Shown here one piece after another: positions 1 through 64,000 of a stretch of 64,000 nucleotides of DNA (the stretch's first letter is position 1; each line of letters opens with the position of its first letter). The notes beneath the pieces were generated by a model. The model was not told the DNA's origin. It searched no databases and worked only from the letters and a program-made list of their open reading frames with translations. The DNA is taken from the NCBI GenBank assembly GCA_965197645.1, contig OZ240219.1, forward strand, positions 2,944,001 to 3,008,000. The letters run 5' to 3'. This stretch comes from Dehalococcoidia bacterium. Its GTDB lineage: Bacteria > Chloroflexota > Dehalococcoidia > Plut-88900. The translations under genes were made by a program, and so were the position numbers.

Positions 1-978
1 CGATCCCCACATCAGGCTTTCCACGCCTATCACGTGACGGAGCATAATGCCGACGGCGTCCTCCTGGAAACTCAGATAGACGTTGTCATGAAAGAAGTCG
101 CTGGGCATCTTGCCGTCCTTGAACCGGTGCGTGGCCTCCTCGTGCCGTTCCCGATAGGTGTAGTCCATCTTCCTTATGACGTGGGCCGCCCAGGCCAACT
201 CGAACTCCACCACCGCAACCGTCAGCTTCGGGTAGCGCTCGAAGACACCCGAGAAGATCATGTCGCACATGGAGGTGGAGGGCCAGAACACGTCGTTGGA
301 CCTGCCGCTGGCCTCCCTGACTCCCACTGCCAGGTTGTTTCTCTCCCTCATCGTCGCAGTGTGAAGGCTCAAAGGCATCTCCAGCGCCTCAGCGGCGGCC
401 CAGAAATGCTCGTACCTGGGGTTGTCGTACCTGAGCTCTTCGGGAGGGTACTCGCTGATCATCGCTCCCACCAGGCCCATCTTGGCGGCCCTCTCAAGTT
501 CCCGGATGCCCTCGTCGACATCATCGAGATTGATCATGGCTATGCCATTCAGCCTGTTGCGATCTGTGGAGCAGAACTCGGCCAGCCATTCGTTGTAGGT
601 CCTGAAAATGGCGTTCATCAGCTCCGAGTCCTCTATGGTGAAGTAGAACAGGCCCTGAGAGGGGTACAGGACCTCTCCGGATACGCCGTCTATGGCCATG
701 TCCCTTATGTGCTCTTCGGGGTCATAGCCGCCCTTGCGCACATCCTCGAACCTGCCGTGATCGGATAGGGTTTCCGGCGCCTCGAATCGTGACCCGGCGT
801 TGGAGATCAAACCGATGCCTGCTATGCTCTGGTCGCCCTCCACTATCAGATGGTCCACGTCTCCCACCCGCTCCATGCGCGGCGCCCTATCCAGAAACCG
901 CTTTTCGATCCTGGTGGTCCACAGTTCCGGCGGTTCGAACACATGGGAGTCCGACGATATGATCAACTCTTCCGGGAT
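1..978 (-). CDS. Amidohydrolase family protein (Amidohydro_2), 3' end runs off the window
   Basis: Not in the ORF track because it is open at the window edge. Manual minus-strand translation gives IISSDSHVFEPPELW...GGYDPEEHIRDMAIDGVSGEVLYPSQG...FWAAAEALEMPLSLHT...IFSGVFERYPKL...FQEDAVG...LMWGS. Start uncertain (ATC 978 behind an RBS, TTG 966, or ATG 1083). Confidence 0.9.
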   Translation of the reverse strand, partial: MPEELIISSDSHVFEPPELWTTRIEKRFLDRAPRMERVGDVDHLIVEGDQSIAGIGLISNAGSRFEAPETLSDHGRFEDVRKGGYDPEEHIRDMAIDGVSGEVLYPSQGLFYFTIEDSELMNAIFRTYNEWLAEFCSTDRNRLNGIAMINLDDVDEGIRELERAAKMGLVGAMISEYPPEELRYDNPRYEHFWAAAEALEMPLSLHTATMRERNNLAVGVREASGRSNDVFWPSTSMCDMIFSGVFERYPKLTVAVVEFELAWAAHVIRKMDYTYRERHEEATHRFKDGKMPSDFFHDNVYLSFQEDAVGIMLRHVIGVESLMWGS

Positions 979-1121
979 GGTTTCTCCCCTTTTCTTGCGG
1001 ATACCGGTCCGATGGACTTGGAGCCTGATTGTCGCACTTGTAGGCGCCCTCTGTCCACCCGGCCGCTCCCCTTGTGTTAGCATGCCCGGTACACATTGAT
1101 TCCTCGAAGGATGGACACGCT

Positions 1122-1898
1122 ATGGCAGGAATGGAAATCGACCTCAGCGGACGTACGGCAGTGGTCACCGGGTCCAGCCGGGGCATAGGCGAAGCCATCG
1201 CCCGGGGCCTGGCCCGCTGTGGCGCCGACGTATCCCTGTTCGATCTACCGGAGACCAGGGCCGATGCCGAAGCTTTGGTGAGCTCGATCGAGCTGGAGGG
1301 AGGAACGGCCCGCTACATCGAGTGCAACGTGAGTGACCCCGAGTCGATATCGAAGGCCATATCACAAGTCATCCGGCAGCAGGGCAAGCTGGACGTCATG
1401 GTCAATAACGCCGGAGTCGTAGTTCGAAAAACGGCATTGGAGCTGTCTCCCGAGGAGTGGGACGAGGTGATGGACGTCAATCTCAGGGGAGTCTTCTTCG
1501 GTTGCCAGGCCGCCGGTCGAGAGATGGTCAAGACGGGTGGCGGCGCCATCATCAACACGGCGTCTCAGCTGGCCTTCGTCGTCCCTCGCACGGGCATCTC
1601 CATCCCTTACATGGCCAGCAAGGGAGCAGTGGTAAACCTCACCCGGGCCTTAGCGGTGGAGTGGGCTGAGCACAACATACGGGTCAACGCTTTGGCCCCG
1701 GGGCCCACCAAGACCCGCATGACACGCACCTTCGATCCTGAGAAAGAGGACTGGGACGAGGGACACTACGACATACCCCTAGGCGGCATGATGAAGACGG
1801 GGGACATGGTGGGCGCGGTGGCCTACCTCGCCAGCGATCTCTCGTCGATGGTGACCGGCCACACCATCGTGGTAGACGGAGGCCATTCGTTGATATAG
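1122..1898 (+). CDS. Short-chain dehydrogenase/reductase (FabG-like SDR)
   Basis: TGSSRGIG nucleotide-binding motif, NNAG, catalytic YMASK (YxxxK), VNALAPG, C-terminal VDGG. Confidence 0.95.
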   Translation: MAGMEIDLSGRTAVVTGSSRGIGEAIARGLARCGADVSLFDLPETRADAEALVSSIELEGGTARYIECNVSDPESISKAISQVIRQQGKLDVMVNNAGVVVRKTALELSPEEWDEVMDVNLRGVFFGCQAAGREMVKTGGGAIINTASQLAFVVPRTGISIPYMASKGAVVNLTRALAVEWAEHNIRVNALAPGPTKTRMTRTFDPEKEDWDEGHYDIPLGGMMKTGDMVGAVAYLASDLSSMVTGHTIVVDGGHSLI

Positions 1899-2007
1899 GG
1901 TCCTGTGGGAAACCCTTTGGTGTGCCCCTCAAGCACCCTCATAAAATGTTTACGCCGAACCGGTTGTAGCCGGTTCGGCGTAGTGTTTCCGAGGGTGTCG
2001 GACGGTG

Positions 2008-3087
2008 CTAGTTCTGATGCATCTTCAGCAGCTCGGGGTGAGCCCGGCCGTTGGAGAAGCGCTCCGAGAACCCGGCGGAGTGGACCCGTTGCATGTACTC
2101 CTTCAGCTGGCGGCGGTTAATCGCCATGAGCAACTTGGCCCCTTCGTCGTACTTGTCCTTGCCGCCGCCCAGTAGAATGGCCATGGCCTCGTTGGCGGCC
2201 CGCTGGACATCAGAGTAGCCAAAGAGGAGTAGGTCCTCGGCCTCGTCCAGGTAGCAGTGGATCTCCTCTCGCCGTTCCAGCTGAGTCTCGCCTACATAGC
2301 GCATGTGCATCACGCCGAAGGCCACGTGACGGGACTCGTCTTGGGCGGCCAGGCGGTACATCCGCTTCTCCGCCTCGCTGTAGGCCAGCAACTCGCCGGT
2401 ACGGAAGATGGTCAGTACGGGCCCTTCACCTACAACGTGGAGGCGTGCCGACATCTCCGAGAAGTCCCGTGCCAGGTCTACGCTGGCCGCTCCCCCGACG
2501 GTTGGGTCCTCGGTCCGCTGCATCAAGCCTCCGCCGTTGGCCAGGGCCCGCTTGCGGAAGACGTCGAGGTGTCTCGCCTCGTCGACCACCTGGGTCATAA
2601 GGTACATGCGGGGCTCCAGGAAATCGGGGCTGGAGTTGGCTATCCACTTGCCAGGTACGTCCGCGGCGACGAACTCGATGTCGCTGAGGAAGGTGTTGAA
2701 CTGGCCCGCCGCCCTTTCGACATCATCGGGCAGGGGCTTGATGGTCTCCCATGGAATATCGGTGGCGGAGCTCCACTGCCTCTGAAGCGCCTCTTCGTAC
2801 AGGCCGGCTGCGTTCTTCAGCCATATGTCCTGCTTCGAGGTTATGGAGTAGTTGCCGCTTCGGTATCCGCCCTCCCGCGCTACCGAGCCGCGGGGACGAC
2901 CGGAGTAGTTGACACTCTCTTCCGGCGCCTCTCCATAAGACCCAATCTGGATGTCCTCCAGGGTCAGGCCTCGCTTGCCGGGCTGGGCCTTCATGCCCCA
3001 CTCGCCCCGCTTCTCCATCCACTCCAGACCAGGCTCGTAGTCCTCACCGTATTTTGGAGTCGGTTTGGTGGACTCTGTCATCGTCAT
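2008..3087 (-). CDS. Ferritin-like diiron-carboxylate protein
   Basis: Two ExxH iron-ligand motifs (DEARH, DESRH) with upstream Glu residues; RBS GAGGAGG upstream. Confidence 0.8.
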   Translation of the reverse strand: MTMTESTKPTPKYGEDYEPGLEWMEKRGEWGMKAQPGKRGLTLEDIQIGSYGEAPEESVNYSGRPRGSVAREGGYRSGNYSITSKQDIWLKNAAGLYEEALQRQWSSATDIPWETIKPLPDDVERAAGQFNTFLSDIEFVAADVPGKWIANSSPDFLEPRMYLMTQVVDEARHLDVFRKRALANGGGLMQRTEDPTVGGAASVDLARDFSEMSARLHVVGEGPVLTIFRTGELLAYSEAEKRMYRLAAQDESRHVAFGVMHMRYVGETQLERREEIHCYLDEAEDLLLFGYSDVQRAANEAMAILLGGGKDKYDEGAKLLMAINRRQLKEYMQRVHSAGFSERFSNGRAHPELLKMHQN

Positions 3088-3280
3088 ACGGGCGCCTCCT
3101 CTTGGCTAGGGGGGACTTAGTAACACTTCGAGGTGCGAGGTAATTCTAGAGTGTGACGAATGAGGTGTCAATAGTTGGGAGCACGAACTTGACTTGCTCC
3201 GAGCAACGTGTTAGACAGAGGTCAACGCCCTCGACAGATCCAGGCAGTGTCTGGCTAACGCCTTGAAGGAGGAAGAGGCT

Positions 3281-4630
3281 ATGACCCTGAAGAGAGCCCC
3301 GTTCCTGACCAATCCCTACGGCGGCTATTTCCACCGGGAGGTACCCGAGGACGACCGCGAGCTCACCCGGGTTGGCCCGGGCACGCCGGCCGGAGAGTAC
3401 CTACGTCGCTTCTGGCAGCCCGTCCTCCTGACCCGGCAGCTCAAGGACCTGCCCGTTGCAGTAACCAGATTCGGCGAGAATCTGGTTATCTTTCGCGACC
3501 AACGCGGTCGCATCGGGCTCGTGGAGGCCCACTGCCCTCACCGCGGCACGTCTCTCGAGTACGGGAGGATAGAGGAGCGAGGCATCCGCTGTTGTTACCA
3601 CAGCTGGCTCATAGACGTCGACGGAAAGGTGCTGGAGACTCCCGGAGAGCCCGAGGACAGCACCCTCAAGGACCGCCTCTATCACGGCGCCTATCCGGTC
3701 AACGAGTACAACGGCATCGTCTTCGCCTACATGGGACCACCCGACAAGATGCCCGATTTCCCGACGTTCGATCTGTTCGAAGACCAGGGATATCACCTGG
3801 AGCCCGGGATTCACCTCAGGCCGACCGATGATGGGCCAATCCCCAACCACAAGCCGTGCAACTGGTTGCAGGTGGTGGATAATCTTTTGGACCCCATCCA
3901 CGAGGAGTTCCTCCATGCCACCATCTCCGGCGTCCAGTTCGTCGACAAGGACGGAAACCCGGTGGAGGAGCTGGCCATACAGGGAGAGCTTGGATTTGTG
4001 GAAACGCCCACAGGCATCATAACCCTGGACATGAGGCGGGTAGATCAGGACACTGTGTGGGTGCGGAACATCGAGTTTGTTTGGCCCAACGTCGCAGTCC
4101 TTGGTGGCATCCCCGGCTTCCCCTATGAATGGGGCCCCGGCCAGACCGAGGACCATGACGTTCCCAACAGCGTTCTCTGGGCCGTGCCCGTAGACGACTA
4201 CAATACCGTGGAAATCGATTTCATGCGGGTGCCCGATAGGAGCACAGTCCTGCCCGCCAGGCAATTCTCCCCGGGCCAACTGGCCAACAGGGGAGGCCGG
4301 GACTACGAGGAGATGCAGAGAAGCCCCGGCGACTACGAGGCCATGTACCAGCGTACCATCGCCGTACATGGCCTGGAACACCTGGGAGTGGAGGACCGCG
4401 GCGTGACCCTGATGCGCAAGGGGCTACGAGGCCGAGTCCGCATGGTGCAGCAGGGACAGGACACTCCGGAGATGGCCGCCATGTCCGGGAACGTTGTGCA
4501 TACCTACGGTGGGGATACCCTCCTGCGGGAGCAGCAGGCGGCGACTCAGGACGAAGACAAGAAGCTACTGCAGAGGGTTGGGGTAGAGATGGCACAACGA
4601 TACGTCGAGGACCCGCCCAATGCGGGATGA
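3281..4630 (+). CDS. Rieske aromatic-ring-hydroxylating oxygenase alpha subunit (phthalate 4,5-dioxygenase-like clade)
   Basis: Rieske ligands CPHRG...CCYH; mononuclear Fe motif DNLLDPIHEEFLH; N-terminal LTRVGPGTPAGEYLRRFWQP typical of this clade. Confidence 0.92.
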   Translation: MTLKRAPFLTNPYGGYFHREVPEDDRELTRVGPGTPAGEYLRRFWQPVLLTRQLKDLPVAVTRFGENLVIFRDQRGRIGLVEAHCPHRGTSLEYGRIEERGIRCCYHSWLIDVDGKVLETPGEPEDSTLKDRLYHGAYPVNEYNGIVFAYMGPPDKMPDFPTFDLFEDQGYHLEPGIHLRPTDDGPIPNHKPCNWLQVVDNLLDPIHEEFLHATISGVQFVDKDGNPVEELAIQGELGFVETPTGIITLDMRRVDQDTVWVRNIEFVWPNVAVLGGIPGFPYEWGPGQTEDHDVPNSVLWAVPVDDYNTVEIDFMRVPDRSTVLPARQFSPGQLANRGGRDYEEMQRSPGDYEAMYQRTIAVHGLEHLGVEDRGVTLMRKGLRGRVRMVQQGQDTPEMAAMSGNVVHTYGGDTLLREQQAATQDEDKKLLQRVGVEMAQRYVEDPPNAG

Positions 4631-4676
4631 GCCGCGCCCCTAGCAAGGGACCTATTCGCCTCGGCGACCTTTGCCC

Positions 4677-5663
4677 TTAGATCAAAAACGCCGGATCGTA
4701 ACCCTTGGTGTCAGCCAGCTCCGTCAATGGCATCGGCCTATCGACGTAGAACTCCAGCAGTATGCCATCAGGGTCCTTGAGGAATACGGCCCGTTTCGTC
4801 GGGTGATCGACTACCGTTTCCGGACTAATGCCCTCCGATTTTAGCCGCTCCTCGGCTTTCAACAGCTCCCGTTCGTCAAACAGCTCAAACCCGACGTGGT
4901 GCATACCTGGCGACCGGCCCTCGGTAGCGGGCACAATGGTGAGGTCTCGACCGGACAGGGTCCCGCTAAGCACCGCAAACGAACCATCCGACGGCGAATA
5001 GGTGATCTCCAAGCCCGCCACCTCGGTGTAGAATCGCAGCAGTCCCTGGTAGTCCGATGCCACCAACGCCCCGTGCCGAACCTGTCTCGTTGGGATCACG
5101 GCGTCAGAGGCCGGCTTGAGATCAGCGTCTGCCGTGTATCGGGGCGAGGTGGACGGAGGCGCTTCCTCCGGGGACCACTTTACCGTCAGTACGTCGGCGT
5201 TGTTCCGTCGCCAAACCTCCCGCCAGTTGTCGGTAGCGTCGGCGTAGAACTCGTGGTAGTTGCCCTCGGGGTCGAAGAGGTAGACGCTGTGGGACACCTG
5301 GTGATTGACTGTCCGATGGAGGTCGATCTCTAGGTCCCTGGCTCGATCGTAAGCCTCTACCAGCTCCGCCTCGGTCTCCATCTCCCAACCGAAATGGTTC
5401 AGGCCGGAACGAGTACCTCGCTTATCGGAAATCAGCGTTTGTCCGTCGCCGCTCAGCCTGGTCTTGTCGGAGGTCTCTATCAAGGCGATATCATGGTGAG
5501 AGCTTCCGTTGCTCAAGAACCCGGCCTTGATGGGCGGCTCACGGAACACCTCGGTCAAGCCACACACCCTGGTGTAGAACTCCATAGAGCTTTCCAGGTC
5601 GCTGACGAACAGGTTGCCGTGTCCTAGCCTCCTGGGCCTGAACATCACCTTCTGCGATATCAT
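4677..5663 (-). CDS. Two-domain VOC/glyoxalase protein (extradiol dioxygenase-like)
   Basis: RLGHGNLFVSD, HHDIAL, GLNHFGWE, SVYLFDPEGNYHEFY, and a second VOC repeat (GMHHVGFE...DPDGILLEFY). Confidence 0.85.
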   Translation of the reverse strand: MISQKVMFRPRRLGHGNLFVSDLESSMEFYTRVCGLTEVFREPPIKAGFLSNGSSHHDIALIETSDKTRLSGDGQTLISDKRGTRSGLNHFGWEMETEAELVEAYDRARDLEIDLHRTVNHQVSHSVYLFDPEGNYHEFYADATDNWREVWRRNNADVLTVKWSPEEAPPSTSPRYTADADLKPASDAVIPTRQVRHGALVASDYQGLLRFYTEVAGLEITYSPSDGSFAVLSGTLSGRDLTIVPATEGRSPGMHHVGFELFDERELLKAEERLKSEGISPETVVDHPTKRAVFLKDPDGILLEFYVDRPMPLTELADTKGYDPAFLI

Positions 5664-5812
5664 CTCGCTACCTCCACGTACTCTTTCCCGTTTTCTCGAC
5701 TCGCGTGACCCTCCGATAACATCTATTATGAGTCAATGCGGGCGTTAGCGGAAGCCGTTCCACGATGATAAGATGAGGTGACGAGCTGCAAATCTCGGCC
5801 CGTTGAGTGCCA

Positions 5813-5902
<90 letters not shown>

Positions 5903-6058
5903 ACTACCCTTCCGACCCCATCCTCTGTTGTCCCGTACTGCTCCTAGTTTGTAGCTCAACAGCGTCGATCAATGCTCATTCAAGCCTTATGGTTCCCCTG
6001 CTATCCCGCGTCAAATGTGGTAAAATATGTGGGAACACGTTTTGCAGAGGACGACCTT

Positions 6059-7303
6059 ATGGAGCTATCAGCGACGCGGGTCAAGGCACTAAGGAAACCA
6101 GGGAGATACTCCGACGGCGGAGGTCTGCACCTATACATCAGCAAGGCGGGACGCAAATCTTGGGTCCTGCGAATCACCATAGACGGACACCGACGCGATA
6201 TCGGACTGGGAGGATTTCCGGCCGTAGGCCTGGCCAGGGCTCGCGAGAAGGCGTCGCAGGACAGGGCTGCAGTAGCCAACGGTCGGGATCCTCTGGCCGA
6301 GAAGCACGCGCCTCCGATGCCTACCTTCAGGGAAGCCGCCCGTACCGTGCATGAGGCAAACAAGCCCCGTTGGGGAAACACCAGGCACGTAGCCAACTGG
6401 ATGCAGACGTTGGAGCGTCATGCCATGCCGGCACTGGGCAACACGCCGCTGGACCATATAGACCGGGGCGAGGTGCTCGGAGTCCTCAAACGGATATGGA
6501 CGTCCAGGCCGGAGACGGCCCGAAGGGTGCGTCAACGGATGAGGACCGTCTTTAGGTGGGCCATGGCTCACGGGTTCATCGAGACCAACCCGGCAGGGGA
6601 AGCCATCGACGGAGCCCTGACGCCCATGCCCAAGGTGAAGGCACACTTTAGGGCGCTGCCGTACCAGGAAGTCGGGGCTGCCCTGGAAACCGTTGAAGCA
6701 TCTCCGGCCTCAATGTCGGCCAAATTGTGCTTCCGGTTCCTGGTTCTCACGGCGGCCCGCTCAGGAGAGGCCAGGGCCGCCGCCTGGGACGAGATCGACT
6801 TCGATGACCAGGTATGGCGGATACCACCGTCGCGGATGAAAGCCGGTTTGGAGCACCGGGTGCCCCTCAGCAGGCAGGCCCTCGAGGTGCTTGACCAGGC
6901 TTCTGTCTTGCGTGACGAGACCGGCCTGATATTCCCATCTCCGCGGAAGTGGAAGACCCCCATGTCCGATATGACGCTGACGAAGGTCCTCCGCACCGTC
7001 GGCTTGGCTGAACGTGCCACCGTCCACGGGTTCCGCAGCAGCTTCAAGAACTGGACCCTGGAACAGACGGATACCTCCTGGGCCGTCTCGGAGGCGGCAC
7101 TGGCTCATACCCTGGGCAACTCTACCGAGCAGGCCTACGCTCGGTCCGACCTGTTCGAGCAGCGCCGTCAGTTGATGCAGCTGTGGGCGGACTACGTTAC
7201 GAACGGTCAGGATGGTCCAAAGGTGATGCTGAACATGCCTAGGCCGCTTTCGTCGAGTCGAAGTCGCCCGTCGTCACCGGCCTCGATTCCAGCCAGGCTG
7301 TGA
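6059..7303 (+). CDS. P4-like tyrosine integrase
   Basis: N-terminal arm-binding domain (PGRYSDGGGLHLYI...RRDIGLGGFP); catalytic TAARSGE, HGFRSSF, LAH, AYARSD; RBS GAGGA before ATG 6059. Confidence 0.95.
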   Translation: MELSATRVKALRKPGRYSDGGGLHLYISKAGRKSWVLRITIDGHRRDIGLGGFPAVGLARAREKASQDRAAVANGRDPLAEKHAPPMPTFREAARTVHEANKPRWGNTRHVANWMQTLERHAMPALGNTPLDHIDRGEVLGVLKRIWTSRPETARRVRQRMRTVFRWAMAHGFIETNPAGEAIDGALTPMPKVKAHFRALPYQEVGAALETVEASPASMSAKLCFRFLVLTAARSGEARAAAWDEIDFDDQVWRIPPSRMKAGLEHRVPLSRQALEVLDQASVLRDETGLIFPSPRKWKTPMSDMTLTKVLRTVGLAERATVHGFRSSFKNWTLEQTDTSWAVSEAALAHTLGNSTEQAYARSDLFEQRRQLMQLWADYVTNGQDGPKVMLNMPRPLSSSRSRPSSPASIPARL

Positions 7304-7466
7304 TATCGCTGGCCCTCCACCTGACGGCCGCGGGACCAACCCTGACTGGCCGCGGAAACTGGCCGGTCTGCATCAAACGGTAGATCGAGGAGCGGGTCAG
7401 TCCCGTGACTTCCTCGACCTGTCTACGCCTTAGCAATCTATCCATCGGTCTGAACACCTCACTCAT
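7239..7466 (-). CDS. AlpA family regulator / probable excisionase
   Basis: RLLRRRQVEEVTGLTRSSIYRLMQTGQFPRPVRVGPAAVRWRASDITAWL is a canonical AlpA; convergent on and overlapping the integrase 3' end. Confidence 0.92.
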   Translation of the reverse strand: MSEVFRPMDRLLRRRQVEEVTGLTRSSIYRLMQTGQFPRPVRVGPAAVRWRASDITAWLESRPVTTGDFDSTKAA

Positions 7467-7743
7467 TGTCCTGGTACTTAGTTGCAGCGCAGGCTCAACC
7501 GCACTGGCGGAGGAAATGCATCGAGGGCGGGTGAGCGGTCGCCACCCTTAATCCAGACACCTCCTGCATTCTCCAATGTTCTCCTGCCAGTGTGTGAGGT
7601 GGGAGGACCAGACGGTATACCCTGTAGGGTATTTCATCGGTGAAGTCCCTCACAGGGAACCGGGGATTACCAACGTACGCGCTGGAGGCGTGTCAGACGT
7701 CAATGTTCGTATTGCGAAATGGGAAGGCGAGATCGAACTAAGT

Positions 7744-8010
7744 TTAGCGGCCTTGACGGACCCGGGCCGCGGGTAGCAGATGGGCAAGCCCAATCCTTTC
7801 GGCCAGGTCCTGCAGAGCCAGGAGGTGATGCGCGTTGGGCTGGACTCCCCGGCTCCGCCAGCGCCACAGGTTAAGTCCACTGGTGCCGAGAAGTCGGGCT
7901 ATCTCGGCCCACGGCAGGCCCGAGGCTTCCTTGAACCGCTGGAGGCTCTGAGAAAAATCGCCGGTTAGTTCGTAGGCCGCTCTATTGCGGCGGACACGCT
8001 TGCGTGCCAT
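7744..8010 (-). CDS. Small XRE-like HTH protein (DFxxxLxRFKEASGLxW family)
   Basis: MARKRVRRNRAAYELTGDFSQSLQRFKEASGLPWAEIARLLG; homologous to 22558 and 29815. Confidence 0.75.
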   Translation of the reverse strand: MARKRVRRNRAAYELTGDFSQSLQRFKEASGLPWAEIARLLGTSGLNLWRWRSRGVQPNAHHLLALQDLAERIGLAHLLPAARVRQGR

Positions 8011-8014
8011 GGCG

Positions 8015-8335
8015 TCAGTTCTCCCGCAGGGGCGCCAGGAAGTCCTCGCCCATGAGGATATCAAGCCCTCCCGGTATCCACGGTGCCAGGCCCACGAGAC
8101 TGTGGTAGGCTCCTCCACAGGGTTCCGTACCCCTCCGCCATCTGAGCACCTGCTTCAACTCCACGCCCAGCACCTCCGAGAACTCTTCCCAGGTGAGGGC
8201 GCTGGCCTGTTTCAGCCGGATGAGGCGTTTCACGAAGTCTTCGGGCAGCTCCCCGCTACCATCAGGCACAGGACGGCCATCGATGACAGGACCGTTGTTG
8301 TGGACAGGCAATCGGGGAGAGCTACGCGCGGTCAT
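8015..8335 (-). CDS. Small XRE-like HTH protein
   Basis: LPEDFVKRLIRLKQASALTWEEFSEVLGVELKQVLRWRRGTEPCGGA; paralogue of 44607-44936. Confidence 0.75.
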   Translation of the reverse strand: MTARSSPRLPVHNNGPVIDGRPVPDGSGELPEDFVKRLIRLKQASALTWEEFSEVLGVELKQVLRWRRGTEPCGGAYHSLVGLAPWIPGGLDILMGEDFLAPLREN

Positions 8336-8567
8336 CCGGGTGTTCCAATGCGAACAGTTCATCAAAATCCTTCGTTCTCAGGACTTCCAGCATCCGCCTC
8401 CGGATGCGCCCTGACGGGGCACGTCCCCTGTTGATAAGGGTTGACAGGTAGCCCGGGCTGATGCCGACCTCACGGGCAAGCCAGTTCTGAGACCGGCCCA
8501 GAAGGTCCAGCCGCTTCCAAACAGCCTGGGTATCGAGCAGCACTACGGTACGTCTTCGGCGGTTCAT
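8322..8567 (-). CDS. Cro-like XRE HTH regulator
   Basis: RSQNWLAREVGISPGYLSTLINRGRAPSGRIRRRML; paralogue of 44338-44604. Confidence 0.85.
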   Translation of the reverse strand: MNRRRRTVVLLDTQAVWKRLDLLGRSQNWLAREVGISPGYLSTLINRGRAPSGRIRRRMLEVLRTKDFDELFALEHPDDRA

Positions 8568-8614
8568 TGTGTTGCTGCAAACCTATTCTCGCCCTAATTA
8601 TTGCTTATGCTAGT

Positions 8615-8644
8615 ATTGTAATTGTCAGACAAGTAGCTTGTCAA
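8615..8644 (-). promoter_or_regulatory. Sigma70-type promoter for the cro-like operon with overlapping palindromic operator
   Basis: Minus strand TTGACA (8644-8639), 18 nt spacer, TACAAT (8620-8615). Palindrome GACAAG-TAG-CTTGTC at 8628-8642, between divergent HTH genes. Confidence 0.65.
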
Positions 8645-8715
8645 GAACGCTTGTGCTACTATGGGAAGCATATGATTACCTCGTCGTTGCACGAACCTCA
8701 GGAGTGGAACAGTCC

Positions 8716-9072
8716 GTGACCGATTCCCGGGGCTACCGGTGGAAGGGAATTGGAGCCCGCATCAAGGAGGCCAGGATGAGGGTGGGCCTCACCCAGAAGC
8801 AGGTGAGCGAGCTGGTGGGAGTCAGTCCCCATGCCGTCTGGTCCTGGGAGGCGGGGAAGATGAAGCCCACACCGGAGCATCTGGTGGAGTTGGCCTACCG
8901 CTGCGATACGAGCACCGACTGGCTGCTGGGTAGGGACGTAGTCGAGGCGGAGGTACTGAAGGAGGCGGACGTGTCCTTCAGAAAGGCCATAGAGGGCCTT
9001 CCGGTGAAGGACTTGGAGTCGATCATGGACTTCATAAGGTTCGTGCGGGAGAGACGGCGTAGGAGGAAGTAG
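8716..9072 (+). CDS. ImmR/CI-like XRE repressor
   Basis: IGARIKEARMRVGLTQKQVSELVGVSPHAVWSWEAGKMKP...STDWLLG; GTG start after GGAG; directly upstream of an ImmA-like gene. Confidence 0.88.
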   Translation: MTDSRGYRWKGIGARIKEARMRVGLTQKQVSELVGVSPHAVWSWEAGKMKPTPEHLVELAYRCDTSTDWLLGRDVVEAEVLKEADVSFRKAIEGLPVKDLESIMDFIRFVRERRRRRK

Positions 9073-9080
9073 GCCGGCGG

Positions 9081-9509
9081 ATGAATCGGGCACAGCGGAG
9101 GGCTGTGGAGCTTCGGCATAAGCTGGAGCTGCGGGGCCGGGTGGATGCGGAGGCGGTGGCCAACCATCTGGGGTTGGTCGTCCAGCCGTGGCCGCTAAAG
9201 GCCCAGGAGGAGCTGCAGATGGACGGCTTCATCTGCGTGGCCGAGCGGCTTGACTCTCGCTGGCGGCGCTGGGTAACGGCCCACGCCATAGGGCATAGGC
9301 TGCTGCACCCCGGCAACCACCTGTGGATACGCGACCACACAAGCTTCGGCGGTCGGTTCGAACGGGAGGCGGAGGATTTCGCACGGGCTCTGCTAATGGA
9401 TGCACGGGAGGCCATGCAGGTGGGTCTAACTGAGGTGTGGGAGGTAGCCGAGCACTTCGGTGTACCCGAGGAAATGGTCCTGCTTCAAGCGCCCATGAGA
9501 ATGGAGTGA
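9081..9509 (+). CDS. ImmA/IrrE family metallopeptidase-like protein (HExxH altered to HAIGH)
   Basis: RRWVTAHAIGHRLLH...EREAEDFARALLM...VAEHFGVP matches the M78 pattern apart from the catalytic Glu. Confidence 0.82.
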   Translation: MNRAQRRAVELRHKLELRGRVDAEAVANHLGLVVQPWPLKAQEELQMDGFICVAERLDSRWRRWVTAHAIGHRLLHPGNHLWIRDHTSFGGRFEREAEDFARALLMDAREAMQVGLTEVWEVAEHFGVPEEMVLLQAPMRME

Positions 9510-10271
9510 GCTAGCCTCTTGCCGAGCCATCAGTTGTGCAAACTCGACCAGAGGTGTGCATCACCGTTTTGCAGCATCGTCCAGCGCATAGCAAGAAGGT
9601 AGCATAGCACTAGCCTTGGTGTTTCGCGCCAACTCAGCATTCCTAGGATTTTGACTCACCAGTGAAGGCCCATCCACGTCCGCAGTTCACAAGAGACCCA
9701 ATATTCTCAGGTCTTCGTGGGTTGTCGACTTGAAGTCATTACGCTTTCCGATTGCTACATTCCTGTGGGAGCCTATGATCTTGGAGCAGTACTCTGATCC
9801 CAACTTCATAACCACCCAACTTGAGAGGTTCGATTCAACTTAGACGGGCCTATTTTGACGATAGACAGAACCGTCTTTGAACTGTGGCTCGGCGGGCTGT
9901 GAACCTCGAGCCCACAACCATGACCGAGAGTTCGAGGCCCTAAGGGTTGTCCTCGTGGGTCTCCACAGTCACCGCGATGCTAGGCGCTTCAAGAACTAGA
10001 GCAGATTCCTTCTTCAGAGCATCCAGGTCAATTCCACGGAGCTTCTCATCAGCCGCGCTAGCAGCATTTAGAGCATCCCGCTTCACATGGCATGAGGGAT
10101 CGAACCGCTGCCGAAAACCAAAGCTCCGACGACCGCGGTGGCTACCGCGACAGTGAAGGAAAGGCCTACGGCGGGCCGGTAGGCGCAGCCCCCTCATCAT
10201 GTCCCGCACCGGACCCGAGCCGTATGCACTTGTCTTGGCGTCCCAAGCCCCTCGAATCAGCCCGTCGCGGG

Positions 10272-10973
10272 TCACTGCCTCTCCGACTCTGGCGGGGAGT
10301 TGTTGCCCACCACCACGTCGTCCACGAGGCCGTTCCGCACAGCCCAGATCACGAGTTCCTGCTTCGTCTCGATGCCCAGCTTTTCCTGAATGCGATAGAG
10401 GTTATTCCGCACAGTGGCAACGCTGTTTCCCCTCGCCTCGGCGATCTCGGTGTACGACCTCCCCCTGGCGAACAGGGTCAGGGTCTCCCGCTCCATCGCC
10501 GTCAACTTGTCCGCAGGCTGACGGGAGACGAGCATGCGCTGGTTCCGGAGCATTGCGAAGACCGCCCTGACCGCCTTGTCAGGAATTCGTAGCCGGCCCT
10601 CGGCTACATCCAGAACGGCTTCCACCAACTCCTCAGGCCGCGAGTACTTCTGAAGGTACCCCGTCGCCCCCGCGGCGACCGCCTCGATCACAGCATCCTC
10701 TTCACTCGAGGCCGTCAGCATCAGCACTCGCGTGTCGGGCAAAAGCTCCATGATCTCCCGGCAGGCATCGATGCCGTCCTTGTTCGGCATGATCACGTCC
10801 ATGACGATGACCTGCGGGTCGATCCCTTCGACGGTCCTCACCGCCTCCTCTCCATCTCCAGCCAGTCCCACCACTTCGAAGCGGCCCGATGCTTCCAGCG
10901 CATCCCCCAAGCCACTCCTCACGATGGGGTGATCATCCACCACCATCACCCTTATTCGACCTGCTGACGACAT
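10272..10973 (-). CDS. NarL/LuxR family response regulator
   Basis: VMVVDDHPIVR, VMDVIMP, GATGYLQK, LTAMERETL...TVRNNLYRIQEKLG. Confidence 0.93.
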   Translation of the reverse strand: MSSAGRIRVMVVDDHPIVRSGLGDALEASGRFEVVGLAGDGEEAVRTVEGIDPQVIVMDVIMPNKDGIDACREIMELLPDTRVLMLTASSEEDAVIEAVAAGATGYLQKYSRPEELVEAVLDVAEGRLRIPDKAVRAVFAMLRNQRMLVSRQPADKLTAMERETLTLFARGRSYTEIAEARGNSVATVRNNLYRIQEKLGIETKQELVIWAVRNGLVDDVVVGNNSPPESERQ

Positions 10974-10974
10974 T

Positions 10975-12183
10975 TCAGGCGCCTCCTTTATCTGCTTTGT
11001 GGGGGACCACACAGGCGATGGTCGTTCCGTCTCGTCCCTCGCCGCTCTCCACGATCAGCGTTCCTCCCATCTGCTCAGCGTCCGCCCTCATGCCCTTGAA
11101 GCCGCGACCGCGCTCCGCGTAGTCGTCAGGGAGGCCCACGCCGTCGTCCGAGACGGACAGGCGGATGTGGTCGGCCTCGAAGCTCAACCTGACCTCGACC
11201 CTGCCCGGCCGGGCGTGCAGGAAGGCGTTGGTCAGCGCGTTGTGCGCTATGGAGAAGAGACGGGCTCGGGTCTCCGTGGCAAGAGGCGGCTCGGTCCCCG
11301 ACTGCGCCATCTCGGCTGGAACCCCCGTAATCCTCTCAAACGTCGCGCAGTGCGACCACAGGACCCGCCCCAGCTCCCTGCCCTCCAGGATGTGGCCGGC
11401 GTCGATGGGGCCCCTCACCTCCCACATGGCCGACCTTGACAGGTCGGAGGTCGCATCCAGAGCGGCCACCAATTCCTCGTTCGACTCGCCGGTCAGCTTC
11501 CTGATCCTGTGAATCCCCAGGTCGATCATGTAGGCGGTCTGAGCGGTCGTATCGTGAATCGTCTGGGAGAGCTCGATGCGTTCCCGCCGCAGCTGCCGCT
11601 CCCTTGACATAGCCGTCTGCCACCGGATGCGTTCGAACCGGGTGATGAGGCCGATGCCCAGCACGAGGGTGTACATCATCGCCAGCCTTGCCATGAGCAC
11701 CTTCTCGTTGCCCGCGTCAAGGTCGAGACCGGAGTCCACACGCAAGCACGCGATGGCGTAGGCACCGGCTGCCATCGTCATCCAGACGAGACTGAGCCCA
11801 AGGGACGAGAACACCACGGCAAAGACGGCGAGAGACGGATAGTAAGCCAGGAAGATGAGGCTCGTGTATCCGCCGTCGACGACGACGCCGGCGGTGATCA
11901 TGACAATCTCTGCGGCGCTGACGAAGAGCATCCAGTGCCATGTCAATGGCCTTTTCGTCAGCAGCCGATGGTGCACCAGGCCGTTGAGTATGCCCAGCAG
12001 CACAGGCAAGCCCAGGAGCTCGACGTCCTCGGGATACCAGAAGCCCGGCCGGTAAACCAACAGGAAGACGGCGACGAGCCAGATGAACCACCGACCCCAG
12101 ACGGAGACCCTCGCCGCATACAGGATCACGTCCGGGTCGCTCAGGGCGCCTAGCGTCGCCCACCTCTGTACGGCTCCTCCCAT
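10975..12183 (-). CDS. Membrane sensor histidine kinase (HisKA_3/NarX-type)
   Basis: Multi-TM N-terminus, ELSQTIHDTTAQ H-box, ALTNAFLHA N-box, VSDDGVG, GRGFKGM; adjacent to the NarL regulator. Start approximate. Confidence 0.9.
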   Translation of the reverse strand: MGGAVQRWATLGALSDPDVILYAARVSVWGRWFIWLVAVFLLVYRPGFWYPEDVELLGLPVLLGILNGLVHHRLLTKRPLTWHWMLFVSAAEIVMITAGVVVDGGYTSLIFLAYYPSLAVFAVVFSSLGLSLVWMTMAAGAYAIACLRVDSGLDLDAGNEKVLMARLAMMYTLVLGIGLITRFERIRWQTAMSRERQLRRERIELSQTIHDTTAQTAYMIDLGIHRIRKLTGESNEELVAALDATSDLSRSAMWEVRGPIDAGHILEGRELGRVLWSHCATFERITGVPAEMAQSGTEPPLATETRARLFSIAHNALTNAFLHARPGRVEVRLSFEADHIRLSVSDDGVGLPDDYAERGRGFKGMRADAEQMGGTLIVESGEGRDGTTIACVVPHKADKGGA

Positions 12184-12380
12184 GCCGGCCTTCAGCAAGT
12201 CCAGGCTCCCGATCCGAAGTCACGTACTCCTCGCATGCACATTGACATTACAGATCGAATCCCCCGCCTGTAGCCACGCAAATCTGTTGGGACATAAACA
12301 CCGACAACTTACATCAAATGCCCAATCTCTACTAGAGCACAATGTACTAACGGTAATAGGCAAAACGCTATCTATGAAAC

Positions 12381-12416
12381 GATGAAAAGAGAAAGGCCAA
12401 CTTTCCCCTTTTCATC
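12381..12416. promoter_or_regulatory. Inverted repeat in the kinase/adhesin divergent intergenic region
   Basis: GATGAAAAGAGAAAG-gccaa-CTTTCCCCTTTTCATC, flanked by the direct repeat ATCTATG(C)AAACG. Confidence 0.45.
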
Positions 12417-13009
12417 TATGCAAACGCCGAAGGGGAACGCCATACTTCACTAGGTTGCTCTGGGAAGCCGTGGGTGGAGCGTGACTGCCGCCTGAGCGGC
12501 AGGCGCCACATCGTACCGTGTTGGATCCCGGAGTAACGCAGGAACGCGCAACAAATTATGGTGATGCTTGAAATGGAAGATGACCTTCACCTCAGCCCGC
12601 CTTACTCACCGCCCGGAACGACTCGAGAGAGGGGACGGGAGGCGATGCGTGTTCCGACCGGGAACAGGCAAGTTCCCGAACTATTGTACTTAGGAGGAAG
12701 CCAGCCTTAGACCCTAAGCCAGAGTTCTAACCTCAAGTACATACCGCCATATCAACCAATCGTCTTGTGCCCGGATAGAGGCTGGGAAGGAAGTCGCCCC
12801 ATGGCGGCGGCTTCTGTTGCACCGGCGGGTTTCCCGCTGCGTCGCCAACGGCCCATGACCCCATGTGGCTACTCCAAGCTCTACTGACAGGGACAAGCCG
12901 CGGCCGTCCGGGCATCCAGGCTCCGCGCCTGCCTCTGGACGCTACCCCAGTTCCGGGCTGCGGAAGCCAAGGGCAGCGAACACTTTGACTATCAAGGAGA
13001 ACCGCAGAA

Positions 13010-16000
13010 TTGACTAAGCTTGTGCCTCTCTTGGCAATCATGGCCCTGTTAATGGGCCTGCCGTCCGTGGCCCACGCCCAGGCCACCACGCCAACCGTAT
13101 CCTCGGCCGCCATCACCTCCAACCCGGGCACGGACAACACCTACGCCACCGGCAACACGGTCACGGTGAGCCTGACCTTCAGCGAGGCGGTCACGATCAC
13201 CGGCACGCCACACGTGGTCGTCGACATTGGCGGGCAGCCCCGGAACTTCAAGTACTCGGGCGACGGAAGCAGCGCGGCGGCGCAGCCGTTCAGCTACACC
13301 GTGCTCGTGGGGGACAAGGACGCGGACGGCGTCTCGTTGCAGGCCAACAGCCTCACGCTGAACGGCGGCACGGTCCAGGCCACCGACGACTCAACCAACG
13401 CCACGCTCACCCATCCCGCCATGACGTTCGCCAACCATAAGGTGGACACCCAGGTCACGCTGCTGAGCAATCTTGGTCAGGCGGACGCATCGGACACCAT
13501 CACCGTCAGCGCGACGGAGAGCGCCAAAATCGAAATTGTTGTGGCCCAGGACAAAGCTTTTGACATCAACGCGATTACGCTCGACGTCAGGACGCCGTCC
13601 GAAACGCTCAACGTCACGGTGAGGCTGTTCGGCGGAGACTTTGCGGACTATACATATACTGGGTCCGTAACGGCCGCGGGCCTGCAGACGTTCACATTGA
13701 GCGGACCGCCAGGGGTGAGCTTTGGCAACGTGGGCTGGGCGGATTTTGGACAAATTTATCGATATCAAATGATAGTTAGCGGATCAGGCGCCGGCAGCGT
13801 CGAACTGGTAGGGACAACAGGCACAGGCACTGACGCAGGTGGTGTCTCAGGCCTAAGCATCCGGGCCGTGAGAGGGGAGACCTCGAACCCCCAGATGCGT
13901 CTATCGGGACACGAAGGTGCGATTCCGAACCTCATGTACGGCGACGTCCTTTCGAGTCCGCCGGACGGGACCGCCTATGCTGCCGGAGACCGGATCGCCT
14001 TCCTGTTCGTGTTCTCCCGGCCTGTGGATTTTCCACAAGGGATCACCGTACCGTTCTGGCTTGGGAACGGCGCCGAGGACCGCCGTGAGGCGAGCCTGAT
14101 CGAGAATCTCTCAGGTTACTACGAGGACCTGTTCTTTTCATACACGGTCCAGCCCGGCGATACGGATTCGGACGGGATATTCCTCGGGGCGGACCCGTTG
14201 GGAGACAATGCGGGTATCGACTTCCATACGGAGGAAACTGCCGCTGTTCCCGCTTACCTGCGACTTGCGGCCAACCAGCTTGCGGCGAGTCAATCCGTCA
14301 ACGGCTCCGGCTCGCGGACCTGCGAGGAGGTTTTCTGCAGCACTGTACTTGTCGGTGAAGAGAGAGTGGGGCTGGAGGCGGCCATTGGGTTTTCCATTTC
14401 GGTTAACGCAAATGCACTCCCCTTCGTTCCACTAGGGGCATCAAGTGCGTTGTCATTTGGCTATGGTGGTGAGGAATATGTGGTAAGAGAATTAGTATTC
14501 CTGGATCAAGCAATCGCCGCCTTAGATCTGCGCTTCCAAAATGGGCTTCCTAGTTCTCACTATGACAGGTTGACTCTCAGCGTGGACGGGACGCTGTTTC
14601 TCCTGAGTGAGGCTTCTAGCTCTTCCGTCGCCGTCCGTTTCCAGTGGAGTGATCCGGTCCTCCCGTGGGCGGCGGGCGACGAGATTGACGTCAAGCTGAT
14701 CGAAACGGCGACGGCCACGTTCGACGCCGCAAGCTACGCCAAGACCGAGGGCGACACCTTCGAAGTGACGGTGACGCTGGGCGACCCATTCGCGAACACC
14801 CTGACGCTTCCCATCGAGGTCGCCGAGAACGGTGGGGCGGATGCCACGGACTACACAGGCATCCCCGAGAACCTGGTCTTCGCGCCCGGCGAGACCGTGA
14901 AGACGTTCACCGTGACCATCGAAGATGACGACTTTAACGACGACGACGAGAGCCTCACCCTCAGCTTCGGCGAGGAGTCCCATATCAGGTCAGGCGGGGC
15001 CAACGAGACCGCCACCATCACCATCACGGATACCGACGGCCCGCAGGTGTCGGTGTCGTTCGGGGCGGGCACGTACACGGTCCCGGAGGGCGGCACCCAG
15101 TCCGTGACGGTGTCGCTAAGCGCCGATCCGGAGCGCACGGTCGAAATTCGCCTCACGCATATGCCCCAGGGCGGCGCCGGCTCCACCGATTACTCCGGCG
15201 TGCCTGCGAATTTGACCTTCAACGCGGGGGAAACTGAGAAGTCGTTCATCTTCACGTCGGCGCAGGACATGGAGGACGACGACGACGAGAGCGTGCTGCT
15301 CGGCTTCGGCACGCCGCTGCCGCCGGGGGTGACCGCTGGAACGACGAGCCAGACAACCGTCAGCATCACAGACGACGACGTTCCGCAGGTGACGGTGATG
15401 TTCCTGGAGAGCGCGTACAATGTCCCGGAGGGCGGCACCCAGTCCGTGACGGTGTCGCTGAGCGCCGATCCGGAGCGCACGGTCGAAATTCGCCTCACGC
15501 ATATGCCCCAGGGCGGCGCCGGCTCCACCGATTACTCCGGCGTGCCTGCGAATTTGACCTTCAACGCGGGGGAAACTGAGAAGTCGTTCATCTTCACGTC
15601 GGCGCAGGACATGGAGGACGACGACGACGAGAGCGTGCTGCTCGGCTTCGGGACGCTGCCAAGCATGGTGAGCGCGGGAACGCCGGCCACGACCACGGTG
15701 AGCATCACCGACAACGACTTCCCGGAGGTGACGGTGATGTTCGGGGCGGACGCCTACACGGTCCCGGAGGGTGGGACCCAGTCGGTGGCGGTAACGCTGA
15801 GCGCCGACCCTGAGCGTACGGTGGTCATTCCCCTCACGACGATGCCCCAGGGCGGCGCGGGCTCCACCGATTACTCCGGCGTGCCTGCGAATTTGACCTT
15901 CAACACGGGGGACACTGAGCAGACGATCACGTTCAGCGCAACCCATGACACGGAGGACGACGACGATGAGAGCGTGCTGCTCGGCTTCGGCGCGAACCTG

Positions 16001-19000
16001 CCGCCGGGGGTGACCGCTGGAACGACGAGCCAGACAACCGTCAGCATCACAGACGACGACGTTCCGCAGGTGACGGTGATGTTCCTGGAGAGCGCGTACA
16101 ATGTCCCGGAGGGCGGCACCCAGTCCGTGACGGTGTCGCTGAGCGCCGATCCGGAGCGCACGGTCGAAATTCGCCTCACGCATATGCCCCAGGGCGGCGC
16201 CGGCTCCACCGATTACTCCGGCGTGCCTGCGAATTTGACCTTCAACGCGGGGGAAACTGAGAAGTCGTTCATCTTCACGTCGGCGCAGGACATGGAGGAC
16301 GACGACGACGAGAGCGTGCTGCTCGGCTTCGGGACGCTGCCAAGCATGGTGAGCGCGGGAACGCCGGCCACGACCACGGTGAGCATCACCGACAACGACT
16401 TCCCGGAGGTGACGGTGATGTTCGGGGCGGACGCCTACACGGTCTTGGAGGGTGGGACCCAGTCGGTGGCAGTAACGCTGAGCGCCGACCCTGAGCGTAC
16501 GGTGGTCATTCCCCTCACGACGATGCCCCAGGGCGGCGCGGGCTCCACCGACTACTCCGGCGTGCCTGCGAATTTGACCTTCAACGCGGGGGAAACTGAG
16601 AAGTCGTTCGTCTTCACGTCGGCGCAGGACACGGAGGACGACGACGACGAGAGCGTGCTGCTCGGCTTCGGCGCGAACCTGCCGATTCGGATTACTCAGG
16701 GCGTCACTAATGAGGCGACAGTGAGCATCACCGACGACGACGACCCGCAGGTGTCGGTGTCGTTCGGGGCGGGCACGTACACGGTCCCGGAGGGCGGCAC
16801 CCAGTCCGTGACGGTGTCGCTAAGCGCCGATCCGGAGCGCACGGTCGAAATTCGCCTCACGCATATGCCCCAGGGCGGCGCCGGCTCCACCGATTACTCC
16901 GGCGTGCCTGCGAATTTGACCTTCAACGCGGGGGAAACTGAGAAGTCGTTCATCTTCACGTCGGCGCAGGACATGGAGGACGACGACGACGAGAGCGTGC
17001 TGCTCGGCTTCGGCACGCCGCTGCCGCCGGGGGTGACCGCTGGAACGACGAGCCAGACAACCGTCAGCATCACAGACGACGACGTTCCGCAGGTGACGGT
17101 GATGTTCCTGGAGAGCGCGTACAATGTCCCGGAGGGCGGCACCCAGTCCGTGACGGTGTCGCTGAGCGCCGATCCGGAGCGCACGGTCGAAATTCCCCTC
17201 ACTCATATGCCCCAGGGCGGCGCCGGCTCCACCGATTACTCCGGCGTGCCTGCGAATTTGACCTTCAACGCGGGGGAAACTGAGAAGTCGTTCATCTTCA
17301 CGTCGGCGCAGGACATGGAGGACGACGACGACGAGAGCGTGCTGCTCGGCTTCGGGACGCTGCCAAGCATGGTGAGCGCGGGAACGCCGGCCACGACCAC
17401 GGTGAGCATCACCGACAACGACTTCCCGGAGGTGACGGTGATGTTCGGGGCGGACGCCTACACGGTCCCGGAGGGTGGGACCCAGTCGGTGGCGGTAACG
17501 CTGAGCGCCGACCCTGAGCGTACGGTGGTCATTCCCCTCACGACGATGCCCCAGGGCGGCGCGGGCTCCACCGACTACACCGTGCCGTTGAGTGTGACGT
17601 TCAACACGGGGGACACTGAGCAGACGATCACGTTCAGCGCAACCCATGACACGGAGGACGACGACGATGAGAGCGTGCTGCTCGGCTTCGGCGCGAACCT
17701 GCCGATCCGGATTACTCAGGGCGTCGCTAATGAGGCGACAGTGAGCATCACCGACGACGACGACCCGCAGGTGACGGTGTCGTTCGGGGCGGGCACGTAC
17801 ACGGTCCCGGAGGGTGGGACCCAGTTGGTCACGGTCAACCTGAGCGCCGACCCGGAGCGCACGGTGGTTATTCCCCTCACGACGATGCCCCAGGGCGGGG
17901 CGGGCTCCACCGACTACTCCGTGCCGTTGAGTGTGACCTTCAACACGGGGGAGATGTCGAAGACGATCACGTTCAACGCAACCCATGACACGGAGGACGA
18001 CGACGATGAGAGCGTGCTGCTCGGCTTCGGCGCGAACCTGCCATCGCGGGTGATTCAGGGCGCCCCCAACGAGGCGACGGTGAGAATCACTGACGATGAT
18101 GATCCAGAGGTAACGGTGATGTTCGCCCAGATGGCCTACACGGTCCCGGAGGGCGGGACACAGTCGGTGACGGTCAACCTGAGCGCCGATCCGGAGCGCA
18201 CGGTGGTCATTCCCCTCACGACGATGAACCAGGGCGGAGTGGACGCCACCGACTATTCCGTGCCGACGAGCGTGACGTTCAACTCGGGGCAGATGTCGAA
18301 GACGATCATGTTCAGTGCAACCCATGACACGGTGGACGACGACGATGAGAGCGTGAAGATGGCCATCGGCACACCGCTGCCATCGCGGGTTACCCAGGGC
18401 GCCCCCAACGAGGCGACTGTGACCATCACCGACGACGACGACCCCTTCGTCGAGGTGCAGTTCGCTCAGAACTCCTACACCGTCCCTGAAGGAGGGACGC
18501 AGGCGGTGACGGTCACCCTGAGCGCGGACCCGGAACGCACGGTGGACATCCCCCTGGTGGCCACCGCACAGGGCGGGGCGGACATCACTGACTACTCCGT
18601 ACCGTTGGGCGTGATCTTCAACTCGGGGGAGCTGTCGAAGACGATCACTTTCAGCGCGACCCATGACACGGTGGACGACGACAACGAGAGCGTGCGGCTC
18701 GCCATCGGCGCGATCCTGCCGGCTCGGGTGAGCCGGGGCGCCACCAACGAGACGACGGTGAGCATCACCGACGACGATGACCCCCATGTGACGGTGATGT
18801 TCGCCCAGGCCGGCTACCGTGTGGTTGAGGGCGAGACGGTCGCGGTGCGCGTCACGCTGAGCGCGGACCCGGAGCGCACGGTGACCATTCCCCTGGTCGC
18901 CACCGGACAGGTCGGGGCGACCACCGACGACTATTCCGGCGTACCGGAGGATTTGACCATCAACGCCGGCGAGACGTCGAAGACATTCGAATTCATGGCG

Positions 19001-22000
19001 ACGGCGGACGAAACCTCCGACACGGGCGAGAGCGTCAATATCAGCTTCGGGACCAGCCTGCCGTCCCGGGTGACCGAGGGAACCCCGAATGAGGCTACGG
19101 TGACCATCAAGCAGGTGTCCACGCAGTTCAGCCTGGACTGCACCGGGACCGCAGCGGCGTGGTGCGCCGACGTGGGGTTCTCCGACCAGACCGCCGAGAA
19201 CTGGGGCCGGGCCAATCTGCGGTACGGCCGGGGTTTGGACCCGGTGGCCAGCCTGAGCAATGACGTATTTCGGTTCCGGGGCGTGGACTACACCGTCTTG
19301 AGCATGGAATTGCGGCCGGGAACCCACCCGATCATGCCAAATGCATGGAGCAGGTGGCAGCAGGGCTACTCGAGTTTCCGCATAGTCATCAACTGGGGCC
19401 CCAGCTTGCGGGGGGATCCGGTGGAGGAGCACTACCGGGACTGGGTCCTGCACCTGGACGGGCTGGAACTCCCGTTCAAGGACGCCTTTGTGTATAGGAA
19501 CAACTTCACGTGGGTGGGGGCGGAGTTCCAGCAGATCTTCAACGACTGGACCCCATCGACGGTGACCAAGGTAGGCATCGAAGAGGTGGCGGTGGCAGAT
19601 CAGGACACCAATCCGCTGCTGCCATGGGCGCCGATGCAGGTGGATGCAACGCCCGAAGGACCCAACGGGCTCCGGATAGATTGGGCCAAGCCGGCTTGGT
19701 ACACTCCCGGGCTAAACCTTCCCGGACTGCCAGAGCCAACCAAATATATCGTCCAGTGGAAGCTGGCGCCGGTAGGCTGGGGTGATAGCGCCGACGTGTC
19801 GCAGCGGGAGATGGCAGCCGGCTCCAATTCCCACTCGTTGACCGTGGATGGTCTGACCGAAGACGCGCTCTACTCGGTGCGCGTCATCGCCGGAAACGAT
19901 GCCGGCGACGGGCCGCCCTCCGAGGAAACGCTGGGCCGCCCGCAGGACGGCGTCATAGCGCTGCTTGCCAAGACGGTGAATGGGCGGACGCTGACGCTGC
20001 GCTTCAGCGAGCGGCTGGATCCGAACGCAGTCCCGGCGGAGACCGACTTCGTGGTCATCGCCGATGGCGGACTGATCGCGGTCGATTCCGTGGCGATCAG
20101 CGGCGATGCGGTCACCCTCACCCTGGACCGGGCCGTAACGGCCGCCAACTCCGTCCTGGCGCGCTACGACAAGCCCACCGATCCGTCGGCAGTGTTCCTG
20201 CGTGACACCGGCGGCGACCACGTGCAGATTCGCCAGCATTTTGAGTTGTTGCGCGCCGTCAACGCGACACCCCAATCGTCGGTGCAGCCGCTGACCGCGC
20301 AATTCGCCAACATGCCGAGCTCTCACGACGGAGCGACCCGTTTCACCTTCGAGATCGAATTCAGCGAGCCGGTCTGGGTGGGCATTGGGCTCCCCAGGGA
20401 CGACATGCTGGAAGTCACGGGGGGCACGGTCATCAGCGCGCCCTGGAAGGACCGGCGCACGGACAAGGTGACCGTCCATGTCCAGCCTGACACCACGGGC
20501 GACATCGTCATTGTCCTGGCCGGCAACCGGGTCTGCGCAGGGATAATCGGCTCCGGCGACCTACCCGATGACCCGGTCGCGGGCGCTCCATGCGCCATCG
20601 GGAACCGTATGCTGACCAACGATTCCACCATGACGATTCCGGGCCCTTCGTCATCAGGCCAGCAAGTTGTGGAGAACACCCCGGCCGAAGGCGAGCCGCG
20701 CATCGATGGAGTCCCGGAGGTGGGGCAGACGCTGTCGGCCGACACCACGGGCATTGTGGACGTCGACGGCCTGGATGACGTTGTCTTCCGATACCAGTGG
20801 CTGGCCGACGGCGCGGTGATCGCCAGCGCCACCGGCGCCACCTACACCGTAGTGTCCGGAGACGTGGGCAAGGCCATCAGGGTGCGGGTCGCCTTCACCG
20901 ATGACGGGGGCAACGAGGAGACGCTGACCAGCGCGCCAACCGTGGTGACGGCGGCGGGCCTGCAGCTCCAGTCGGCCACAGTGGATGGTGTCACCCTGAT
21001 GCTGACCTATAGCGAGGTCCTGGACAACGGGGTCACGCTGGGGACGACTCTCTTCGCCGTGAACGTGAACGGGTCACCCCGGTCGCTCTCCGGCGTCGCG
21101 GTTGGCGGATCCAACGTGCTATTGCTTCTGTCCTCGGCGGTGGAGGCCGGGGACACGGTGACGGTGGACTACACCGCGCCCAACGGCCCCGATTTCATCC
21201 GGGACACCCTCGGCAGGAAGGCGGCCTCCTTCAGCGGGCAGGCGGTGACGAACGACACCGCCGTTTCAGGAGGCGGGAGGTCGGACCCGGCGGAAGCGCC
21301 CGGCGCCCCGGACAGCCTGGAGGTGGTCCGGTATGAGAGCGGCAAGCTGAGGGCCTCCTGGGACGCCCCCGATTCAGACCCCGCTCCCACCGGGTACACC
21401 GTCCAGTGGAAGGAGTCCGCGGACTCCTGGGCGGACTTGGACGACGTCTCCGAGGCCAATGTGAAGGAGACCTCCCACGTCATCACGGGGCTGACCGACG
21501 GCGTGGAGTACGCCGTCCGGGTCATGGCGCGCAAGGGCGACGCCGAAAGCACCCCCTCCGGGGAGGTCGCGGCCACGCCCCAGGAGACGGAGCCGCCCGC
21601 GCCATCGTCGGCCTCGGTGGACGGGGCCACCCTCACCATCATCTTCGACGAGCCTCTGGACCCTGGCGAGACGCCGGCCAAGTCCGCCTTCGCGGTGACC
21701 GCGAGAGACGTCGGCTGGGGCGTGGAAACCGTTGCGGTGTCGGGAAGCGGGGTGACCATCACCCTTGCGGCGGCGGTGTGCGCCGGCGACGCGGTATCGG
21801 TGGGTTACACGGCCCCTGCGGACGCGTCGGCGGTCCGGCTGCAGGACCTGGCGGGCAACGCCGCGGCATCCTTTAGCGAGTGGCAGGTGACCAACAACAC
21901 CGGGGCGGCGGGCCAACTGACTGCGTGCGCCCGCGGCGTGCCGGCATCCCACGACGGGAGTGCCTCATTCACCTTCGAGCTGCGTTTCAGCGAGGAGTTC

Positions 22001-22249
22001 TCCATCAGCTACAGGACCCTGCGGGACCACGCCTTCACGGTGACCGGGGGCGAGGTGGTCAGGGCAAAGCGGCTTGAGAGGGGCAAGAACGTCAGGTGGG
22101 AGATCAGCGTCAGACCGGACGGAAACGGCGCCGTAACCATAACGCTGCCTGTCACGACGGACTGCGAGGACGAGGGTGCCATCTGCACCGGGGACGCCAG
22201 GATGCTGTCCAACCGGGTGGAACTGACCGTCGGCGGTCCAGACGGATAG
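13010..22249 (+). CDS. Giant secreted adhesin-like protein (3079 aa): signal peptide, 13 Calx-beta-like repeats, 2 FN3, SwmB-like and Ig-like repeats
   Basis: TTG start after AAGGAG; signal peptide ending AHA; repeats VxVxF...YxVPEG...DY...LTFNAGETEK...DxxDDDDESV; FN3 (IDWAKP...YIVQWK...GLTEDALYSVRVIA); SwmB-like ATVDGxTLxLxYSExLD. Confidence 0.9.
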   Translation: MTKLVPLLAIMALLMGLPSVAHAQATTPTVSSAAITSNPGTDNTYATGNTVTVSLTFSEAVTITGTPHVVVDIGGQPRNFKYSGDGSSAAAQPFSYTVLVGDKDADGVSLQANSLTLNGGTVQATDDSTNATLTHPAMTFANHKVDTQVTLLSNLGQADASDTITVSATESAKIEIVVAQDKAFDINAITLDVRTPSETLNVTVRLFGGDFADYTYTGSVTAAGLQTFTLSGPPGVSFGNVGWADFGQIYRYQMIVSGSGAGSVELVGTTGTGTDAGGVSGLSIRAVRGETSNPQMRLSGHEGAIPNLMYGDVLSSPPDGTAYAAGDRIAFLFVFSRPVDFPQGITVPFWLGNGAEDRREASLIENLSGYYEDLFFSYTVQPGDTDSDGIFLGADPLGDNAGIDFHTEETAAVPAYLRLAANQLAASQSVNGSGSRTCEEVFCSTVLVGEERVGLEAAIGFSISVNANALPFVPLGASSALSFGYGGEEYVVRELVFLDQAIAALDLRFQNGLPSSHYDRLTLSVDGTLFLLSEASSSSVAVRFQWSDPVLPWAAGDEIDVKLIETATATFDAASYAKTEGDTFEVTVTLGDPFANTLTLPIEVAENGGADATDYTGIPENLVFAPGETVKTFTVTIEDDDFNDDDESLTLSFGEESHIRSGGANETATITITDTDGPQVSVSFGAGTYTVPEGGTQSVTVSLSADPERTVEIRLTHMPQGGAGSTDYSGVPANLTFNAGETEKSFIFTSAQDMEDDDDESVLLGFGTPLPPGVTAGTTSQTTVSITDDDVPQVTVMFLESAYNVPEGGTQSVTVSLSADPERTVEIRLTHMPQGGAGSTDYSGVPANLTFNAGETEKSFIFTSAQDMEDDDDESVLLGFGTLPSMVSAGTPATTTVSITDNDFPEVTVMFGADAYTVPEGGTQSVAVTLSADPERTVVIPLTTMPQGGAGSTDYSGVPANLTFNTGDTEQTITFSATHDTEDDDDESVLLGFGANLPPGVTAGTTSQTTVSITDDDVPQVTVMFLESAYNVPEGGTQSVTVSLSADPERTVEIRLTHMPQGGAGSTDYSGVPANLTFNAGETEKSFIFTSAQDMEDDDDESVLLGFGTLPSMVSAGTPATTTVSITDNDFPEVTVMFGADAYTVLEGGTQSVAVTLSADPERTVVIPLTTMPQGGAGSTDYSGVPANLTFNAGETEKSFVFTSAQDTEDDDDESVLLGFGANLPIRITQGVTNEATVSITDDDDPQVSVSFGAGTYTVPEGGTQSVTVSLSADPERTVEIRLTHMPQGGAGSTDYSGVPANLTFNAGETEKSFIFTSAQDMEDDDDESVLLGFGTPLPPGVTAGTTSQTTVSITDDDVPQVTVMFLESAYNVPEGGTQSVTVSLSADPERTVEIPLTHMPQGGAGSTDYSGVPANLTFNAGETEKSFIFTSAQDMEDDDDESVLLGFGTLPSMVSAGTPATTTVSITDNDFPEVTVMFGADAYTVPEGGTQSVAVTLSADPERTVVIPLTTMPQGGAGSTDYTVPLSVTFNTGDTEQTITFSATHDTEDDDDESVLLGFGANLPIRITQGVANEATVSITDDDDPQVTVSFGAGTYTVPEGGTQLVTVNLSADPERTVVIPLTTMPQGGAGSTDYSVPLSVTFNTGEMSKTITFNATHDTEDDDDESVLLGFGANLPSRVIQGAPNEATVRITDDDDPEVTVMFAQMAYTVPEGGTQSVTVNLSADPERTVVIPLTTMNQGGVDATDYSVPTSVTFNSGQMSKTIMFSATHDTVDDDDESVKMAIGTPLPSRVTQGAPNEATVTITDDDDPFVEVQFAQNSYTVPEGGTQAVTVTLSADPERTVDIPLVATAQGGADITDYSVPLGVIFNSGELSKTITFSATHDTVDDDNESVRLAIGAILPARVSRGATNETTVSITDDDDPHVTVMFAQAGYRVVEGETVAVRVTLSADPERTVTIPLVATGQVGATTDDYSGVPEDLTINAGETSKTFEFMATADETSDTGESVNISFGTSLPSRVTEGTPNEATVTIKQVSTQFSLDCTGTAAAWCADVGFSDQTAENWGRANLRYGRGLDPVASLSNDVFRFRGVDYTVLSMELRPGTHPIMPNAWSRWQQGYSSFRIVINWGPSLRGDPVEEHYRDWVLHLDGLELPFKDAFVYRNNFTWVGAEFQQIFNDWTPSTVTKVGIEEVAVADQDTNPLLPWAPMQVDATPEGPNGLRIDWAKPAWYTPGLNLPGLPEPTKYIVQWKLAPVGWGDSADVSQREMAAGSNSHSLTVDGLTEDALYSVRVIAGNDAGDGPPSEETLGRPQDGVIALLAKTVNGRTLTLRFSERLDPNAVPAETDFVVIADGGLIAVDSVAISGDAVTLTLDRAVTAANSVLARYDKPTDPSAVFLRDTGGDHVQIRQHFELLRAVNATPQSSVQPLTAQFANMPSSHDGATRFTFEIEFSEPVWVGIGLPRDDMLEVTGGTVISAPWKDRRTDKVTVHVQPDTTGDIVIVLAGNRVCAGIIGSGDLPDDPVAGAPCAIGNRMLTNDSTMTIPGPSSSGQQVVENTPAEGEPRIDGVPEVGQTLSADTTGIVDVDGLDDVVFRYQWLADGAVIASATGATYTVVSGDVGKAIRVRVAFTDDGGNEETLTSAPTVVTAAGLQLQSATVDGVTLMLTYSEVLDNGVTLGTTLFAVNVNGSPRSLSGVAVGGSNVLLLLSSAVEAGDTVTVDYTAPNGPDFIRDTLGRKAASFSGQAVTNDTAVSGGGRSDPAEAPGAPDSLEVVRYESGKLRASWDAPDSDPAPTGYTVQWKESADSWADLDDVSEANVKETSHVITGLTDGVEYAVRVMARKGDAESTPSGEVAATPQETEPPAPSSASVDGATLTIIFDEPLDPGETPAKSAFAVTARDVGWGVETVAVSGSGVTITLAAAVCAGDAVSVGYTAPADASAVRLQDLAGNAAASFSEWQVTNNTGAAGQLTACARGVPASHDGSASFTFELRFSEEFSISYRTLRDHAFTVTGGEVVRAKRLERGKNVRWEISVRPDGNGAVTITLPVTTDCEDEGAICTGDARMLSNRVELTVGGPDG
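14710..19110 (+). repeat. Intragenic tandem array of ~340 bp Calx-beta units
   Basis: 13 units counted in the translation. Units 2-9 (about 15040-17765) are near-identical at DNA level in the order A-B-C-B-C'-A-B-C''; terminal units are diverged. Confidence 0.9.
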
Positions 22250-22557
22250 GCCGGGTGGGTGGAGAGCGCTGGGCCTTCCAGGCAACAAGAAAACAGGATA
22301 CATGGATGAATCGGTGAGGCAAGCGTCCCACCGGCAACCGTAACGCCCTAGGGCCGAGGCGAACAGGAAAGGGGACGCTTGCACGCGGATTGGAGAGAGT
22401 CACCAGGGCGGCGGCCTCCCCCAAGGCTGCGGGTTGGACCGACTGCGGGCGCTTGCGTTCCGCACGCCGTCCCGCCTGGGGTTTCCGTCCTGCGGAAGGA
22501 CCGGACATCCCCGTAGGAGGGAGCTTGCAGCCGTCTTCCGGAAGGACCGCCGATTCC

Positions 22558-22842
22558 ATGCCTCGACAACGCATCCACCACAGCAGAGTGACCTACCAGG
22601 TCCCCCACGACTTCCCGGAGCGGCTGGAGCGATTCAAGGAGGAGTCGGGCCTGTCGTGGTCGGAGATCGCCCGTCGTCTCGACGTCCATCACGAGACGCT
22701 GCGGCGCTGGAGGAAGGGTCGCGCTCGCCCCACCACCGCTTACGGTAGATACCGCCATCTTCGAGATGTCGCTCGGCAGCCTGTCGGCGCACCAAGGACT
22801 CGCGATTCCTGTAGTGTGACGTGTAGGGACGGTGGAACGTAG
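22558..22842 (+). CDS. Small XRE-like HTH protein (MPRQRIHH family), C-terminus aberrant, possibly a pseudogene
   Basis: MPRQRIHHSRVTYQVPHDFPERLERFKEESGLSWSEIARRL...GRARP aligns with 29815-30060, then similarity is lost. Confidence 0.7.
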   Translation: MPRQRIHHSRVTYQVPHDFPERLERFKEESGLSWSEIARRLDVHHETLRRWRKGRARPTTAYGRYRHLRDVARQPVGAPRTRDSCSVTCRDGGT

Positions 22843-22864
22843 GGAGCGTCTCGCCATTGGGGCT

Positions 22865-25261
22865 TCACTCTCTCTGCGTCTCCCCCTTGGGCATCCGGTA
22901 GCCGACGCGAGGCTCGGTGAAGATGTAGGTGGGATTGTCGGCGTCGTCGCCCAGCTTGCGGCGGAGGCTGCTAACGATGGTCCTCATGGCGCGAACGTCG
23001 CTGTCGGTCTTCTCCCCCCACACCCGTTGCAGCAGATGCTCGTAGGTCAACACCCGTCCTCCGTTCGCCGAAAGCTCGGCGAGCAGCCGGTACTCGATGG
23101 CCATCAGCTGGAGCGGACGGCCTGCGAGCGTCGCCCGGCGTTCGCCGTAGTTGACCACAAGGCCGCCCATCACATACGGCTCTGACGACTCGGCCGCCGC
23201 CCGCTTCCGCAGGGCCGCCCTGATCCTCGCCGCAAGCTCAGTTGGAGAGAAGGGCTTGGCGACGTAATCCACGGCCCCCATGTCCAAGGCCCTGGCAACA
23301 AGCTGGTCCTGTCCATAGGCGGACAGGAAGATCACCGGCACGTCCACCGTCTCCAGGATGTCCCTCATCAACTCGATCCCGTCGGCGCCCGGCAGCATCA
23401 TGTCGAGCAGGACAAGATCGGGCTTCTCGTCTGCCACGAGGCGGAGCGCCTCTCCCGGGTCACCAGTCACCAGCGGCGCATAGCCCGCCCTGTTGAGTGC
23501 GTCGCCGACGTACCTGAGCGCCTGGGGGTCGTCGTCCACCGCGAGGACGCGCACCGGTTGACCCGCCTCCCCCACCGCTCGCCGTGAGGAGCGGACCGAG
23601 CGCGGGGTGGGGATGCTCGCCGTGCCGCTACCGGACTCTTCGACAGACGGAAGCGTGAAGGTGAACCGCGCTCCCATGCCCGGCCCCTCGCTCTCGGCCC
23701 ATATCCGGCCCCCGTGCGCCTCCACTATCCCCTTGCAGATGGCGAGACCCAGGCCCGACCCGAGGACACCGCTTCCGCGTTCGTCGCCCTCGATCCGGGT
23801 GAACTTCCGAAACAGGAAGGGCAGCTGCTCGGAGGGTATGCCCCTGCCCTCGTCGGCCACCGAGACCGCAACGTAAACGCCCTCCCGCACGGCGGTCACC
23901 GTGATGACGGACGACTCCGAGGAGTGCCGGGCGGCGTTGGACAGGAGGTTGCCCAGGACCTGCACGATGCGCAGCCGGTCCGCCATGACCAGGGGCAGGT
24001 CGGGTCCGATCTCGATGGCCAGGTTGTTCCTTCCCCCGGCACTGATGAAGGCGCTCCTTGCCCGGTCCACCAGCGCCGCCACCTCCGCAGGCTCCGGGGC
24101 GACCGGCAGCGTGCCCGTCTCGATGCGCGCCACGTCCAATAGGTCGGCCACCAGGTCGTGCATGTGGTCGGCCTGCTCCTCGATGATGCGGAAGAACTGC
24201 CGGACCACTGCGGGATCCATGTCGGTGGACGAACCCAGCACCGTTGCCGCGGAGCCCTTGATGGAGGTCAGCGGCCCCCGCAGCTCGTGGCTCACCATCC
24301 CCAGGAACTCGGCGCGCAGCCGCTCAAGCTCCTCCAGGGCCGTCATGTCCTGGAGGGTGACGACCACCGACTCCAGCTCTCCCTCCGCCGAGAGGATGGG
24401 CGTGGCGTTGATGATGGTGGTGACGCTCCGCCCGTCGGGGACCTGCATCACGATCTCCTCGGCCCGCACCGTCTCCCCCGTGCTCAGCGCCTGCGCTATC
24501 GGGAACTCTTGCAGCGAAATCTCCCGCCCGTCGGCTCGCCGGTAGGTCAGCGTCTGAAGCAGCTCCTCCGCCGACTGGTCGGGGTTGCGCAGGCCGTCGA
24601 CGATCCTCCTCCCCTCGCGGTTGAGCGACGACGGGGCTCCGGTCTTCGCATCGAAGACCACCACGCCCACGGGACAGGTGTTGACGAGGGTCTCCAGGTC
24701 GGCCCTGGCCCGCTGCTCCTCCCTGTGCCTGCGGGCGTTGGTAATGGCCATCGCCGCCTGGGACGCGAACATCAGCAGCGTGTCCTCGTCCTCCTGGGTG
24801 AACTCAAGGCCGCCCTCCTTGTCCGATAGATAGAGGTTGCCGATGTGTCGCCCCCTGTGACGGATGGGCGCGCCCAAAAAGCCTTGCACCGGCCCCAGGG
24901 GAGGGCCGATCTCCGGCAGGCCCGCCGCCGTCGTGTAGGCGGAGAAGTCCGCCAGCCTGAGCGGTTCCGGAATCATGCTCAGGTAGGCGAAGAACTCCGG
25001 TCCCCCCGGCAGGTCCACGAACCGCTGGCGCTCTTCGGCGGTCATGCCGGAGGTGATGAATGACGTCAGCTCCCCTGCCTCGTCGAGGGCGGTAAGGCCG
25101 CTGATCCTCGCGCCGGTGAGGGAGCGAGCTGCGTCCACCACCTCTTGCAGGACGGTATCGAGGTCGAGGTCCTCGGTGATGCGGACGCCCGCCTCACTCA
25201 GTCCGGAGAGGCGGTTCCGCAGGGTTTCTATCTCCCGTTTCAGGCTGTCTGCTGGCTCCAA
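22865..25261 (-). CDS. Fused cytoplasmic two-component protein: GAF-PAS-HisKA-HATPase-REC-OmpR winged helix
   Basis: GAF (FLGAPIRHRGRHIGNLYLSDK), SHELRGPLTSI, NLLSNAARH, GSGLGLAI, REC (AVDDD, LLDMMLPG, KPF), C-terminal LRRKLGDDADNPTYIFTEPRVGYRM (KdpE-like); TTG start with GAGGTG RBS. Confidence 0.92.
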   Translation of the reverse strand: MEPADSLKREIETLRNRLSGLSEAGVRITEDLDLDTVLQEVVDAARSLTGARISGLTALDEAGELTSFITSGMTAEERQRFVDLPGGPEFFAYLSMIPEPLRLADFSAYTTAAGLPEIGPPLGPVQGFLGAPIRHRGRHIGNLYLSDKEGGLEFTQEDEDTLLMFASQAAMAITNARRHREEQRARADLETLVNTCPVGVVVFDAKTGAPSSLNREGRRIVDGLRNPDQSAEELLQTLTYRRADGREISLQEFPIAQALSTGETVRAEEIVMQVPDGRSVTTIINATPILSAEGELESVVVTLQDMTALEELERLRAEFLGMVSHELRGPLTSIKGSAATVLGSSTDMDPAVVRQFFRIIEEQADHMHDLVADLLDVARIETGTLPVAPEPAEVAALVDRARSAFISAGGRNNLAIEIGPDLPLVMADRLRIVQVLGNLLSNAARHSSESSVITVTAVREGVYVAVSVADEGRGIPSEQLPFLFRKFTRIEGDERGSGVLGSGLGLAICKGIVEAHGGRIWAESEGPGMGARFTFTLPSVEESGSGTASIPTPRSVRSSRRAVGEAGQPVRVLAVDDDPQALRYVGDALNRAGYAPLVTGDPGEALRLVADEKPDLVLLDMMLPGADGIELMRDILETVDVPVIFLSAYGQDQLVARALDMGAVDYVAKPFSPTELAARIRAALRKRAAAESSEPYVMGGLVVNYGERRATLAGRPLQLMAIEYRLLAELSANGGRVLTYEHLLQRVWGEKTDSDVRAMRTIVSSLRRKLGDDADNPTYIFTEPRVGYRMPKGETQRE

Positions 25262-25348
25262 TGCGCCACCTCGCTTGTGCTCCCAAGCCCGCGTCTACGA
25301 ACCGGCTGGAATTGGGACAACTGGGGCAATTCTAGCATTTTGGGCCAA

Positions 25349-25414
25349 AGTTGATAAGACATTACGGAAAACACGTCGAAAGTTGATAGCGAGTTGATAC
25401 GCGTGCGGTATAGT
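25349..25414 (+). promoter_or_regulatory. Candidate OmpR/PhoB-type direct-repeat boxes plus -10 element
   Basis: AGTTGATA at 25349, 25381 and 25392 (11 bp period for the last two), followed by TATAGT at 25409-25414. Confidence 0.55.
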
Positions 25415-25566
25415 GGGGTATGACTTTGCCCGATTGAGGGAGATATTCACTTGGCGTTCGACAGGCCGATACCTGCAACAGAGACAGCGGGCGCACCGGC
25501 GGCGTTAGCCGCCGTGCCGACCGCGCTTGAGGCCGTCTTCGCCCGCTGCGTGTTCGCACAAATGTT

Positions 25567-25580
25567 CCCCCCCCCCCCCC
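25567..25580 (+). repeat. Poly-C homopolymer (C14) upstream of adhesin gene
   Basis: TGTT-C14-GATTTT read directly. Confidence 0.85.
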
Positions 25581-25893
25581 GATTTTCGTCGCCAGCCCGT
25601 AACCGGGCCTCTCTACTTCGCTTCAATCCCCCTCGTCTCCGCCGCGTCGCCGCACGCCCGGAGCACAAGCCGCTTTCGCACGGCGCACCCAGCGCCCCTG
25701 GGGAATGGGCAGGTCCCTTGCCGACCGACTTCGCCCGTCCGCCGTCTCTCATACCAACCGCCGCCCTCAACGCCCCACTAGGCGCGCGCCCGTGGGTACC
25801 CAACCTTGCGTATCGACGCAGGCTCACGCCAGCGGCCCCGTTGGACGGAGGCCCGGCGACGGCCATGCGCAACACACACCAGGAGGATAAACG

Positions 25894-28800
25894 ATGACTC
25901 TCACCAGTAGGTCCAGACTCCTTATCCGGTTCACCGTTCTGGCTGCGTTGGCCATAGGCATCGTCATGCTGGCCCTCTCCTCCACCGGCTCGAATACGGT
26001 GGGGGCGCAGCAAGGCACCCTTCCCGATAAGCCCACGGGAGTCGTCGTCACGGCGACGCACGACTCGGTTTCCCTCACATGGGAGGACCCCGCCGACAGC
26101 ACCATCACCCACTATCAGATATTCCGGCGCGACCGCGCCGTCCACGATCCGGGCGAGTTCGTAGAAATAGACTCCAACACCGGCTCGGCGACGACCAGCT
26201 ACACGGATGCCAACGTGGAGCCGGAGGGCAGCTACGTGTACCGGGTGAAGGCGGTCAACCAGCACGGGGCCAGCACGTGGTCCAATTTCGTCCGGGCCGA
26301 CACCCCAGCCGCCCCCACTCCGCCCCCTACGCCGACACCAACACCAACGCCGTTGACCGCCTCGTTCGAGGACGAGGCCGAGACCCACAACGGCGCAGTG
26401 TCCTTCACCTTCCGTATCGAATTCAGCGAGGCCATCTCCATCAGCTACAAGACCCTCCGGGACCACTCCCTGGACGTGACCGACGGGTCAGTTACCCAAG
26501 CCAGGCGGGTGAATGGGAGCAGCAGTCTCTGGGAGATCACTGCCGAGCCCGACTCAGGCGCCGACGTGGCCATCACTCTGCCGGTCACCACCGACTGCGG
26601 CGACCAGGGAGCGGTCTGCACATCCGACGGAAGGAAGCTCTCCAACGAAGTGAAGCTGACCGTGACCGGCCCGGATGCGCCGGAGCCGACACCTACCCCG
26701 CAGCCCAACACACCGGCCACCGGCGTTCCCACCGTCAGCGGCACGGCCCGGGTGGGACAGACGCTGGAGGCGTTCACCAACGGCATATCTGACGCCGACG
26801 GGCTGGACGACGTGGCCTACAGCTACCAGTGGCTGGCTGACAACGCCGACATCGCAGGGGCTATGGGCAAGACCTACACGCTAGTGGCTGCCGACCAGGG
26901 CACGACCATCACGGTCCGTGTGACCTTCGACGACGACGCCAATAACGAAGAATCGCTCACCAGCGTGGCGACGGCCTCCGTCGCCGCGGCATCGGTTCCC
27001 GCCGACGTACAGGAAGCGCCGGCGTTCGCCGAGCGGGGCTACGTCTTCAACCTGGCGGAGAACACCGACGGCAGCACGAACCGGGTGTCGCTGGGCACGG
27101 TCTCGGCGACGGACCCGGAGGGTGCGGCGCTGACCTACAACATCGAGGGCGGCAACGCCTCGGGCCTGTTCGAGATCGACGCCGCGAGCGGTGAGCTGTT
27201 CTACACCGGCGCGGGCGAGGACTACGAGGCGGGCGCGGGGCCGTTCGAGCTGACGGTGCAGGCGAGCGACGGGGACCTCGCCACCCACACGATCGTGGTG
27301 GTCACCGTCAGAGACGTGCAGGAGGCGCCGGCGTTCGCCGAGCAGAGCTACGCCTTCGACCTGGAGGAGAACTCGTACGGCAGCGCGACGTGGGTGTCGC
27401 TGGGCACGGTCGCGGCGACCGATCAGGAGGGCGCGGCGCTGAGCTACAGCATCGAGGGCGGCAACGCCGCAGGGCTGTTCGAGATCGACGCGGCCAGTGG
27501 CGAGCTGTTCTACACCGGCGCGGGCGAGGACTTCGAGGCGGGCACGGGGCCGTTCGACCTGACGGTGCGGGCGAGCGACGGAGACCTCTCGATGGACACC
27601 GCCGTCACCGTCAGCGTCACCGATGTGCAGGAAGCCCCCAAGAGCGTATCCGAGCCCGACGGCGAGGACTTCTCCGCGAACAAATCCACGGACGGCCGGG
27701 TGGCGGTCGGCGACAGCGCCACGGGCGACATCGGCACCCCGAGAGACCGCGACTGGTTCGCCGTCGAGCTGGTGGCGGGCGGGGAGTACAGGTTCGACCT
27801 GATGGGCAGCCCGACGGGCGACGGCACGCTGTTCGATCCCGATCTGCGCGGCATCTACAACAACAAAGGGAGATTCATCCGAGGAACGATGGACGAGGAC
27901 GGCGGCACGGGCTTTAACAGCCGGGAGACGTTCACGCCGGACCAGGATGGCACCTACTACGTGGCAGCAGGCGGCCACGGAAGAGAGCAGGGCACTTACA
28001 CGCTGTCGGTGACGCTAGTGGAGGCGCCGCCGGTCAAGGGTATTGAGGTGGCGGACGCCGAGGCAACCGAAGGCTTGGACGCGCAGATCCTGTTCCGGGT
28101 GACGCTGGGCCGCGCCCCGTCCGAGCCGGTGACGGTCAGCTACGCCACGGCGGACGGGACGGCGGTAGCGGGGGAGGACTATGAAGCGACCTCCGGCACG
28201 CTGACCTTCGCCGCCGGCGAGACCGAGCAGACGGTGGCCGTGACGATCATCGACGATGCGGTGGAGGACAGCGGCGAGACGTTCCGGCTCGTGCTGAGCG
28301 GCCCAGCGGGGGCGGAACTGGCGGATGCCGAGGCGACCGGCACGATCCTGAACATCGACGAGTCGGTCTCCGAGGGGAGCTCCGACCTGCCCGCCGACAC
28401 CTCGACGAGCGGCGTCGTGGCGTTGGGCGGGTCGGCCACGGGAAATATCGCGTCGGAGGAGGACGCGGACTGGTTCAAGGTCGAGTTACAGGTGGGTCAG
28501 ACCTACCAGATTGATCTCGAGGGCTTGCCGACGGGCCAGGGGACGAATGAAGATCCCATTCTGGGCGGCATCTACGATAGGAATGGCGAGCAGATCCCCT
28601 TCTATTGGGACTCTAACAGTGGCAAAGGGACGAACGCCCGCCTGTACTTTCAGCCGGAGGCGAACGGAAATTATTACATCGCGGCCATTAGCAAAGAAAG
28701 AACCTCGCGCTCAGAGGGATCCCCGACCGGAACCTACCGGCTCTCCTTGACGGACGTGACGGATACGGAGATACCCGCCAGCACCGCCACCGCCGCGAGC

Positions 28801-29637
28801 GTCGCCGTGGGCGGCACCGCGACCGGGGAGATCGAGGCGTCGGGCGACCAGAACTGGTTCCGGGTCGAGCTCGATGCCGGCACGACCTACCTGATCGAGC
28901 AGAGGGGCGTCATTGGGTTCCTGGACGACCCGTGGATCATACCCGACGGAACAAGACGTTGCACCAGCTGTGGCTGGGACGAGGACTGGAGGGGAGAAGA
29001 TTTGCCGGACCACGGGACCTTGGTGACCCCGCTCATTCGCGGCATTCGCGACGTGGACGGCAATCTGATCGCGGGCACAGCACAAACCGATTTGCTGATC
29101 TTGTGGCTTCATCACTCCAGCGGCAACGAAAGCAAACCCTACTACGTCGGCCGGGTCGAATTCACCCCGGAGCAGACGGATACCTACTACATCGTCGCCG
29201 GCGCGCACACCGGCTACACGGGCACCTACGAGGTGTCGGTGAAAGAACCAGTATATAGCGCCACCATGACGGCGGGGAGCAGCACAGCCTCTGCAGTCAC
29301 GTTCGGCTGGGACGGCGACAGCACCTTCTTGGAAGGCGATGCCCTCACTGATGCCGATTTCGAGTATGAGAATGAAACGTACGAACTCTCCACCATCCTT
29401 ATCAACACCAACAACGGCAGGCTCGGAATGGTTATTGACGCCACAAACAGTGGCAGCATATCGGACGCGGCCGTCCGTAGTGTCATGGCGCTCCACGTCG
29501 ACGGCGTTGCATTCGCCCTGGGGGATGCTAGCTATACCCTACTGAGCTCCGGCGGACACTCTCTGACCTGGGATAACTCCGGCTTGACCTGGTCTGCCGG
29601 CGATACCGTGCAGTTGGAGATGTGGGTGACCGAGTAG
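25894..29637 (+). CDS. Secreted adhesin-like protein (1247 aa): FN3, Pro/Thr linkers, 2 cadherin repeats, 3 PPC-like domains, Calx-beta
   Basis: RBS AGGAGG; signal peptide; FN3 (VSLTWEDP...YVYRVKAVN); cadherin (EAPAF...LAEN...VSATDPEG...LFEIDAASGEL); PPC-like (DRDWFAVEL...GTYYVAA); Calx-beta (TADGTAVAGEDY...TLTFAAGETE). Confidence 0.9.
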   Translation: MTLTSRSRLLIRFTVLAALAIGIVMLALSSTGSNTVGAQQGTLPDKPTGVVVTATHDSVSLTWEDPADSTITHYQIFRRDRAVHDPGEFVEIDSNTGSATTSYTDANVEPEGSYVYRVKAVNQHGASTWSNFVRADTPAAPTPPPTPTPTPTPLTASFEDEAETHNGAVSFTFRIEFSEAISISYKTLRDHSLDVTDGSVTQARRVNGSSSLWEITAEPDSGADVAITLPVTTDCGDQGAVCTSDGRKLSNEVKLTVTGPDAPEPTPTPQPNTPATGVPTVSGTARVGQTLEAFTNGISDADGLDDVAYSYQWLADNADIAGAMGKTYTLVAADQGTTITVRVTFDDDANNEESLTSVATASVAAASVPADVQEAPAFAERGYVFNLAENTDGSTNRVSLGTVSATDPEGAALTYNIEGGNASGLFEIDAASGELFYTGAGEDYEAGAGPFELTVQASDGDLATHTIVVVTVRDVQEAPAFAEQSYAFDLEENSYGSATWVSLGTVAATDQEGAALSYSIEGGNAAGLFEIDAASGELFYTGAGEDFEAGTGPFDLTVRASDGDLSMDTAVTVSVTDVQEAPKSVSEPDGEDFSANKSTDGRVAVGDSATGDIGTPRDRDWFAVELVAGGEYRFDLMGSPTGDGTLFDPDLRGIYNNKGRFIRGTMDEDGGTGFNSRETFTPDQDGTYYVAAGGHGREQGTYTLSVTLVEAPPVKGIEVADAEATEGLDAQILFRVTLGRAPSEPVTVSYATADGTAVAGEDYEATSGTLTFAAGETEQTVAVTIIDDAVEDSGETFRLVLSGPAGAELADAEATGTILNIDESVSEGSSDLPADTSTSGVVALGGSATGNIASEEDADWFKVELQVGQTYQIDLEGLPTGQGTNEDPILGGIYDRNGEQIPFYWDSNSGKGTNARLYFQPEANGNYYIAAISKERTSRSEGSPTGTYRLSLTDVTDTEIPASTATAASVAVGGTATGEIEASGDQNWFRVELDAGTTYLIEQRGVIGFLDDPWIIPDGTRRCTSCGWDEDWRGEDLPDHGTLVTPLIRGIRDVDGNLIAGTAQTDLLILWLHHSSGNESKPYYVGRVEFTPEQTDTYYIVAGAHTGYTGTYEVSVKEPVYSATMTAGSSTASAVTFGWDGDSTFLEGDALTDADFEYENETYELSTILINTNNGRLGMVIDATNSGSISDAAVRSVMALHVDGVAFALGDASYTLLSSGGHSLTWDNSGLTWSAGDTVQLEMWVTE

Positions 29638-29814
29638 GGAGGCGGCGTGCCGTTGAAGCGGCTGCGCCCGCGGGGCCTGAAGACGCAAAAAGGGCAGCAC
29701 ACATGGGAAGTCCGGGCGGGGCGGCGGTCCCGCCCGGACAACGGATTCGCCCAATTCCAGGAGTGGACAGACGGCGGGAGCGTCCTGGCGAGTCCCTGTG
29801 GAAGGACCGGCCAG

Positions 29815-30060
29815 ATGCCGAGACAGCGCATACACCACACCAGAGTGACCTACGACTTCCCCGACGACTTCCCTGAGCGGCTCGTGCGGTTCCAGGAGGA
29901 GTCGGGGCTGTCGTGGGCGGAGATCGCCCGTCGACTCGGCATCCATCCCTACACCATGAGGCGCTGGGTCCTGGGCCGGGCACGCCCCAGCATGCGTCAT
30001 ATGATGGCCCTGCTTGAGCTGGCCGAGGAGTTGGGCCTCGCCCACCTGTTCACCGACTGA
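29815..30060 (+). CDS. Small XRE-like HTH protein (MPRQRIHH family)
   Basis: MPRQRIHHTRVTYDFPDDFPERLVRFQEESGLSWAEIARRLGIHPYTMRRW...LAEELGLAHLFTD. Confidence 0.82.
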   Translation: MPRQRIHHTRVTYDFPDDFPERLVRFQEESGLSWAEIARRLGIHPYTMRRWVLGRARPSMRHMMALLELAEELGLAHLFTD

Positions 30061-30124
30061 GCCTGTGCAACAACCCGCGACGGCAGGGCCTGAAACGCAA
30101 AGAAGGCGACACACATGACCGCAA

Positions 30125-30157
30125 GGGGTAGCACACCGAATCGTGGTGTGCTACCCC
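30125..30157. terminator. Perfect 13 bp hairpin between convergent genes (likely terminator)
   Basis: GGGGTAGCACACC-gaatcgt-GGTGTGCTACCCC; no clear U-tract. Confidence 0.6.
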
Positions 30158-30165
30158 CGGACTCT

Positions 30166-31272
30166 CTATGCGGCAGCCGGTTCCGGCTGCTTGAGCATGG
30201 CGGAGTAGCCCGGCATCAGGACGGGCGTCATCGACAACCGGCCCGCGCCGTCGTACCCGGCGCGGTAGGCGTACTCCGCCTTCGCGCCCCAGGGCACCCG
30301 GCCGCCGACCCGGACGGCGGGGCCTCCGGACCTGCCGCGGCGCCCCGGCCCGCCCGCGCCGTGCACCACCATGCCGCTCCGCTCGCCCTTCCGCCAGCCC
30401 AGCACCTTCAGCTCGGCGGGCATGACCCGCTCCTCCGACTTCGCGCGCCGGAACAGCACGGCGTGCAGCCTCTTCAGCACGCCCGCCGACGGGGTGGACT
30501 TGCCGTTCATGATCTGGGAGAGGTACGAGGAGCTGATGCCTGCGCGCCGTGCGACCTCGTTCTGGCTGAACCCGTGAGCGTCCATGTGGTCCCACAGGGC
30601 CTTCGGGTCGACGCAGGCAAGCTGCGCGGACGCGACCGTCGCCTCGGCCTCCAGCGCCGCCTCGACCAGCGCCTGGACCCTCACGCCCATGCTCTGGCGG
30701 CCCCGTGACACCATCGACATGTAGCTGGCGGACACGCCGACCCGCTCGGCCAGCTCCCGCATGGTCATGCCCAGGGCGCGGGCGCGCTCCCGGACGTAGC
30801 TGCTCTGCCCGCTCACCACGCTCGCCGGGCGGTTGGAGCACCGTGCGGGCGCGATCTTGGCCGGGGCCTTGAGCGCCGACTCGATCCGGGTCTGGACCTT
30901 GACGCCCATGTTGACGCGGCCACGGGCCACCCCCGACATGTATCCGTAGGACACCCCGGCGCGGTCGGCCAGGTCCCGCATGGTCAATCCCATCTCGCGG
31001 GCGCGCTCCCGGATGAAGCTGCTCTCGCCGGTCACGGCGCCGCCCTGTCGGTAGACGGTCCCCTGCCCGGGGACCTCTCCCAGGACCGCCATTACCTTCT
31101 GGCGCATCTTGGGAGTCCACGGCCTGCCCCCGTTCGCAAACTGCGACAGGTAGCCCGCGCTCACGCCCATCATGGCCGCGAGCTCCTTCATGGTGAGCCC
31201 CCGCCGCCTCGCCGCAGCCCTGAGCTCGCTCTCCGCCGTCCTCGTTCCGGTTGCCATCGTTGCCGTCGTCAT
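30166..31272 (-). CDS. Protein with four tandem XRE-type HTH domains plus an unknown C-terminal domain
   Basis: GLTMKELAAMMGVSAGYLSQ / GLTMRDLADRAGVSYGYMSG / GMTMRELAERVGVSASYMSM / GFSQNEVARRAGISSSYLSQ; RBS AAGGAGG. Confidence 0.88.
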   Translation of the reverse strand: MTTATMATGTRTAESELRAAARRRGLTMKELAAMMGVSAGYLSQFANGGRPWTPKMRQKVMAVLGEVPGQGTVYRQGGAVTGESSFIRERAREMGLTMRDLADRAGVSYGYMSGVARGRVNMGVKVQTRIESALKAPAKIAPARCSNRPASVVSGQSSYVRERARALGMTMRELAERVGVSASYMSMVSRGRQSMGVRVQALVEAALEAEATVASAQLACVDPKALWDHMDAHGFSQNEVARRAGISSSYLSQIMNGKSTPSAGVLKRLHAVLFRRAKSEERVMPAELKVLGWRKGERSGMVVHGAGGPGRRGRSGGPAVRVGGRVPWGAKAEYAYRAGYDGAGRLSMTPVLMPGYSAMLKQPEPAAA

Positions 31273-31588
31273 CGGTCCGTCCTCCTTCTGTTGTGATGTG
31301 TTGCCTTTGGCCTGCGCCCGCTTGCGGGCAAAGAAGAAGGGCCGTCCCCGATGAACGAGGACGACCCTTGTGAATGGGGATGTGTGGTGAGAGCCGGAGG
31401 CCCCGCCGTCAACGGCGATGGACCTCGTTGACGTGCATAGCCGCCTCCTTTCAGGTGTTGACCCGTGCCGGGCATCCGTGGCGCGGGCCGTTCGTGATGG
31501 GACTGGTTGACGCTGGACGCACTCCGCCCACGGTCGGATGCCGGACGCGGAAGACGGAGGGGGAGTGAGAGAAGACGCAGCTCGGCCC

Positions 31589-31615
31589 AGAGCCTGCCCC
31601 GTACTTGATACGGGG
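31589..31615 (+). repeat. REP-like palindromic element (intergenic copy)
   Basis: AGAGCCTGCCCCGTACTTGATACGGGG; 24/27 identical to the reverse complement of 39496-39522. Confidence 0.8.
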
Positions 31616-31943
31616 GTGATTCGTCGGGGAATCGACTCCGGGGGAGCTGCTATGAGGGGAGCGGCCGGCCTACGACTTCATCGCAGACCAGCGCATGAGA
31701 GAAGACGCAGTTCGCGCAGGGCGCAAAACGTCCGTGGGGGAAGCTGCGAGGCGTGAAGCGGCCAGCCTGCTCGGAACGGCAGACCGGCGCATGTCGAAGG
31801 TGCGGCCCGGCTCCGTGTCAGCCATGCCGCGGGCATGAGGAGCCGGTCGGGGCGACAGACCTGTCTGCAAGAGGCAGGCGCACTCCGACCGACTGGTTGA
31901 GGACGAGGCGCGGGGAGCGCTCCGTCCCTGGTGCCCAGCGGGA

Positions 31944-32178
31944 GAAGCGATCAACTCCAAGCGCCGGACCAGAGTCCAGCGGGAGAAGCGATCAACCCCA
32001 GCCGCCAGACCGGTGCCCGACGTGTGAAGCGATCAACTCCAACGCGCCGGACGGGTGTCCAGCGGGCGAAGGACCAACGTCAACTCCGACCCGCAGGACT
32101 GGACCGATGACGAAGGACCAGCGTCAACTCCGTCGTTTCGGCCCGCGCTGCCTGCGAAGGACCAACGTCAAACTCCGC
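31944..32178 (-). repeat. Six-unit tandem hairpin array (41-44 bp period), candidate structured RNA or ssDNA element
   Basis: GAAGCGATCAAC(T/C)CC at 31944, 31985, 32026; GAAGGACCA(A/G)CGTCAA(A)CTCC at 32068, 32112, 32156. Stems pair via G-T only on the minus strand. Confidence 0.85.
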
Positions 32179-32400
32179 TTCAGCAGCATTCCCTCTTGGG
32201 CGACTCTACGGTCATGCCCGTGCAACAGGGAGATCACGCACCCAGGTTTCTATGGCGGGAAACCTTGGAGAAAGCCAAACAGTGAAGTCATTATCGCCGC
32301 GCACGACGCCGCAGGAGAGGGCCGGGGAGACCCCTTTGCCGAAACTGCCGCCAAATCGTTCACAAAAGTTAAGTGGCAACCCCGTGACCGCCCGGACCGG

Positions 32401-33243
32401 CTACCGCCACAACAGTCCGAAGGTCAGCCTGTTCAGAAGCTCCCGCTTTCTGATCGCTCTCCGCGTGTCGAAGAGCGCGGTCCTGCGCCAGTTGGTCTGC
32501 CCGCTCCGGTCCAGGCCCCGGAGGGGCTGCCTCTCCGGGGGAAGCGTCATGTCGTGCTCTTCCAGCAGCGTCAGCTCCACCGCCAGCAAACGCTCCTTCT
32601 CCGCCAGCCACGCAAGGCCCCTGCCCTTCGTGGAGTGCGAGTCCTTCAGCCCCCGCCACTCGACGACCAGCGGAAAGGCGTCGCCGAACACATCCTCGTC
32701 GTCGGGGGCGGGCTCCCGCGTCACGAGGTCGGGGTACTCCCGCCGCACCCTCGGCCTCGACGCAGGCTTCCTTCCGCCGTCCGGCGCACCGGCCTCCGAT
32801 TTGCCTGAACCTGGCTGGGAGCGACCGGCGCCGGCATGACCGGCCCCGGTCCCCTGGGCGCCGCTTCGCTTCAACGCTCCGACCTCGCCCTCGACGGCTG
32901 CCATCCTCCTGCGCATCTCCTTGCCCAGCGCATCCACCTCGCTCGCCAGCCCCTTCTCCAGCGCCTCGACCCGTTCCTCCAGCCCGTCGTTGCGCTCCCG
33001 CTGACGTGCCGCCGCCGACCCGACGCCCTCCTGCAACGCACGCTCCAGGGCGTGACGCGCCCGCCGGGACAGCCTCCCGGTCGTCGCGCAGGTGGTCACC
33101 GTCCGGCGGTCCAACTCCAGCACCCGCGCCGCGCCTCTGTAGCCCTTCTCCCGCACCAGCTCTTGCAGCAGCGTCATCAGCCGCATGTGGTGCACGTTCT
33201 CAACGTCCCTGCTCTTCTCGATGCCGTGCTCCGTGGTTCTCAT
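32401..33243 (-). CDS. Hypothetical ICE protein (N-terminal HTH-like region, coiled coil)
   Basis: Long ORF with GAAGGAGG RBS; KGYRGAARVLELDRRTV HTH-like segment; LEERVEALEKGL coiled coil. Confidence 0.7.
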   Translation of the reverse strand: MRTTEHGIEKSRDVENVHHMRLMTLLQELVREKGYRGAARVLELDRRTVTTCATTGRLSRRARHALERALQEGVGSAAARQRERNDGLEERVEALEKGLASEVDALGKEMRRRMAAVEGEVGALKRSGAQGTGAGHAGAGRSQPGSGKSEAGAPDGGRKPASRPRVRREYPDLVTREPAPDDEDVFGDAFPLVVEWRGLKDSHSTKGRGLAWLAEKERLLAVELTLLEEHDMTLPPERQPLRGLDRSGQTNWRRTALFDTRRAIRKRELLNRLTFGLLWR

Positions 33244-33569
33244 GGCTCATCCTCCTTCTCTCGACTCGACCATAGCCTCCGACCCCGATTCCGGCCCCTC
33301 TCGACCCCTGGCACAAAAACGGGCCACTCAGGAAGGGGCTATGTGCCAGAGGCCCCGCACCGGCAGTGGCACAAAATGGCCCGTTCCAAGCTGCGACTTG
33401 TACCAGCCGACCGGAACCGGCCCTTTCACAAAGTGTTCACTGATTACCCTCCTGTAGGGGGGGAGATGTACCACCTTCCAGGTAGGAAATGACCCACATG
33501 CACCACTCCGGTACAAAACCCCTTTTCCTGTACACCCCCAATACTGCACGAAAAAGTCCGCCGAAAAGA

Positions 33570-33652
33570 GGGCCTATAAGGGCGCGCAAGTGTGCGCGGC
33601 CCTATGGGGGAGCGGGCCTATGAGGGCGCGCAGAAGTGCGCGGCCCTATGGG
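33570..33652. repeat. Tandem 39 bp duplicated hairpin upstream of the tra operon (candidate oriT/operator)
   Basis: GGGCCTATAAGGGCGCGCAAGTGTGCGCGGCCCTATGGG (33570) and GGGCCTATGAGGGCGCGCAGAAGTGCGCGGCCCTATGGG (33614). Confidence 0.75.
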
Positions 33653-33731
33653 AGGTCTTTTTTCTCGTTTGATTTGTTCACACTCTTTTGCGAATGCCGC
33701 GGTCCGGTGAACCGCAGCAAACCGCAGGGAG

Positions 33732-34355
33732 GTGAACGAGTTGGCGCTGAAATCGAAACTCCGGTCCGCAAGGCGGCTACTGCCCCTGGCATCCGCGCTG
33801 CTACTGGCGGCGCTCCTGGCAATCCCCGCTAGCAACTTAGCCCTGGCTCAAGCCCCGCCCGGCGACGAGCTGACCCTCGTCAACGCCGAGCGGGATTTCG
33901 TCGAGCGCAAGGGCGGCGGCGAGTTCGTGGCACGCCCCGTCTTCGACCGCAAGATCGTGGACCTCTTCTACGCGGTGAGGGACGCCGACACCGGCGACTG
34001 GATCACCGCCATGTACCGGGTCAAGGGGGGCGAGAAGAAGCGGAGCGACGGCTGGGAATACTCCTGGGAGTACCCCGACCTGGACGAGCACCCCGAGCTC
34101 GACCGCGACCGGGCCTACCTGCTGGTGATGCTGGCCGTGGCCGAGGACGGCAAGCGGGGCGAGTTCTACGCCGTCGTCCCCATCCACCAGCCGGGCCGCA
34201 TCTGGGACAAGATTCTGAGCGCACTCAACCCGGCGCGGTGGGCGAGGGCCTTCGCCGGCTGGGTGATCGAGGGAGTCCACGGGACCCTCTGCGGCGTGGT
34301 GGAGAGAGCGAGCGGCGAGGACGCCGACAACTGCCGGAGGGAGTCCGGCAGATGA
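33732..34355 (+). CDS. Secreted/membrane hypothetical protein, first gene of tra operon
   Basis: GGGAGG-GTG; signal peptide ending ALAQA; ATGA overlap with next gene. Confidence 0.7.
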   Translation: MNELALKSKLRSARRLLPLASALLLAALLAIPASNLALAQAPPGDELTLVNAERDFVERKGGGEFVARPVFDRKIVDLFYAVRDADTGDWITAMYRVKGGEKKRSDGWEYSWEYPDLDEHPELDRDRAYLLVMLAVAEDGKRGEFYAVVPIHQPGRIWDKILSALNPARWARAFAGWVIEGVHGTLCGVVERASGEDADNCRRESGR

Positions 34356-35332
34356 GCGACATCCTCACCGGCACCCCCGCAGACCTCACCTACGCCCACG
34401 ACCTGGTGCGCCAGGCGTGGATGGTCGTCTGGACCGTCACCTCCGGCGCGCTGGTGGTCATCCTCGGCTGGATGGGGCTGAGCTTCATCATGGCCGAGCA
34501 CCTGGGGACCCGTCAGACGGGCTGGCGGGAGATGGTCCCCCGCCTCGTCTTGGGACTGGTGGCCGCCGCATCGTCCCTCTGGTGGTGCGCCCTGGTCCTG
34601 GACGTGGCCGACGCCGTGTCCGGGTTCATCGCCGTCTCCCTCGACGTGACGGCGGGAGACATGCTCCGCTCCACGCTTCGCACCCTGATGACGGCGGTCA
34701 ACGCCGGGAGCGTGGGCATGGCGCTCTTGCTGGCGGTCCTCTACCTGGTCTACGGCTTCTTCGTCCTCTACGTGATCGTCCAGATGGTGCTGCGGCTGGC
34801 CCTCATCGACATCCTCCTGGCCCTGGCCCCGATTGCGTTGGGGCTGTGGATATTGCCCCACACGGCGGGATGGGGCCGCCACTGGCTGCGGCTCTTCATG
34901 ACGACGGTGTTCCAGCAGGCCATCCAGCTCATCGCGCTGGCGCTTGGGTTCGGCTTCCTGAAGGAGTTCGCGGGGATAGCGGCCTTCGAGCCGGTGCAGG
35001 ACCTGATCTGGAAGCTGCTCATGTCCCTGGCCTTCGTCTACATGGCAACCCGCGTCCCGTCGATGCTCGGCAATCACGGCACCTTCGACTCCTGGCTCTC
35101 GATGCTCTACTTCGGCATGAACCTGCCCTCGTCGCTGATGCGTTCGGCCCGGACCATCGGCTTGGTGGCGGGCGGCGCGGCGGGAGGGCCGGGAGGCATG
35201 GCGGTGGGAGCGATGGTGGCCAGCGCGGGCGTTTCGGCCGCCGCCAGCGGCCTCAGCTCGGCGGCTTCGATGGCGACCCCATCGGCAGGCGGGGGAGACG
35301 GCGGCGGCGAGCCCAGGAGCAGCGGCGAGTAG
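34352..35332 (+). CDS. VirB6/TrbL-like polytopic conjugation membrane protein
   Basis: Multiple TM helices, RLALIDILLALAPIALGLWILPHT motif, Gly/Ala-rich tail; position in the operon. Confidence 0.8.
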   Translation: MSDILTGTPADLTYAHDLVRQAWMVVWTVTSGALVVILGWMGLSFIMAEHLGTRQTGWREMVPRLVLGLVAAASSLWWCALVLDVADAVSGFIAVSLDVTAGDMLRSTLRTLMTAVNAGSVGMALLLAVLYLVYGFFVLYVIVQMVLRLALIDILLALAPIALGLWILPHTAGWGRHWLRLFMTTVFQQAIQLIALALGFGFLKEFAGIAAFEPVQDLIWKLLMSLAFVYMATRVPSMLGNHGTFDSWLSMLYFGMNLPSSLMRSARTIGLVAGGAAGGPGGMAVGAMVASAGVSAAASGLSSAASMATPSAGGGDGGGEPRSSGE

Positions 35333-35439
35333 CCGCAATACCACGACGGAGGCGGAGAGATGTGCAGCTAAACGGAGCTTACGGACACCGACCGATAGAG
35401 ACGAGCAAAGCACTCGAATCGAGAGAGGAGAAAGAAGGA

Positions 35440-35736
35440 ATGGAACAGCTGACTCAGACCATATCGAACCTGGTGGGAATCCTGCTGGGCGTCGTGGGAG
35501 CGATAGGCGTCGGCTTCTTCATCTACGGCGCGTACCTGTACCTGACGGCATCGGGAGCGCCCCACCAGATGGAGCGCGGCAAGAGCGCCATGATGACCGC
35601 CCTGGCGGGCATCGTCCTGGCCCTGGTCGCCTACGGCGTGGTGGAGCTGGTGATGAACGCCGTCGTGGACCCGGGAATCGACATCGACGACGTGCTGCCC
35701 GAACCCGAAGCGCCGGACGCACCCGCCGACGGCTAG
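35440..35736 (+). CDS. VirB2/TrbC-like pilin
   Basis: Two hydrophobic helices around YLYLTASGAPHQMERGKSAMMTALAGIVL. Confidence 0.8.
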   Translation: MEQLTQTISNLVGILLGVVGAIGVGFFIYGAYLYLTASGAPHQMERGKSAMMTALAGIVLALVAYGVVELVMNAVVDPGIDIDDVLPEPEAPDAPADG

Positions 35737-35763
35737 GCGGACGTGAGAAGGGAGGAAAAAGAC

Positions 35764-37482
35764 ATGAGAGAACACGAGGTACCGACTCACGTTCAGGCCG
35801 AGGACCGGGTGCTGCTGGGATTCACCTTCCCGCAGGTCGTTGCGGTGGTGGCCGTGTGCGCCCTGTCCTACGGGGCCTACCGCTACGCCCCCATAGGCCC
35901 GTCCGAGGTGCGCATGGCCCTGGCCGTCGTCTTCGGACTGGTCGGCGTGGCGATGGTGGTGGGCAAGATAGGCGGTCGGCGGCTGCCCCTGGTGGCCGCC
36001 GACCTGCTGAAGTACCGGCTGGGGGCGCGGCTCTACGCCGGACAGATCGCTCAGCTGGTGAGAAGCGAGCCGCCCGCGCCGGCGCAGCCGGTGAAGAGCG
36101 GCCCCGGCCCGCTGAGCCTGATGGCGAAACGCGCCGGACGCGGGCTGGGAAGGTTGCGCAAGCCGCGCAAGAAGACCCGCAAGAACACGGAGCGCCGCAA
36201 TGGGCGCATGCGCTGGTTCGGCAAGCGCAGGGGGAAGGACGGGGGGAACCACCACGGCCAGGACCACCGGGTCGAGACCCTGGAGACGAGGAATCGGAAG
36301 CCCCGCGTGGGCTGGATTCCGGTCGTGGCCCTGGCCGTCCTGATGGCGGCTGTCGTGGCCGTCCCCCAGGCGGCGCTGGCCGACGACCACGAGCCCTGGC
36401 GGAACGAGGTCGACTTCGAGGTCACCGAGCCTGTCCCCGGACGGCGGATATTCGTCGAGGCCCTCACCGTCTCCGGCGACCGGGCCGCCGTCACGCTGAG
36501 GGCGGCAACGGACATAGACATCCGGGTGCGGGCCTTCGGTGGGCCGCAGGGCACGTGGCTGCGCTTCTGGGGTTCGGCAACCCTGGCCCAGGGGGAGCGC
36601 ATCGACTATTCGCTGCCCCTCCACGGTCCCGCGCCGTCCTTCACCGTGTCCTGGGAGGACACCCTCGGCCTGGCCGGGGCGCTGACCTTCGAGGAAGCAC
36701 AGCTTCCCTTCCCCCTGCCGGTCGTGGAGGGGGAGTTGTGCGACCTTCGCATGACCTCCCTGGGCTGGACGCCCGGAGCGGTCAGCGGCGTCATCGAGTC
36801 CGAGTGCGCCGCCGCCGTCGAGGAGGCCGTCGAGCTTCAGACGGTAGCCGGACACGAGAGCGTCACCGAGACCGCGCTCATGGACGCCCAGGTGACGGCA
36901 ATCGTCGGGACTCTCTCCGCTGCGACGGGAGCGTCGCAGACCAGCGTCCCCTTCGTCCCCAACGGCGAGACGAGCTTCCGGCTCGGCGTGCCCGCAGGCG
37001 AGGCGATTCACGCCGTGAGCGTGGACGTGAGCCTGGAGGCAAGCCTGAGCATCCCCATCCCCCCGCTGACGCAGCTCATCCACCACCCGGAGCGGGTCGA
37101 ACACGTCACCAGGACCGTGCACCTCCATCGCCCGGGGGACAGCGACTCCGACAGTGAGACGGCGACGGCCACCTGCGAGGACGGCGCCACGGCGTCCGCC
37201 ACCGCGACGGCCTACGCCTACGTCCCCAGCGCCACCATCGCCAGGGAGGTGACGGTGACCATAGTCCACCCGGAGCACGTCAAGGCGGAGACGGTGGAGC
37301 GGTCGCCCATCACGAGGACGAGGAGCGAAACGCTGGCTCTGGCGTCCGGTGTCGGCAGCGACGACACCTTCGCCGTCCTGGTCCTGCCGGAGCCCGAGCC
37401 GGTGGACCCGCCCGCGGAGCAGGAGCCCGCGGACGGGCTGCGCGGCTGGTTCGAGGCGCTGGGCTGGGAGTGGCCCTGGTGA
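35764..37482 (+). CDS. PrgI (VirB3-like) protein fused to a large extracytoplasmic domain
   Basis: MREHEVPTHVQAEDRVLLGFTFPQ PrgI-type N-terminus with 2 TMs, basic linker, internal signal-like segment (AVPQAALA), then a beta-rich domain. Confidence 0.75.
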   Translation: MREHEVPTHVQAEDRVLLGFTFPQVVAVVAVCALSYGAYRYAPIGPSEVRMALAVVFGLVGVAMVVGKIGGRRLPLVAADLLKYRLGARLYAGQIAQLVRSEPPAPAQPVKSGPGPLSLMAKRAGRGLGRLRKPRKKTRKNTERRNGRMRWFGKRRGKDGGNHHGQDHRVETLETRNRKPRVGWIPVVALAVLMAAVVAVPQAALADDHEPWRNEVDFEVTEPVPGRRIFVEALTVSGDRAAVTLRAATDIDIRVRAFGGPQGTWLRFWGSATLAQGERIDYSLPLHGPAPSFTVSWEDTLGLAGALTFEEAQLPFPLPVVEGELCDLRMTSLGWTPGAVSGVIESECAAAVEEAVELQTVAGHESVTETALMDAQVTAIVGTLSAATGASQTSVPFVPNGETSFRLGVPAGEAIHAVSVDVSLEASLSIPIPPLTQLIHHPERVEHVTRTVHLHRPGDSDSDSETATATCEDGATASATATAYAYVPSATIAREVTVTIVHPEHVKAETVERSPITRTRSETLALASGVGSDDTFAVLVLPEPEPVDPPAEQEPADGLRGWFEALGWEWPW

Positions 37483-37799
37483 GACGCGCCGCGACTCTGC
37501 TGATTCTCACCGGCGCGGCCCTCGTGTTCACGGGGGCTGCGCCGGAGGAGCACGACACGATGCTGGAGCAGTTCGACCGCGTGCTCACGGCGATGGCCTA
37601 CGCCGCCTCCGGCCTCTGCCTGTTCGCCATCGTCTGGGCGGGGTTCGTCCTGATGGCCGAGGGAGGCGAGGAGCGCGGCGGGGGCCGGGCCAAGGCCGCC
37701 GTCGTCATGGCGGTCGTCGGCCTGGCGCTGGTGCTCTCGGCCAAGGGCGTCGCCGCTCTCCTGAGTCACGGCGTTATCCCATCCTTCCCAACCCCATAG
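37479..37799 (+). CDS. Second VirB2-like pilin
   Basis: GTGA overlap; IVWAGFVLMAEGGEERGGGRAKAAVVMAVVGLALVL. Confidence 0.7.
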   Translation: MRRAATLLILTGAALVFTGAAPEEHDTMLEQFDRVLTAMAYAASGLCLFAIVWAGFVLMAEGGEERGGGRAKAAVVMAVVGLALVLSAKGVAALLSHGVIPSFPTP

Positions 37800-37819
37800 A
37801 GAAAAGGAAGCAAAACGAA

Positions 37820-40123
37820 TTGAAGAAGCTGATTGAACGAATCACGAGGCGCGGAGCGGGGAGCATCCCGGACGGGACCTCCGCTCCGCCTGAGACGCCG
37901 GAAGCGGGACTCTCGGCCAACCCGCACGACGCGGAACGGGAGCCCACGGCTCCCAAGCTCCCTCCCGAGCTGCCCCTCTTCTTCATGCTGTCGCACCTGG
38001 ACGACGACGGACCGGTGCGCCTGGACGGGGTGAAGCTCGGCGTGTGTGAGGTGATGGGCCTTGAGATCGACGAGCCGAAGCTGGGGGCCTTCGCCGGGGC
38101 GCTCAACGCCCTGGACTTCCCGGCCCAGTTGCTCATCAGACAGCACCCGCCGCGCCTTGAACGCCTGAGAGAGAACCTCAAGCAGGCCCAGCCGGAGGAC
38201 CTGCCCCCGCAGACCAGGGCCGCCGCCGAGTCCCTTCAGCGTCTCTTGACCGAGCTGGAGGCCCGCGACGGCATCCTCGACCGGCGCTTCTACGCTGTGT
38301 GCGAGTTCTCGCGCATCGACGATCTGCGCGGCCTGCTGGCAAGGGCCGGGCTGTCCGTCCATACCCTCAGAGGCCGCCAGCTTCGGATGATGCTCGTATC
38401 GGCCGCACTGGGCGGCTCACCTTCCGAGTTCGACGAGGACGCCCCCGTCGAGGTCGAGGTCAACCGACGCGACGTGCGCGTCGGAGACCGGCTGGTCCGC
38501 TCCCTTCACCTGGGCAAGTGGCCCCGGTCGCTGGCCCCCGGCTTCCTGCAAGGGCTCATGGCGGCGGGAGCGCCGATGGACCTGTCCGTCCACGTCGGCC
38601 CGATACCGGCTGAGCAGGCGGCCAGGACGCTGGAGTGGCAGAAGGTCCGCTTCGAGTCGGCGCAGTCCCTCTCATTCAAGCGGGGCCGCACCATGTCCCC
38701 GGAGGCGGAGATCGCCCTGGAGGACATCACCCGGCTCCGCGACGAGGTGCAGCGGGGCAGGGAGCGGCTCTTCCACGCCTCCCTCTCCGTGACCCTTCAC
38801 GCGAAGGACGAGGCTTCCCTGAAGGAGATGACCCAGCGGGCCAAGGCCCACTTCGCCGCCACCCTGGGCAAGCTCGACGCCCTGGCCTTCCGGCAGCGCG
38901 AGGGCCTGTTGTCCACGCTGCCGCTGGCCCTGAACGCCGTGGCCGAGTGGCGCAGCCTGGACACGTCCAGCATCGCCCGTCTCTTCCCCTTCTCGCCCCC
39001 GGACCTGGACACCCGGAGCGGCACGCTCTACGGCATCGACATGCGGGCCTGCTCCCCCGTGGTCTACGACCCCTGGGACGGCACCCACCTGAACGCGAAC
39101 ACGGCGGTATTGGCCCGCTCCGGCTCAGGCAAATCCTTCGCCACCAAGCTGGGAGTATTGCGCGGCATCACTCGCGGCGTCACCGCCTACGTCATCGACC
39201 CCGAAGGCGAGTACGCGGACATGGCCCGCGCAGCGGGCGGCAGGGTGCTGTCCCCCGGAGTGCCGGGCGAGGGCATGAACCCCTTCGTCATCGACAAGGG
39301 AGACTCCGAGGAGATGCTCCAGCGCATCGGCAGCCTGCGCAGGCTCATTGAGGTCATGGTGGGAGAGAGCCTCGGCGCGGAGCGCCGCGCCTCCCTCGAC
39401 CACGCCCTGGCGGGCTACTACTCCCAGCCCCGCGAACGCACCGGTTTCAGGGACTTCTACAAGTACCTTCAGGAAGACGAGGCGGGCGACCGAGACCCCG
39501 AATCGAGTTCGGGGCAGGCTCTGGCCCGCCTGCTGCGGCCCTTCGCCACCGGCAGCCTCCGCCACCTGCTCTCCGACGAGGGCGACGACCTGCTCGGCAA
39601 CGAGGCCCTGGTCACGGTCTTCGACCTTCGATTGCTCGAACCGGAGCTTCGGCCCGCCGCCGCGATGGTCTGCACCGAGACGGTGTGGGCCGCGGCCGCC
39701 CAGGACCCGAAGCCCCGCCTGCTGGTCGTGGACGAGGTGTGGAGCATCATGCAGCACCCCGAGGGCGCGGCCTTCATGGTCAGCATGGCGAAGCGGGCGC
39801 GCAAGCACCGGCTCGGACTCCAGTTCATCACCCAGGACGTGCAGGACCTCCTCTCCGAGGACACGTCTAGGACCATCACCGGACATTCCGGTCGCGCCCT
39901 GCTACAGAACGCCGCCTTCAAGCTGCTTCTCCAGCAGGACGCCGCGGCTATCAGCACGGTCGGCGACGCCTTCGACCTGCCCCAGGACCTCCAACGCTGG
40001 CTGCTGTCCTGCCCCAGGGGAGACGGCCTGCTGCTGGCGAAGGGCAACCGCTTCCCCGTCCGCATCGAGGCGACCCCGGAGGAGACGGCGGTCATCGAGT
40101 GGCGGCCGGGCCAGCACAGGTAG
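37820..40123 (+). CDS. VirB4/TraC-like conjugation ATPase
   Basis: Walker A ARSGSGKS, VIDPEGEY, Walker B LLVVDEVW, KRARKH...ITQDVQD; TTG start inferred. Confidence 0.92.
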   Translation: MKKLIERITRRGAGSIPDGTSAPPETPEAGLSANPHDAEREPTAPKLPPELPLFFMLSHLDDDGPVRLDGVKLGVCEVMGLEIDEPKLGAFAGALNALDFPAQLLIRQHPPRLERLRENLKQAQPEDLPPQTRAAAESLQRLLTELEARDGILDRRFYAVCEFSRIDDLRGLLARAGLSVHTLRGRQLRMMLVSAALGGSPSEFDEDAPVEVEVNRRDVRVGDRLVRSLHLGKWPRSLAPGFLQGLMAAGAPMDLSVHVGPIPAEQAARTLEWQKVRFESAQSLSFKRGRTMSPEAEIALEDITRLRDEVQRGRERLFHASLSVTLHAKDEASLKEMTQRAKAHFAATLGKLDALAFRQREGLLSTLPLALNAVAEWRSLDTSSIARLFPFSPPDLDTRSGTLYGIDMRACSPVVYDPWDGTHLNANTAVLARSGSGKSFATKLGVLRGITRGVTAYVIDPEGEYADMARAAGGRVLSPGVPGEGMNPFVIDKGDSEEMLQRIGSLRRLIEVMVGESLGAERRASLDHALAGYYSQPRERTGFRDFYKYLQEDEAGDRDPESSSGQALARLLRPFATGSLRHLLSDEGDDLLGNEALVTVFDLRLLEPELRPAAAMVCTETVWAAAAQDPKPRLLVVDEVWSIMQHPEGAAFMVSMAKRARKHRLGLQFITQDVQDLLSEDTSRTITGHSGRALLQNAAFKLLLQQDAAAISTVGDAFDLPQDLQRWLLSCPRGDGLLLAKGNRFPVRIEATPEETAVIEWRPGQHR
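39496..39522 (-). repeat. REP-like palindromic element inserted in frame in VirB4
   Basis: CCCCGAATCGAGTTCGGGGCAGGCTCT encodes (D)PESSSGQA(L). Confidence 0.8.
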
Positions 40124-40175
40124 AGAACGCAACGACGGACACGCAGAGAGAACGCCAATAGAGAGGAGTAGAGCA

Positions 40176-42668
40176 TTGAAGCTGAACCCGAAGAACATCC
40201 TGTTTGGAGACGACAAAGAGAAGAAAGGCCCCGTCCTGCTGGCGGTGACGCCGCCGAGGGCCGGGGAGCGCACCCTGCTGGGCGTGGAGAACCTCCTCCA
40301 GTCCATCGCCGTGCCGGAGCCCTTCTCCCTAGAGCTGGCCGGGGACGTGGACGGCGTGATTTTGATGGCCCGCTGCCTGGACGACCAGGTGGTGCGGGGC
40401 CAGCTCTCGGCCCACTACCCCCAGGCGCGCATCCAGAAGGTGGAGCCGGAGGACGATCCCCTGCGCCTCGACGAGGGCGAGCAGGCGTGGTCGATCACGC
40501 TGCGGGCCGACGGCCCCGAGTACGTCCCCCTGAGAACCTTCCGCGACGACGACCTGCTCGACCCCGGCTCGGACCCCCTCATCGCCCTGATGGGCGCTCT
40601 GTCGGCCCTCCACGAGAGGGAGCGCGTGGTGGCGCGGCTGATGCTGCGCTCCCTGGGTCCCGACTGGTCGCAGCCCCACATGGAGAAGGCCCACAAGCGG
40701 CCCGGCATGGAGCCGAGGGAGCCCGCCTACACCTACCAGACCAAGCCGTTGCAGATGGACGGAGTGACGATGGCCGTCCTGGGCCTGGGCGCGCTTGCCG
40801 CCCTCAAGGGCTACCTGTGGGTGCAGGACGGGGAGATATGGAAGGCGGCGCTCCTGGGGACGGGAATGGTCCTGGGGCTGGCCGCAGGCGGCTGGGGATG
40901 GTGGCGCTGGAAGAAGGCCAGCAAGCGGGTGGAAGACCCTCTGCTCATCAAGGAGAAGGTCTCCCGCATCGCCTTCGACGCCGAGCTTCAGGTCGTCGCC
41001 GTCGTGCCCGCGGACGCCGAGCCGCAGCGGGCCAGGGAGCTTCTGGGAACGGTGGCCGCCGCCTACCGCCACTACGACAACCCCGCAGGGGCGCGGTTCA
41101 GGGTGGGGAAGGTAAAGCCGGCCGTCCCCAACCCGGACATGCTGCACCCGGCTGGCCCCGGACTGTTCGGGAGGCGGAGCGTCCTGGGAGTCCGGGAGGC
41201 GGCCTGCCTCTGGCACCCGCCCGGCGCAGGCGACGAGACGCCCCTGGTGGAGCGCTCCGGCGCGAGGGCGCTCAGCCCCTCGGCGAAGGGCGTCAGGGGC
41301 GGCGCCCTGGTGGGAGACACCACCGCAGGGGCGAAGAGGGAGATCCGCTTCCCCGCAGACCTGCTGCGCCGCCACCACCTCTACGTCGCCCGCACCCGCA
41401 TGGGCAAGTCAACCCTCATGCACCACCTCGTCACGCACAAGATGCGGGAGAAGGCCGAGGGCAGGGACCCCGACGCCATCGTGGTCATAGACCCCCACAC
41501 CGACCTGGTGGCCGGCATCCTCGAACACGTCCCCGAGTCCCTCGTCGGCAGGGTGCGGCTCATCGACCTGTCCGACGAGACGCGCTCCCCCGGCATCAAC
41601 CTGCTGGACACCCGCATCTTCGCCGACCGGGACCGCACCGCCGACTCGGTGGTGCGCGTCGCCAAGGGCCTGTGGGAGCAGTGGGGGCCGAGGATGCAGT
41701 CCATTCTCGAACAGACGGTGAAGACCCTTCACGAGGCCAACGAGCAAGTGGAGGCGGACAGGCAGTACACCATCCTCGACGGCCTCAAGCTCCTGTCGGA
41801 CGAGCCCTTCCGCAAGGACGTGCTCAAGAAGGTCTCCGACCCCTATCTCCTGGAGTGGTGGGCCAGGGACTTCGGCAGCTGGCACCGCCAGTACCGGGCC
41901 GAGGCCCTGGCGCCCGTGCAGACCCGCCTCTCCTACTACGCGTCCTCCAAGCGGGCGCGGGCCATCCTGGGCCAGCGCCGCTCCACCATCGACCTGCGAA
42001 AGACGATCCACGACGGCGGCGTCCTGCTCGTCTCAACCGCCCAGGGCGTCGTCGGCAGGGACGTGGCCGCCCTGGTGGGCGCGTCCCTCCTCAACCTCGT
42101 GGACGCCGTGATCCGGGAGCAGGCAAGCCTGCCATTGCACCGGCGCAGGGGCGCGCTGGTGGTGGTGGACGAGATGCAGTCGATGCCCGGCGTGGACTAC
42201 GAGTCGATGCTCTCCGAGCTGGGCAAGTTCGGAGCGAGCTTCATCCTCGCCACCCAGAGCCTCGCCAAGCTGGACGACCTCTCCCGCACCATGCGCGACA
42301 CCCTGCTCGCCAACGTGGGCTGCCTGGCCGTCTTCCAGGTCGCTGGCAACGACGCCAGGACGCTGGTGTGGGAGCTGGGCAAGGAGCGGGTGACCGAGGA
42401 CGACATCACCTCGCTGCCCGTCCACCACTGCTACGTCCGCGCCACCGTGGGGACGGAGCGGATGCCCGCCTTCTCGATGATGGTCAGAAAGCCCGAGGAG
42501 GGAGAAGCCGCCGTCGCCGACCGCATCCGCGAGGCCGCCTCCGCATACACGGTCTCCCACAGGCGGGTGGACTACGGCGACGCCGACGGCCACAGGAAGG
42601 TGGACGACTACCGCAAGGGCATAGACGACCTCGAAAACGACGAGCAGGGAGAGGAGGCCGGGGAATGA
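40176..42668 (+). CDS. VirD4/TraD-like type IV coupling protein
   Basis: Walker A ARTRMGKS, VIDPH, Walker B VVVDEMQ, ILATQS, LANVG; 2 TM helices; GAGGAG-TTG start. Confidence 0.92.
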   Translation: MKLNPKNILFGDDKEKKGPVLLAVTPPRAGERTLLGVENLLQSIAVPEPFSLELAGDVDGVILMARCLDDQVVRGQLSAHYPQARIQKVEPEDDPLRLDEGEQAWSITLRADGPEYVPLRTFRDDDLLDPGSDPLIALMGALSALHERERVVARLMLRSLGPDWSQPHMEKAHKRPGMEPREPAYTYQTKPLQMDGVTMAVLGLGALAALKGYLWVQDGEIWKAALLGTGMVLGLAAGGWGWWRWKKASKRVEDPLLIKEKVSRIAFDAELQVVAVVPADAEPQRARELLGTVAAAYRHYDNPAGARFRVGKVKPAVPNPDMLHPAGPGLFGRRSVLGVREAACLWHPPGAGDETPLVERSGARALSPSAKGVRGGALVGDTTAGAKREIRFPADLLRRHHLYVARTRMGKSTLMHHLVTHKMREKAEGRDPDAIVVIDPHTDLVAGILEHVPESLVGRVRLIDLSDETRSPGINLLDTRIFADRDRTADSVVRVAKGLWEQWGPRMQSILEQTVKTLHEANEQVEADRQYTILDGLKLLSDEPFRKDVLKKVSDPYLLEWWARDFGSWHRQYRAEALAPVQTRLSYYASSKRARAILGQRRSTIDLRKTIHDGGVLLVSTAQGVVGRDVAALVGASLLNLVDAVIREQASLPLHRRRGALVVVDEMQSMPGVDYESMLSELGKFGASFILATQSLAKLDDLSRTMRDTLLANVGCLAVFQVAGNDARTLVWELGKERVTEDDITSLPVHHCYVRATVGTERMPAFSMMVRKPEEGEAAVADRIREAASAYTVSHRRVDYGDADGHRKVDDYRKGIDDLENDEQGEEAGE

Positions 42669-44317
42669 GACCCGAAGGATGCGAGGCCCGGCTGCTCCGC
42701 GCCCTGGCGTCCATGCCCTTCCTGGACAGGACGGAGATGGTCGCCGTCACCGGCCGGTCCAGGGGCGCGGTCTACGAGGCTGTCGAGAGGCTGGAAGCCT
42801 CCGGCCTCTGCGCCTCCGTGCTCCACGCCACGGAGCTGGTCCCCCAGGCCCGCAGATTCCACCTCACCGAATCTGGCCTGCGCAGGCTCGCCGAAGAAGA
42901 GGGCATGTCGCTAGACGAGCTGGTGCGCTCCCATCCCGTGTCCGCCCAGTGGCGGCGCAGCCTGATGGAGCGCCTCGACGCCGTGGCCGTCATATATCAC
43001 CTGGCCTCCGCCGTCTCGGACGTGGCCTACCCCATCCGGTTCCGCTGGTACCGCTCCATCCCCCTCGACGCCGCCATGACGCTGCCCGACGGGAGGACCG
43101 TGGGCATCGTCCGGCAGGGACTCACCGCCGACAGGTCGGGCTTCTCCGGGCGGCTCAGGCGGCTGCAAGGCGGCCCCATCCCCGGAACGCTTCTGGTCCT
43201 CATGGCCGACGACGTGCGGCTCAGGCACGCCCGCAGGGTGCTGTCGAACATCGACGTGCCGGCCCTTCTCGCCGTGGAACGCGAGGTGGTGCGAGCCGGG
43301 GCGGACGAGCGGATATGGACGCCCTCGGAGATCAGCGCCGACATCTCCCTGCGCTACGAGCTGGAACGGGCGGCCCCCGGAGGCGGGCTGCCCCACGAGC
43401 CGGAACCCGGACGGGCCGACGCGCCCTCCGACCTTTCCGGCAGGGCAGCGGCGGCGGACATCCCCGACCACATGCTGCCCGTCACCCTCAGCTCCGCCGA
43501 GAAGCGCGCCCTGGACCTGATATCCGATTGGCCCTGGACCGCCCTCGATGAGCTGGCCGGGCTGATGGGCGTGACGCCCCAGAGGGCGTCCCAGGTCGTC
43601 ATACCCCTCGAAGGATTCGGCCTCGCAGCCCGCCACCGCGACAGGGGCGGACGGCTGGCCCTCACCGACCGGGGGCTGGCGCTGCTGGCCCGCAGGGACC
43701 GCACCTCCGTAGTCCTGGCCAGGAGGCGGTGGAGCATCGCCCCGCAGGACCCCGACGCCCCCTTCGAGTGGCGCAACCTGTCCGGCGGCAGGAGCCGCCA
43801 GCTTCTCAGGAACATGGAGCACACCGCCGCCGTCCACGGGTTCCTGGCCGCGCTCACCGCCCAGGCCCCCCTCCTGGGGTGGGAGGTCGTCCAGCTCGAC
43901 CCGCCCAGGAGGGCCTCCCGCCACTTCCGGCACGACGACCGGGCGCGCGCCGTCAACCCCGACGCCTTCGGCGCGCTCAGAAGGGACGAGACTACCTGGC
44001 CCTTCTTCCTGGAGTGGGAGCGCCGCGCCGTGCGGCCCTCAACCATGTCGGAGCGTCTCGCTCCATATCTGCGCTACTACTCATCTCACAGGCCCACCGA
44101 CGACCACGGCGCGAGACCCGCGGTCCTGGTCGTCTTCGACGACGACATCGCCGCCACCCACTTCCTGCGCGTGGCGCGGGAGGAGACCCACGAATCGAGA
44201 GTAAACGTGCCCCTGTGGGTGTCCCACAGGGAGGCCACCGACGCCCTGGGGCCGCTGGGACGCGCATGGCGCTCCCCCGGCGACTGGAACTCGACCCAGG
44301 CCCTGCCGCCTCAATGA
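42665..44317 (+). CDS. Replication-relaxation (Replic_Relax) family protein, probable relaxase, internally duplicated
   Basis: wHTH followed by LLRNMEHTAAVHGFL...VNPDAFG...FFLEWER...RLAPYLRYY...PAVLVVF; ATGA-coupled to VirD4. Confidence 0.78.
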   Translation: MRPEGCEARLLRALASMPFLDRTEMVAVTGRSRGAVYEAVERLEASGLCASVLHATELVPQARRFHLTESGLRRLAEEEGMSLDELVRSHPVSAQWRRSLMERLDAVAVIYHLASAVSDVAYPIRFRWYRSIPLDAAMTLPDGRTVGIVRQGLTADRSGFSGRLRRLQGGPIPGTLLVLMADDVRLRHARRVLSNIDVPALLAVEREVVRAGADERIWTPSEISADISLRYELERAAPGGGLPHEPEPGRADAPSDLSGRAAAADIPDHMLPVTLSSAEKRALDLISDWPWTALDELAGLMGVTPQRASQVVIPLEGFGLAARHRDRGGRLALTDRGLALLARRDRTSVVLARRRWSIAPQDPDAPFEWRNLSGGRSRQLLRNMEHTAAVHGFLAALTAQAPLLGWEVVQLDPPRRASRHFRHDDRARAVNPDAFGALRRDETTWPFFLEWERRAVRPSTMSERLAPYLRYYSSHRPTDDHGARPAVLVVFDDDIAATHFLRVAREETHESRVNVPLWVSHREATDALGPLGRAWRSPGDWNSTQALPPQ

Positions 44318-44337
44318 AAGACGAGGGACGGGAAGAT

Positions 44338-44604
44338 ATGAAACATAAAGACGCCAACCAATCGAAAGGCCCCCGGAGGCGCGGAGGACGGACTGTTGTC
44401 CGGCTCGATACGGCGGCCGTCTGGAAGCGGCTCGCTCTGCTGAACCGCTCCCAGAACTGGCTCGCCAGGGAGATCGGGGTCAGCCCCGGATACGTCTCGA
44501 TGCTGGTCAACACGGGGCGCTCGCCCTCCGGTCGCATCCGCCGCCGGATGCTCAAGGCCCTGGAACTGACCGAGTTCGGAGACCTATTCAGATTGGAGGA
44601 GTAG
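44338..44604 (+). CDS. Cro-like XRE HTH regulator
   Basis: RTVVRLDTAAVWKRLALLNRSQNWLAREIGVSPGYVSMLVNTGRSPSGRIRRRML; paralogue of 8322-8567. Confidence 0.85.
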   Translation: MKHKDANQSKGPRRRGGRTVVRLDTAAVWKRLALLNRSQNWLAREIGVSPGYVSMLVNTGRSPSGRIRRRMLKALELTEFGDLFRLEE

Positions 44605-44606
44605 CA

Positions 44607-44936
44607 ATGAACAACTTCAACGACCCGTCCCGTCACAACGGGACCACGCACCACACCACCCTCGAAGACCTGGCGCTGCCCATAGAGAGCGGCGTCTTCC
44701 CCGAGGACTTCCCCCGGTGCCTCGTGCGCCTCAAGGAGGCCAGCGGCCTCTCCTGGCGCGGCATGGCCAGAGCCCTCGGCGTGGACCCCAAGCAGCTGCG
44801 CAGGTGGCGCAGGGGCGTCGAGCCCGGTGGGGGAGCCATGCTCTCCCTCCTGCGCTTCGCCAGCCGCGTCCCCGGAGGCGTCCAGATCCTCATGGGCGAC
44901 GGCTTCCAGATGACCCTCTTCGAGGACGTTAGCTAG
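44607..44936 (+). CDS. Small XRE-like HTH protein
   Basis: FPEDFPRCLVRLKEASGLSWRGMARALGVDPKQLRRWRRGVEPGGGA; paralogue of 8015-8335. Confidence 0.82.
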   Translation: MNNFNDPSRHNGTTHHTTLEDLALPIESGVFPEDFPRCLVRLKEASGLSWRGMARALGVDPKQLRRWRRGVEPGGGAMLSLLRFASRVPGGVQILMGDGFQMTLFEDVS

Positions 44937-45092
44937 ACCGGAGGCCCCGCCGGGCGCACCGCGCAACGGCGGCGCGGCGGGGCCGGAACCGACGCCGCCT
45001 GCGCTCGCCCCTTCCGTCGGCGCAGGCGGCCTGTCACAGACCTGAAACGAGAGGCCAGCGGCCCAACCGATTCGCCGCTGCGACTATGCACC

Positions 45093-45296
45093 ATGAAAGA
45101 TACCACCGGAAAGAACCAAAGCAACGGAGAGGAGCAGACGGGCGAGGACGCCCCGGAGGTGTCCTACACCCCGGAGCAGCGGAGGCTCATCCGCAAGGGC
45201 CTGCGCATCTGGGCAAGGGTCGCCATCCGCTCCTACATGCGAAAGCACGGGGCCGGTTCCCTCACCGTAGACGACGACGCCGAGGAGGAGGACTGA
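45093..45296 (+). CDS. Small hypothetical protein (possible recombination directionality factor)
   Basis: YTPEQRRLIRKGLRIWARVAIRSYMRK; co-oriented upstream of the serine recombinase. Function inferred from position only. Confidence 0.55.
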   Translation: MKDTTGKNQSNGEEQTGEDAPEVSYTPEQRRLIRKGLRIWARVAIRSYMRKHGAGSLTVDDDAEEED

Positions 45297-45363
45297 TGAC
45301 CCCCGCAGGAGCCGGGAGACTGAGATGTGCGGGAAGAAGGCACGCGGCCAGCGCCGCAACGTC

Positions 45364-45720
45364 CTAGTACAGGATCATGTGAGTGGGGACCAGCCGTTGA
45401 GCCTCCGGGTCCACCGCCAAGGCCAGACCCTCCAGAGTGTAGGCCCCCAGCAGCGGAGGGGCCTCGTCCTCTCCAAAGACCACGATGGTGACCACGCTCT
45501 CCCCGTCTATCGTGGCCCACGCCTGGCCGTAGTCCATCTCGATGCGACGCCCGTCCGCCAGCAGGAACCGGCGCTTGCCCGTGGCCTCGATACCCAACTC
45601 GCGGAGAAGGTTCGAGGGAAGCGTCGTGAACGATGCGCCGGTGTCCACCGTCGCCTCTATGTCCCGGGCCTGTTGGCCGTCCATGCTGGCAATCCGCAGC
45701 GGCCACTTGAAAGTCCCCAT
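45364..45720 (-). CDS. Retropepsin-like (clan AA) aspartic protease
   Basis: ATVDTGASFTTLP...FLLADGR...PLLGAYTLEGL; GGAGAGG RBS. Confidence 0.88.
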   Translation of the reverse strand: MGTFKWPLRIASMDGQQARDIEATVDTGASFTTLPSNLLRELGIEATGKRRFLLADGRRIEMDYGQAWATIDGESVVTIVVFGEDEAPPLLGAYTLEGLALAVDPEAQRLVPTHMILY

Positions 45721-45857
45721 AGGGAAGCCTCTCCATTGCTATTTCTACCATCCCATTTTACCCGATTTGGAGGCCCTCTTACAGACGCCCGGCCGTTGCG
45801 TTCATGACAAGAGTATGATATTGTAATACACAGGAAGGCAAAAAAGAGAGAGAGTCC

Positions 45858-46055
45858 ATGCCCAGAAAGTCCAAGGTCATCAGCTTCTCAATGCCCCCGG
45901 AGATGGCGGAGCAGGTGCAGCAGGTGGTCGACGAGGAGGGCCGCACCGTGAGCGAGTTCCTCCGAGACGCCATCCGCCTGTACATGGACGAACGGGAGTG
46001 GCTGCGGCACGAGCGCCGCCAACGGGCGAAGGCCCGCAGGAACGAACAGGAATGA
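45858..46055 (+). CDS. Ribbon-helix-helix (CopG-like) regulator
   Basis: KVISFSMPPEMAEQVQQVVDEEGRTVSEFLRDAIRLY. Confidence 0.85.
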   Translation: MPRKSKVISFSMPPEMAEQVQQVVDEEGRTVSEFLRDAIRLYMDEREWLRHERRQRAKARRNEQE

Positions 46056-46072
46056 GCAAGGAGGAGGCACCC

Positions 46073-47728
46073 ATGAACCAGAACGCCGACTACACCCCCG
46101 CAGCCCTCTACGCCAGGGTCTCCAGCGACCGCCAGGACGTGGACCTGTCCGTGGCCGCCCAGCTCAGGGCGCTCAGGGACCACGCCCGCAAGAACGGCTA
46201 CATCGTCGCCCGCGAGTACGTGGACGAGGCCGAGAGCGGTCGCATCGCCGACCGCCCCGAGTTCCGCAAGATGATCGACGCGGCCAGCAAGACCAACGCT
46301 CCCTTCCGGGAGATTTTGGTATGGAAGTTTTCCCGCTTCACCCGCAAGCGGGAGCACGCCGTCGCCTTCAAGTCCATGCTACGGCGCAAGGGCGTCCGGG
46401 TGGTGTCCATCACCGAGCAGGCCGATGACACCCCCACCGGCAAGCTCCTTGAGGGAATCATCGAGTCCGTGGACGAATTTTACAGCGAAAATCTTGCCCA
46501 GGAGGTTACGCGGGGGATGCGGGAGGCGGCATCCAGGGGCTTCTGGGTCGCCAGCAGGACGCCCTACGGCTACAACAGGGTCATGGTGCAGGACGGACCC
46601 AAGAAGAGGCCCACCCTGGAACCCGACCCCGACGCGGCCCGCGTGGTCAAGCGCATCTTCGACATGGCCGAGGCCGGCACGGGGATGCTGAAGATCGCCC
46701 AGGCCCTCAACGACGTGGGCATCGCCAGCCCTGCGGGGAAGCTCTGGTCCAAGAACGGCATCCACTTCATCCTCAGAAACGAGGTCTACACGGGCGCCCT
46801 GGTCTGGGGCGCGAAGGGCAAGGGCAAGGATGAGCCGGTGCGGGTGGAGAAGGCGTTCCCCTCCATCGTCTCCAAGACCCGCTTCCGCCGCGTGAACCGG
46901 CTGATGCGCTCCCGCGCTCCCAAGAGGGCGCACCCCCGCAGGGTCGGGAGCACCTACCTGCTCAGCGGACTGGTCAAGTGCAAGGCGTGCAACAGGGCGC
47001 TCAGCGGCCAGGACGCCAAGAGCGGACAGTTCGCCTACTACGTCTGCCAGTCGATAATGAAGCGGGGCAAGGACGCCTGCGACACCCCCAGGCTCAACGC
47101 CCGCCGCTTTGAGGAGCTGGTGGTCGGCAAGATTCGCTCCAACATCCTAACCGAGAGCAGCATCACCGAGCTGGTGAAAGTCGTGGACGAGGAGATGGAC
47201 GGCGTGGCCCGCGAGCAGCGCAAGAGGCTTCAGACCGTCGAGGATGAGCTTGAGGACGTGAAGCGGAAGCTGGGCCGCATCTGGCACGTCATCGAGACGA
47301 CCGACATCGACATGGCCGACGCCGCAGGCCGCATCAAGGAGCACCGGGACCGGCAGGAGCGCCTTGAGGACGCGGCGGCGGAGGCGAGGGCCATCCTGGC
47401 CGACCGCAGGGCCGTCCTGGACGACGTGAACACCATCACCGCCTACGCCAAGGACATGAGGGACTTCCTGAACGAGAGCGAGCTGACCGAGCGCAGGGCC
47501 TTCATCGAGTCCTTCGTCAAGGAGATCGTCGTCATGCCCGGAGACGCCCTGATGCGCTACACCGTGCCCATGCCGGACGATTCCCTGATACCGGGAAGGG
47601 CCGCCGAAAAGGTGGCCCTGAACGGCTCAGTTCTGTCTACCGTCAAAAATGGTGGGCCTGCCAATACTGAATTCAGTCTGTCTCAGAAGGCCATTGCCCT
47701 CAGTCTGATCTCTGACCCGAGGGTCTGA
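46073..47728 (+). CDS. Large serine recombinase (integrase); last codons supplied by the IS end
   Basis: ALYARVSS catalytic Ser, SRFTR, recombinase domain (PYGY...ILRNEVYTG), zinc ribbon (LLSGLVKCKAC...YYVC), coiled coil; RBS GAGGAGG. Confidence 0.95.
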   Translation: MNQNADYTPAALYARVSSDRQDVDLSVAAQLRALRDHARKNGYIVAREYVDEAESGRIADRPEFRKMIDAASKTNAPFREILVWKFSRFTRKREHAVAFKSMLRRKGVRVVSITEQADDTPTGKLLEGIIESVDEFYSENLAQEVTRGMREAASRGFWVASRTPYGYNRVMVQDGPKKRPTLEPDPDAARVVKRIFDMAEAGTGMLKIAQALNDVGIASPAGKLWSKNGIHFILRNEVYTGALVWGAKGKGKDEPVRVEKAFPSIVSKTRFRRVNRLMRSRAPKRAHPRRVGSTYLLSGLVKCKACNRALSGQDAKSGQFAYYVCQSIMKRGKDACDTPRLNARRFEELVVGKIRSNILTESSITELVKVVDEEMDGVAREQRKRLQTVEDELEDVKRKLGRIWHVIETTDIDMADAAGRIKEHRDRQERLEDAAAEARAILADRRAVLDDVNTITAYAKDMRDFLNESELTERRAFIESFVKEIVVMPGDALMRYTVPMPDDSLIPGRAAEKVALNGSVLSTVKNGGPANTEFSLSQKAIALSLISDPRV

Positions 47729-49164
47729 TCAGACGAAAGGGGTAAAGAGATATTTCGCCTTAAGCCCCGAGACGTGAGACAGGACGAGGTTCGGGACCGT
47801 CAGGTAGAGGGCTGAAGATGGACGGAGGAACTCCACACCCTCCAAAAAATGTGCGCAAGTTGAACGTGGTGACCTAGCACTTCATCGTGGGGCCCTATGG
47901 CTAGGCTTCGCTCGATCTCCTTGGCATTGGTACAGGCTCTGAGGGCTGGGCATGCCTGACAGACAGCACCTGCAGCCCGGTACATTCGCAATGGGACTCC
48001 GTTCACATGTTGTATGCGGACGAACGCGAGCGCCTGTACCTGGGGACACTTGAAGCTGTCACTGTGCCCGCTATAGGTGAATCTGTCCTTGTGATATGGG
48101 TCTTTGAGGAACCGTTGGCGTGCCTCTGAGACCACCACCTACTGACCGCGACGGTCGCACTCCGTCAGGTGGCTGGCGGCGAAGTATCCGGCATCGGCCA
48201 AGGTCATCTGCGACTTCGTTCCCGTCGTCTCCTCGGTCTGCTCCATCATCGGCACAAGTAGGGCATTGTCATTGACCTCATCTACCATGTCCACTGCGGT
48301 GACCAACATACCAGGTATTCCCTCTTCGGTCTTCGTAGCCGAGACCATCGCTTGGGCGTTGTATCCAGCCAGCCACGATGCTACCATGCCTTCCCTTCAT
48401 CACCCAGGCCTCTGGATTGGTCAGGATGATGCGACTATGGCGTTTCTGACTGGCGAGGTCAGCCCTCGCCAGCCTCACCTGCTCTTTCAGAACCTTCTTG
48501 TCGGCCAATTCCTCAGGCAGGCGGGCAACGGCAGCGTCTTCTCCCGCCTCGTTCTGAGCCTCAAGGTCGGTTATCGCCTGCTCCAGACGCTCCAGCAGCC
48601 CCCTCAGTTCCGCGGCATCGTAGTTCCTGTTCACCGAGGCGTTGGAGGCTACCTTCATCCCGTTCACCGCCTGGATCGCCAAATCCACTGGCTCCATCGT
48701 TACTGCCGTGCTTGCCGTCCGCTCGAATAGCTTCCTCATGGACTGCCGATGCCCTTTATAGAACCGCCACAGGATATTGTGGTCGGGGTGCTGCCACCCA
48801 GTCAGCCACAGGCGCACGGGATCTGATCCCGGCAGCCCACCCCCAGCTTCCTGCAGGAGCGCACTCCCGTCATGAACCCGTACTACCATACGCTCAACAA
48901 TGCACGGGGGTGGTACGTGGCGTTCCCATGGAATCGCCATCTATGTCCACGCCGAGCTTTGACCAGACCTCCTTGTTCAATGCGTCGATGAACTCCGCCA
49001 CAAACCTCGCTGGGTGATCCTTAGGAAATAACTCGTCTAGGGACGGCGGCACCAACCACATCTGCTCTCGGTCCATATCTCGAAGAGGCATCCCGTCCAC
49101 TCCTCACCCGTTATTGCACCACAGTCTACACCCAAGTTTTCACAAAGACTTCTGAGACAGACTC
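47674..49164 (-). mobile_element. IS1182-family insertion sequence (defective)
   Basis: 15 bp terminal inverted repeats AGTCTGTCTCAGAAG (47675-47689) and CTTCTGAGACAGACT (49149-49163); AATT duplicated at 47670-47673 and 49165-49168. Confidence 0.88.
47800..49091 (-). pseudogene. IS1182 transposase pseudogene (at least 4 fragments)
   Basis: Fragments in different frames: REQMWLVPPSLDELFPKDHPARFV; WLTGWQHPDHNILWRF...AVNGMKVASNAS; GYNAQ...LADAGYF; FKCPQ...CQACP. Confidence 0.88.
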
Positions 49165-50142
49165 AATTGCGAACTTTTGTACACGATTCAGTACTTGACC
49201 AACCGGTTGCCTACTGTCCGCTAGCTTTAGCTTGACCGGCCACGAATCCCTAAATGTTACGTGTCTATTGAGTACTGTGAATGCGCATACCCGATTCAGC
49301 ACTTTCGCAACTCCGTGGTACTAGGACAAACACCGGCCGCCAGAGGTGATCGGGCGACATGGAGGCGCCGAACCGCACGGCGCGCGGATGTCGATGATCT
49401 GGACCTTTAGCCAGTCGTCTCCTGGTCATAGAGCCACCCTGTGGATCCGTGTTCGGATTATCATCACCGTACGGTTTGAGGGTCAAGCACCTCCTATCTG
49501 TTCAGTCTGTCCAGCAGGGTCCTGGGAAGAAGCCCTCAGCTTATCGCGCACATAGGTGGCCGGTCTCACACCGCTGTGCAGGGCGAGACCGTTCTGGTGG
49601 CTCATGGGCAACTCAACGTTGTGTTCCGAGCCGCCGTGAAATGCGCGGCTCGAGTCCAGTCTCGGTCAACTCCGCGTCTTGGCGGACCAGTGCTGGATGA
49701 TCTGGTATCTGAACTGCCCTACCGTCCGCTTGTGAGGCGTGGTGGCCGCGACGGGATGGAGAAGCCTTCAACTCTGGAGGGTCGGAGGCCCCTGGACTCA
49801 CCCGGAGTCCCTCGGCCAACTTCTTACAGCGCGACCTCCCACCGGAAGAAACATGGTTCACGGCAAGAATCGCGTCCCTTATTGGATAGACCGGTATTTG
49901 ACTGAACTCGCAGGACCTGACTATGATGCTACCACCTCGTTTGGGCAGCCCTTTGAGCCTGAAGACTCCCAATATCAAGAATCCTAGCATACGCTTCGAG
50001 GGTCGGTGGAAACGGTTTCAGCCGAGGACCCTGTGCCTGGAGTCTGGGGACGGGCTGCAAGGGAAGACAGAGACTGGGTAAGACCAGCCTACCCCTCGGG
50101 CGACCGTCGCCGGGAGACTCAAGTCGGACAGGCGTATAATCA

Positions 50143-51372
50143 ATGGCGAAAAGCAAGACCTCCGGTACAAGGCGGCGAGCGATGAACGCGCCAAAAACAA
50201 ATGCGCCCCTTCGAAACATAACGTTGAAGAACCTCTTGTCGTTCGGCCCTGAGGGTCTCAGCCTGGATCTTGAGCCTCTCAACGTGCTCATAGGTCCGAA
50301 CGGATCCGGCAAGTCCAATTTGCTTGACGGGATTGAACTCTTGAAGTCCGCCCCCGTGCAGGTTACAAACCCTATTCGCAGCGGAGGCGGTATCCGCAAT
50401 TGGATTTGGGGAAGACAGCCCGGCCCCACGGCCCGGGTTGAGACCATCCTGGAAAATCCCAATGACGGCAATCATATGCTTCGCCACAGGATCGAATTCA
50501 GAGAGTTCGAACAGGCCTTTCGGTTGGTCGATGAGAGGGTCGAAAACGAGCACCCCGACCTAGGACACCAAGACCCCTTTTTCTTCTATCGGTTCCAAGA
50601 GGGCCGACCAGCACTGGCGGTCAAGGGTGAGGATAACCGCAGGCCGCTTCAGAGAGAGGACGTAGCTGACGATGAGTCCATACTCTCGCAGCGAAAGGAC
50701 CCGGATCAATACCCGGAGCTGGCTCATCTAAGCAGCTTGTACGGGGGCATGAGGCTTTATCGCGACTGGGGTTCTGGACGGAAGGCTCCCTTTCGTCAAC
50801 CCCAGAGTACCGATGTCCGTCCGACTCCTCTCAGGGAAGATTTCTCCAATCTTGGCATGTTCTTGAATCGTATCCGGCAAGACCCTAGAACCAAGTCGAA
50901 ACTCATCGATTGTCTGACCGATGCTTACGAAGGGCTGAACGACTTTGAACTGAACTTCGAAGGAGGCACAGTTCAGGTGTTCTTCAGCGAAGGCGATCTT
51001 GCCGTACCGGCAACTCGACTGTCGGACGGCAGCGTGAAATACCTGCGTCTCCTGGCGATTCTGCTCAACCCGCATCCACCGTCAATTGTGTGCTTAGAGG
51101 AGCCGGAGATGGGTATGCACCCTGACCTGCTGCCGAAGATTGCCGACCTCTTGGTCGAGGCGTCACAGCAATGCCAGCTGATAGTCACTACGCACTCGGA
51201 TATTCTAGTTGACGCACTAACCGACCGGCCCGAATCGGTAGTCGTATGCGAAAAGCATGACGGCAAGACCTCGATGACCCGTCTCGATCGGCGGGGCTTG
51301 TCGAGTTGGCTGGGAAAATACCGCCTTGGTGAACTGTGGACAAAAGGGCAACTGGGGGGTGTCAGGTGGTGA
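50143..51372 (+). CDS. ABC/AAA_21-type ATPase (putative defence)
   Basis: GPNGSGKSN, LSDGS signature, VCLEEPEMGMHP, VTTHS, C-terminal LGELWTKGQLGGVRW. Start may be ATG 50182 (TATAAT at 50135-50140). Confidence 0.9.
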   Translation: MAKSKTSGTRRRAMNAPKTNAPLRNITLKNLLSFGPEGLSLDLEPLNVLIGPNGSGKSNLLDGIELLKSAPVQVTNPIRSGGGIRNWIWGRQPGPTARVETILENPNDGNHMLRHRIEFREFEQAFRLVDERVENEHPDLGHQDPFFFYRFQEGRPALAVKGEDNRRPLQREDVADDESILSQRKDPDQYPELAHLSSLYGGMRLYRDWGSGRKAPFRQPQSTDVRPTPLREDFSNLGMFLNRIRQDPRTKSKLIDCLTDAYEGLNDFELNFEGGTVQVFFSEGDLAVPATRLSDGSVKYLRLLAILLNPHPPSIVCLEEPEMGMHPDLLPKIADLLVEASQQCQLIVTTHSDILVDALTDRPESVVVCEKHDGKTSMTRLDRRGLSSWLGKYRLGELWTKGQLGGVRW

Positions 51373-51965
51373 AGGCGCACATCTACCTGGAGGGAGGGGG
51401 AGGGAAGGACCTAAATTCCAGATGCAGAGAAGGGTTCAACAGACTTTTGAAAAAATGTGGGTTTGAAGGCCGGATGCCCAAGCTAACTGCCAGCGGGGGC
51501 AGAGATTCCGTTTACAACGACTTCAAGACTGCCCATGCGGGCGCGTCCAGCCAGGACTATATCGCAATGCTAGTAGACAGCGAGGACACGGTCAAGGACG
51601 TCCACTCCCCCTGGGCGCATCTTCACCAACTGGGAGGTTGGAGCGTGCCGACGGGTGCCACCGACGAGCAGGTGCTGCTGATGACGACTTGCATGGAAAC
51701 CTGGATAGTCGCGGACAGGAACGCCTTGTCCGTCCACTACGGCAAGTGCCTGCAGGTGTCCGCCCTGCCAGCGGTTAGCAACTTGGAATCCAAAGATAGG
51801 TTCACGGTTCAGAAGGATTTAACCCACGCAACAAGGGACTGCATCGGCCCATACGAAAAGGGGGGAAAGTCCTACGAAATACTGGGAGAGATCAACCCCG
51901 CATCCATCGAGCCCCTTCTGCCCAGCTTTAAGAGGGCACGGGATATATTGGATGGAAAACTGTGA
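51366..51965 (+). CDS. DUF4276 family (TOPRIM-like) protein
   Basis: IYLEGGG, LVDSED, MTTCMETWIVAD, YEKG; overlaps the ATPase stop codon. Confidence 0.8.
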   Translation: MVKAHIYLEGGGGKDLNSRCREGFNRLLKKCGFEGRMPKLTASGGRDSVYNDFKTAHAGASSQDYIAMLVDSEDTVKDVHSPWAHLHQLGGWSVPTGATDEQVLLMTTCMETWIVADRNALSVHYGKCLQVSALPAVSNLESKDRFTVQKDLTHATRDCIGPYEKGGKSYEILGEINPASIEPLLPSFKRARDILDGKL

Positions 51966-52390
51966 AACTGCTACTCTCATCGCGACAACCGCACGGGTCC
52001 TGCGACACGGGCAGGTTGTTCCCTCCGGCTCACCAACGAGGATTCGAACCGCCTCTACTATAGTCGGTGCGCTCGTGGCGTCCGTGTGGGATCCGCATGC
52101 CAAGGACCATATCGTCGAGCATTAATTGGTCCTCACTTGCCGCTAGCGGGCACTTCTGGGTACGTCCTGGCGTTAGCCTCACTAGCCATTAGTATCTGAG
52201 CTTTACGTGTCTATTGTGAATTGCGAATGTTTCGGTGGGAGGTTCTGTTATAGTGCCGGCGAAGCCATGCCGAACAGTACAGATTGCGTCCAGTTCTATT
52301 TGGTGAGCCAACATCGGCTCACCATTCATGCGTTGTACGCCTTTTGATTCATCCCATTTCCATTGACGACCTACCGTATGATGCCCTTGA

Positions 52391-55192
52391 TTAATCAGAA
52401 ACCTTCATCTTAGACCCGAGTTCTCTCAAGAATTTAGTCGCCCCCATTAAATCGGTAAATCCGGGTTCCCCTTTGTCGTGGCCTCCACTAGCTGTCATAT
52501 TCAAGATTTCCTTCAGGCGTTTGCCGGCATTTGGATCTATAGTGACGATTATGGACCCAACTCCACCACCGTCCCACATATAGTCAGCCGTTTGGTCTCT
52601 CCACGCGTCAGGAACAAAGTCACTTGGCCCGTACTTTATTTTGGCTATGATGTATAGGCGTTCAATTGCGAACCGCACACGTATCCAGGACTCCTTAAGT
52701 TCCCCTTCCTTGGCTAACTTTTCAGCGTTTCGGAGACGTTCACTGAACCGTCGATTGCCCTCATCGATCACGCAGCCGTTCTTTTGGGACATTCGCGCCG
52801 TGAGTGTGACGTAATCAGGGCGTTCATGATGCCAGTAGCTCAGGTCTCTGGCAAAGGTCTCATTGTGAGTCAAAAGAAAAACTTGACGGCCTTCATCAAG
52901 GATCGGAGGCAAAACATCTCTGGCAAATGTCTTGAAATGGTCTTCGTCCATCGATTGAACAGGATCATCGAAAATCAACAAATCGTGTCCCAACAGTCTC
53001 GAACGGGTTACAAAGGCCGCTACTCCAAGGGCATTGACCTGAGACTCACTAAACACCTTGAGCGCATCAATCTCTTTGGTTTCAACCCCATCGTTGAGTT
53101 TGGCTTTAACTTCGAGAACAATTGGAAAACCCTTCCCTTTGGGTTCCGGGACTTGGAGATTACTGAACACGGAGTAAGAGTCCTCACGCAAACTTGACCA
53201 CACCTCCTGCATTCCCTGACTAAATGACGCTCTTCGACCCTCAAGGTAACTTCCGCGGAACTTCATCAGCTCACTTCTAATAGTCGCTAGGTCTTTTTGA
53301 GCTGCTACTTTTGCCTTCTCCCACTTGAAGTCATTTAGGACATCTGCCTGGGACTTAGCGCAGGAAATCCAGGATTGTCGGTTCCGATATTCTTCGTCAG
53401 TGGAAGCCGTTTGCCCTACGATGGCCTCAAGCGATCTAAACGCTCGGCGGTATTCTTCAGCTTGCTCGGGGAGGACCTTCAAATTATCGATGCACGTCAT
53501 ACATTCCGATACATGGGTTTCGACCGTTGCTAGGGTGTCAATTTGACCCATGTCTGCTTTGGCCAGGGGTTGAGCTTTATCCAAGTGTTGCCGCACCTTA
53601 GTTTCGATCCGAGATCGAACCCTAACCAAAGTCGAGACTGAATCAAAAAGCTCTGAAGATGCCCCTTTCAAGTGTTCATCTAGGTGTGGGAGGTCAGGGA
53701 GTGTGTCGCTGGCCTCTTGTATCAGGGTTTGTAGATCGCGCTTCAGTCCTTCGACTTCAGAATCGAAGTTGGCTCGGGCCCGTTTCTCAGCTTTCGCAAG
53801 AGGCTTCCATTCATCAATTTCCAGTAGACGTTTCTGAGTTAATGTTGTTGGGCTTTCATGACCGCACAAAGGACATAATTGGACAGCTTTTTCCCGATCA
53901 ATCAGGCCTGCCTGAATCATGCTTTCTAAAGCGTCCGCAATTACAAGGGCACTTTCCTGCACAGCGTTAGTTGACGCCTTTGCAGACTCATATTCCTTCC
54001 ATCTTGCTTCAATACTTGCTTTCCGCTCTTGAGATTCCGCCAAGATAGTCGACAACTCATGATTGGGCTGCTTTTTCGGACGCAATTGCGCCAGGGGAGG
54101 GAATGACTTTTGTCGGGCTGCACTTTGCTGCTGCTCCACCCAAGTCTCCACCTCTGCCAGGTCTGAGTCTGGGGATGAGAATTCTAGGGCTGCTACACGG
54201 ATAAGAGCCTCTGACAGGGCTTTAGGTTGAATGGTTTGTGAGCGCGACTTAACCTTCTGCGCAATTGCTTTAGCATCCGAGTTCTTCAGCTGGCCAATCA
54301 GAGTTTCCCACTGCGATAAGCCAGAGCTTCCTTGGGGACTCTTGAACCCTGGCAACTTCGCATTACCAATCACCGCCCTGCCAATAAGATCGGTTAGCTC
54401 GTCCAAGGCAAGGATGCGCTCGAAGTATTGCCTCCTACGGGAAGGTGGGCTTTGTACAAAAGACCGCAGAGTGTGCTGCATTAGCAGTGGTGATACGAAT
54501 GAAAACAATTCCTCTAAGACAGCGGCTTCATCTTCTTTCGACAGCTCTGAGCCATCCAAATGAAGTTGGGACTCACAAGAGGCCGTACTAGTGGTGCCGT
54601 AATCCTTGGTTAGGAGCCGCCTTAACACTAGAGGCTTTTCGTCTGGCGTTCCCGAGTGCCTGACAAATGCTGCTTCTACGAAGGTGCTTTCTTCGCTCGG
54701 CCGAAGTTGATTCTCAATACAGTTTTCCAGCTCTTCAGGGTTGCCTTCTCCATGTTCCTCTCGACGCGACAAGGAACCCCGGAAGAGGAACTCGAGGGCT
54801 TCGGCAAGACTAGTCTTACCACTACTGTTCTTTCCTTCGATGACAATCAGGGTGCCTGATAAATCAATTGGTTCCGGCAGAGCTTTGAATCCCCTAAAAT
54901 AGTGCGGCCTGATTGAGACAAGACGCAGCCCTGGTCGCTGGCCCAACTGTGGTGCATGAGTGGCTTTCAACTCCATAGGAACAACTTGATCATCCTCGGG
55001 GATAGCGGGGGCGCAATGAAGCTGCGTCCTGTTCAAGAACCACGACTCTAACCAGTCATCCCCCTCGTCGTCCTTTGACACGTAGGCCCGCACCAGGTCC
55101 CCAGCGGGCCCTTTTGCGTCCATCAGCAAACCAAGAGCTGTTGGCTTAACATCCAGATCTTTAGGTGTACCAGCCGCATTTCCATCTGTCAT
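52391..55192 (-). CDS. SMC/Rad50-like ABC ATPase with zinc hook and HEPN-like C-terminus (RloC-like architecture)
   Basis: FRGF, Walker A GKNSSGKTS, coiled coil with CPLC hook, FSESQ signature, LIFDDPVQSMD, LTHN; helical tail RVRFAIE...GGHD; visibly lower GC than flanks. Confidence 0.8.
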   Translation of the reverse strand: MTDGNAAGTPKDLDVKPTALGLLMDAKGPAGDLVRAYVSKDDEGDDWLESWFLNRTQLHCAPAIPEDDQVVPMELKATHAPQLGQRPGLRLVSIRPHYFRGFKALPEPIDLSGTLIVIEGKNSSGKTSLAEALEFLFRGSLSRREEHGEGNPEELENCIENQLRPSEESTFVEAAFVRHSGTPDEKPLVLRRLLTKDYGTTSTASCESQLHLDGSELSKEDEAAVLEELFSFVSPLLMQHTLRSFVQSPPSRRRQYFERILALDELTDLIGRAVIGNAKLPGFKSPQGSSGLSQWETLIGQLKNSDAKAIAQKVKSRSQTIQPKALSEALIRVAALEFSSPDSDLAEVETWVEQQQSAARQKSFPPLAQLRPKKQPNHELSTILAESQERKASIEARWKEYESAKASTNAVQESALVIADALESMIQAGLIDREKAVQLCPLCGHESPTTLTQKRLLEIDEWKPLAKAEKRARANFDSEVEGLKRDLQTLIQEASDTLPDLPHLDEHLKGASSELFDSVSTLVRVRSRIETKVRQHLDKAQPLAKADMGQIDTLATVETHVSECMTCIDNLKVLPEQAEEYRRAFRSLEAIVGQTASTDEEYRNRQSWISCAKSQADVLNDFKWEKAKVAAQKDLATIRSELMKFRGSYLEGRRASFSQGMQEVWSSLREDSYSVFSNLQVPEPKGKGFPIVLEVKAKLNDGVETKEIDALKVFSESQVNALGVAAFVTRSRLLGHDLLIFDDPVQSMDEDHFKTFARDVLPPILDEGRQVFLLTHNETFARDLSYWHHERPDYVTLTARMSQKNGCVIDEGNRRFSERLRNAEKLAKEGELKESWIRVRFAIERLYIIAKIKYGPSDFVPDAWRDQTADYMWDGGGVGSIIVTIDPNAGKRLKEILNMTASGGHDKGEPGFTDLMGATKFLRELGSKMKVSD

Positions 55193-55840
55193 AGGTTTTT
55201 CCTGTTCGCCGGATTAATTTTCGAAGTGAGAGCAACTCGCTATCGTTAAGAACAACACCTCGAAGTCTGATCCAAACAACTGGTCCAACTTTTGTAAATT
55301 GTCGCTAATCGAAGGAACTCGAGCCACTCAGATCTTACGTGTGAAGAGTAGCCTTTGACTCCCATTTGGACCCCTGTGTGCCTGCTGCATTGAAGCATCA
55401 GCATTAGTCACTTTTGTAAATCTAATTTCCTCTTATTCGGACAATTTGGTCACACAGAACCTCTTGGACGATCGTCGCGGAGCATTCTGCGTTCACAACC
55501 AGGTCGCAATGGGCGATGATCATGCCGAGGCCGACCTCAACCGGGTGGCTGTCGAAAATCAAGAACTCTTCCAGAGACCAACCTCAAACTTGTCTAGCCC
55601 GGCAACTGCGAAACCTCTCTTCTTAATTCACCTCCAAATAGACTGCCATAGTTGCTTCGGCAGCTTGCCGAATGGTTGTCAATATCCCTAAGTGCCGAAC
55701 TCCGTCCTTATTGACTCCATTTCTGTCGGGTCGGGACGTCACTCCGACCACGGACTTCGAAAGGTGGATGCGAGTCTAGGTAGGGGGGTTCTCATCGTAG
55801 GTCGGCCTGCGGCGAGGTCAATGCAACGGTTGTCCCGAGG

Positions 55841-56506
55841 TCATGCAACGCGAGCAATGACTTCAGGATCGTCATTGGCTGCGGAGTTGACCAGGGTTGA
55901 GACCTCGTAAGCCTCCATCCCATCGCCGGGATAGGAATTGAGCACACTGCTGAGAGCGCCCGGGTCTTCGACGCTCCCGTCCAGCCAGAACGCTTCCATT
56001 TCCCTGGGCAGGATAGCCGACATCCGATCGTGTATCGGCCTGAGCAGGTCACTGGCCGCGGTCGTGATAATGGTGCAAGACGGGATGCGGTTGCCATCAG
56101 GGCCTCTCCATACTGCCCATAGCCCTGCGAATGCAAAGGGCTCTCTCGATCGCATGACGATGCGCATGGGCCTCTTCGAGGGCCCGATCCGTTGCCACTC
56201 GTAAAAGCCGTCCGCGAGAACCAGGCATCTCCGACACCTCAGCGCGTCGCGGAAAGCGGGCTTCTCGGCGACGGTCTCCGCCCGGGCGTTGATCATCCGG
56301 GTGCCTATCTTGGGGTCCTTTGCCCAGTGCGGAATCAACCTCCAGCGCATCAACCCGCCGCGCCTCGTCTCTCCGCCTACAACTGTCAGGACCTCCTGGA
56401 TGGGAGCGACGTTGAATCTCGACTCGAACTTGACCCAATCGCCGTCGAACTCAAACCGCGCCGCCAATTCCCCGATATCGCCTATCAGACTGTATCTACC
56501 ACACAT
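55841..56506 (-). CDS. SOS response-associated peptidase (SRAP/YedK/HMCES family)
   Basis: N-terminal MCGRY, FNVAP, INARAET, RCLVLADGFYEW, FAGLW, IHDRM. Confidence 0.95.
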   Translation of the reverse strand: MCGRYSLIGDIGELAARFEFDGDWVKFESRFNVAPIQEVLTVVGGETRRGGLMRWRLIPHWAKDPKIGTRMINARAETVAEKPAFRDALRCRRCLVLADGFYEWQRIGPSKRPMRIVMRSREPFAFAGLWAVWRGPDGNRIPSCTIITTAASDLLRPIHDRMSAILPREMEAFWLDGSVEDPGALSSVLNSYPGDGMEAYEVSTLVNSAANDDPEVIARVA

Positions 56507-56567
56507 CTCCCGTCAATTATGAACTCCCTCCAGACGCAAGAGCAATCCTTGGACACCGGGATCAACG

Positions 56568-59375
56568 TCAGTGCCAGTCCGTGGGATGGCGGCATGACCA
56601 CCCCGGACCGGATGGCCCGCAGGTCGGTCGCTATCACGTTGATGGTCTCGTCCCACCTCGATACGCGCCCTGTGACCTCCACCATCTGGGTGCTGAGCTC
56701 CCTCCGACGCCTGGCGAACAAGTCGCGCCAAACGATTACTTGCGCATCTCCCGTCTCGTCCTCGATAGTCACAAACACCGTTCCGTCCCGCCCCCGCGGG
56801 TGCTGCCTCGCCACCGGCCAACCGGCAACCTTAACCATTTCGTCATCTGCATGCCCTTCAACGTCAAACGTAGTGAGCACGGTGGAGCCGACGCCGGGCC
56901 TGACGAACTCCATGAGGTGTCCACCAGGGTAGATGCTCATCACCTGGTACTCGCCTATCATCTTCTCGCGGTCCGTGAAGTCCGGGATCCGGGGCACGCT
57001 AGCCTGCATGGACACCGGCAACGCGCTCTGGCCGTTACGGGGTGGGCGGGTGCGTAGACCCGCCTCCCACAGAGCCTCTCTGTGGGAGCACTTGAGCCAC
57101 GCGGCCTGGTAGGCGGTCACGCCGAAGGCATGGGAGTGGGACTCGGGGAACATGTAGTGGCCGTTGATCTTGCCGAATATCTTCATAGCGGTCTCTTCGG
57201 TAACCCCGTTGCGCCGTGCGCCCTCCAGGAACCTCTCCCGGTGCATGGCGATCAGGTGCTCGCTGTTGGGCCTGGTGAAGGCCCTGCGCACCTCGTCGGC
57301 CTCTGCCGCTGTCATCTCGGCTACGTCCTGGATGATCTGGACGACCTGTTCCTGCCATACGATGATCCCGTAGCCACGCTCCAGGGCGCGCTTCTCCAGC
57401 GGATGGTCGTACTCCCACTCCGCTCCATGCCGGTAACGCTCCACGAACTGTGACACGGCGCTGCCCTGGACACCGATGCCGGGCCGGATGAGGGCGACTT
57501 GGTATGCGAGGTCGAGGAGATTGCGGGAGCGCAGGCGTTAGGCCATCTTGAGCTGGGCGGGCGACTGGAGCAGGAAGACCCCCTTCGACCGGCCCTCGTT
57601 GATCATGTCGTAGACGTTGGGGTCCTCGGAGTCGATCCTGCTAATGTCGGGCCGTTTGCCCTCTCGCTGTTCCACGAGATCGAGGGCTTCCTCTAACTGG
57701 TCGAGCACTGGTAGGGAGAGGATGTCGATCTTGGCGAACCCGGCGTCGGCCACGCTGTCCTTGTTCCAGTCCATGATGAAGCGCCCGTCCGTCGCCCCCG
57801 CCCTCATGGGTACCATCTCCGGAATGGGGGAGCTGCTGAGCACCATGCCGCCGACGTGCTGGCTGAGACGCCTGGGGGCGTCCATCAGTTGCGGGGCCAG
57901 GACTGGCAGGTCCCGCCAGCCCGGCGCGTCCACCCTGTCCCTGAAGTCCGTTAGCTGCGCTATCTCGTCCCGCAGGTCAGCCGCGTCGTGTGAGTGGAGC
58001 TGCTTCGACAGCAGGGAAAGGTACTCCTGCGGAAGCCCCAGAGCCTTGCCCTGGTCCTGGATGATGCCCTTCACCTTGTAGGTGGTGATGGCTCCCGTTA
58101 GGACGGCGTACTCCGGACCGAAGTGGCGATGCACACGCTCGGTCAGCTCGTCTCTGAGAGCCCTGGGGAAGTCGAGGTCGATGTCGGGTAGGGTTGTCAT
58201 GTCCTCGGAGATGAATCGCTCCAGGGTGAGATCCCACTTGAGGGGATCGACGTGGCTGATGCCTATGAGGTATCCGATGAGCAGCGCAACCGACGATCCC
58301 CGCCCCCTTCCGGGCGGCCTCTCCTCCACCGACGTCTCCGGGCCAACCAGCCCTCTCTCCTCCATGATCCTTTGAGTGAGAAGCGCTATTTCTCTGTAGA
58401 GCAGCAGGAACCCCGCCAGATCCAGGTGCTCTATGAGACGGAACTCTTCCTTGAGACGGTTCTCCACTCGCTTCGCAGGGAACCGTAGCGCCAAGCGGCC
58501 GCCTCGTAGCAGAGGCGTTTCAGGTAGCTCTCCGGTGTGTAGCCCTCCGGCACGCCGGGGTCCGGCAGCGTGTAACCCAGGTCGGTGCTGAGGTCGAACT
58601 GGCACCGCTCGCCGACGACGAGGGTGTTGCACACGGCCTCCGGGCACTCAACGAAGAGCCGCTCCATCTGGGCATGGGACTTGAGGTGGAAGTGACTGTT
58701 GGGTTTCAGATGCGGGAGTGCCTGATCGATGGTCGTGTTGAGCCTTGCGGCGACCAGTGCGTCCTGAAGGCGGGAGCGTTCGGGATGATGGTAGTGGACG
58801 TCGTTGGTGGCGACCACGGGAACACCGATCTCTCCGGCGACCCTCGCCAGCTTCCTGTTGCTGTCGGTGTCGCCCTGCAGGAGGTTCTGGTTGAGTTCGA
58901 CGTACACCGAGCCTGGGCCGTACCAGTCCATGTATCGCTTCAGGAGTTCATGGGCCTCACCCAGACGGCCATCCAGTGTCAGCCTGGCAAGTGACCCGTC
59001 TCGCCCGCCGGCCAGCAGGATGACGCCCTCCGAGTGGTAGGGCAGGTGAGCGGGATCGAGCCTAGGCTCCCTGCGGTCGAGGGCGTTCGCAATGATGAGC
59101 AGCTGCGAGATGTTGGAGTATCCCGCCCGCGTCTTCGCAAGAAGCGTCAACCTAGATCCATCCATCAGGGCCAGCTCACCCCCCGTGATGGACCGGATGC
59201 CCAGGCTGTAGGCCAGCCTCGAGAACTCCAGCGCGCCGCAGAGGTTGGTGTCGGTCAGCGCCAGCGCCGGGTAGCCGTGTTCCTTCGCCTGGGCCAGCAA
59301 CTCGTGCGCGTGGGACGCTCCCACTCCAAAGGAGTAGAAGCTCTTGGCGTGAAGCTCGACGTAGCCATCTGTCAT
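56568..59375 (-). pseudogene. dnaE2: Error-prone DNA polymerase III alpha (DnaE2) pseudogene
   Basis: PHP (YVELHAKSFYSF, ATNDVHYH), GRGSS, PDIDLDF, SQHVGG, KIDIL, FPESH, OB fold (FVTIEDETG). Frameshift near 58478, in-frame TAA at 57538-57540, internal deletion near 57087, +1 base near 56580. Confidence 0.9.
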
Positions 59376-60826
59376 CAGGCGCTCTGCCGGTACCAGCGTT
59401 CGCCCCACTGGTCGCGGAACAGCGTCAACAGCCTGCCCCCGCCCGGGTCGATCCGGTAGTAGGAACGGGCAACGGGCTCAATGAGCCACCATAGGTCGAA
59501 CGTCCACCGGTCGTCTATGCGCATCACCCGCTGCCAGCGCCCCTTTATTCGCACGGATTCCGGCTCTCCCTCGGGCCCTTCCCGAACCTCCACCGGCCTG
59601 GGGGTGTGCAGGAGCCTAATGGAATCTCTGGCTGACGAGTCGATTGGTACCTGCAATGCCCGCATCTCCGGCGCCGGATGCCAGGGCGCCACCTGCGCGA
59701 CCCTGTGGAGGACGTGGGCTCCTCCCATCAACGGCTGCAACCTACGGTCCACCTCCACGAGACGGCCGTGCCTGTTGCTCTGGACGTCGTAGAACAGCCG
59801 CAACTGGGCCCCCGACTCCCCCGTGAAGCGGGACAGCTTGAGAGTCACGTCCTCCAGGGGATTGCGCGGAGGGTTCCCCTCCATCCAGCTCGGTACGATC
59901 TCGGAAACTTTCTCCCATGCGCCTACGGGCTATTTGAACCTGACACTCTTCTCCCATGCCGGCCAGCCCGCCCCCGTAGACAGAAGGTACGCCGTGCCCG
60001 CATACCGGCCTCTCATGTCGGGCCGAGCGAACGCCCTCCTGAGAAGGGCATCCACCGTCACGAACAGGACCTCCATGGAAGAGGAGTGAAACGGTAGCGA
60101 TATGTGCTCGGCCACCGACTCCTCGAAAGCCAGGGGAACTAGAGGGATATGGTCAGTCCCGTTGCAGAGCGCCCAGGCGCGCATTCCCTCACGCCCGAAG
60201 CGGTCCGCCAGCATGTGCACGCTCATGGAGGCGACTGCCCCCATCGTGTGGAGGCCGAACCGGTGTAGGTCCTCCCTAAACTGGCCTGAGACGGGGAGCA
60301 GGTCAATGCTATGAGGAGCTAGGAAGCTCCTGACGTCGTCGGGGACCTTGAACACTTCGTGAGCCGGGCACGTCTGTGCCGCAACCAGAGCGGGAAACTT
60401 GCCATCGGCCACGCCGATTCGCCGGACCAGATGGGCGGGAACCGCGTTCAGCAGGGCGGAGACCACTCCCGCCTCCCCACGGTACACTCCTTCGAGACCG
60501 TCGATGCGCACGTAGGCAGTGCCGAGCTCTGCCCCTTCTACCCTGTCGCTGATACCCTGTAGAGCGGAGAGTATCTGGCCGTAGACCTGGCAGTATCGCG
60601 GCTCGTCGGCATCCAACACCACGGCGTTCGTGTGGCGGGAAACGGCCTGCTCCAGGGTCATCCCGGCCGTCACTGCTGAAGCACCGGGAAGCCGGTCCAA
60701 CACCAGGGGCCTTGCCCTCGATGCGTTCCGGTCGACGATCAGGACAGGCGTGTCCTTCAGGTGGGGCTGTCGGCTCATCTCCACCTTGGCTCTCAGGTGA
60801 GGGACGAGCACATAGGCGACCCTCAT
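59375..60826 (-). pseudogene. imuB: ImuB-like inactive Y-family polymerase with fused C-terminal DUF6504-like domain, interrupted by an in-frame TAG
   Basis: GMTLEQA, GTAYVRIDGL, LHRFGLHTMG, QLRLF clamp motif, IDDRW...WW...RSYYRI. TAG at 59930-59932 separates two same-frame ORFs; TGATG coupling to dnaE2. Confidence 0.82.
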
Positions 60827-60871
60827 GTATCCACCTCAAACATGATGGGAGTCTGGACTGGCAATGATAGA

Positions 60872-60883
60872 GAACGTGTGTTC
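60872..60883. promoter_or_regulatory. LexA (SOS) box, GAAC-N4-GTTC type
   Basis: GAACGTGTGTTC about 45 bp upstream of the imuB start, adjacent to a minus-strand GATAAT -10-like hexamer. Confidence 0.85.
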
Positions 60884-61468
60884 GCATTATCAATATCCCC
60901 TCGTCTTTTCTACGGTGGGATGATTCTGCGTACACCGGTTGACCCAGATTGTCGGTGGATAGTGGGTTGACCTGAACCATGCCAAGGCTCTACACACACT
61001 CTCGATCCTGAATCGAATAGGCAAGGGGATAGTGCGCAGTGCGACTTTGAGACAGTTGCCTGGTATGACGATCCGAGGGAGAACGTGGTGCGCCAACCAC
61101 CGGAAACAGACCCACAGTCGAACGGTTCTCTGTGGATGAACAAGCTGTTGCGGATCAACACCCGCTCATGTCATACGATAGCCGCCACCAACTATTGCCT
61201 TGGAAGGATCCATCAGAAGCTTGCTGAGTGAAGCGTTGGTTCAAGTGGACGATAGGACACGCCCAGGGGATCACGTTCAAGGACGGTCTCCCTGATACTC
61301 GGGGTGTATACCCAGTCTGTTCCACAGGGGTTTTTCGGATCGGGGAGGCCTGATAGACCGGCACTCTTCACAATCGAGGTCCCGAGATTTTGGAAGATCG
61401 ACTATCCCCGCCAGTTTCGCCGCAACTCTGACGCCTACCTGCCGCTTTCTGCCTTTTCAGTGCACTCA

Positions 61469-61948
61469 TTAGGGATTCCCGCTCTGCCAATGCCGAAACC
61501 ATAGCATCATCACCGCGAAGACAGCCAGGATTACAAGTGCACCCAGGAAGTCCTGGGCTAATGCAGCATCCTTAGCATCTCCGATCAGAGGCCTGATGGC
61601 GCTGGAACCGATCACGCCCGCTAGGATGAAGATCGGAGCGGCCACACCTAAAGGAATATAGCGATCACGCCCGACTCTAGCTATGTTGAAGAATGTGGCA
61701 TTGGAAAACGCCAGGTACACAGCGAAGAAGTAAGAAGCTCCACGTATGAACCCCAGGTCATCAAACACTGCTGTTGTAAGAACCCAAGTCATGAGGATGC
61801 CCATGCTTAGGCCGAGGAAGCGCAGATATCGATACGGACCTTGCCAAGCGGACCCCCATGCTTCTTGCCAGCTTCTTAGGTGCCAAACCAGGAGCCTGCC
61901 CAGAAGTCTAAGGGCTTCCGCCCGGAGTATTTCGAGGAAACCACCCAT
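61469..61948 (-). CDS. Small 4-TM membrane protein, last gene of the Ubl operon
   Basis: Four hydrophobic segments; AGGAG RBS; starts 18 bp after the DUF6527 stop. Confidence 0.7.
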   Translation of the reverse strand: MGGFLEILRAEALRLLGRLLVWHLRSWQEAWGSAWQGPYRYLRFLGLSMGILMTWVLTTAVFDDLGFIRGASYFFAVYLAFSNATFFNIARVGRDRYIPLGVAAPIFILAGVIGSSAIRPLIGDAKDAALAQDFLGALVILAVFAVMMLWFRHWQSGNP

Positions 61949-61966
61949 TCCGCTTAGCTCCTACCC

Positions 61967-62356
61967 TTACGCCCTTTTGCGCCTGAGCCGACTCAGGATC
62001 GCTCGCCAGAATCTGCCGCGGCGTAGCGCTGTACCGATACGGTCGAAGGCACGGCCTCTCTTGATCTCAAACATCCAACGCTCTCGAGCCCATCGCACCT
62101 GATTCCGATGAATCCAGTAGTGAGATTGACAAGAAAGGCTCCCATTACCAATCGACGGAGAGAGGGACACTGAATTCCCGTCGAAGGTCATCTGCCAGTC
62201 GGTTGGATCCAAAGGTGTCACGATCTCGTTGCCACATCCACAGCAACAACGGTGCATGACCGTAGCGAAGGGTATCGACACGTACAACACCCCATCATCT
62301 AGGGCTTCTGGGATGTAGCTGACGAACTCGTGCCGGAGCGAGTTGATCCGAGTCAC
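61967..62356 (-). CDS. DUF6527 family Cys/His-rich protein
   Basis: FVSYIPEALDDGVLYVS, HRCCCGCG, TPL, PSIGN, CQSHYWI; GTGA overlap with the E1 gene. Confidence 0.85.
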   Translation of the reverse strand: MTRINSLRHEFVSYIPEALDDGVLYVSIPFATVMHRCCCGCGNEIVTPLDPTDWQMTFDGNSVSLSPSIGNGSLSCQSHYWIHRNQVRWARERWMFEIKRGRAFDRIGTALRRGRFWRAILSRLRRKRA

Positions 62357-63525
62357 GCTTTGTCCTCATTGACCAAGTGATTCCCGTCTATCTGGTATAG
62401 GCTAGTATGCTCATTCTCAAGATCGGCGTAGAACCCGCTAACCTTCTTCCACTTGATCACGGCCAGAGCCGCGTTCAGGGCATTGAGGTCAGCGATTTGG
62501 ATGTTGCGGGAATAGTCGTCTTCGCCGTCGCGGTCGGAAATCGGGAGCGTCGAACGGACTTGGTCACGAGACAGGTCCGTGCTCGCGGTCACTCTCAATT
62601 GGCCCAGCAGCGAACTCTCAACCTCCTCTACACCCATACCAACGTCGATGAACGGAACGCCGAATTCCTCCAGCTTCTCTACAAGGAGCCTCCTAGGCCG
62701 ACCCTTGTCAACCGCCATGAACACGAAGTCCATAGCCCGCAGGGAGTCCACTACGGATTCATCTACAAATCCGTGGGCGAAGATGTTCCGTCGCATCTCG
62801 GAGTAAATGTCTCGGTAGTAGGCCGTCTTCTGCGGTGCGGCCCTCAGTGTTTCGATGGAAGGTGCTCCCGGCGAACGGAAGGCGTTGTGCTGTCCAAATC
62901 TGTCGCCGTCGAATAGGTGGATCTCCCGCACGGGAGTCTTGGCCACCAAGTCGAGTATGTATGATCCCGTGCCGCCCACCCCGACGATGGCTACTGCTCC
63001 GCATTCCAGCTTTTCGGTAATGGCGCTGATGCCGGCACGGCTCGATGCCGTATCGATATACCTGAACACGGACTCCTCCTGCCGAGCCTCAACTACTGCA
63101 AAGGTTCGAGCGGTGACGTTGGGGTCAATCGATTGGGCCGGCCCGGCGATGATGGCCTCGTAGGTGGTCATCTTCCGGTAATAGTCGGTATAGCCCTCCG
63201 GCGGCTTACTCGAGAATCTGTGGTCCACGACTAGTCCTTCAGCGAGTTCCCTACGGCGACTGGAGTGGCGGATCTGGGTCAATGGACGCCCTCGCTGGTC
63301 ACAGGGCATTTCTCCAGCGAACATGACGACATGCGTACTCGGCTTCGTGGTAGTGTCTGCCGCCAAGCTGAGCTCAGAAACTAGAGTCCCGTACTTGATG
63401 ACTCGGTCCTCGGTGACATACGGCACGTGTCGCAGAAGTAGGTGACCAGACCGAACTTCGACCTCGTAGCCCTCGTCTTCAAGACGCTGGAGGTCGGCGC
63501 TACGATCTATCAGTGAATGAGACAT
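62353..63525 (-). CDS. ThiF/E1-like adenylyltransferase with N-terminal E2-like (DUF6791-type) domain
   Basis: DLQRLEDEGYEVEV...VPYV...FAGEMPC...FSSKP; E1 core AIVGVGGTGS, LFDGD, HNAFR, FMAVD, FIDVGMG. Confidence 0.88.
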   Translation of the reverse strand: MSHSLIDRSADLQRLEDEGYEVEVRSGHLLLRHVPYVTEDRVIKYGTLVSELSLAADTTTKPSTHVVMFAGEMPCDQRGRPLTQIRHSSRRRELAEGLVVDHRFSSKPPEGYTDYYRKMTTYEAIIAGPAQSIDPNVTARTFAVVEARQEESVFRYIDTASSRAGISAITEKLECGAVAIVGVGGTGSYILDLVAKTPVREIHLFDGDRFGQHNAFRSPGAPSIETLRAAPQKTAYYRDIYSEMRRNIFAHGFVDESVVDSLRAMDFVFMAVDKGRPRRLLVEKLEEFGVPFIDVGMGVEEVESSLLGQLRVTASTDLSRDQVRSTLPISDRDGEDDYSRNIQIADLNALNAALAVIKWKKVSGFYADLENEHTSLYQIDGNHLVNEDKA

Positions 63526-63769
63526 TGAATATAGTCCCGTCCTCGATCTTCACGCTCTTACCCGCGACGAGCCTTCCGTCCGGAGGCCTCCCAGCACCGT
63601 CCCGGTAGCTCACCGTGAACACGATGTCCGGCCCAGATGGCAGTGGGTCGAACGCCAGCCTTACTACCTGTTCGAAGGAGAGTTCCCTGTCGGAATTGAG
63701 TTCCTTAAAAGGAATGACCTTCTCCCGTCCGTTCACTACAATTGTGACTGTATCTTTGTCTTCCACCAT
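63500..63769 (-). CDS. Multi-ubiquitin-domain (ubiquitin-like, beta-grasp) protein
   Basis: VTIVVNGREK...LSFEQVVRLAF...FTVSY...GKSVKIEDGTIFNVSFTDRS; AAGGAG RBS. Confidence 0.88.
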   Translation of the reverse strand: MVEDKDTVTIVVNGREKVIPFKELNSDRELSFEQVVRLAFDPLPSGPDIVFTVSYRDGAGRPPDGRLVAGKSVKIEDGTIFNVSFTDRS

Positions 63770-63802
63770 CGCTATACTCCTTTAGGGTTGTCCCACAACA
63801 TC

Positions 63803-63887
63803 TTGACAGTACCAACCTTGGTACTACAAAATACAGCCTAACTCGTGGCCCACACCCGTGTCAATACCTTATCGGTACAGTGTACCG
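63803..63887. promoter_or_regulatory. Divergent promoters with palindromic operators
   Basis: Plus TTGACA 63803-63808; minus TTGACA 63864-63859; palindromes AGTACCAA-CC-TTGGTACT (63808-63825) and CGGTACAGTGTACCG (63873-63887). Confidence 0.7.
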
Positions 63888-63907
63888 GTATGGGCACAGG
63901 AGGAGAC

Positions 63908-64000
63908 ATGAACCCAAGTAGGCTTGAGCTCAACGATCTAGGTGGTCTCGTCCTGGCAGAGCGAACACGGAGAGGGATGAGTCTCCGGGAATCCGCCCGG
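63908..64000 (+). CDS. XRE HTH regulator, truncated by window end
   Basis: AGGAGGAG RBS; MNPSRLELNDLGGLVLAERTRRGMSLRESAR... Confidence 0.7.
   Translation, partial: MNPSRLELNDLGGLVLAERTRRGMSLRESAR

What the first reader, a model, noticed from the sequence alone, without database searches (positions are those of the whole stretch)
31944..32178. Strand-specific array of covarying hairpins in the ICE: candidate new structured RNA (or ssDNA) system paired with a 4xHTH protein
Seen: six repeats at 41,41,42,44,44 bp spacing. On the minus strand three units read CGGAG-UU(U)-GAC-GYUG-GUC-CUUCG, a stem with a U-bulge. Flanking bases change together to extend it (GACGGAG/CUUCGUC at 32109-32134; GCGGAG/CUUCGC at 32154-32178). 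The other three read GGRG-UUGAUCG-CUUC and alternate with 8 bp stem/4 nt loop spacers that covary (CGCUGGAC/GUCCGGCG at 32045-32064 and 31962-31981; CGUCGGGC/GUCUGGCG at 32003-32022). These pairs are G-U on the minus strand but C-A mismatches on the plus strand, which suggests selection on a single-stranded fold of the strand that also encodes the downstream 4xHTH gene. Inference: a multi-hairpin RNA (protein sponge, attenuator/antiterminator, or processed small-RNA array), or ssDNA hairpins used during conjugative transfer (single-strand origin or promoter). It matches no CRISPR, riboswitch or iteron family I recognise.
Basis: partly seen in the sequence, partly recalled or inferred. Interest (0 to 1): 0.8.

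Follow-up and report, generated by a model that had tools for sequence, protein, structure and literature searches.

The report
Tandem hairpin domain of ICE leader RNA
The six repeats are six back-to-back RNA hairpins forming a variable-length domain of a roughly 1 kb structured, undescribed non-coding RNA carried by conjugative elements of Dehalococcoidia bacteria, which probably controls read-through into the element's regulator genes.

Summary
The six repeats at 41-44 bp spacing are real, and they carry the strand-specific signature of a folded RNA on the minus strand. As RNA, window 31880-32300 folds at -200.6 kcal/mol on the minus strand (z -3.40) and -156.7 (z +0.43) on the plus strand. 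With DNA parameters neither strand stands out.

Across 50-odd distinct homologous arrays, G-U pairs outnumber A-C mismatches 207 to 16 and 186 to 6.

Covariation supports one 37-44 nt hairpin per repeat, joined by about 4 nt linkers (0 of 500 shuffles). It does not support separate spacer hairpins (499 of 500 shuffles at least as high).

The array has 2-8 units. It is one domain of a roughly 0.95 kb structured RNA with its own conserved -10-like box, and that RNA ends at a conserved terminator hairpin just before the 4xHTH gene.

There is no Rfam match. The element occurs in 27 of 401 sampled Dehalococcoidia genomes.

The link to the 4xHTH gene is partial: 37 of 67 loci.

Function is inferred: most likely a cis-acting leader that controls read-through, like canT or conAn2.

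This scan noted a structured leader RNA of Dehalococcoidia ICEs before, on other DNA (e1-2150205).

The parts
31330..32283 (-). Approximate extent of the structured RNA (about 0.95 kb). It runs from the inferred start, about 7 nt after the -10-like box, to the T-tract of the terminator-like hairpin.
   Evidence: The ends are inferred, not mapped. The inference rests on the conserved -10 and the conserved terminator. A 739-nt contig in an RNA library starts at 32276 and runs downstream, which is a weak hint.
32290..32295 (-). -10-like box, GATAAT on the minus strand.
   Evidence: The same position matches TATAAT at 5 of 6 or better in 52 of 62 distinct homologous upstream sequences, and at 4 of 6 in the other 10. 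The tool scan finds no full sigma-70 promoter in the window.
32241..32270 (-). P1 hairpin of the 5' domain (CCAAGGUUUCC...GAAACCUGGG).
   Evidence: Inverted repeat I4. RNAalifold predicts it, with 8 pairs and 99.8% of cells paired in 53 sequences. It is nearly invariant, so there is no covariation to judge.
32220..32240 (-). P2 hairpin (GUGC...GCAC) with a conserved UCCCU-containing loop.
   Evidence: the pair at columns 48/67 is U-A in 41 sequences and G-C in 12, a compensatory change.
32147..32187 (-). Hairpin unit 1 (outer stem GCUGC/GCAGC, inner stem GCGGAG/CUUCGC).
   Evidence: Folds at -19.0 kcal/mol, z -2.64. The outer-stem pair at 128/161 is C-G in 38 sequences and G-C in 9.
32101..32144 (-). 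Hairpin unit 2 (outer stem GGGCCGA/UCGGUCC, inner stem GACGGAG/CUUCGUC).
   Evidence: Folds at -22.9 kcal/mol, z -3.58. The pair at 170/212 is G-C in 17 sequences, G-U in 17 and A-U in 16.
32057..32099 (-). Hairpin unit 3 (12-nt loop type).
   Evidence: Folds at -25.4 kcal/mol, z -3.88.
32015..32052 (-). Hairpin unit 4 (UUGAUCG loop type).
   Evidence: Folds at -18.8 kcal/mol, z -3.46. It is a member of alignment A3.
31974..32010 (-). Hairpin unit 5 (UUGAUCG loop type).
   Evidence: Folds at -18.3 kcal/mol, z -3.27. It is a member of alignment A3.
31933..31969 (-). Hairpin unit 6 (UUGAUCG loop type).
   Evidence: Folds at -17.5 kcal/mol, z -2.61.
31901..31928 (-). First hairpin of the 3' domain (GGGACGGAGCGC...GCGCCUCGUCC).
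   Evidence: Present in all aligned homologues, with compensatory variants such as GGAACGC/GCGUUCC. This is read from the alignments and was not counted with the pair tool.
31409..31438 (-). Nine-codon upstream ORF (MHVNEVHRR) with a Shine-Dalgarno sequence, overlapping a strong hairpin.
   Evidence: Read from the sequence. The ATGCACGT... motif is found in 18 of 25 distinct 4xHTH-linked loci. Whether it is translated is unknown.
31337..31369 (-). Terminator-like hairpin (14 pairs) followed by CUUCUUCUUUG, about 65 nt before the 4xHTH start codon.
   Evidence: Found by the scan. Hairpin plus T-tract is present in 25 of 25 distinct upstream regions of 4xHTH homologues, with compensatory stem variants.
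30166..31272 (-). Gene for a 368-aa protein with four tandem Xre/HTH_3 domains.
   Evidence: Pfam HTH_3 3.4e-31 and HTH_31 with 4 stretches. The best NCBIfam match is TrbA at 82.2 bits, below its 96-bit cut-off. GC3 is 0.94.
32401..33243 (-). Upstream 280-aa gene. The protein has an N-terminal helical HTH-like domain, a coiled coil, a disordered linker and a C-terminal helical Arg-rich domain.
   Evidence: No Pfam, NCBIfam or PHROG hit. AlphaFold2 mean pLDDT is 76.6. Foldseek gives no PDB match at E <= 0.001, only weak Cro/C-protein-like rows. Among 20 loci found through the array DNA, 18 give a tblastn hit to it beside the array: full or near-full length in 14 and partial in 4.
32375..32392 (-). 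Weak terminator-like hairpin just after the stop codon of the 280-aa gene.

Best explanation
The six repeats are six tandem RNA hairpins of 37-44 nt joined by linkers of about 4 nt. Each hairpin has an outer stem of 8-11 bp, a small internal loop, and an inner GGAG/CUUC-type stem. The apical loop is either UUGAUCG or a longer loop that starts U(U)GA.

Together the hairpins form a variable-number domain (2-8 units in relatives) of a roughly 0.95 kb highly structured RNA. This RNA is transcribed from the minus strand from its own promoter, just downstream of the 280-aa regulator-like gene of a type IV secretion ICE.

The RNA runs into a conserved intrinsic-terminator hairpin. In the window type, a 9-codon upstream ORF precedes that hairpin. 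The terminator sits directly in front of the next gene: the 4xHTH TrbA-like regulator here, and a 157-aa-protein/primase operon in other elements.

I read the RNA as a cis-acting leader that sets how much transcription passes that terminator, by antitermination or attenuation. canT of Tn916 and conAn2 or the zipper attenuator of pLS20 do this in other conjugative elements. On this reading the repeated hairpins are reiterated docking modules for RNA polymerase, an elongation factor or an element protein.

What is shown: the repeats, the strand-specific fold, covariation, conservation, and the conserved -10 box and terminator.
What is inferred: transcription itself, the RNA ends, cis action, and the role of the hairpins.

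My odds are about 0.85 that this is a selected RNA structure on the minus strand, and about 0.4 that its job is control of read-through.
For: Structure.
- The minus strand as RNA folds at -200.6 kcal/mol, z -3.40, with 0 of 100 shuffles as good. The plus strand folds at -156.7, z +0.43.
- Nine other arrays give a mean z of -5.65 on the sense strand (8 of 9 with 0 of 30 shuffles as good) against -1.43 on the antisense strand.
- All six window units fold alone, at -17.5 to -25.4 kcal/mol and z -2.6 to -3.9.
- RNAalifold on 53 distinct sequences predicts P1, P2, unit 1 and unit 2. There 98.9% of cells pair, against 34-52% when the partners are slid, and 38 cells show both-side changes against 5.1 expected (0 of 500 shuffles).
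- Unit-level covariation over 54 distinct units is positive, with 0 of 500 shuffles as high.
- G-U cells outnumber A-C cells 207 to 16 and 186 to 6.

Transcription unit.
- A -10-like hexamer is conserved in 52 of 62 sequences at 5 of 6 or better.
- A terminator hairpin with T-tract lies before the 4xHTH gene in 25 of 25 distinct loci, with compensatory stems, and the uORF is present in 18 of 25.
- The same terminator sits inside the operon of an element that lacks 4xHTH (L044).
- Contigs covering the array occur in 4 metatranscriptome runs from 2 studies.

Precedent. canT is a 452-nt, cis-acting, orientation-specific RNA antiterminator of Tn916 (PMC11658703, passages read). conAn2 regions are 260-600 bp (PMC8191782, passages). 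pLS20 has a 456-nt leader attenuator (PMC13401043, abstract).
Against: - No transcript start, end or strand has been measured. The RNA-library data are contigs, which cannot show strand or level and may include DNA.
- The consensus scan finds no full sigma-70 promoter in window 31100-33900. The window lacks a good -35.
- Downstream of the 4xHTH gene on the minus strand there is no long operon that would need processive antitermination.
- Nothing shows that the hairpins touch RNA polymerase or any protein.
- The known antiterminator RNAs have no reiterated hairpin array, and no sequence or structure homology to them was tested or found.
- The sequences compared are related by descent and by duplication, so the shuffle statistics overstate independence.
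- Some antisense arrays also fold better than their shuffles (L007 z -3.85, L077 z -3.82).
Confidence: 0.42

Rival explanations
1. Trans-acting sponge or decoy RNA. The reiterated hairpins titrate a dimeric or multimeric RNA-binding protein of the host or the element, in the way CsrB/RsmZ titrate CsrA. Copy number of the hairpin would set the capacity.
For: Each unit presents a conserved apical loop on a covarying stem. Unit number varies from 2 to 8 between close relatives. The RNA has its own -10 box and a terminator, so it could be a discrete roughly 0.95 kb RNA.
Against: No partner is known. CsrA (PF02599) and ProQ/FinO (PF04352) are not found in the window's own single-contig genome, which is 94% complete. 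No RNA-binding family was found among the ICE proteins scanned. GGA lies in the stems, not in the loops. The array is embedded between conserved 5' and 3' domains that a simple sponge would not need.
Confidence: 0.2
2. Double-stranded DNA sites. The repeats would be operators or iterons, spaced about four helical turns apart, that are bound by the 4xHTH protein or by the HTH of the 280-aa protein. The hairpin potential would be a by-product of palindromic half-sites.
For: The 41-44 bp spacing is close to four turns of 10.5 bp. The most conserved letters are the loop and core UUGAUCGC. Two HTH proteins flank the region. An earlier scan note read palindromes in such a control region as operators (e1-1538317).
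Against: Half-site distance varies (loops of 6 to 14 nt), which a fixed DNA-binding geometry would not tolerate. Arms covary with their partner rather than keeping a fixed sequence. Mismatches are 13 to 31 times more often G-U on one strand than A-C. Arrays occur in 18 loci with no 4xHTH within 4 kb. The core motif occurs nowhere else in the window at zero mismatches.
Confidence: 0.1
3. The hairpin domain is a slippage-expanded, largely dispensable part of a functional leader. Tandem duplication of one stable hairpin would yield units that keep pairing by descent and weak purifying selection, with no specific role for the number or loops of the units.
For: Unit number changes quickly, from 2 to 8 units. 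One relative keeps only two units (L088). Distant relatives (L080, L085, L086) have other hairpins in place of the array.
Against: Cognate-arm covariation and a conserved loop across elements whose flanking protein is only 50-70% identical argue for selection on each unit. All 56 arrays of up to 420 nt parsed keep at least two units.
Confidence: 0.13
4. Single-stranded DNA structure used during conjugation. This could be an oriT-associated hairpin set, a single-strand origin, or an ssDNA promoter of the leading region.
For: The element has a type IV secretion system and no recognisable relaxase or oriT. In relatives the region precedes a DnaG-like primase operon, as leading regions often do.
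Against: With DNA parameters the minus strand gives z -0.16 (40 of 100 shuffles as good) and the plus strand z +1.33. A quarter of stem cells are G-U (207 of 810), and these are poor G-T pairs in DNA. A conserved -10 box lies upstream in duplex-readable form.
Confidence: 0.06

Closest known systems
canT, the cis-acting antiterminator RNA of Tn916 (Wirachman & Grossman 2024, PMC11658703; passages read)
   Same: Both are several-hundred-nucleotide non-coding stretches of an integrative conjugative element. Both are orientation-specific and lie downstream of an element promoter and upstream of intrinsic terminators that guard element genes.
   Different: canT is 452 nt, from Firmicutes, and its activity was shown by experiment. 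No tandem hairpin array is described for it in the passages read. Homology was not tested here because no model or sequence was available. In the window, the RNA leads to a regulator gene rather than to the long conjugation operon.
conAn2 RNA and the zipper-type leader attenuator (cATT) of pLS20-family plasmids (PMC8191782, passages; PMC13401043, abstract only)
   Same: These are long structured leader or intergenic RNAs (260-600 nt and 456 nt) of conjugative elements that decide read-through of terminators. As here, there is a terminator right after the structured part.
   Different: Those elements sit at the head of the conjugation operon. conAn2 works with the ConAn1 protein. Their key features are one GC-rich tract plus a stem-loop, or one long 'zipper' stem, not 2-8 reiterated hairpins. 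No sequence relation is known.
CsrB/RsmZ-type sponge RNAs (recalled knowledge, not from a call)
   Same: Both have many reiterated short hairpins in one RNA, and the number of units varies between relatives.
   Different: Csr/Rsm hairpins carry GGA in the loop and need CsrA. Here GGA lies in the stem, and no CsrA was found in the genome.
Type III toxin-antitoxin antitoxin arrays such as ToxI (recalled knowledge)
   Same: Both are tandem direct repeats of about 36-45 nt, transcribed as one RNA and followed by a terminator.
   Different: ToxI repeats are near-identical and lie immediately before an endoribonuclease toxin gene that processes them. Here the units differ and covary, about 600 nt of further structured RNA follow, and no toxin-like gene was seen in the neighbours scanned.

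Membership tests
Any Rfam 15 family | A covariance-model match | tested here: not met
   cmscan of window 30000-34000, both strands, E <= 1. The only row is a chance sR53 snoRNA match (18.8 bits against a gathering score of 49, E 0.36) at 31347-31400 on the plus strand.
CRISPR array | Repeats of 23-50 nt separated by unique spacers of similar length | tested here: not met
   Hairpin units of 37-44 nt are separated by linkers of only about 4 nt, and the whole period is 41-44 nt.
CRISPR array | cas genes nearby | tested here: not met
   No Cas family was found among the 26 neighbouring ORFs scanned with Pfam. The rest of the genome was not searched for cas genes.
Iterons / tandem dsDNA operators | Direct repeats in helical phase | tested here: met
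   The spacings 41, 41, 42, 44, 44 bp are about four helical turns.
Iterons / tandem dsDNA operators | Conservation of sequence rather than of pairing, with no strand bias in mismatches | tested here: not met
   Cognate arms covary. G-U outnumbers A-C 207 to 16. Loop length varies from 6 to 14 nt.
Iterons / tandem dsDNA operators | Binding by a Rep or regulator protein | not testable with these tools
   This needs EMSA or footprinting with the 4xHTH and 280-aa proteins.
Csr/Rsm sponge RNAs | GGA motifs exposed in hairpin loops | tested here: not met
   GGAG forms the 5' strand of the inner stem. The loops read UUGAUCG or U(U)GA....
Csr/Rsm sponge RNAs | A CsrA-family partner in the genome | tested here: not met
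   PF02599 was not found in the own genome (single contig, 94.46% complete). The controls matched in 3 of 14 genomes.
Type III TA antitoxin array (ToxI-like) | An adjacent downstream endoribonuclease toxin gene | tested here: not met
   Downstream lie about 600 nt of further non-coding RNA and then an HTH regulator.
Type III TA antitoxin array (ToxI-like) | Near-identical repeat units | tested here: not met
   Units are 63-95% identical to their reference copy.
Cis-acting antiterminator / attenuator leader RNAs of conjugative elements (canT, conAn2, cATT) | A structured RNA downstream of an element promoter and upstream of an intrinsic terminator in the same transcription unit | tested here: met
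   A conserved -10 box (52 of 62 sequences), structured RNA, and a terminator hairpin plus T-tract in 25 of 25 loci. Co-transcription itself is inferred.
Cis-acting antiterminator / attenuator leader RNAs of conjugative elements (canT, conAn2, cATT) | Orientation-specific, cis-only increase of terminator read-through | not testable with these tools
   This needs reporter assays. Only the strand-specific fold is shown.
Cis-acting antiterminator / attenuator leader RNAs of conjugative elements (canT, conAn2, cATT) | Sequence or structure homology to canT, conAn2 or cATT | not tested

The most novel reading that the evidence does not exclude
This would be a new class of large (0.75-1 kb) ICE-borne regulatory RNA whose core is a copy-number-variable array of covarying hairpins acting as a multivalent platform. 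The number of hairpins would tune how strongly RNA polymerase or an as yet unknown RNA-binding factor is captured. That would make it an RNA 'rheostat' setting expression of the element's establishment or regulator genes, and it would spread between Dehalococcoidia families with the element. It would be unrelated in sequence and architecture to canT, conAn2, put, EAR or Csr-type RNAs.
Probability: 0.3. Interest if true: 0.75.

Novelty: new variant of a known kind. Interest (0 to 1): 0.58.

Why it matters
Long cis-acting RNAs that gate transcription in conjugative elements have only recently been recognised (canT, conAn2, the zipper attenuator), and only in Firmicutes. A structurally unrelated RNA with strong covariation, found in uncultivated Dehalococcoidia, would extend that principle to another phylum.

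It would also add a new structured RNA family with an unusual feature: a tandem hairpin array of variable number.

In practice, the RNA is a compact, highly conserved marker for this ICE family, which occurs in several copies per genome and in several families of the class.

The corrected fold gives a concrete object for R-scape and Infernal model building, SHAPE probing and reporter tests.

Tried and rejected
- Rfam found nothing.
- Open reading frame. ORF 31753-32808 (+) overlaps the array, but the region shows no GC3 periodicity, so it was rejected as coding.
Tested and rejected.
- Inner GAC/GUC stem. Not conserved.
- ssDNA folding. No signal.
- Decoy for the genome's Ssn-type hairpin repeats. 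The repeat at about genome position 739-740 kb has an unrelated sequence, so the idea was rejected.
- RNA libraries. Only contigs were available. Cover of the array in X17, X18 and X20 shows presence in RNA libraries and nothing more. Parts without cover mean nothing.
- Depth spike at 31510-31710. It comes from a roughly 35-nt hairpin shared with many unrelated contigs, not from this RNA.
- Partner protein.
  - No CsrA or ProQ was found.
  - No RNA-binding family was found in the ICE ORFs.
  - The fold of the 280-aa protein gave no PDB match at E <= 0.001.
  - Complex prediction was not used, because it takes protein chains only.
- Relaxase and oriT. None was recognised, so the position of oriT stays open.
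- First parsing and z-score scripts. One search used only 7 arrays because of an over-strict filter, and supersedes it.
- Literature. Four full-text searches listed no paper that describes this RNA or ICEs of Dehalococcoidia. Only the top 8-15 rows of each were seen.
Full report
WHAT IS THERE

The window is part of a single-contig 3.21 Mb genome. Titles of related records call these organisms Dehalococcoidia MAGs.

The finding lies in a 1.13 kb gap with no coding periodicity, 31273-32400. Two minus-strand genes flank the gap:
- 32401-33243 encodes a 280-aa protein with no family match.
- 30166-31272 encodes a 368-aa protein with four Xre/HTH_3 domains. Its best NCBIfam row is TrbA, below the cut-off.

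A plus-strand operon starts at 33732 and runs in the opposite direction. It encodes VirB6-, PrgI-, pilin-, VirB4- and coupling-protein-like products, and a large serine recombinase gene lies at 45998-47728. So the setting is an integrative conjugative element (ICE).

BLAST of 20000-50000 against the genome finds the element about four times in full and twice in part. No relaxase was recognised.

THE OBSERVATION

- The repeat finder gives three copies at 41, 41 bp (a fourth at 42) and three at 44, 44 bp.
- TRF gives a period-41 array with score 177.
- The array is present in all four full copies of the element in this genome, at 75-86% identity.
- It is present in 6 of the 12 genomes of the order.
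- A 211-nt stretch of the RNA's 5' domain with hairpin units 1-2 (window 32090-32300) matches 27 of 401 sampled genomes of the class, in 9 of 222 genera and at least six families.

STRAND AND MOLECULE

Folded as RNA, window 31880-32300 gives:
- minus strand: -200.6 kcal/mol, z -3.40, 0 of 100 shuffles as good;
- plus strand: -156.7 kcal/mol, z +0.43, 61 of 100 shuffles as good.

With DNA parameters the two strands give z -0.16 and +1.33.

Nine arrays from other loci give a mean z of -5.65 on the sense strand and -1.43 on the antisense strand. Two antisense arrays (L007, L077) are also below -3.8.

Each of the six window units folds alone on the minus strand, at -17.5 to -25.4 kcal/mol and z -2.6 to -3.9. 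On the plus strand the values are -7.6 to -19.6 kcal/mol, with z -0.55 to -1.46 for five units and -3.50 for unit 3.

COVARIATION

I aligned 53 distinct sequences covering the RNA's 5' part and the first two units (A2).
- RNAalifold, unprompted, predicted P1, P2 and two long hairpins for units 1 and 2. Each of these has an outer and an inner stem.
- On that structure 98.9% of 1908 cells pair, against 34-52% when the partners are slid.
- 38 cells change on both sides, against 5.1 in shuffles (0 of 500).
- The covariation score is 0.129 against 0.093 (0 of 500).
- The number of pairs with a both-side change (4 against 2.1; 2 of 500) is only modestly above the control, and 'further pair types' is not above it (429 of 500).

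For the repeated units I aligned 54 distinct units with the 7-nt loop (A3). I counted a single hairpin made of the two arms that flank each unit.
- 87.5% of cells pair, against 38-52% when slid.
- 35 cells change on both sides, against 22.2 expected (0 of 500).
- The covariation score is 0.300 against 0.252 (0 of 500).
- The measure 'pairs with a change on both sides' (6 against 5.3) is not significant (196 of 500).

- It pairs in 86.3% of cells, which is below its own shuffles (499 of 500 were at least as high).
- It has 3 both-side changes against 8.5 expected.

Duplex energies agree. Over 44 arrays and 125 units:
- arms of the same unit give -15.44 kcal/mol against -13.95 when permuted (0 of 2000);
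- arms across a linker give -12.26 against -12.89 (1974 of 2000);
- same-unit arms pair best in 37 of 44 arrays.

These sequences are related by descent and by duplication, so the shuffle figures are not probabilities.

STRAND ASYMMETRY OF MISMATCHES

In A3, 207 cells are G-U and 16 are A-C. In A2 the figures are 186 and 6. Read on the other strand, pairing would drop from 87.5% to 64.0% and from 98.9% to 89.5%.

An earlier count used symmetric scoring over 136 units and gave G-U 260 against A-C 87. The sense strand is poor in A, which explains part of such a bias. The dinucleotide-shuffle z-scores control for composition.

THE LARGER OBJECT

The array varies in length in steps of about 41 nt. 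Among 50 distinct arrays, 1 has 2 units, 4 have 4, 14 have 5, 23 have 6, 6 have 7 and 2 have 8.

The array is flanked by conserved structured sequence on both sides. One flanking feature is an optional hairpin with the loop GGAUGAUUCGCUCUCC. In distant relatives (L080, L085, L086) a similar loop, on other stems, stands where the array is here.

Upstream of the RNA, a hexamer matching TATAAT sits about 8 nt before the conserved 5' end. The match is 5 of 6 or better in 52 of 62 distinct sequences and 4 of 6 in the other 10. Many relatives also have a reasonable -35 at 17 bp by eye, but the window does not. The consensus scan reports no promoter in 31100-33900.

Downstream, a 14-pair hairpin followed by a T-tract lies at 31369-31337, about 65 nt before the 4xHTH start. 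Hairpin plus T-tract is present in 25 of 25 distinct 4xHTH-linked loci, with compensatory stems. A 9-codon upstream ORF is present in 18 of 25.

The same terminator appears inside the operon of L044, an element without the 4xHTH gene.

LINK TO THE PROTEINS

- A 4xHTH homologue lies downstream on the same strand in 37 of 67 loci found through the 280-aa protein.
- 18 loci have a parsed array but no 4xHTH within 4 kb. Four of them were inspected, and they carry a Zn-ribbon/membrane protein, a 157-aa protein and a DnaG-like primase.
- Among 20 loci found through the array DNA itself, 18 give a tblastn hit to the 280-aa protein next to the array. The hit is full or near-full length in 14 and partial in 4. 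The two without a hit are L008 and L021; L021's match lies near the start of its contig.
- The AlphaFold2 model of the 280-aa protein has a mean pLDDT of 76.6. It shows an N-terminal helical domain, a long helix, a disordered linker and a C-terminal helical domain.
- Foldseek finds no PDB match at E <= 0.001. The weak rows are Cro/C-protein HTH domains.

EXPRESSION

Four metatranscriptome runs from two studies hold contigs over the array. One 739-nt contig begins at 32276 and runs downstream. Contigs show neither strand nor level, and DNA carry-over is possible. This is a hint only.

READING

What is established:
- a strand-specific, covarying, conserved multi-hairpin structure that behaves as RNA and not as DNA;
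- its place between a conserved -10 box and a conserved terminator.

What is inferred: that it acts in cis to set read-through of that terminator. The inference rests on position and on precedent.
- canT of Tn916 is a 452-nt, cis-acting, orientation-specific RNA that lets transcription pass element terminators (PMC11658703, passages read).
- conAn2 regions of 260-600 bp do the same on pLS20-type plasmids (PMC8191782, passages).
- The pLS20 operon has a 456-nt leader attenuator (PMC13401043, abstract only).

None of these is described with a reiterated hairpin array, and homology to them was not tested.

The rivals (a trans-acting sponge, dsDNA operators, a dispensable slippage product, an ssDNA structure) are weighed in their own sections.

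EARLIER NOTES OF THIS SCAN

- e1-2150205, on another genome, describes a 'large structured leader RNA of Dehalococcoidia ICEs' between a regulator gene and a terminator-studded operon, and names canT as the closest known. It was not retrieved by my sequence look-up, so I cannot say it is the same RNA. It gave me the canT paper and raised my odds for the read-through reading, which I had reached from the terminator and the uORF.
- e1-1538317 reads palindromes of such a control region as operators. I saw two such tandem palindromes at about 33556-33650 but did not study them.
- e1-4835327 (Ssn hairpin repeats) was checked and is unrelated.

NOVELTY

There is no Rfam match. Four full-text searches listed no description of this RNA. 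The kind of element, a structured leader RNA of a conjugative element, is known. The architecture and the phylum are new.

Noticed in passing
window 33556-33650: Two tandem copies of a roughly 45-bp palindromic element (GGGCCTAT.AGGGCGCGCA....TGCGCGGCCCTATGGG) lie between the 280-aa gene and the start of the type IV secretion operon. They are candidate operators of the divergent promoters. An earlier scan note (e1-1538317) reads such palindromes as regulator docking sites.
   Followed up: no
window 31583-31619: A short hairpin (CCCCGTACTTGATACGGGG) accounts for a depth spike of 190 to 4080 in four RNA libraries. It joins many contigs with unrelated flanks, yet the own genome holds only 2 copies. 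It lies in a roughly 120-146 bp stretch absent from other copies of the element, flanked by direct repeats GAGAGAAGACGCAG at about 31567 and 31688.
   Followed up: partly
window 31409-31438 (-): A nine-codon upstream ORF (MHVNEVHRR) with a strong Shine-Dalgarno sequence overlaps a hairpin about 40 nt before the terminator-like hairpin. It is conserved in 18 of 25 distinct 4xHTH-linked loci. This may be leader-peptide attenuation.
   Followed up: partly
own genome, about 1.347-1.381 Mb, 2.534-2.559 Mb, 2.964-2.994 Mb (window), 3.194-3.209 Mb; partial copies at 1.943-1.955 Mb and 3.023-3.036 Mb: The roughly 25 kb conjugative element is present about four times in full and twice in part in a 3.2 Mb genome, at 70-91% identity.
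   Followed up: partly
L080, L085, L086 (downstream of the 280-aa homologue); also window relatives such as L017:1699-1897: Distant relatives carry, in place of the array, two or three hairpins with a conserved loop GGAUYGAGCCUYGCUCUCC on covarying stems. A similar loop (GGAUGAUUCGCUCUCC) occurs as an optional inserted hairpin in the 5' domain of many elements, but not in the window.
   Followed up: no
L044:5508-7642, L074:6077-8249, L077:5502-7686, L068:6384-8029: In elements without the 4xHTH gene, the RNA is followed by a roughly 160-aa Zn-ribbon/membrane protein (not seen in L068), a roughly 157-aa protein whose N-terminus (MTTAT...) resembles that of the 4xHTH protein, and a roughly 348-aa DnaG-like primase with zf-CHC2 and Toprim motifs read by eye.
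   Followed up: no
window 22700-47800: No relaxase family was recognised among the ICE proteins scanned with Pfam, NCBIfam and PHROGs. The proteins at 42679-43551 and 43729-44604 have no assigned function.
   Followed up: partly
window 13010-22249 and 25894-29637 (+): Very large surface-type proteins lie at or beside the left part of the element. One is 3079 aa with 13 Calx-beta stretches. The other is 1247 aa with Calx-beta, cadherin and fn3 domains.
   Followed up: no
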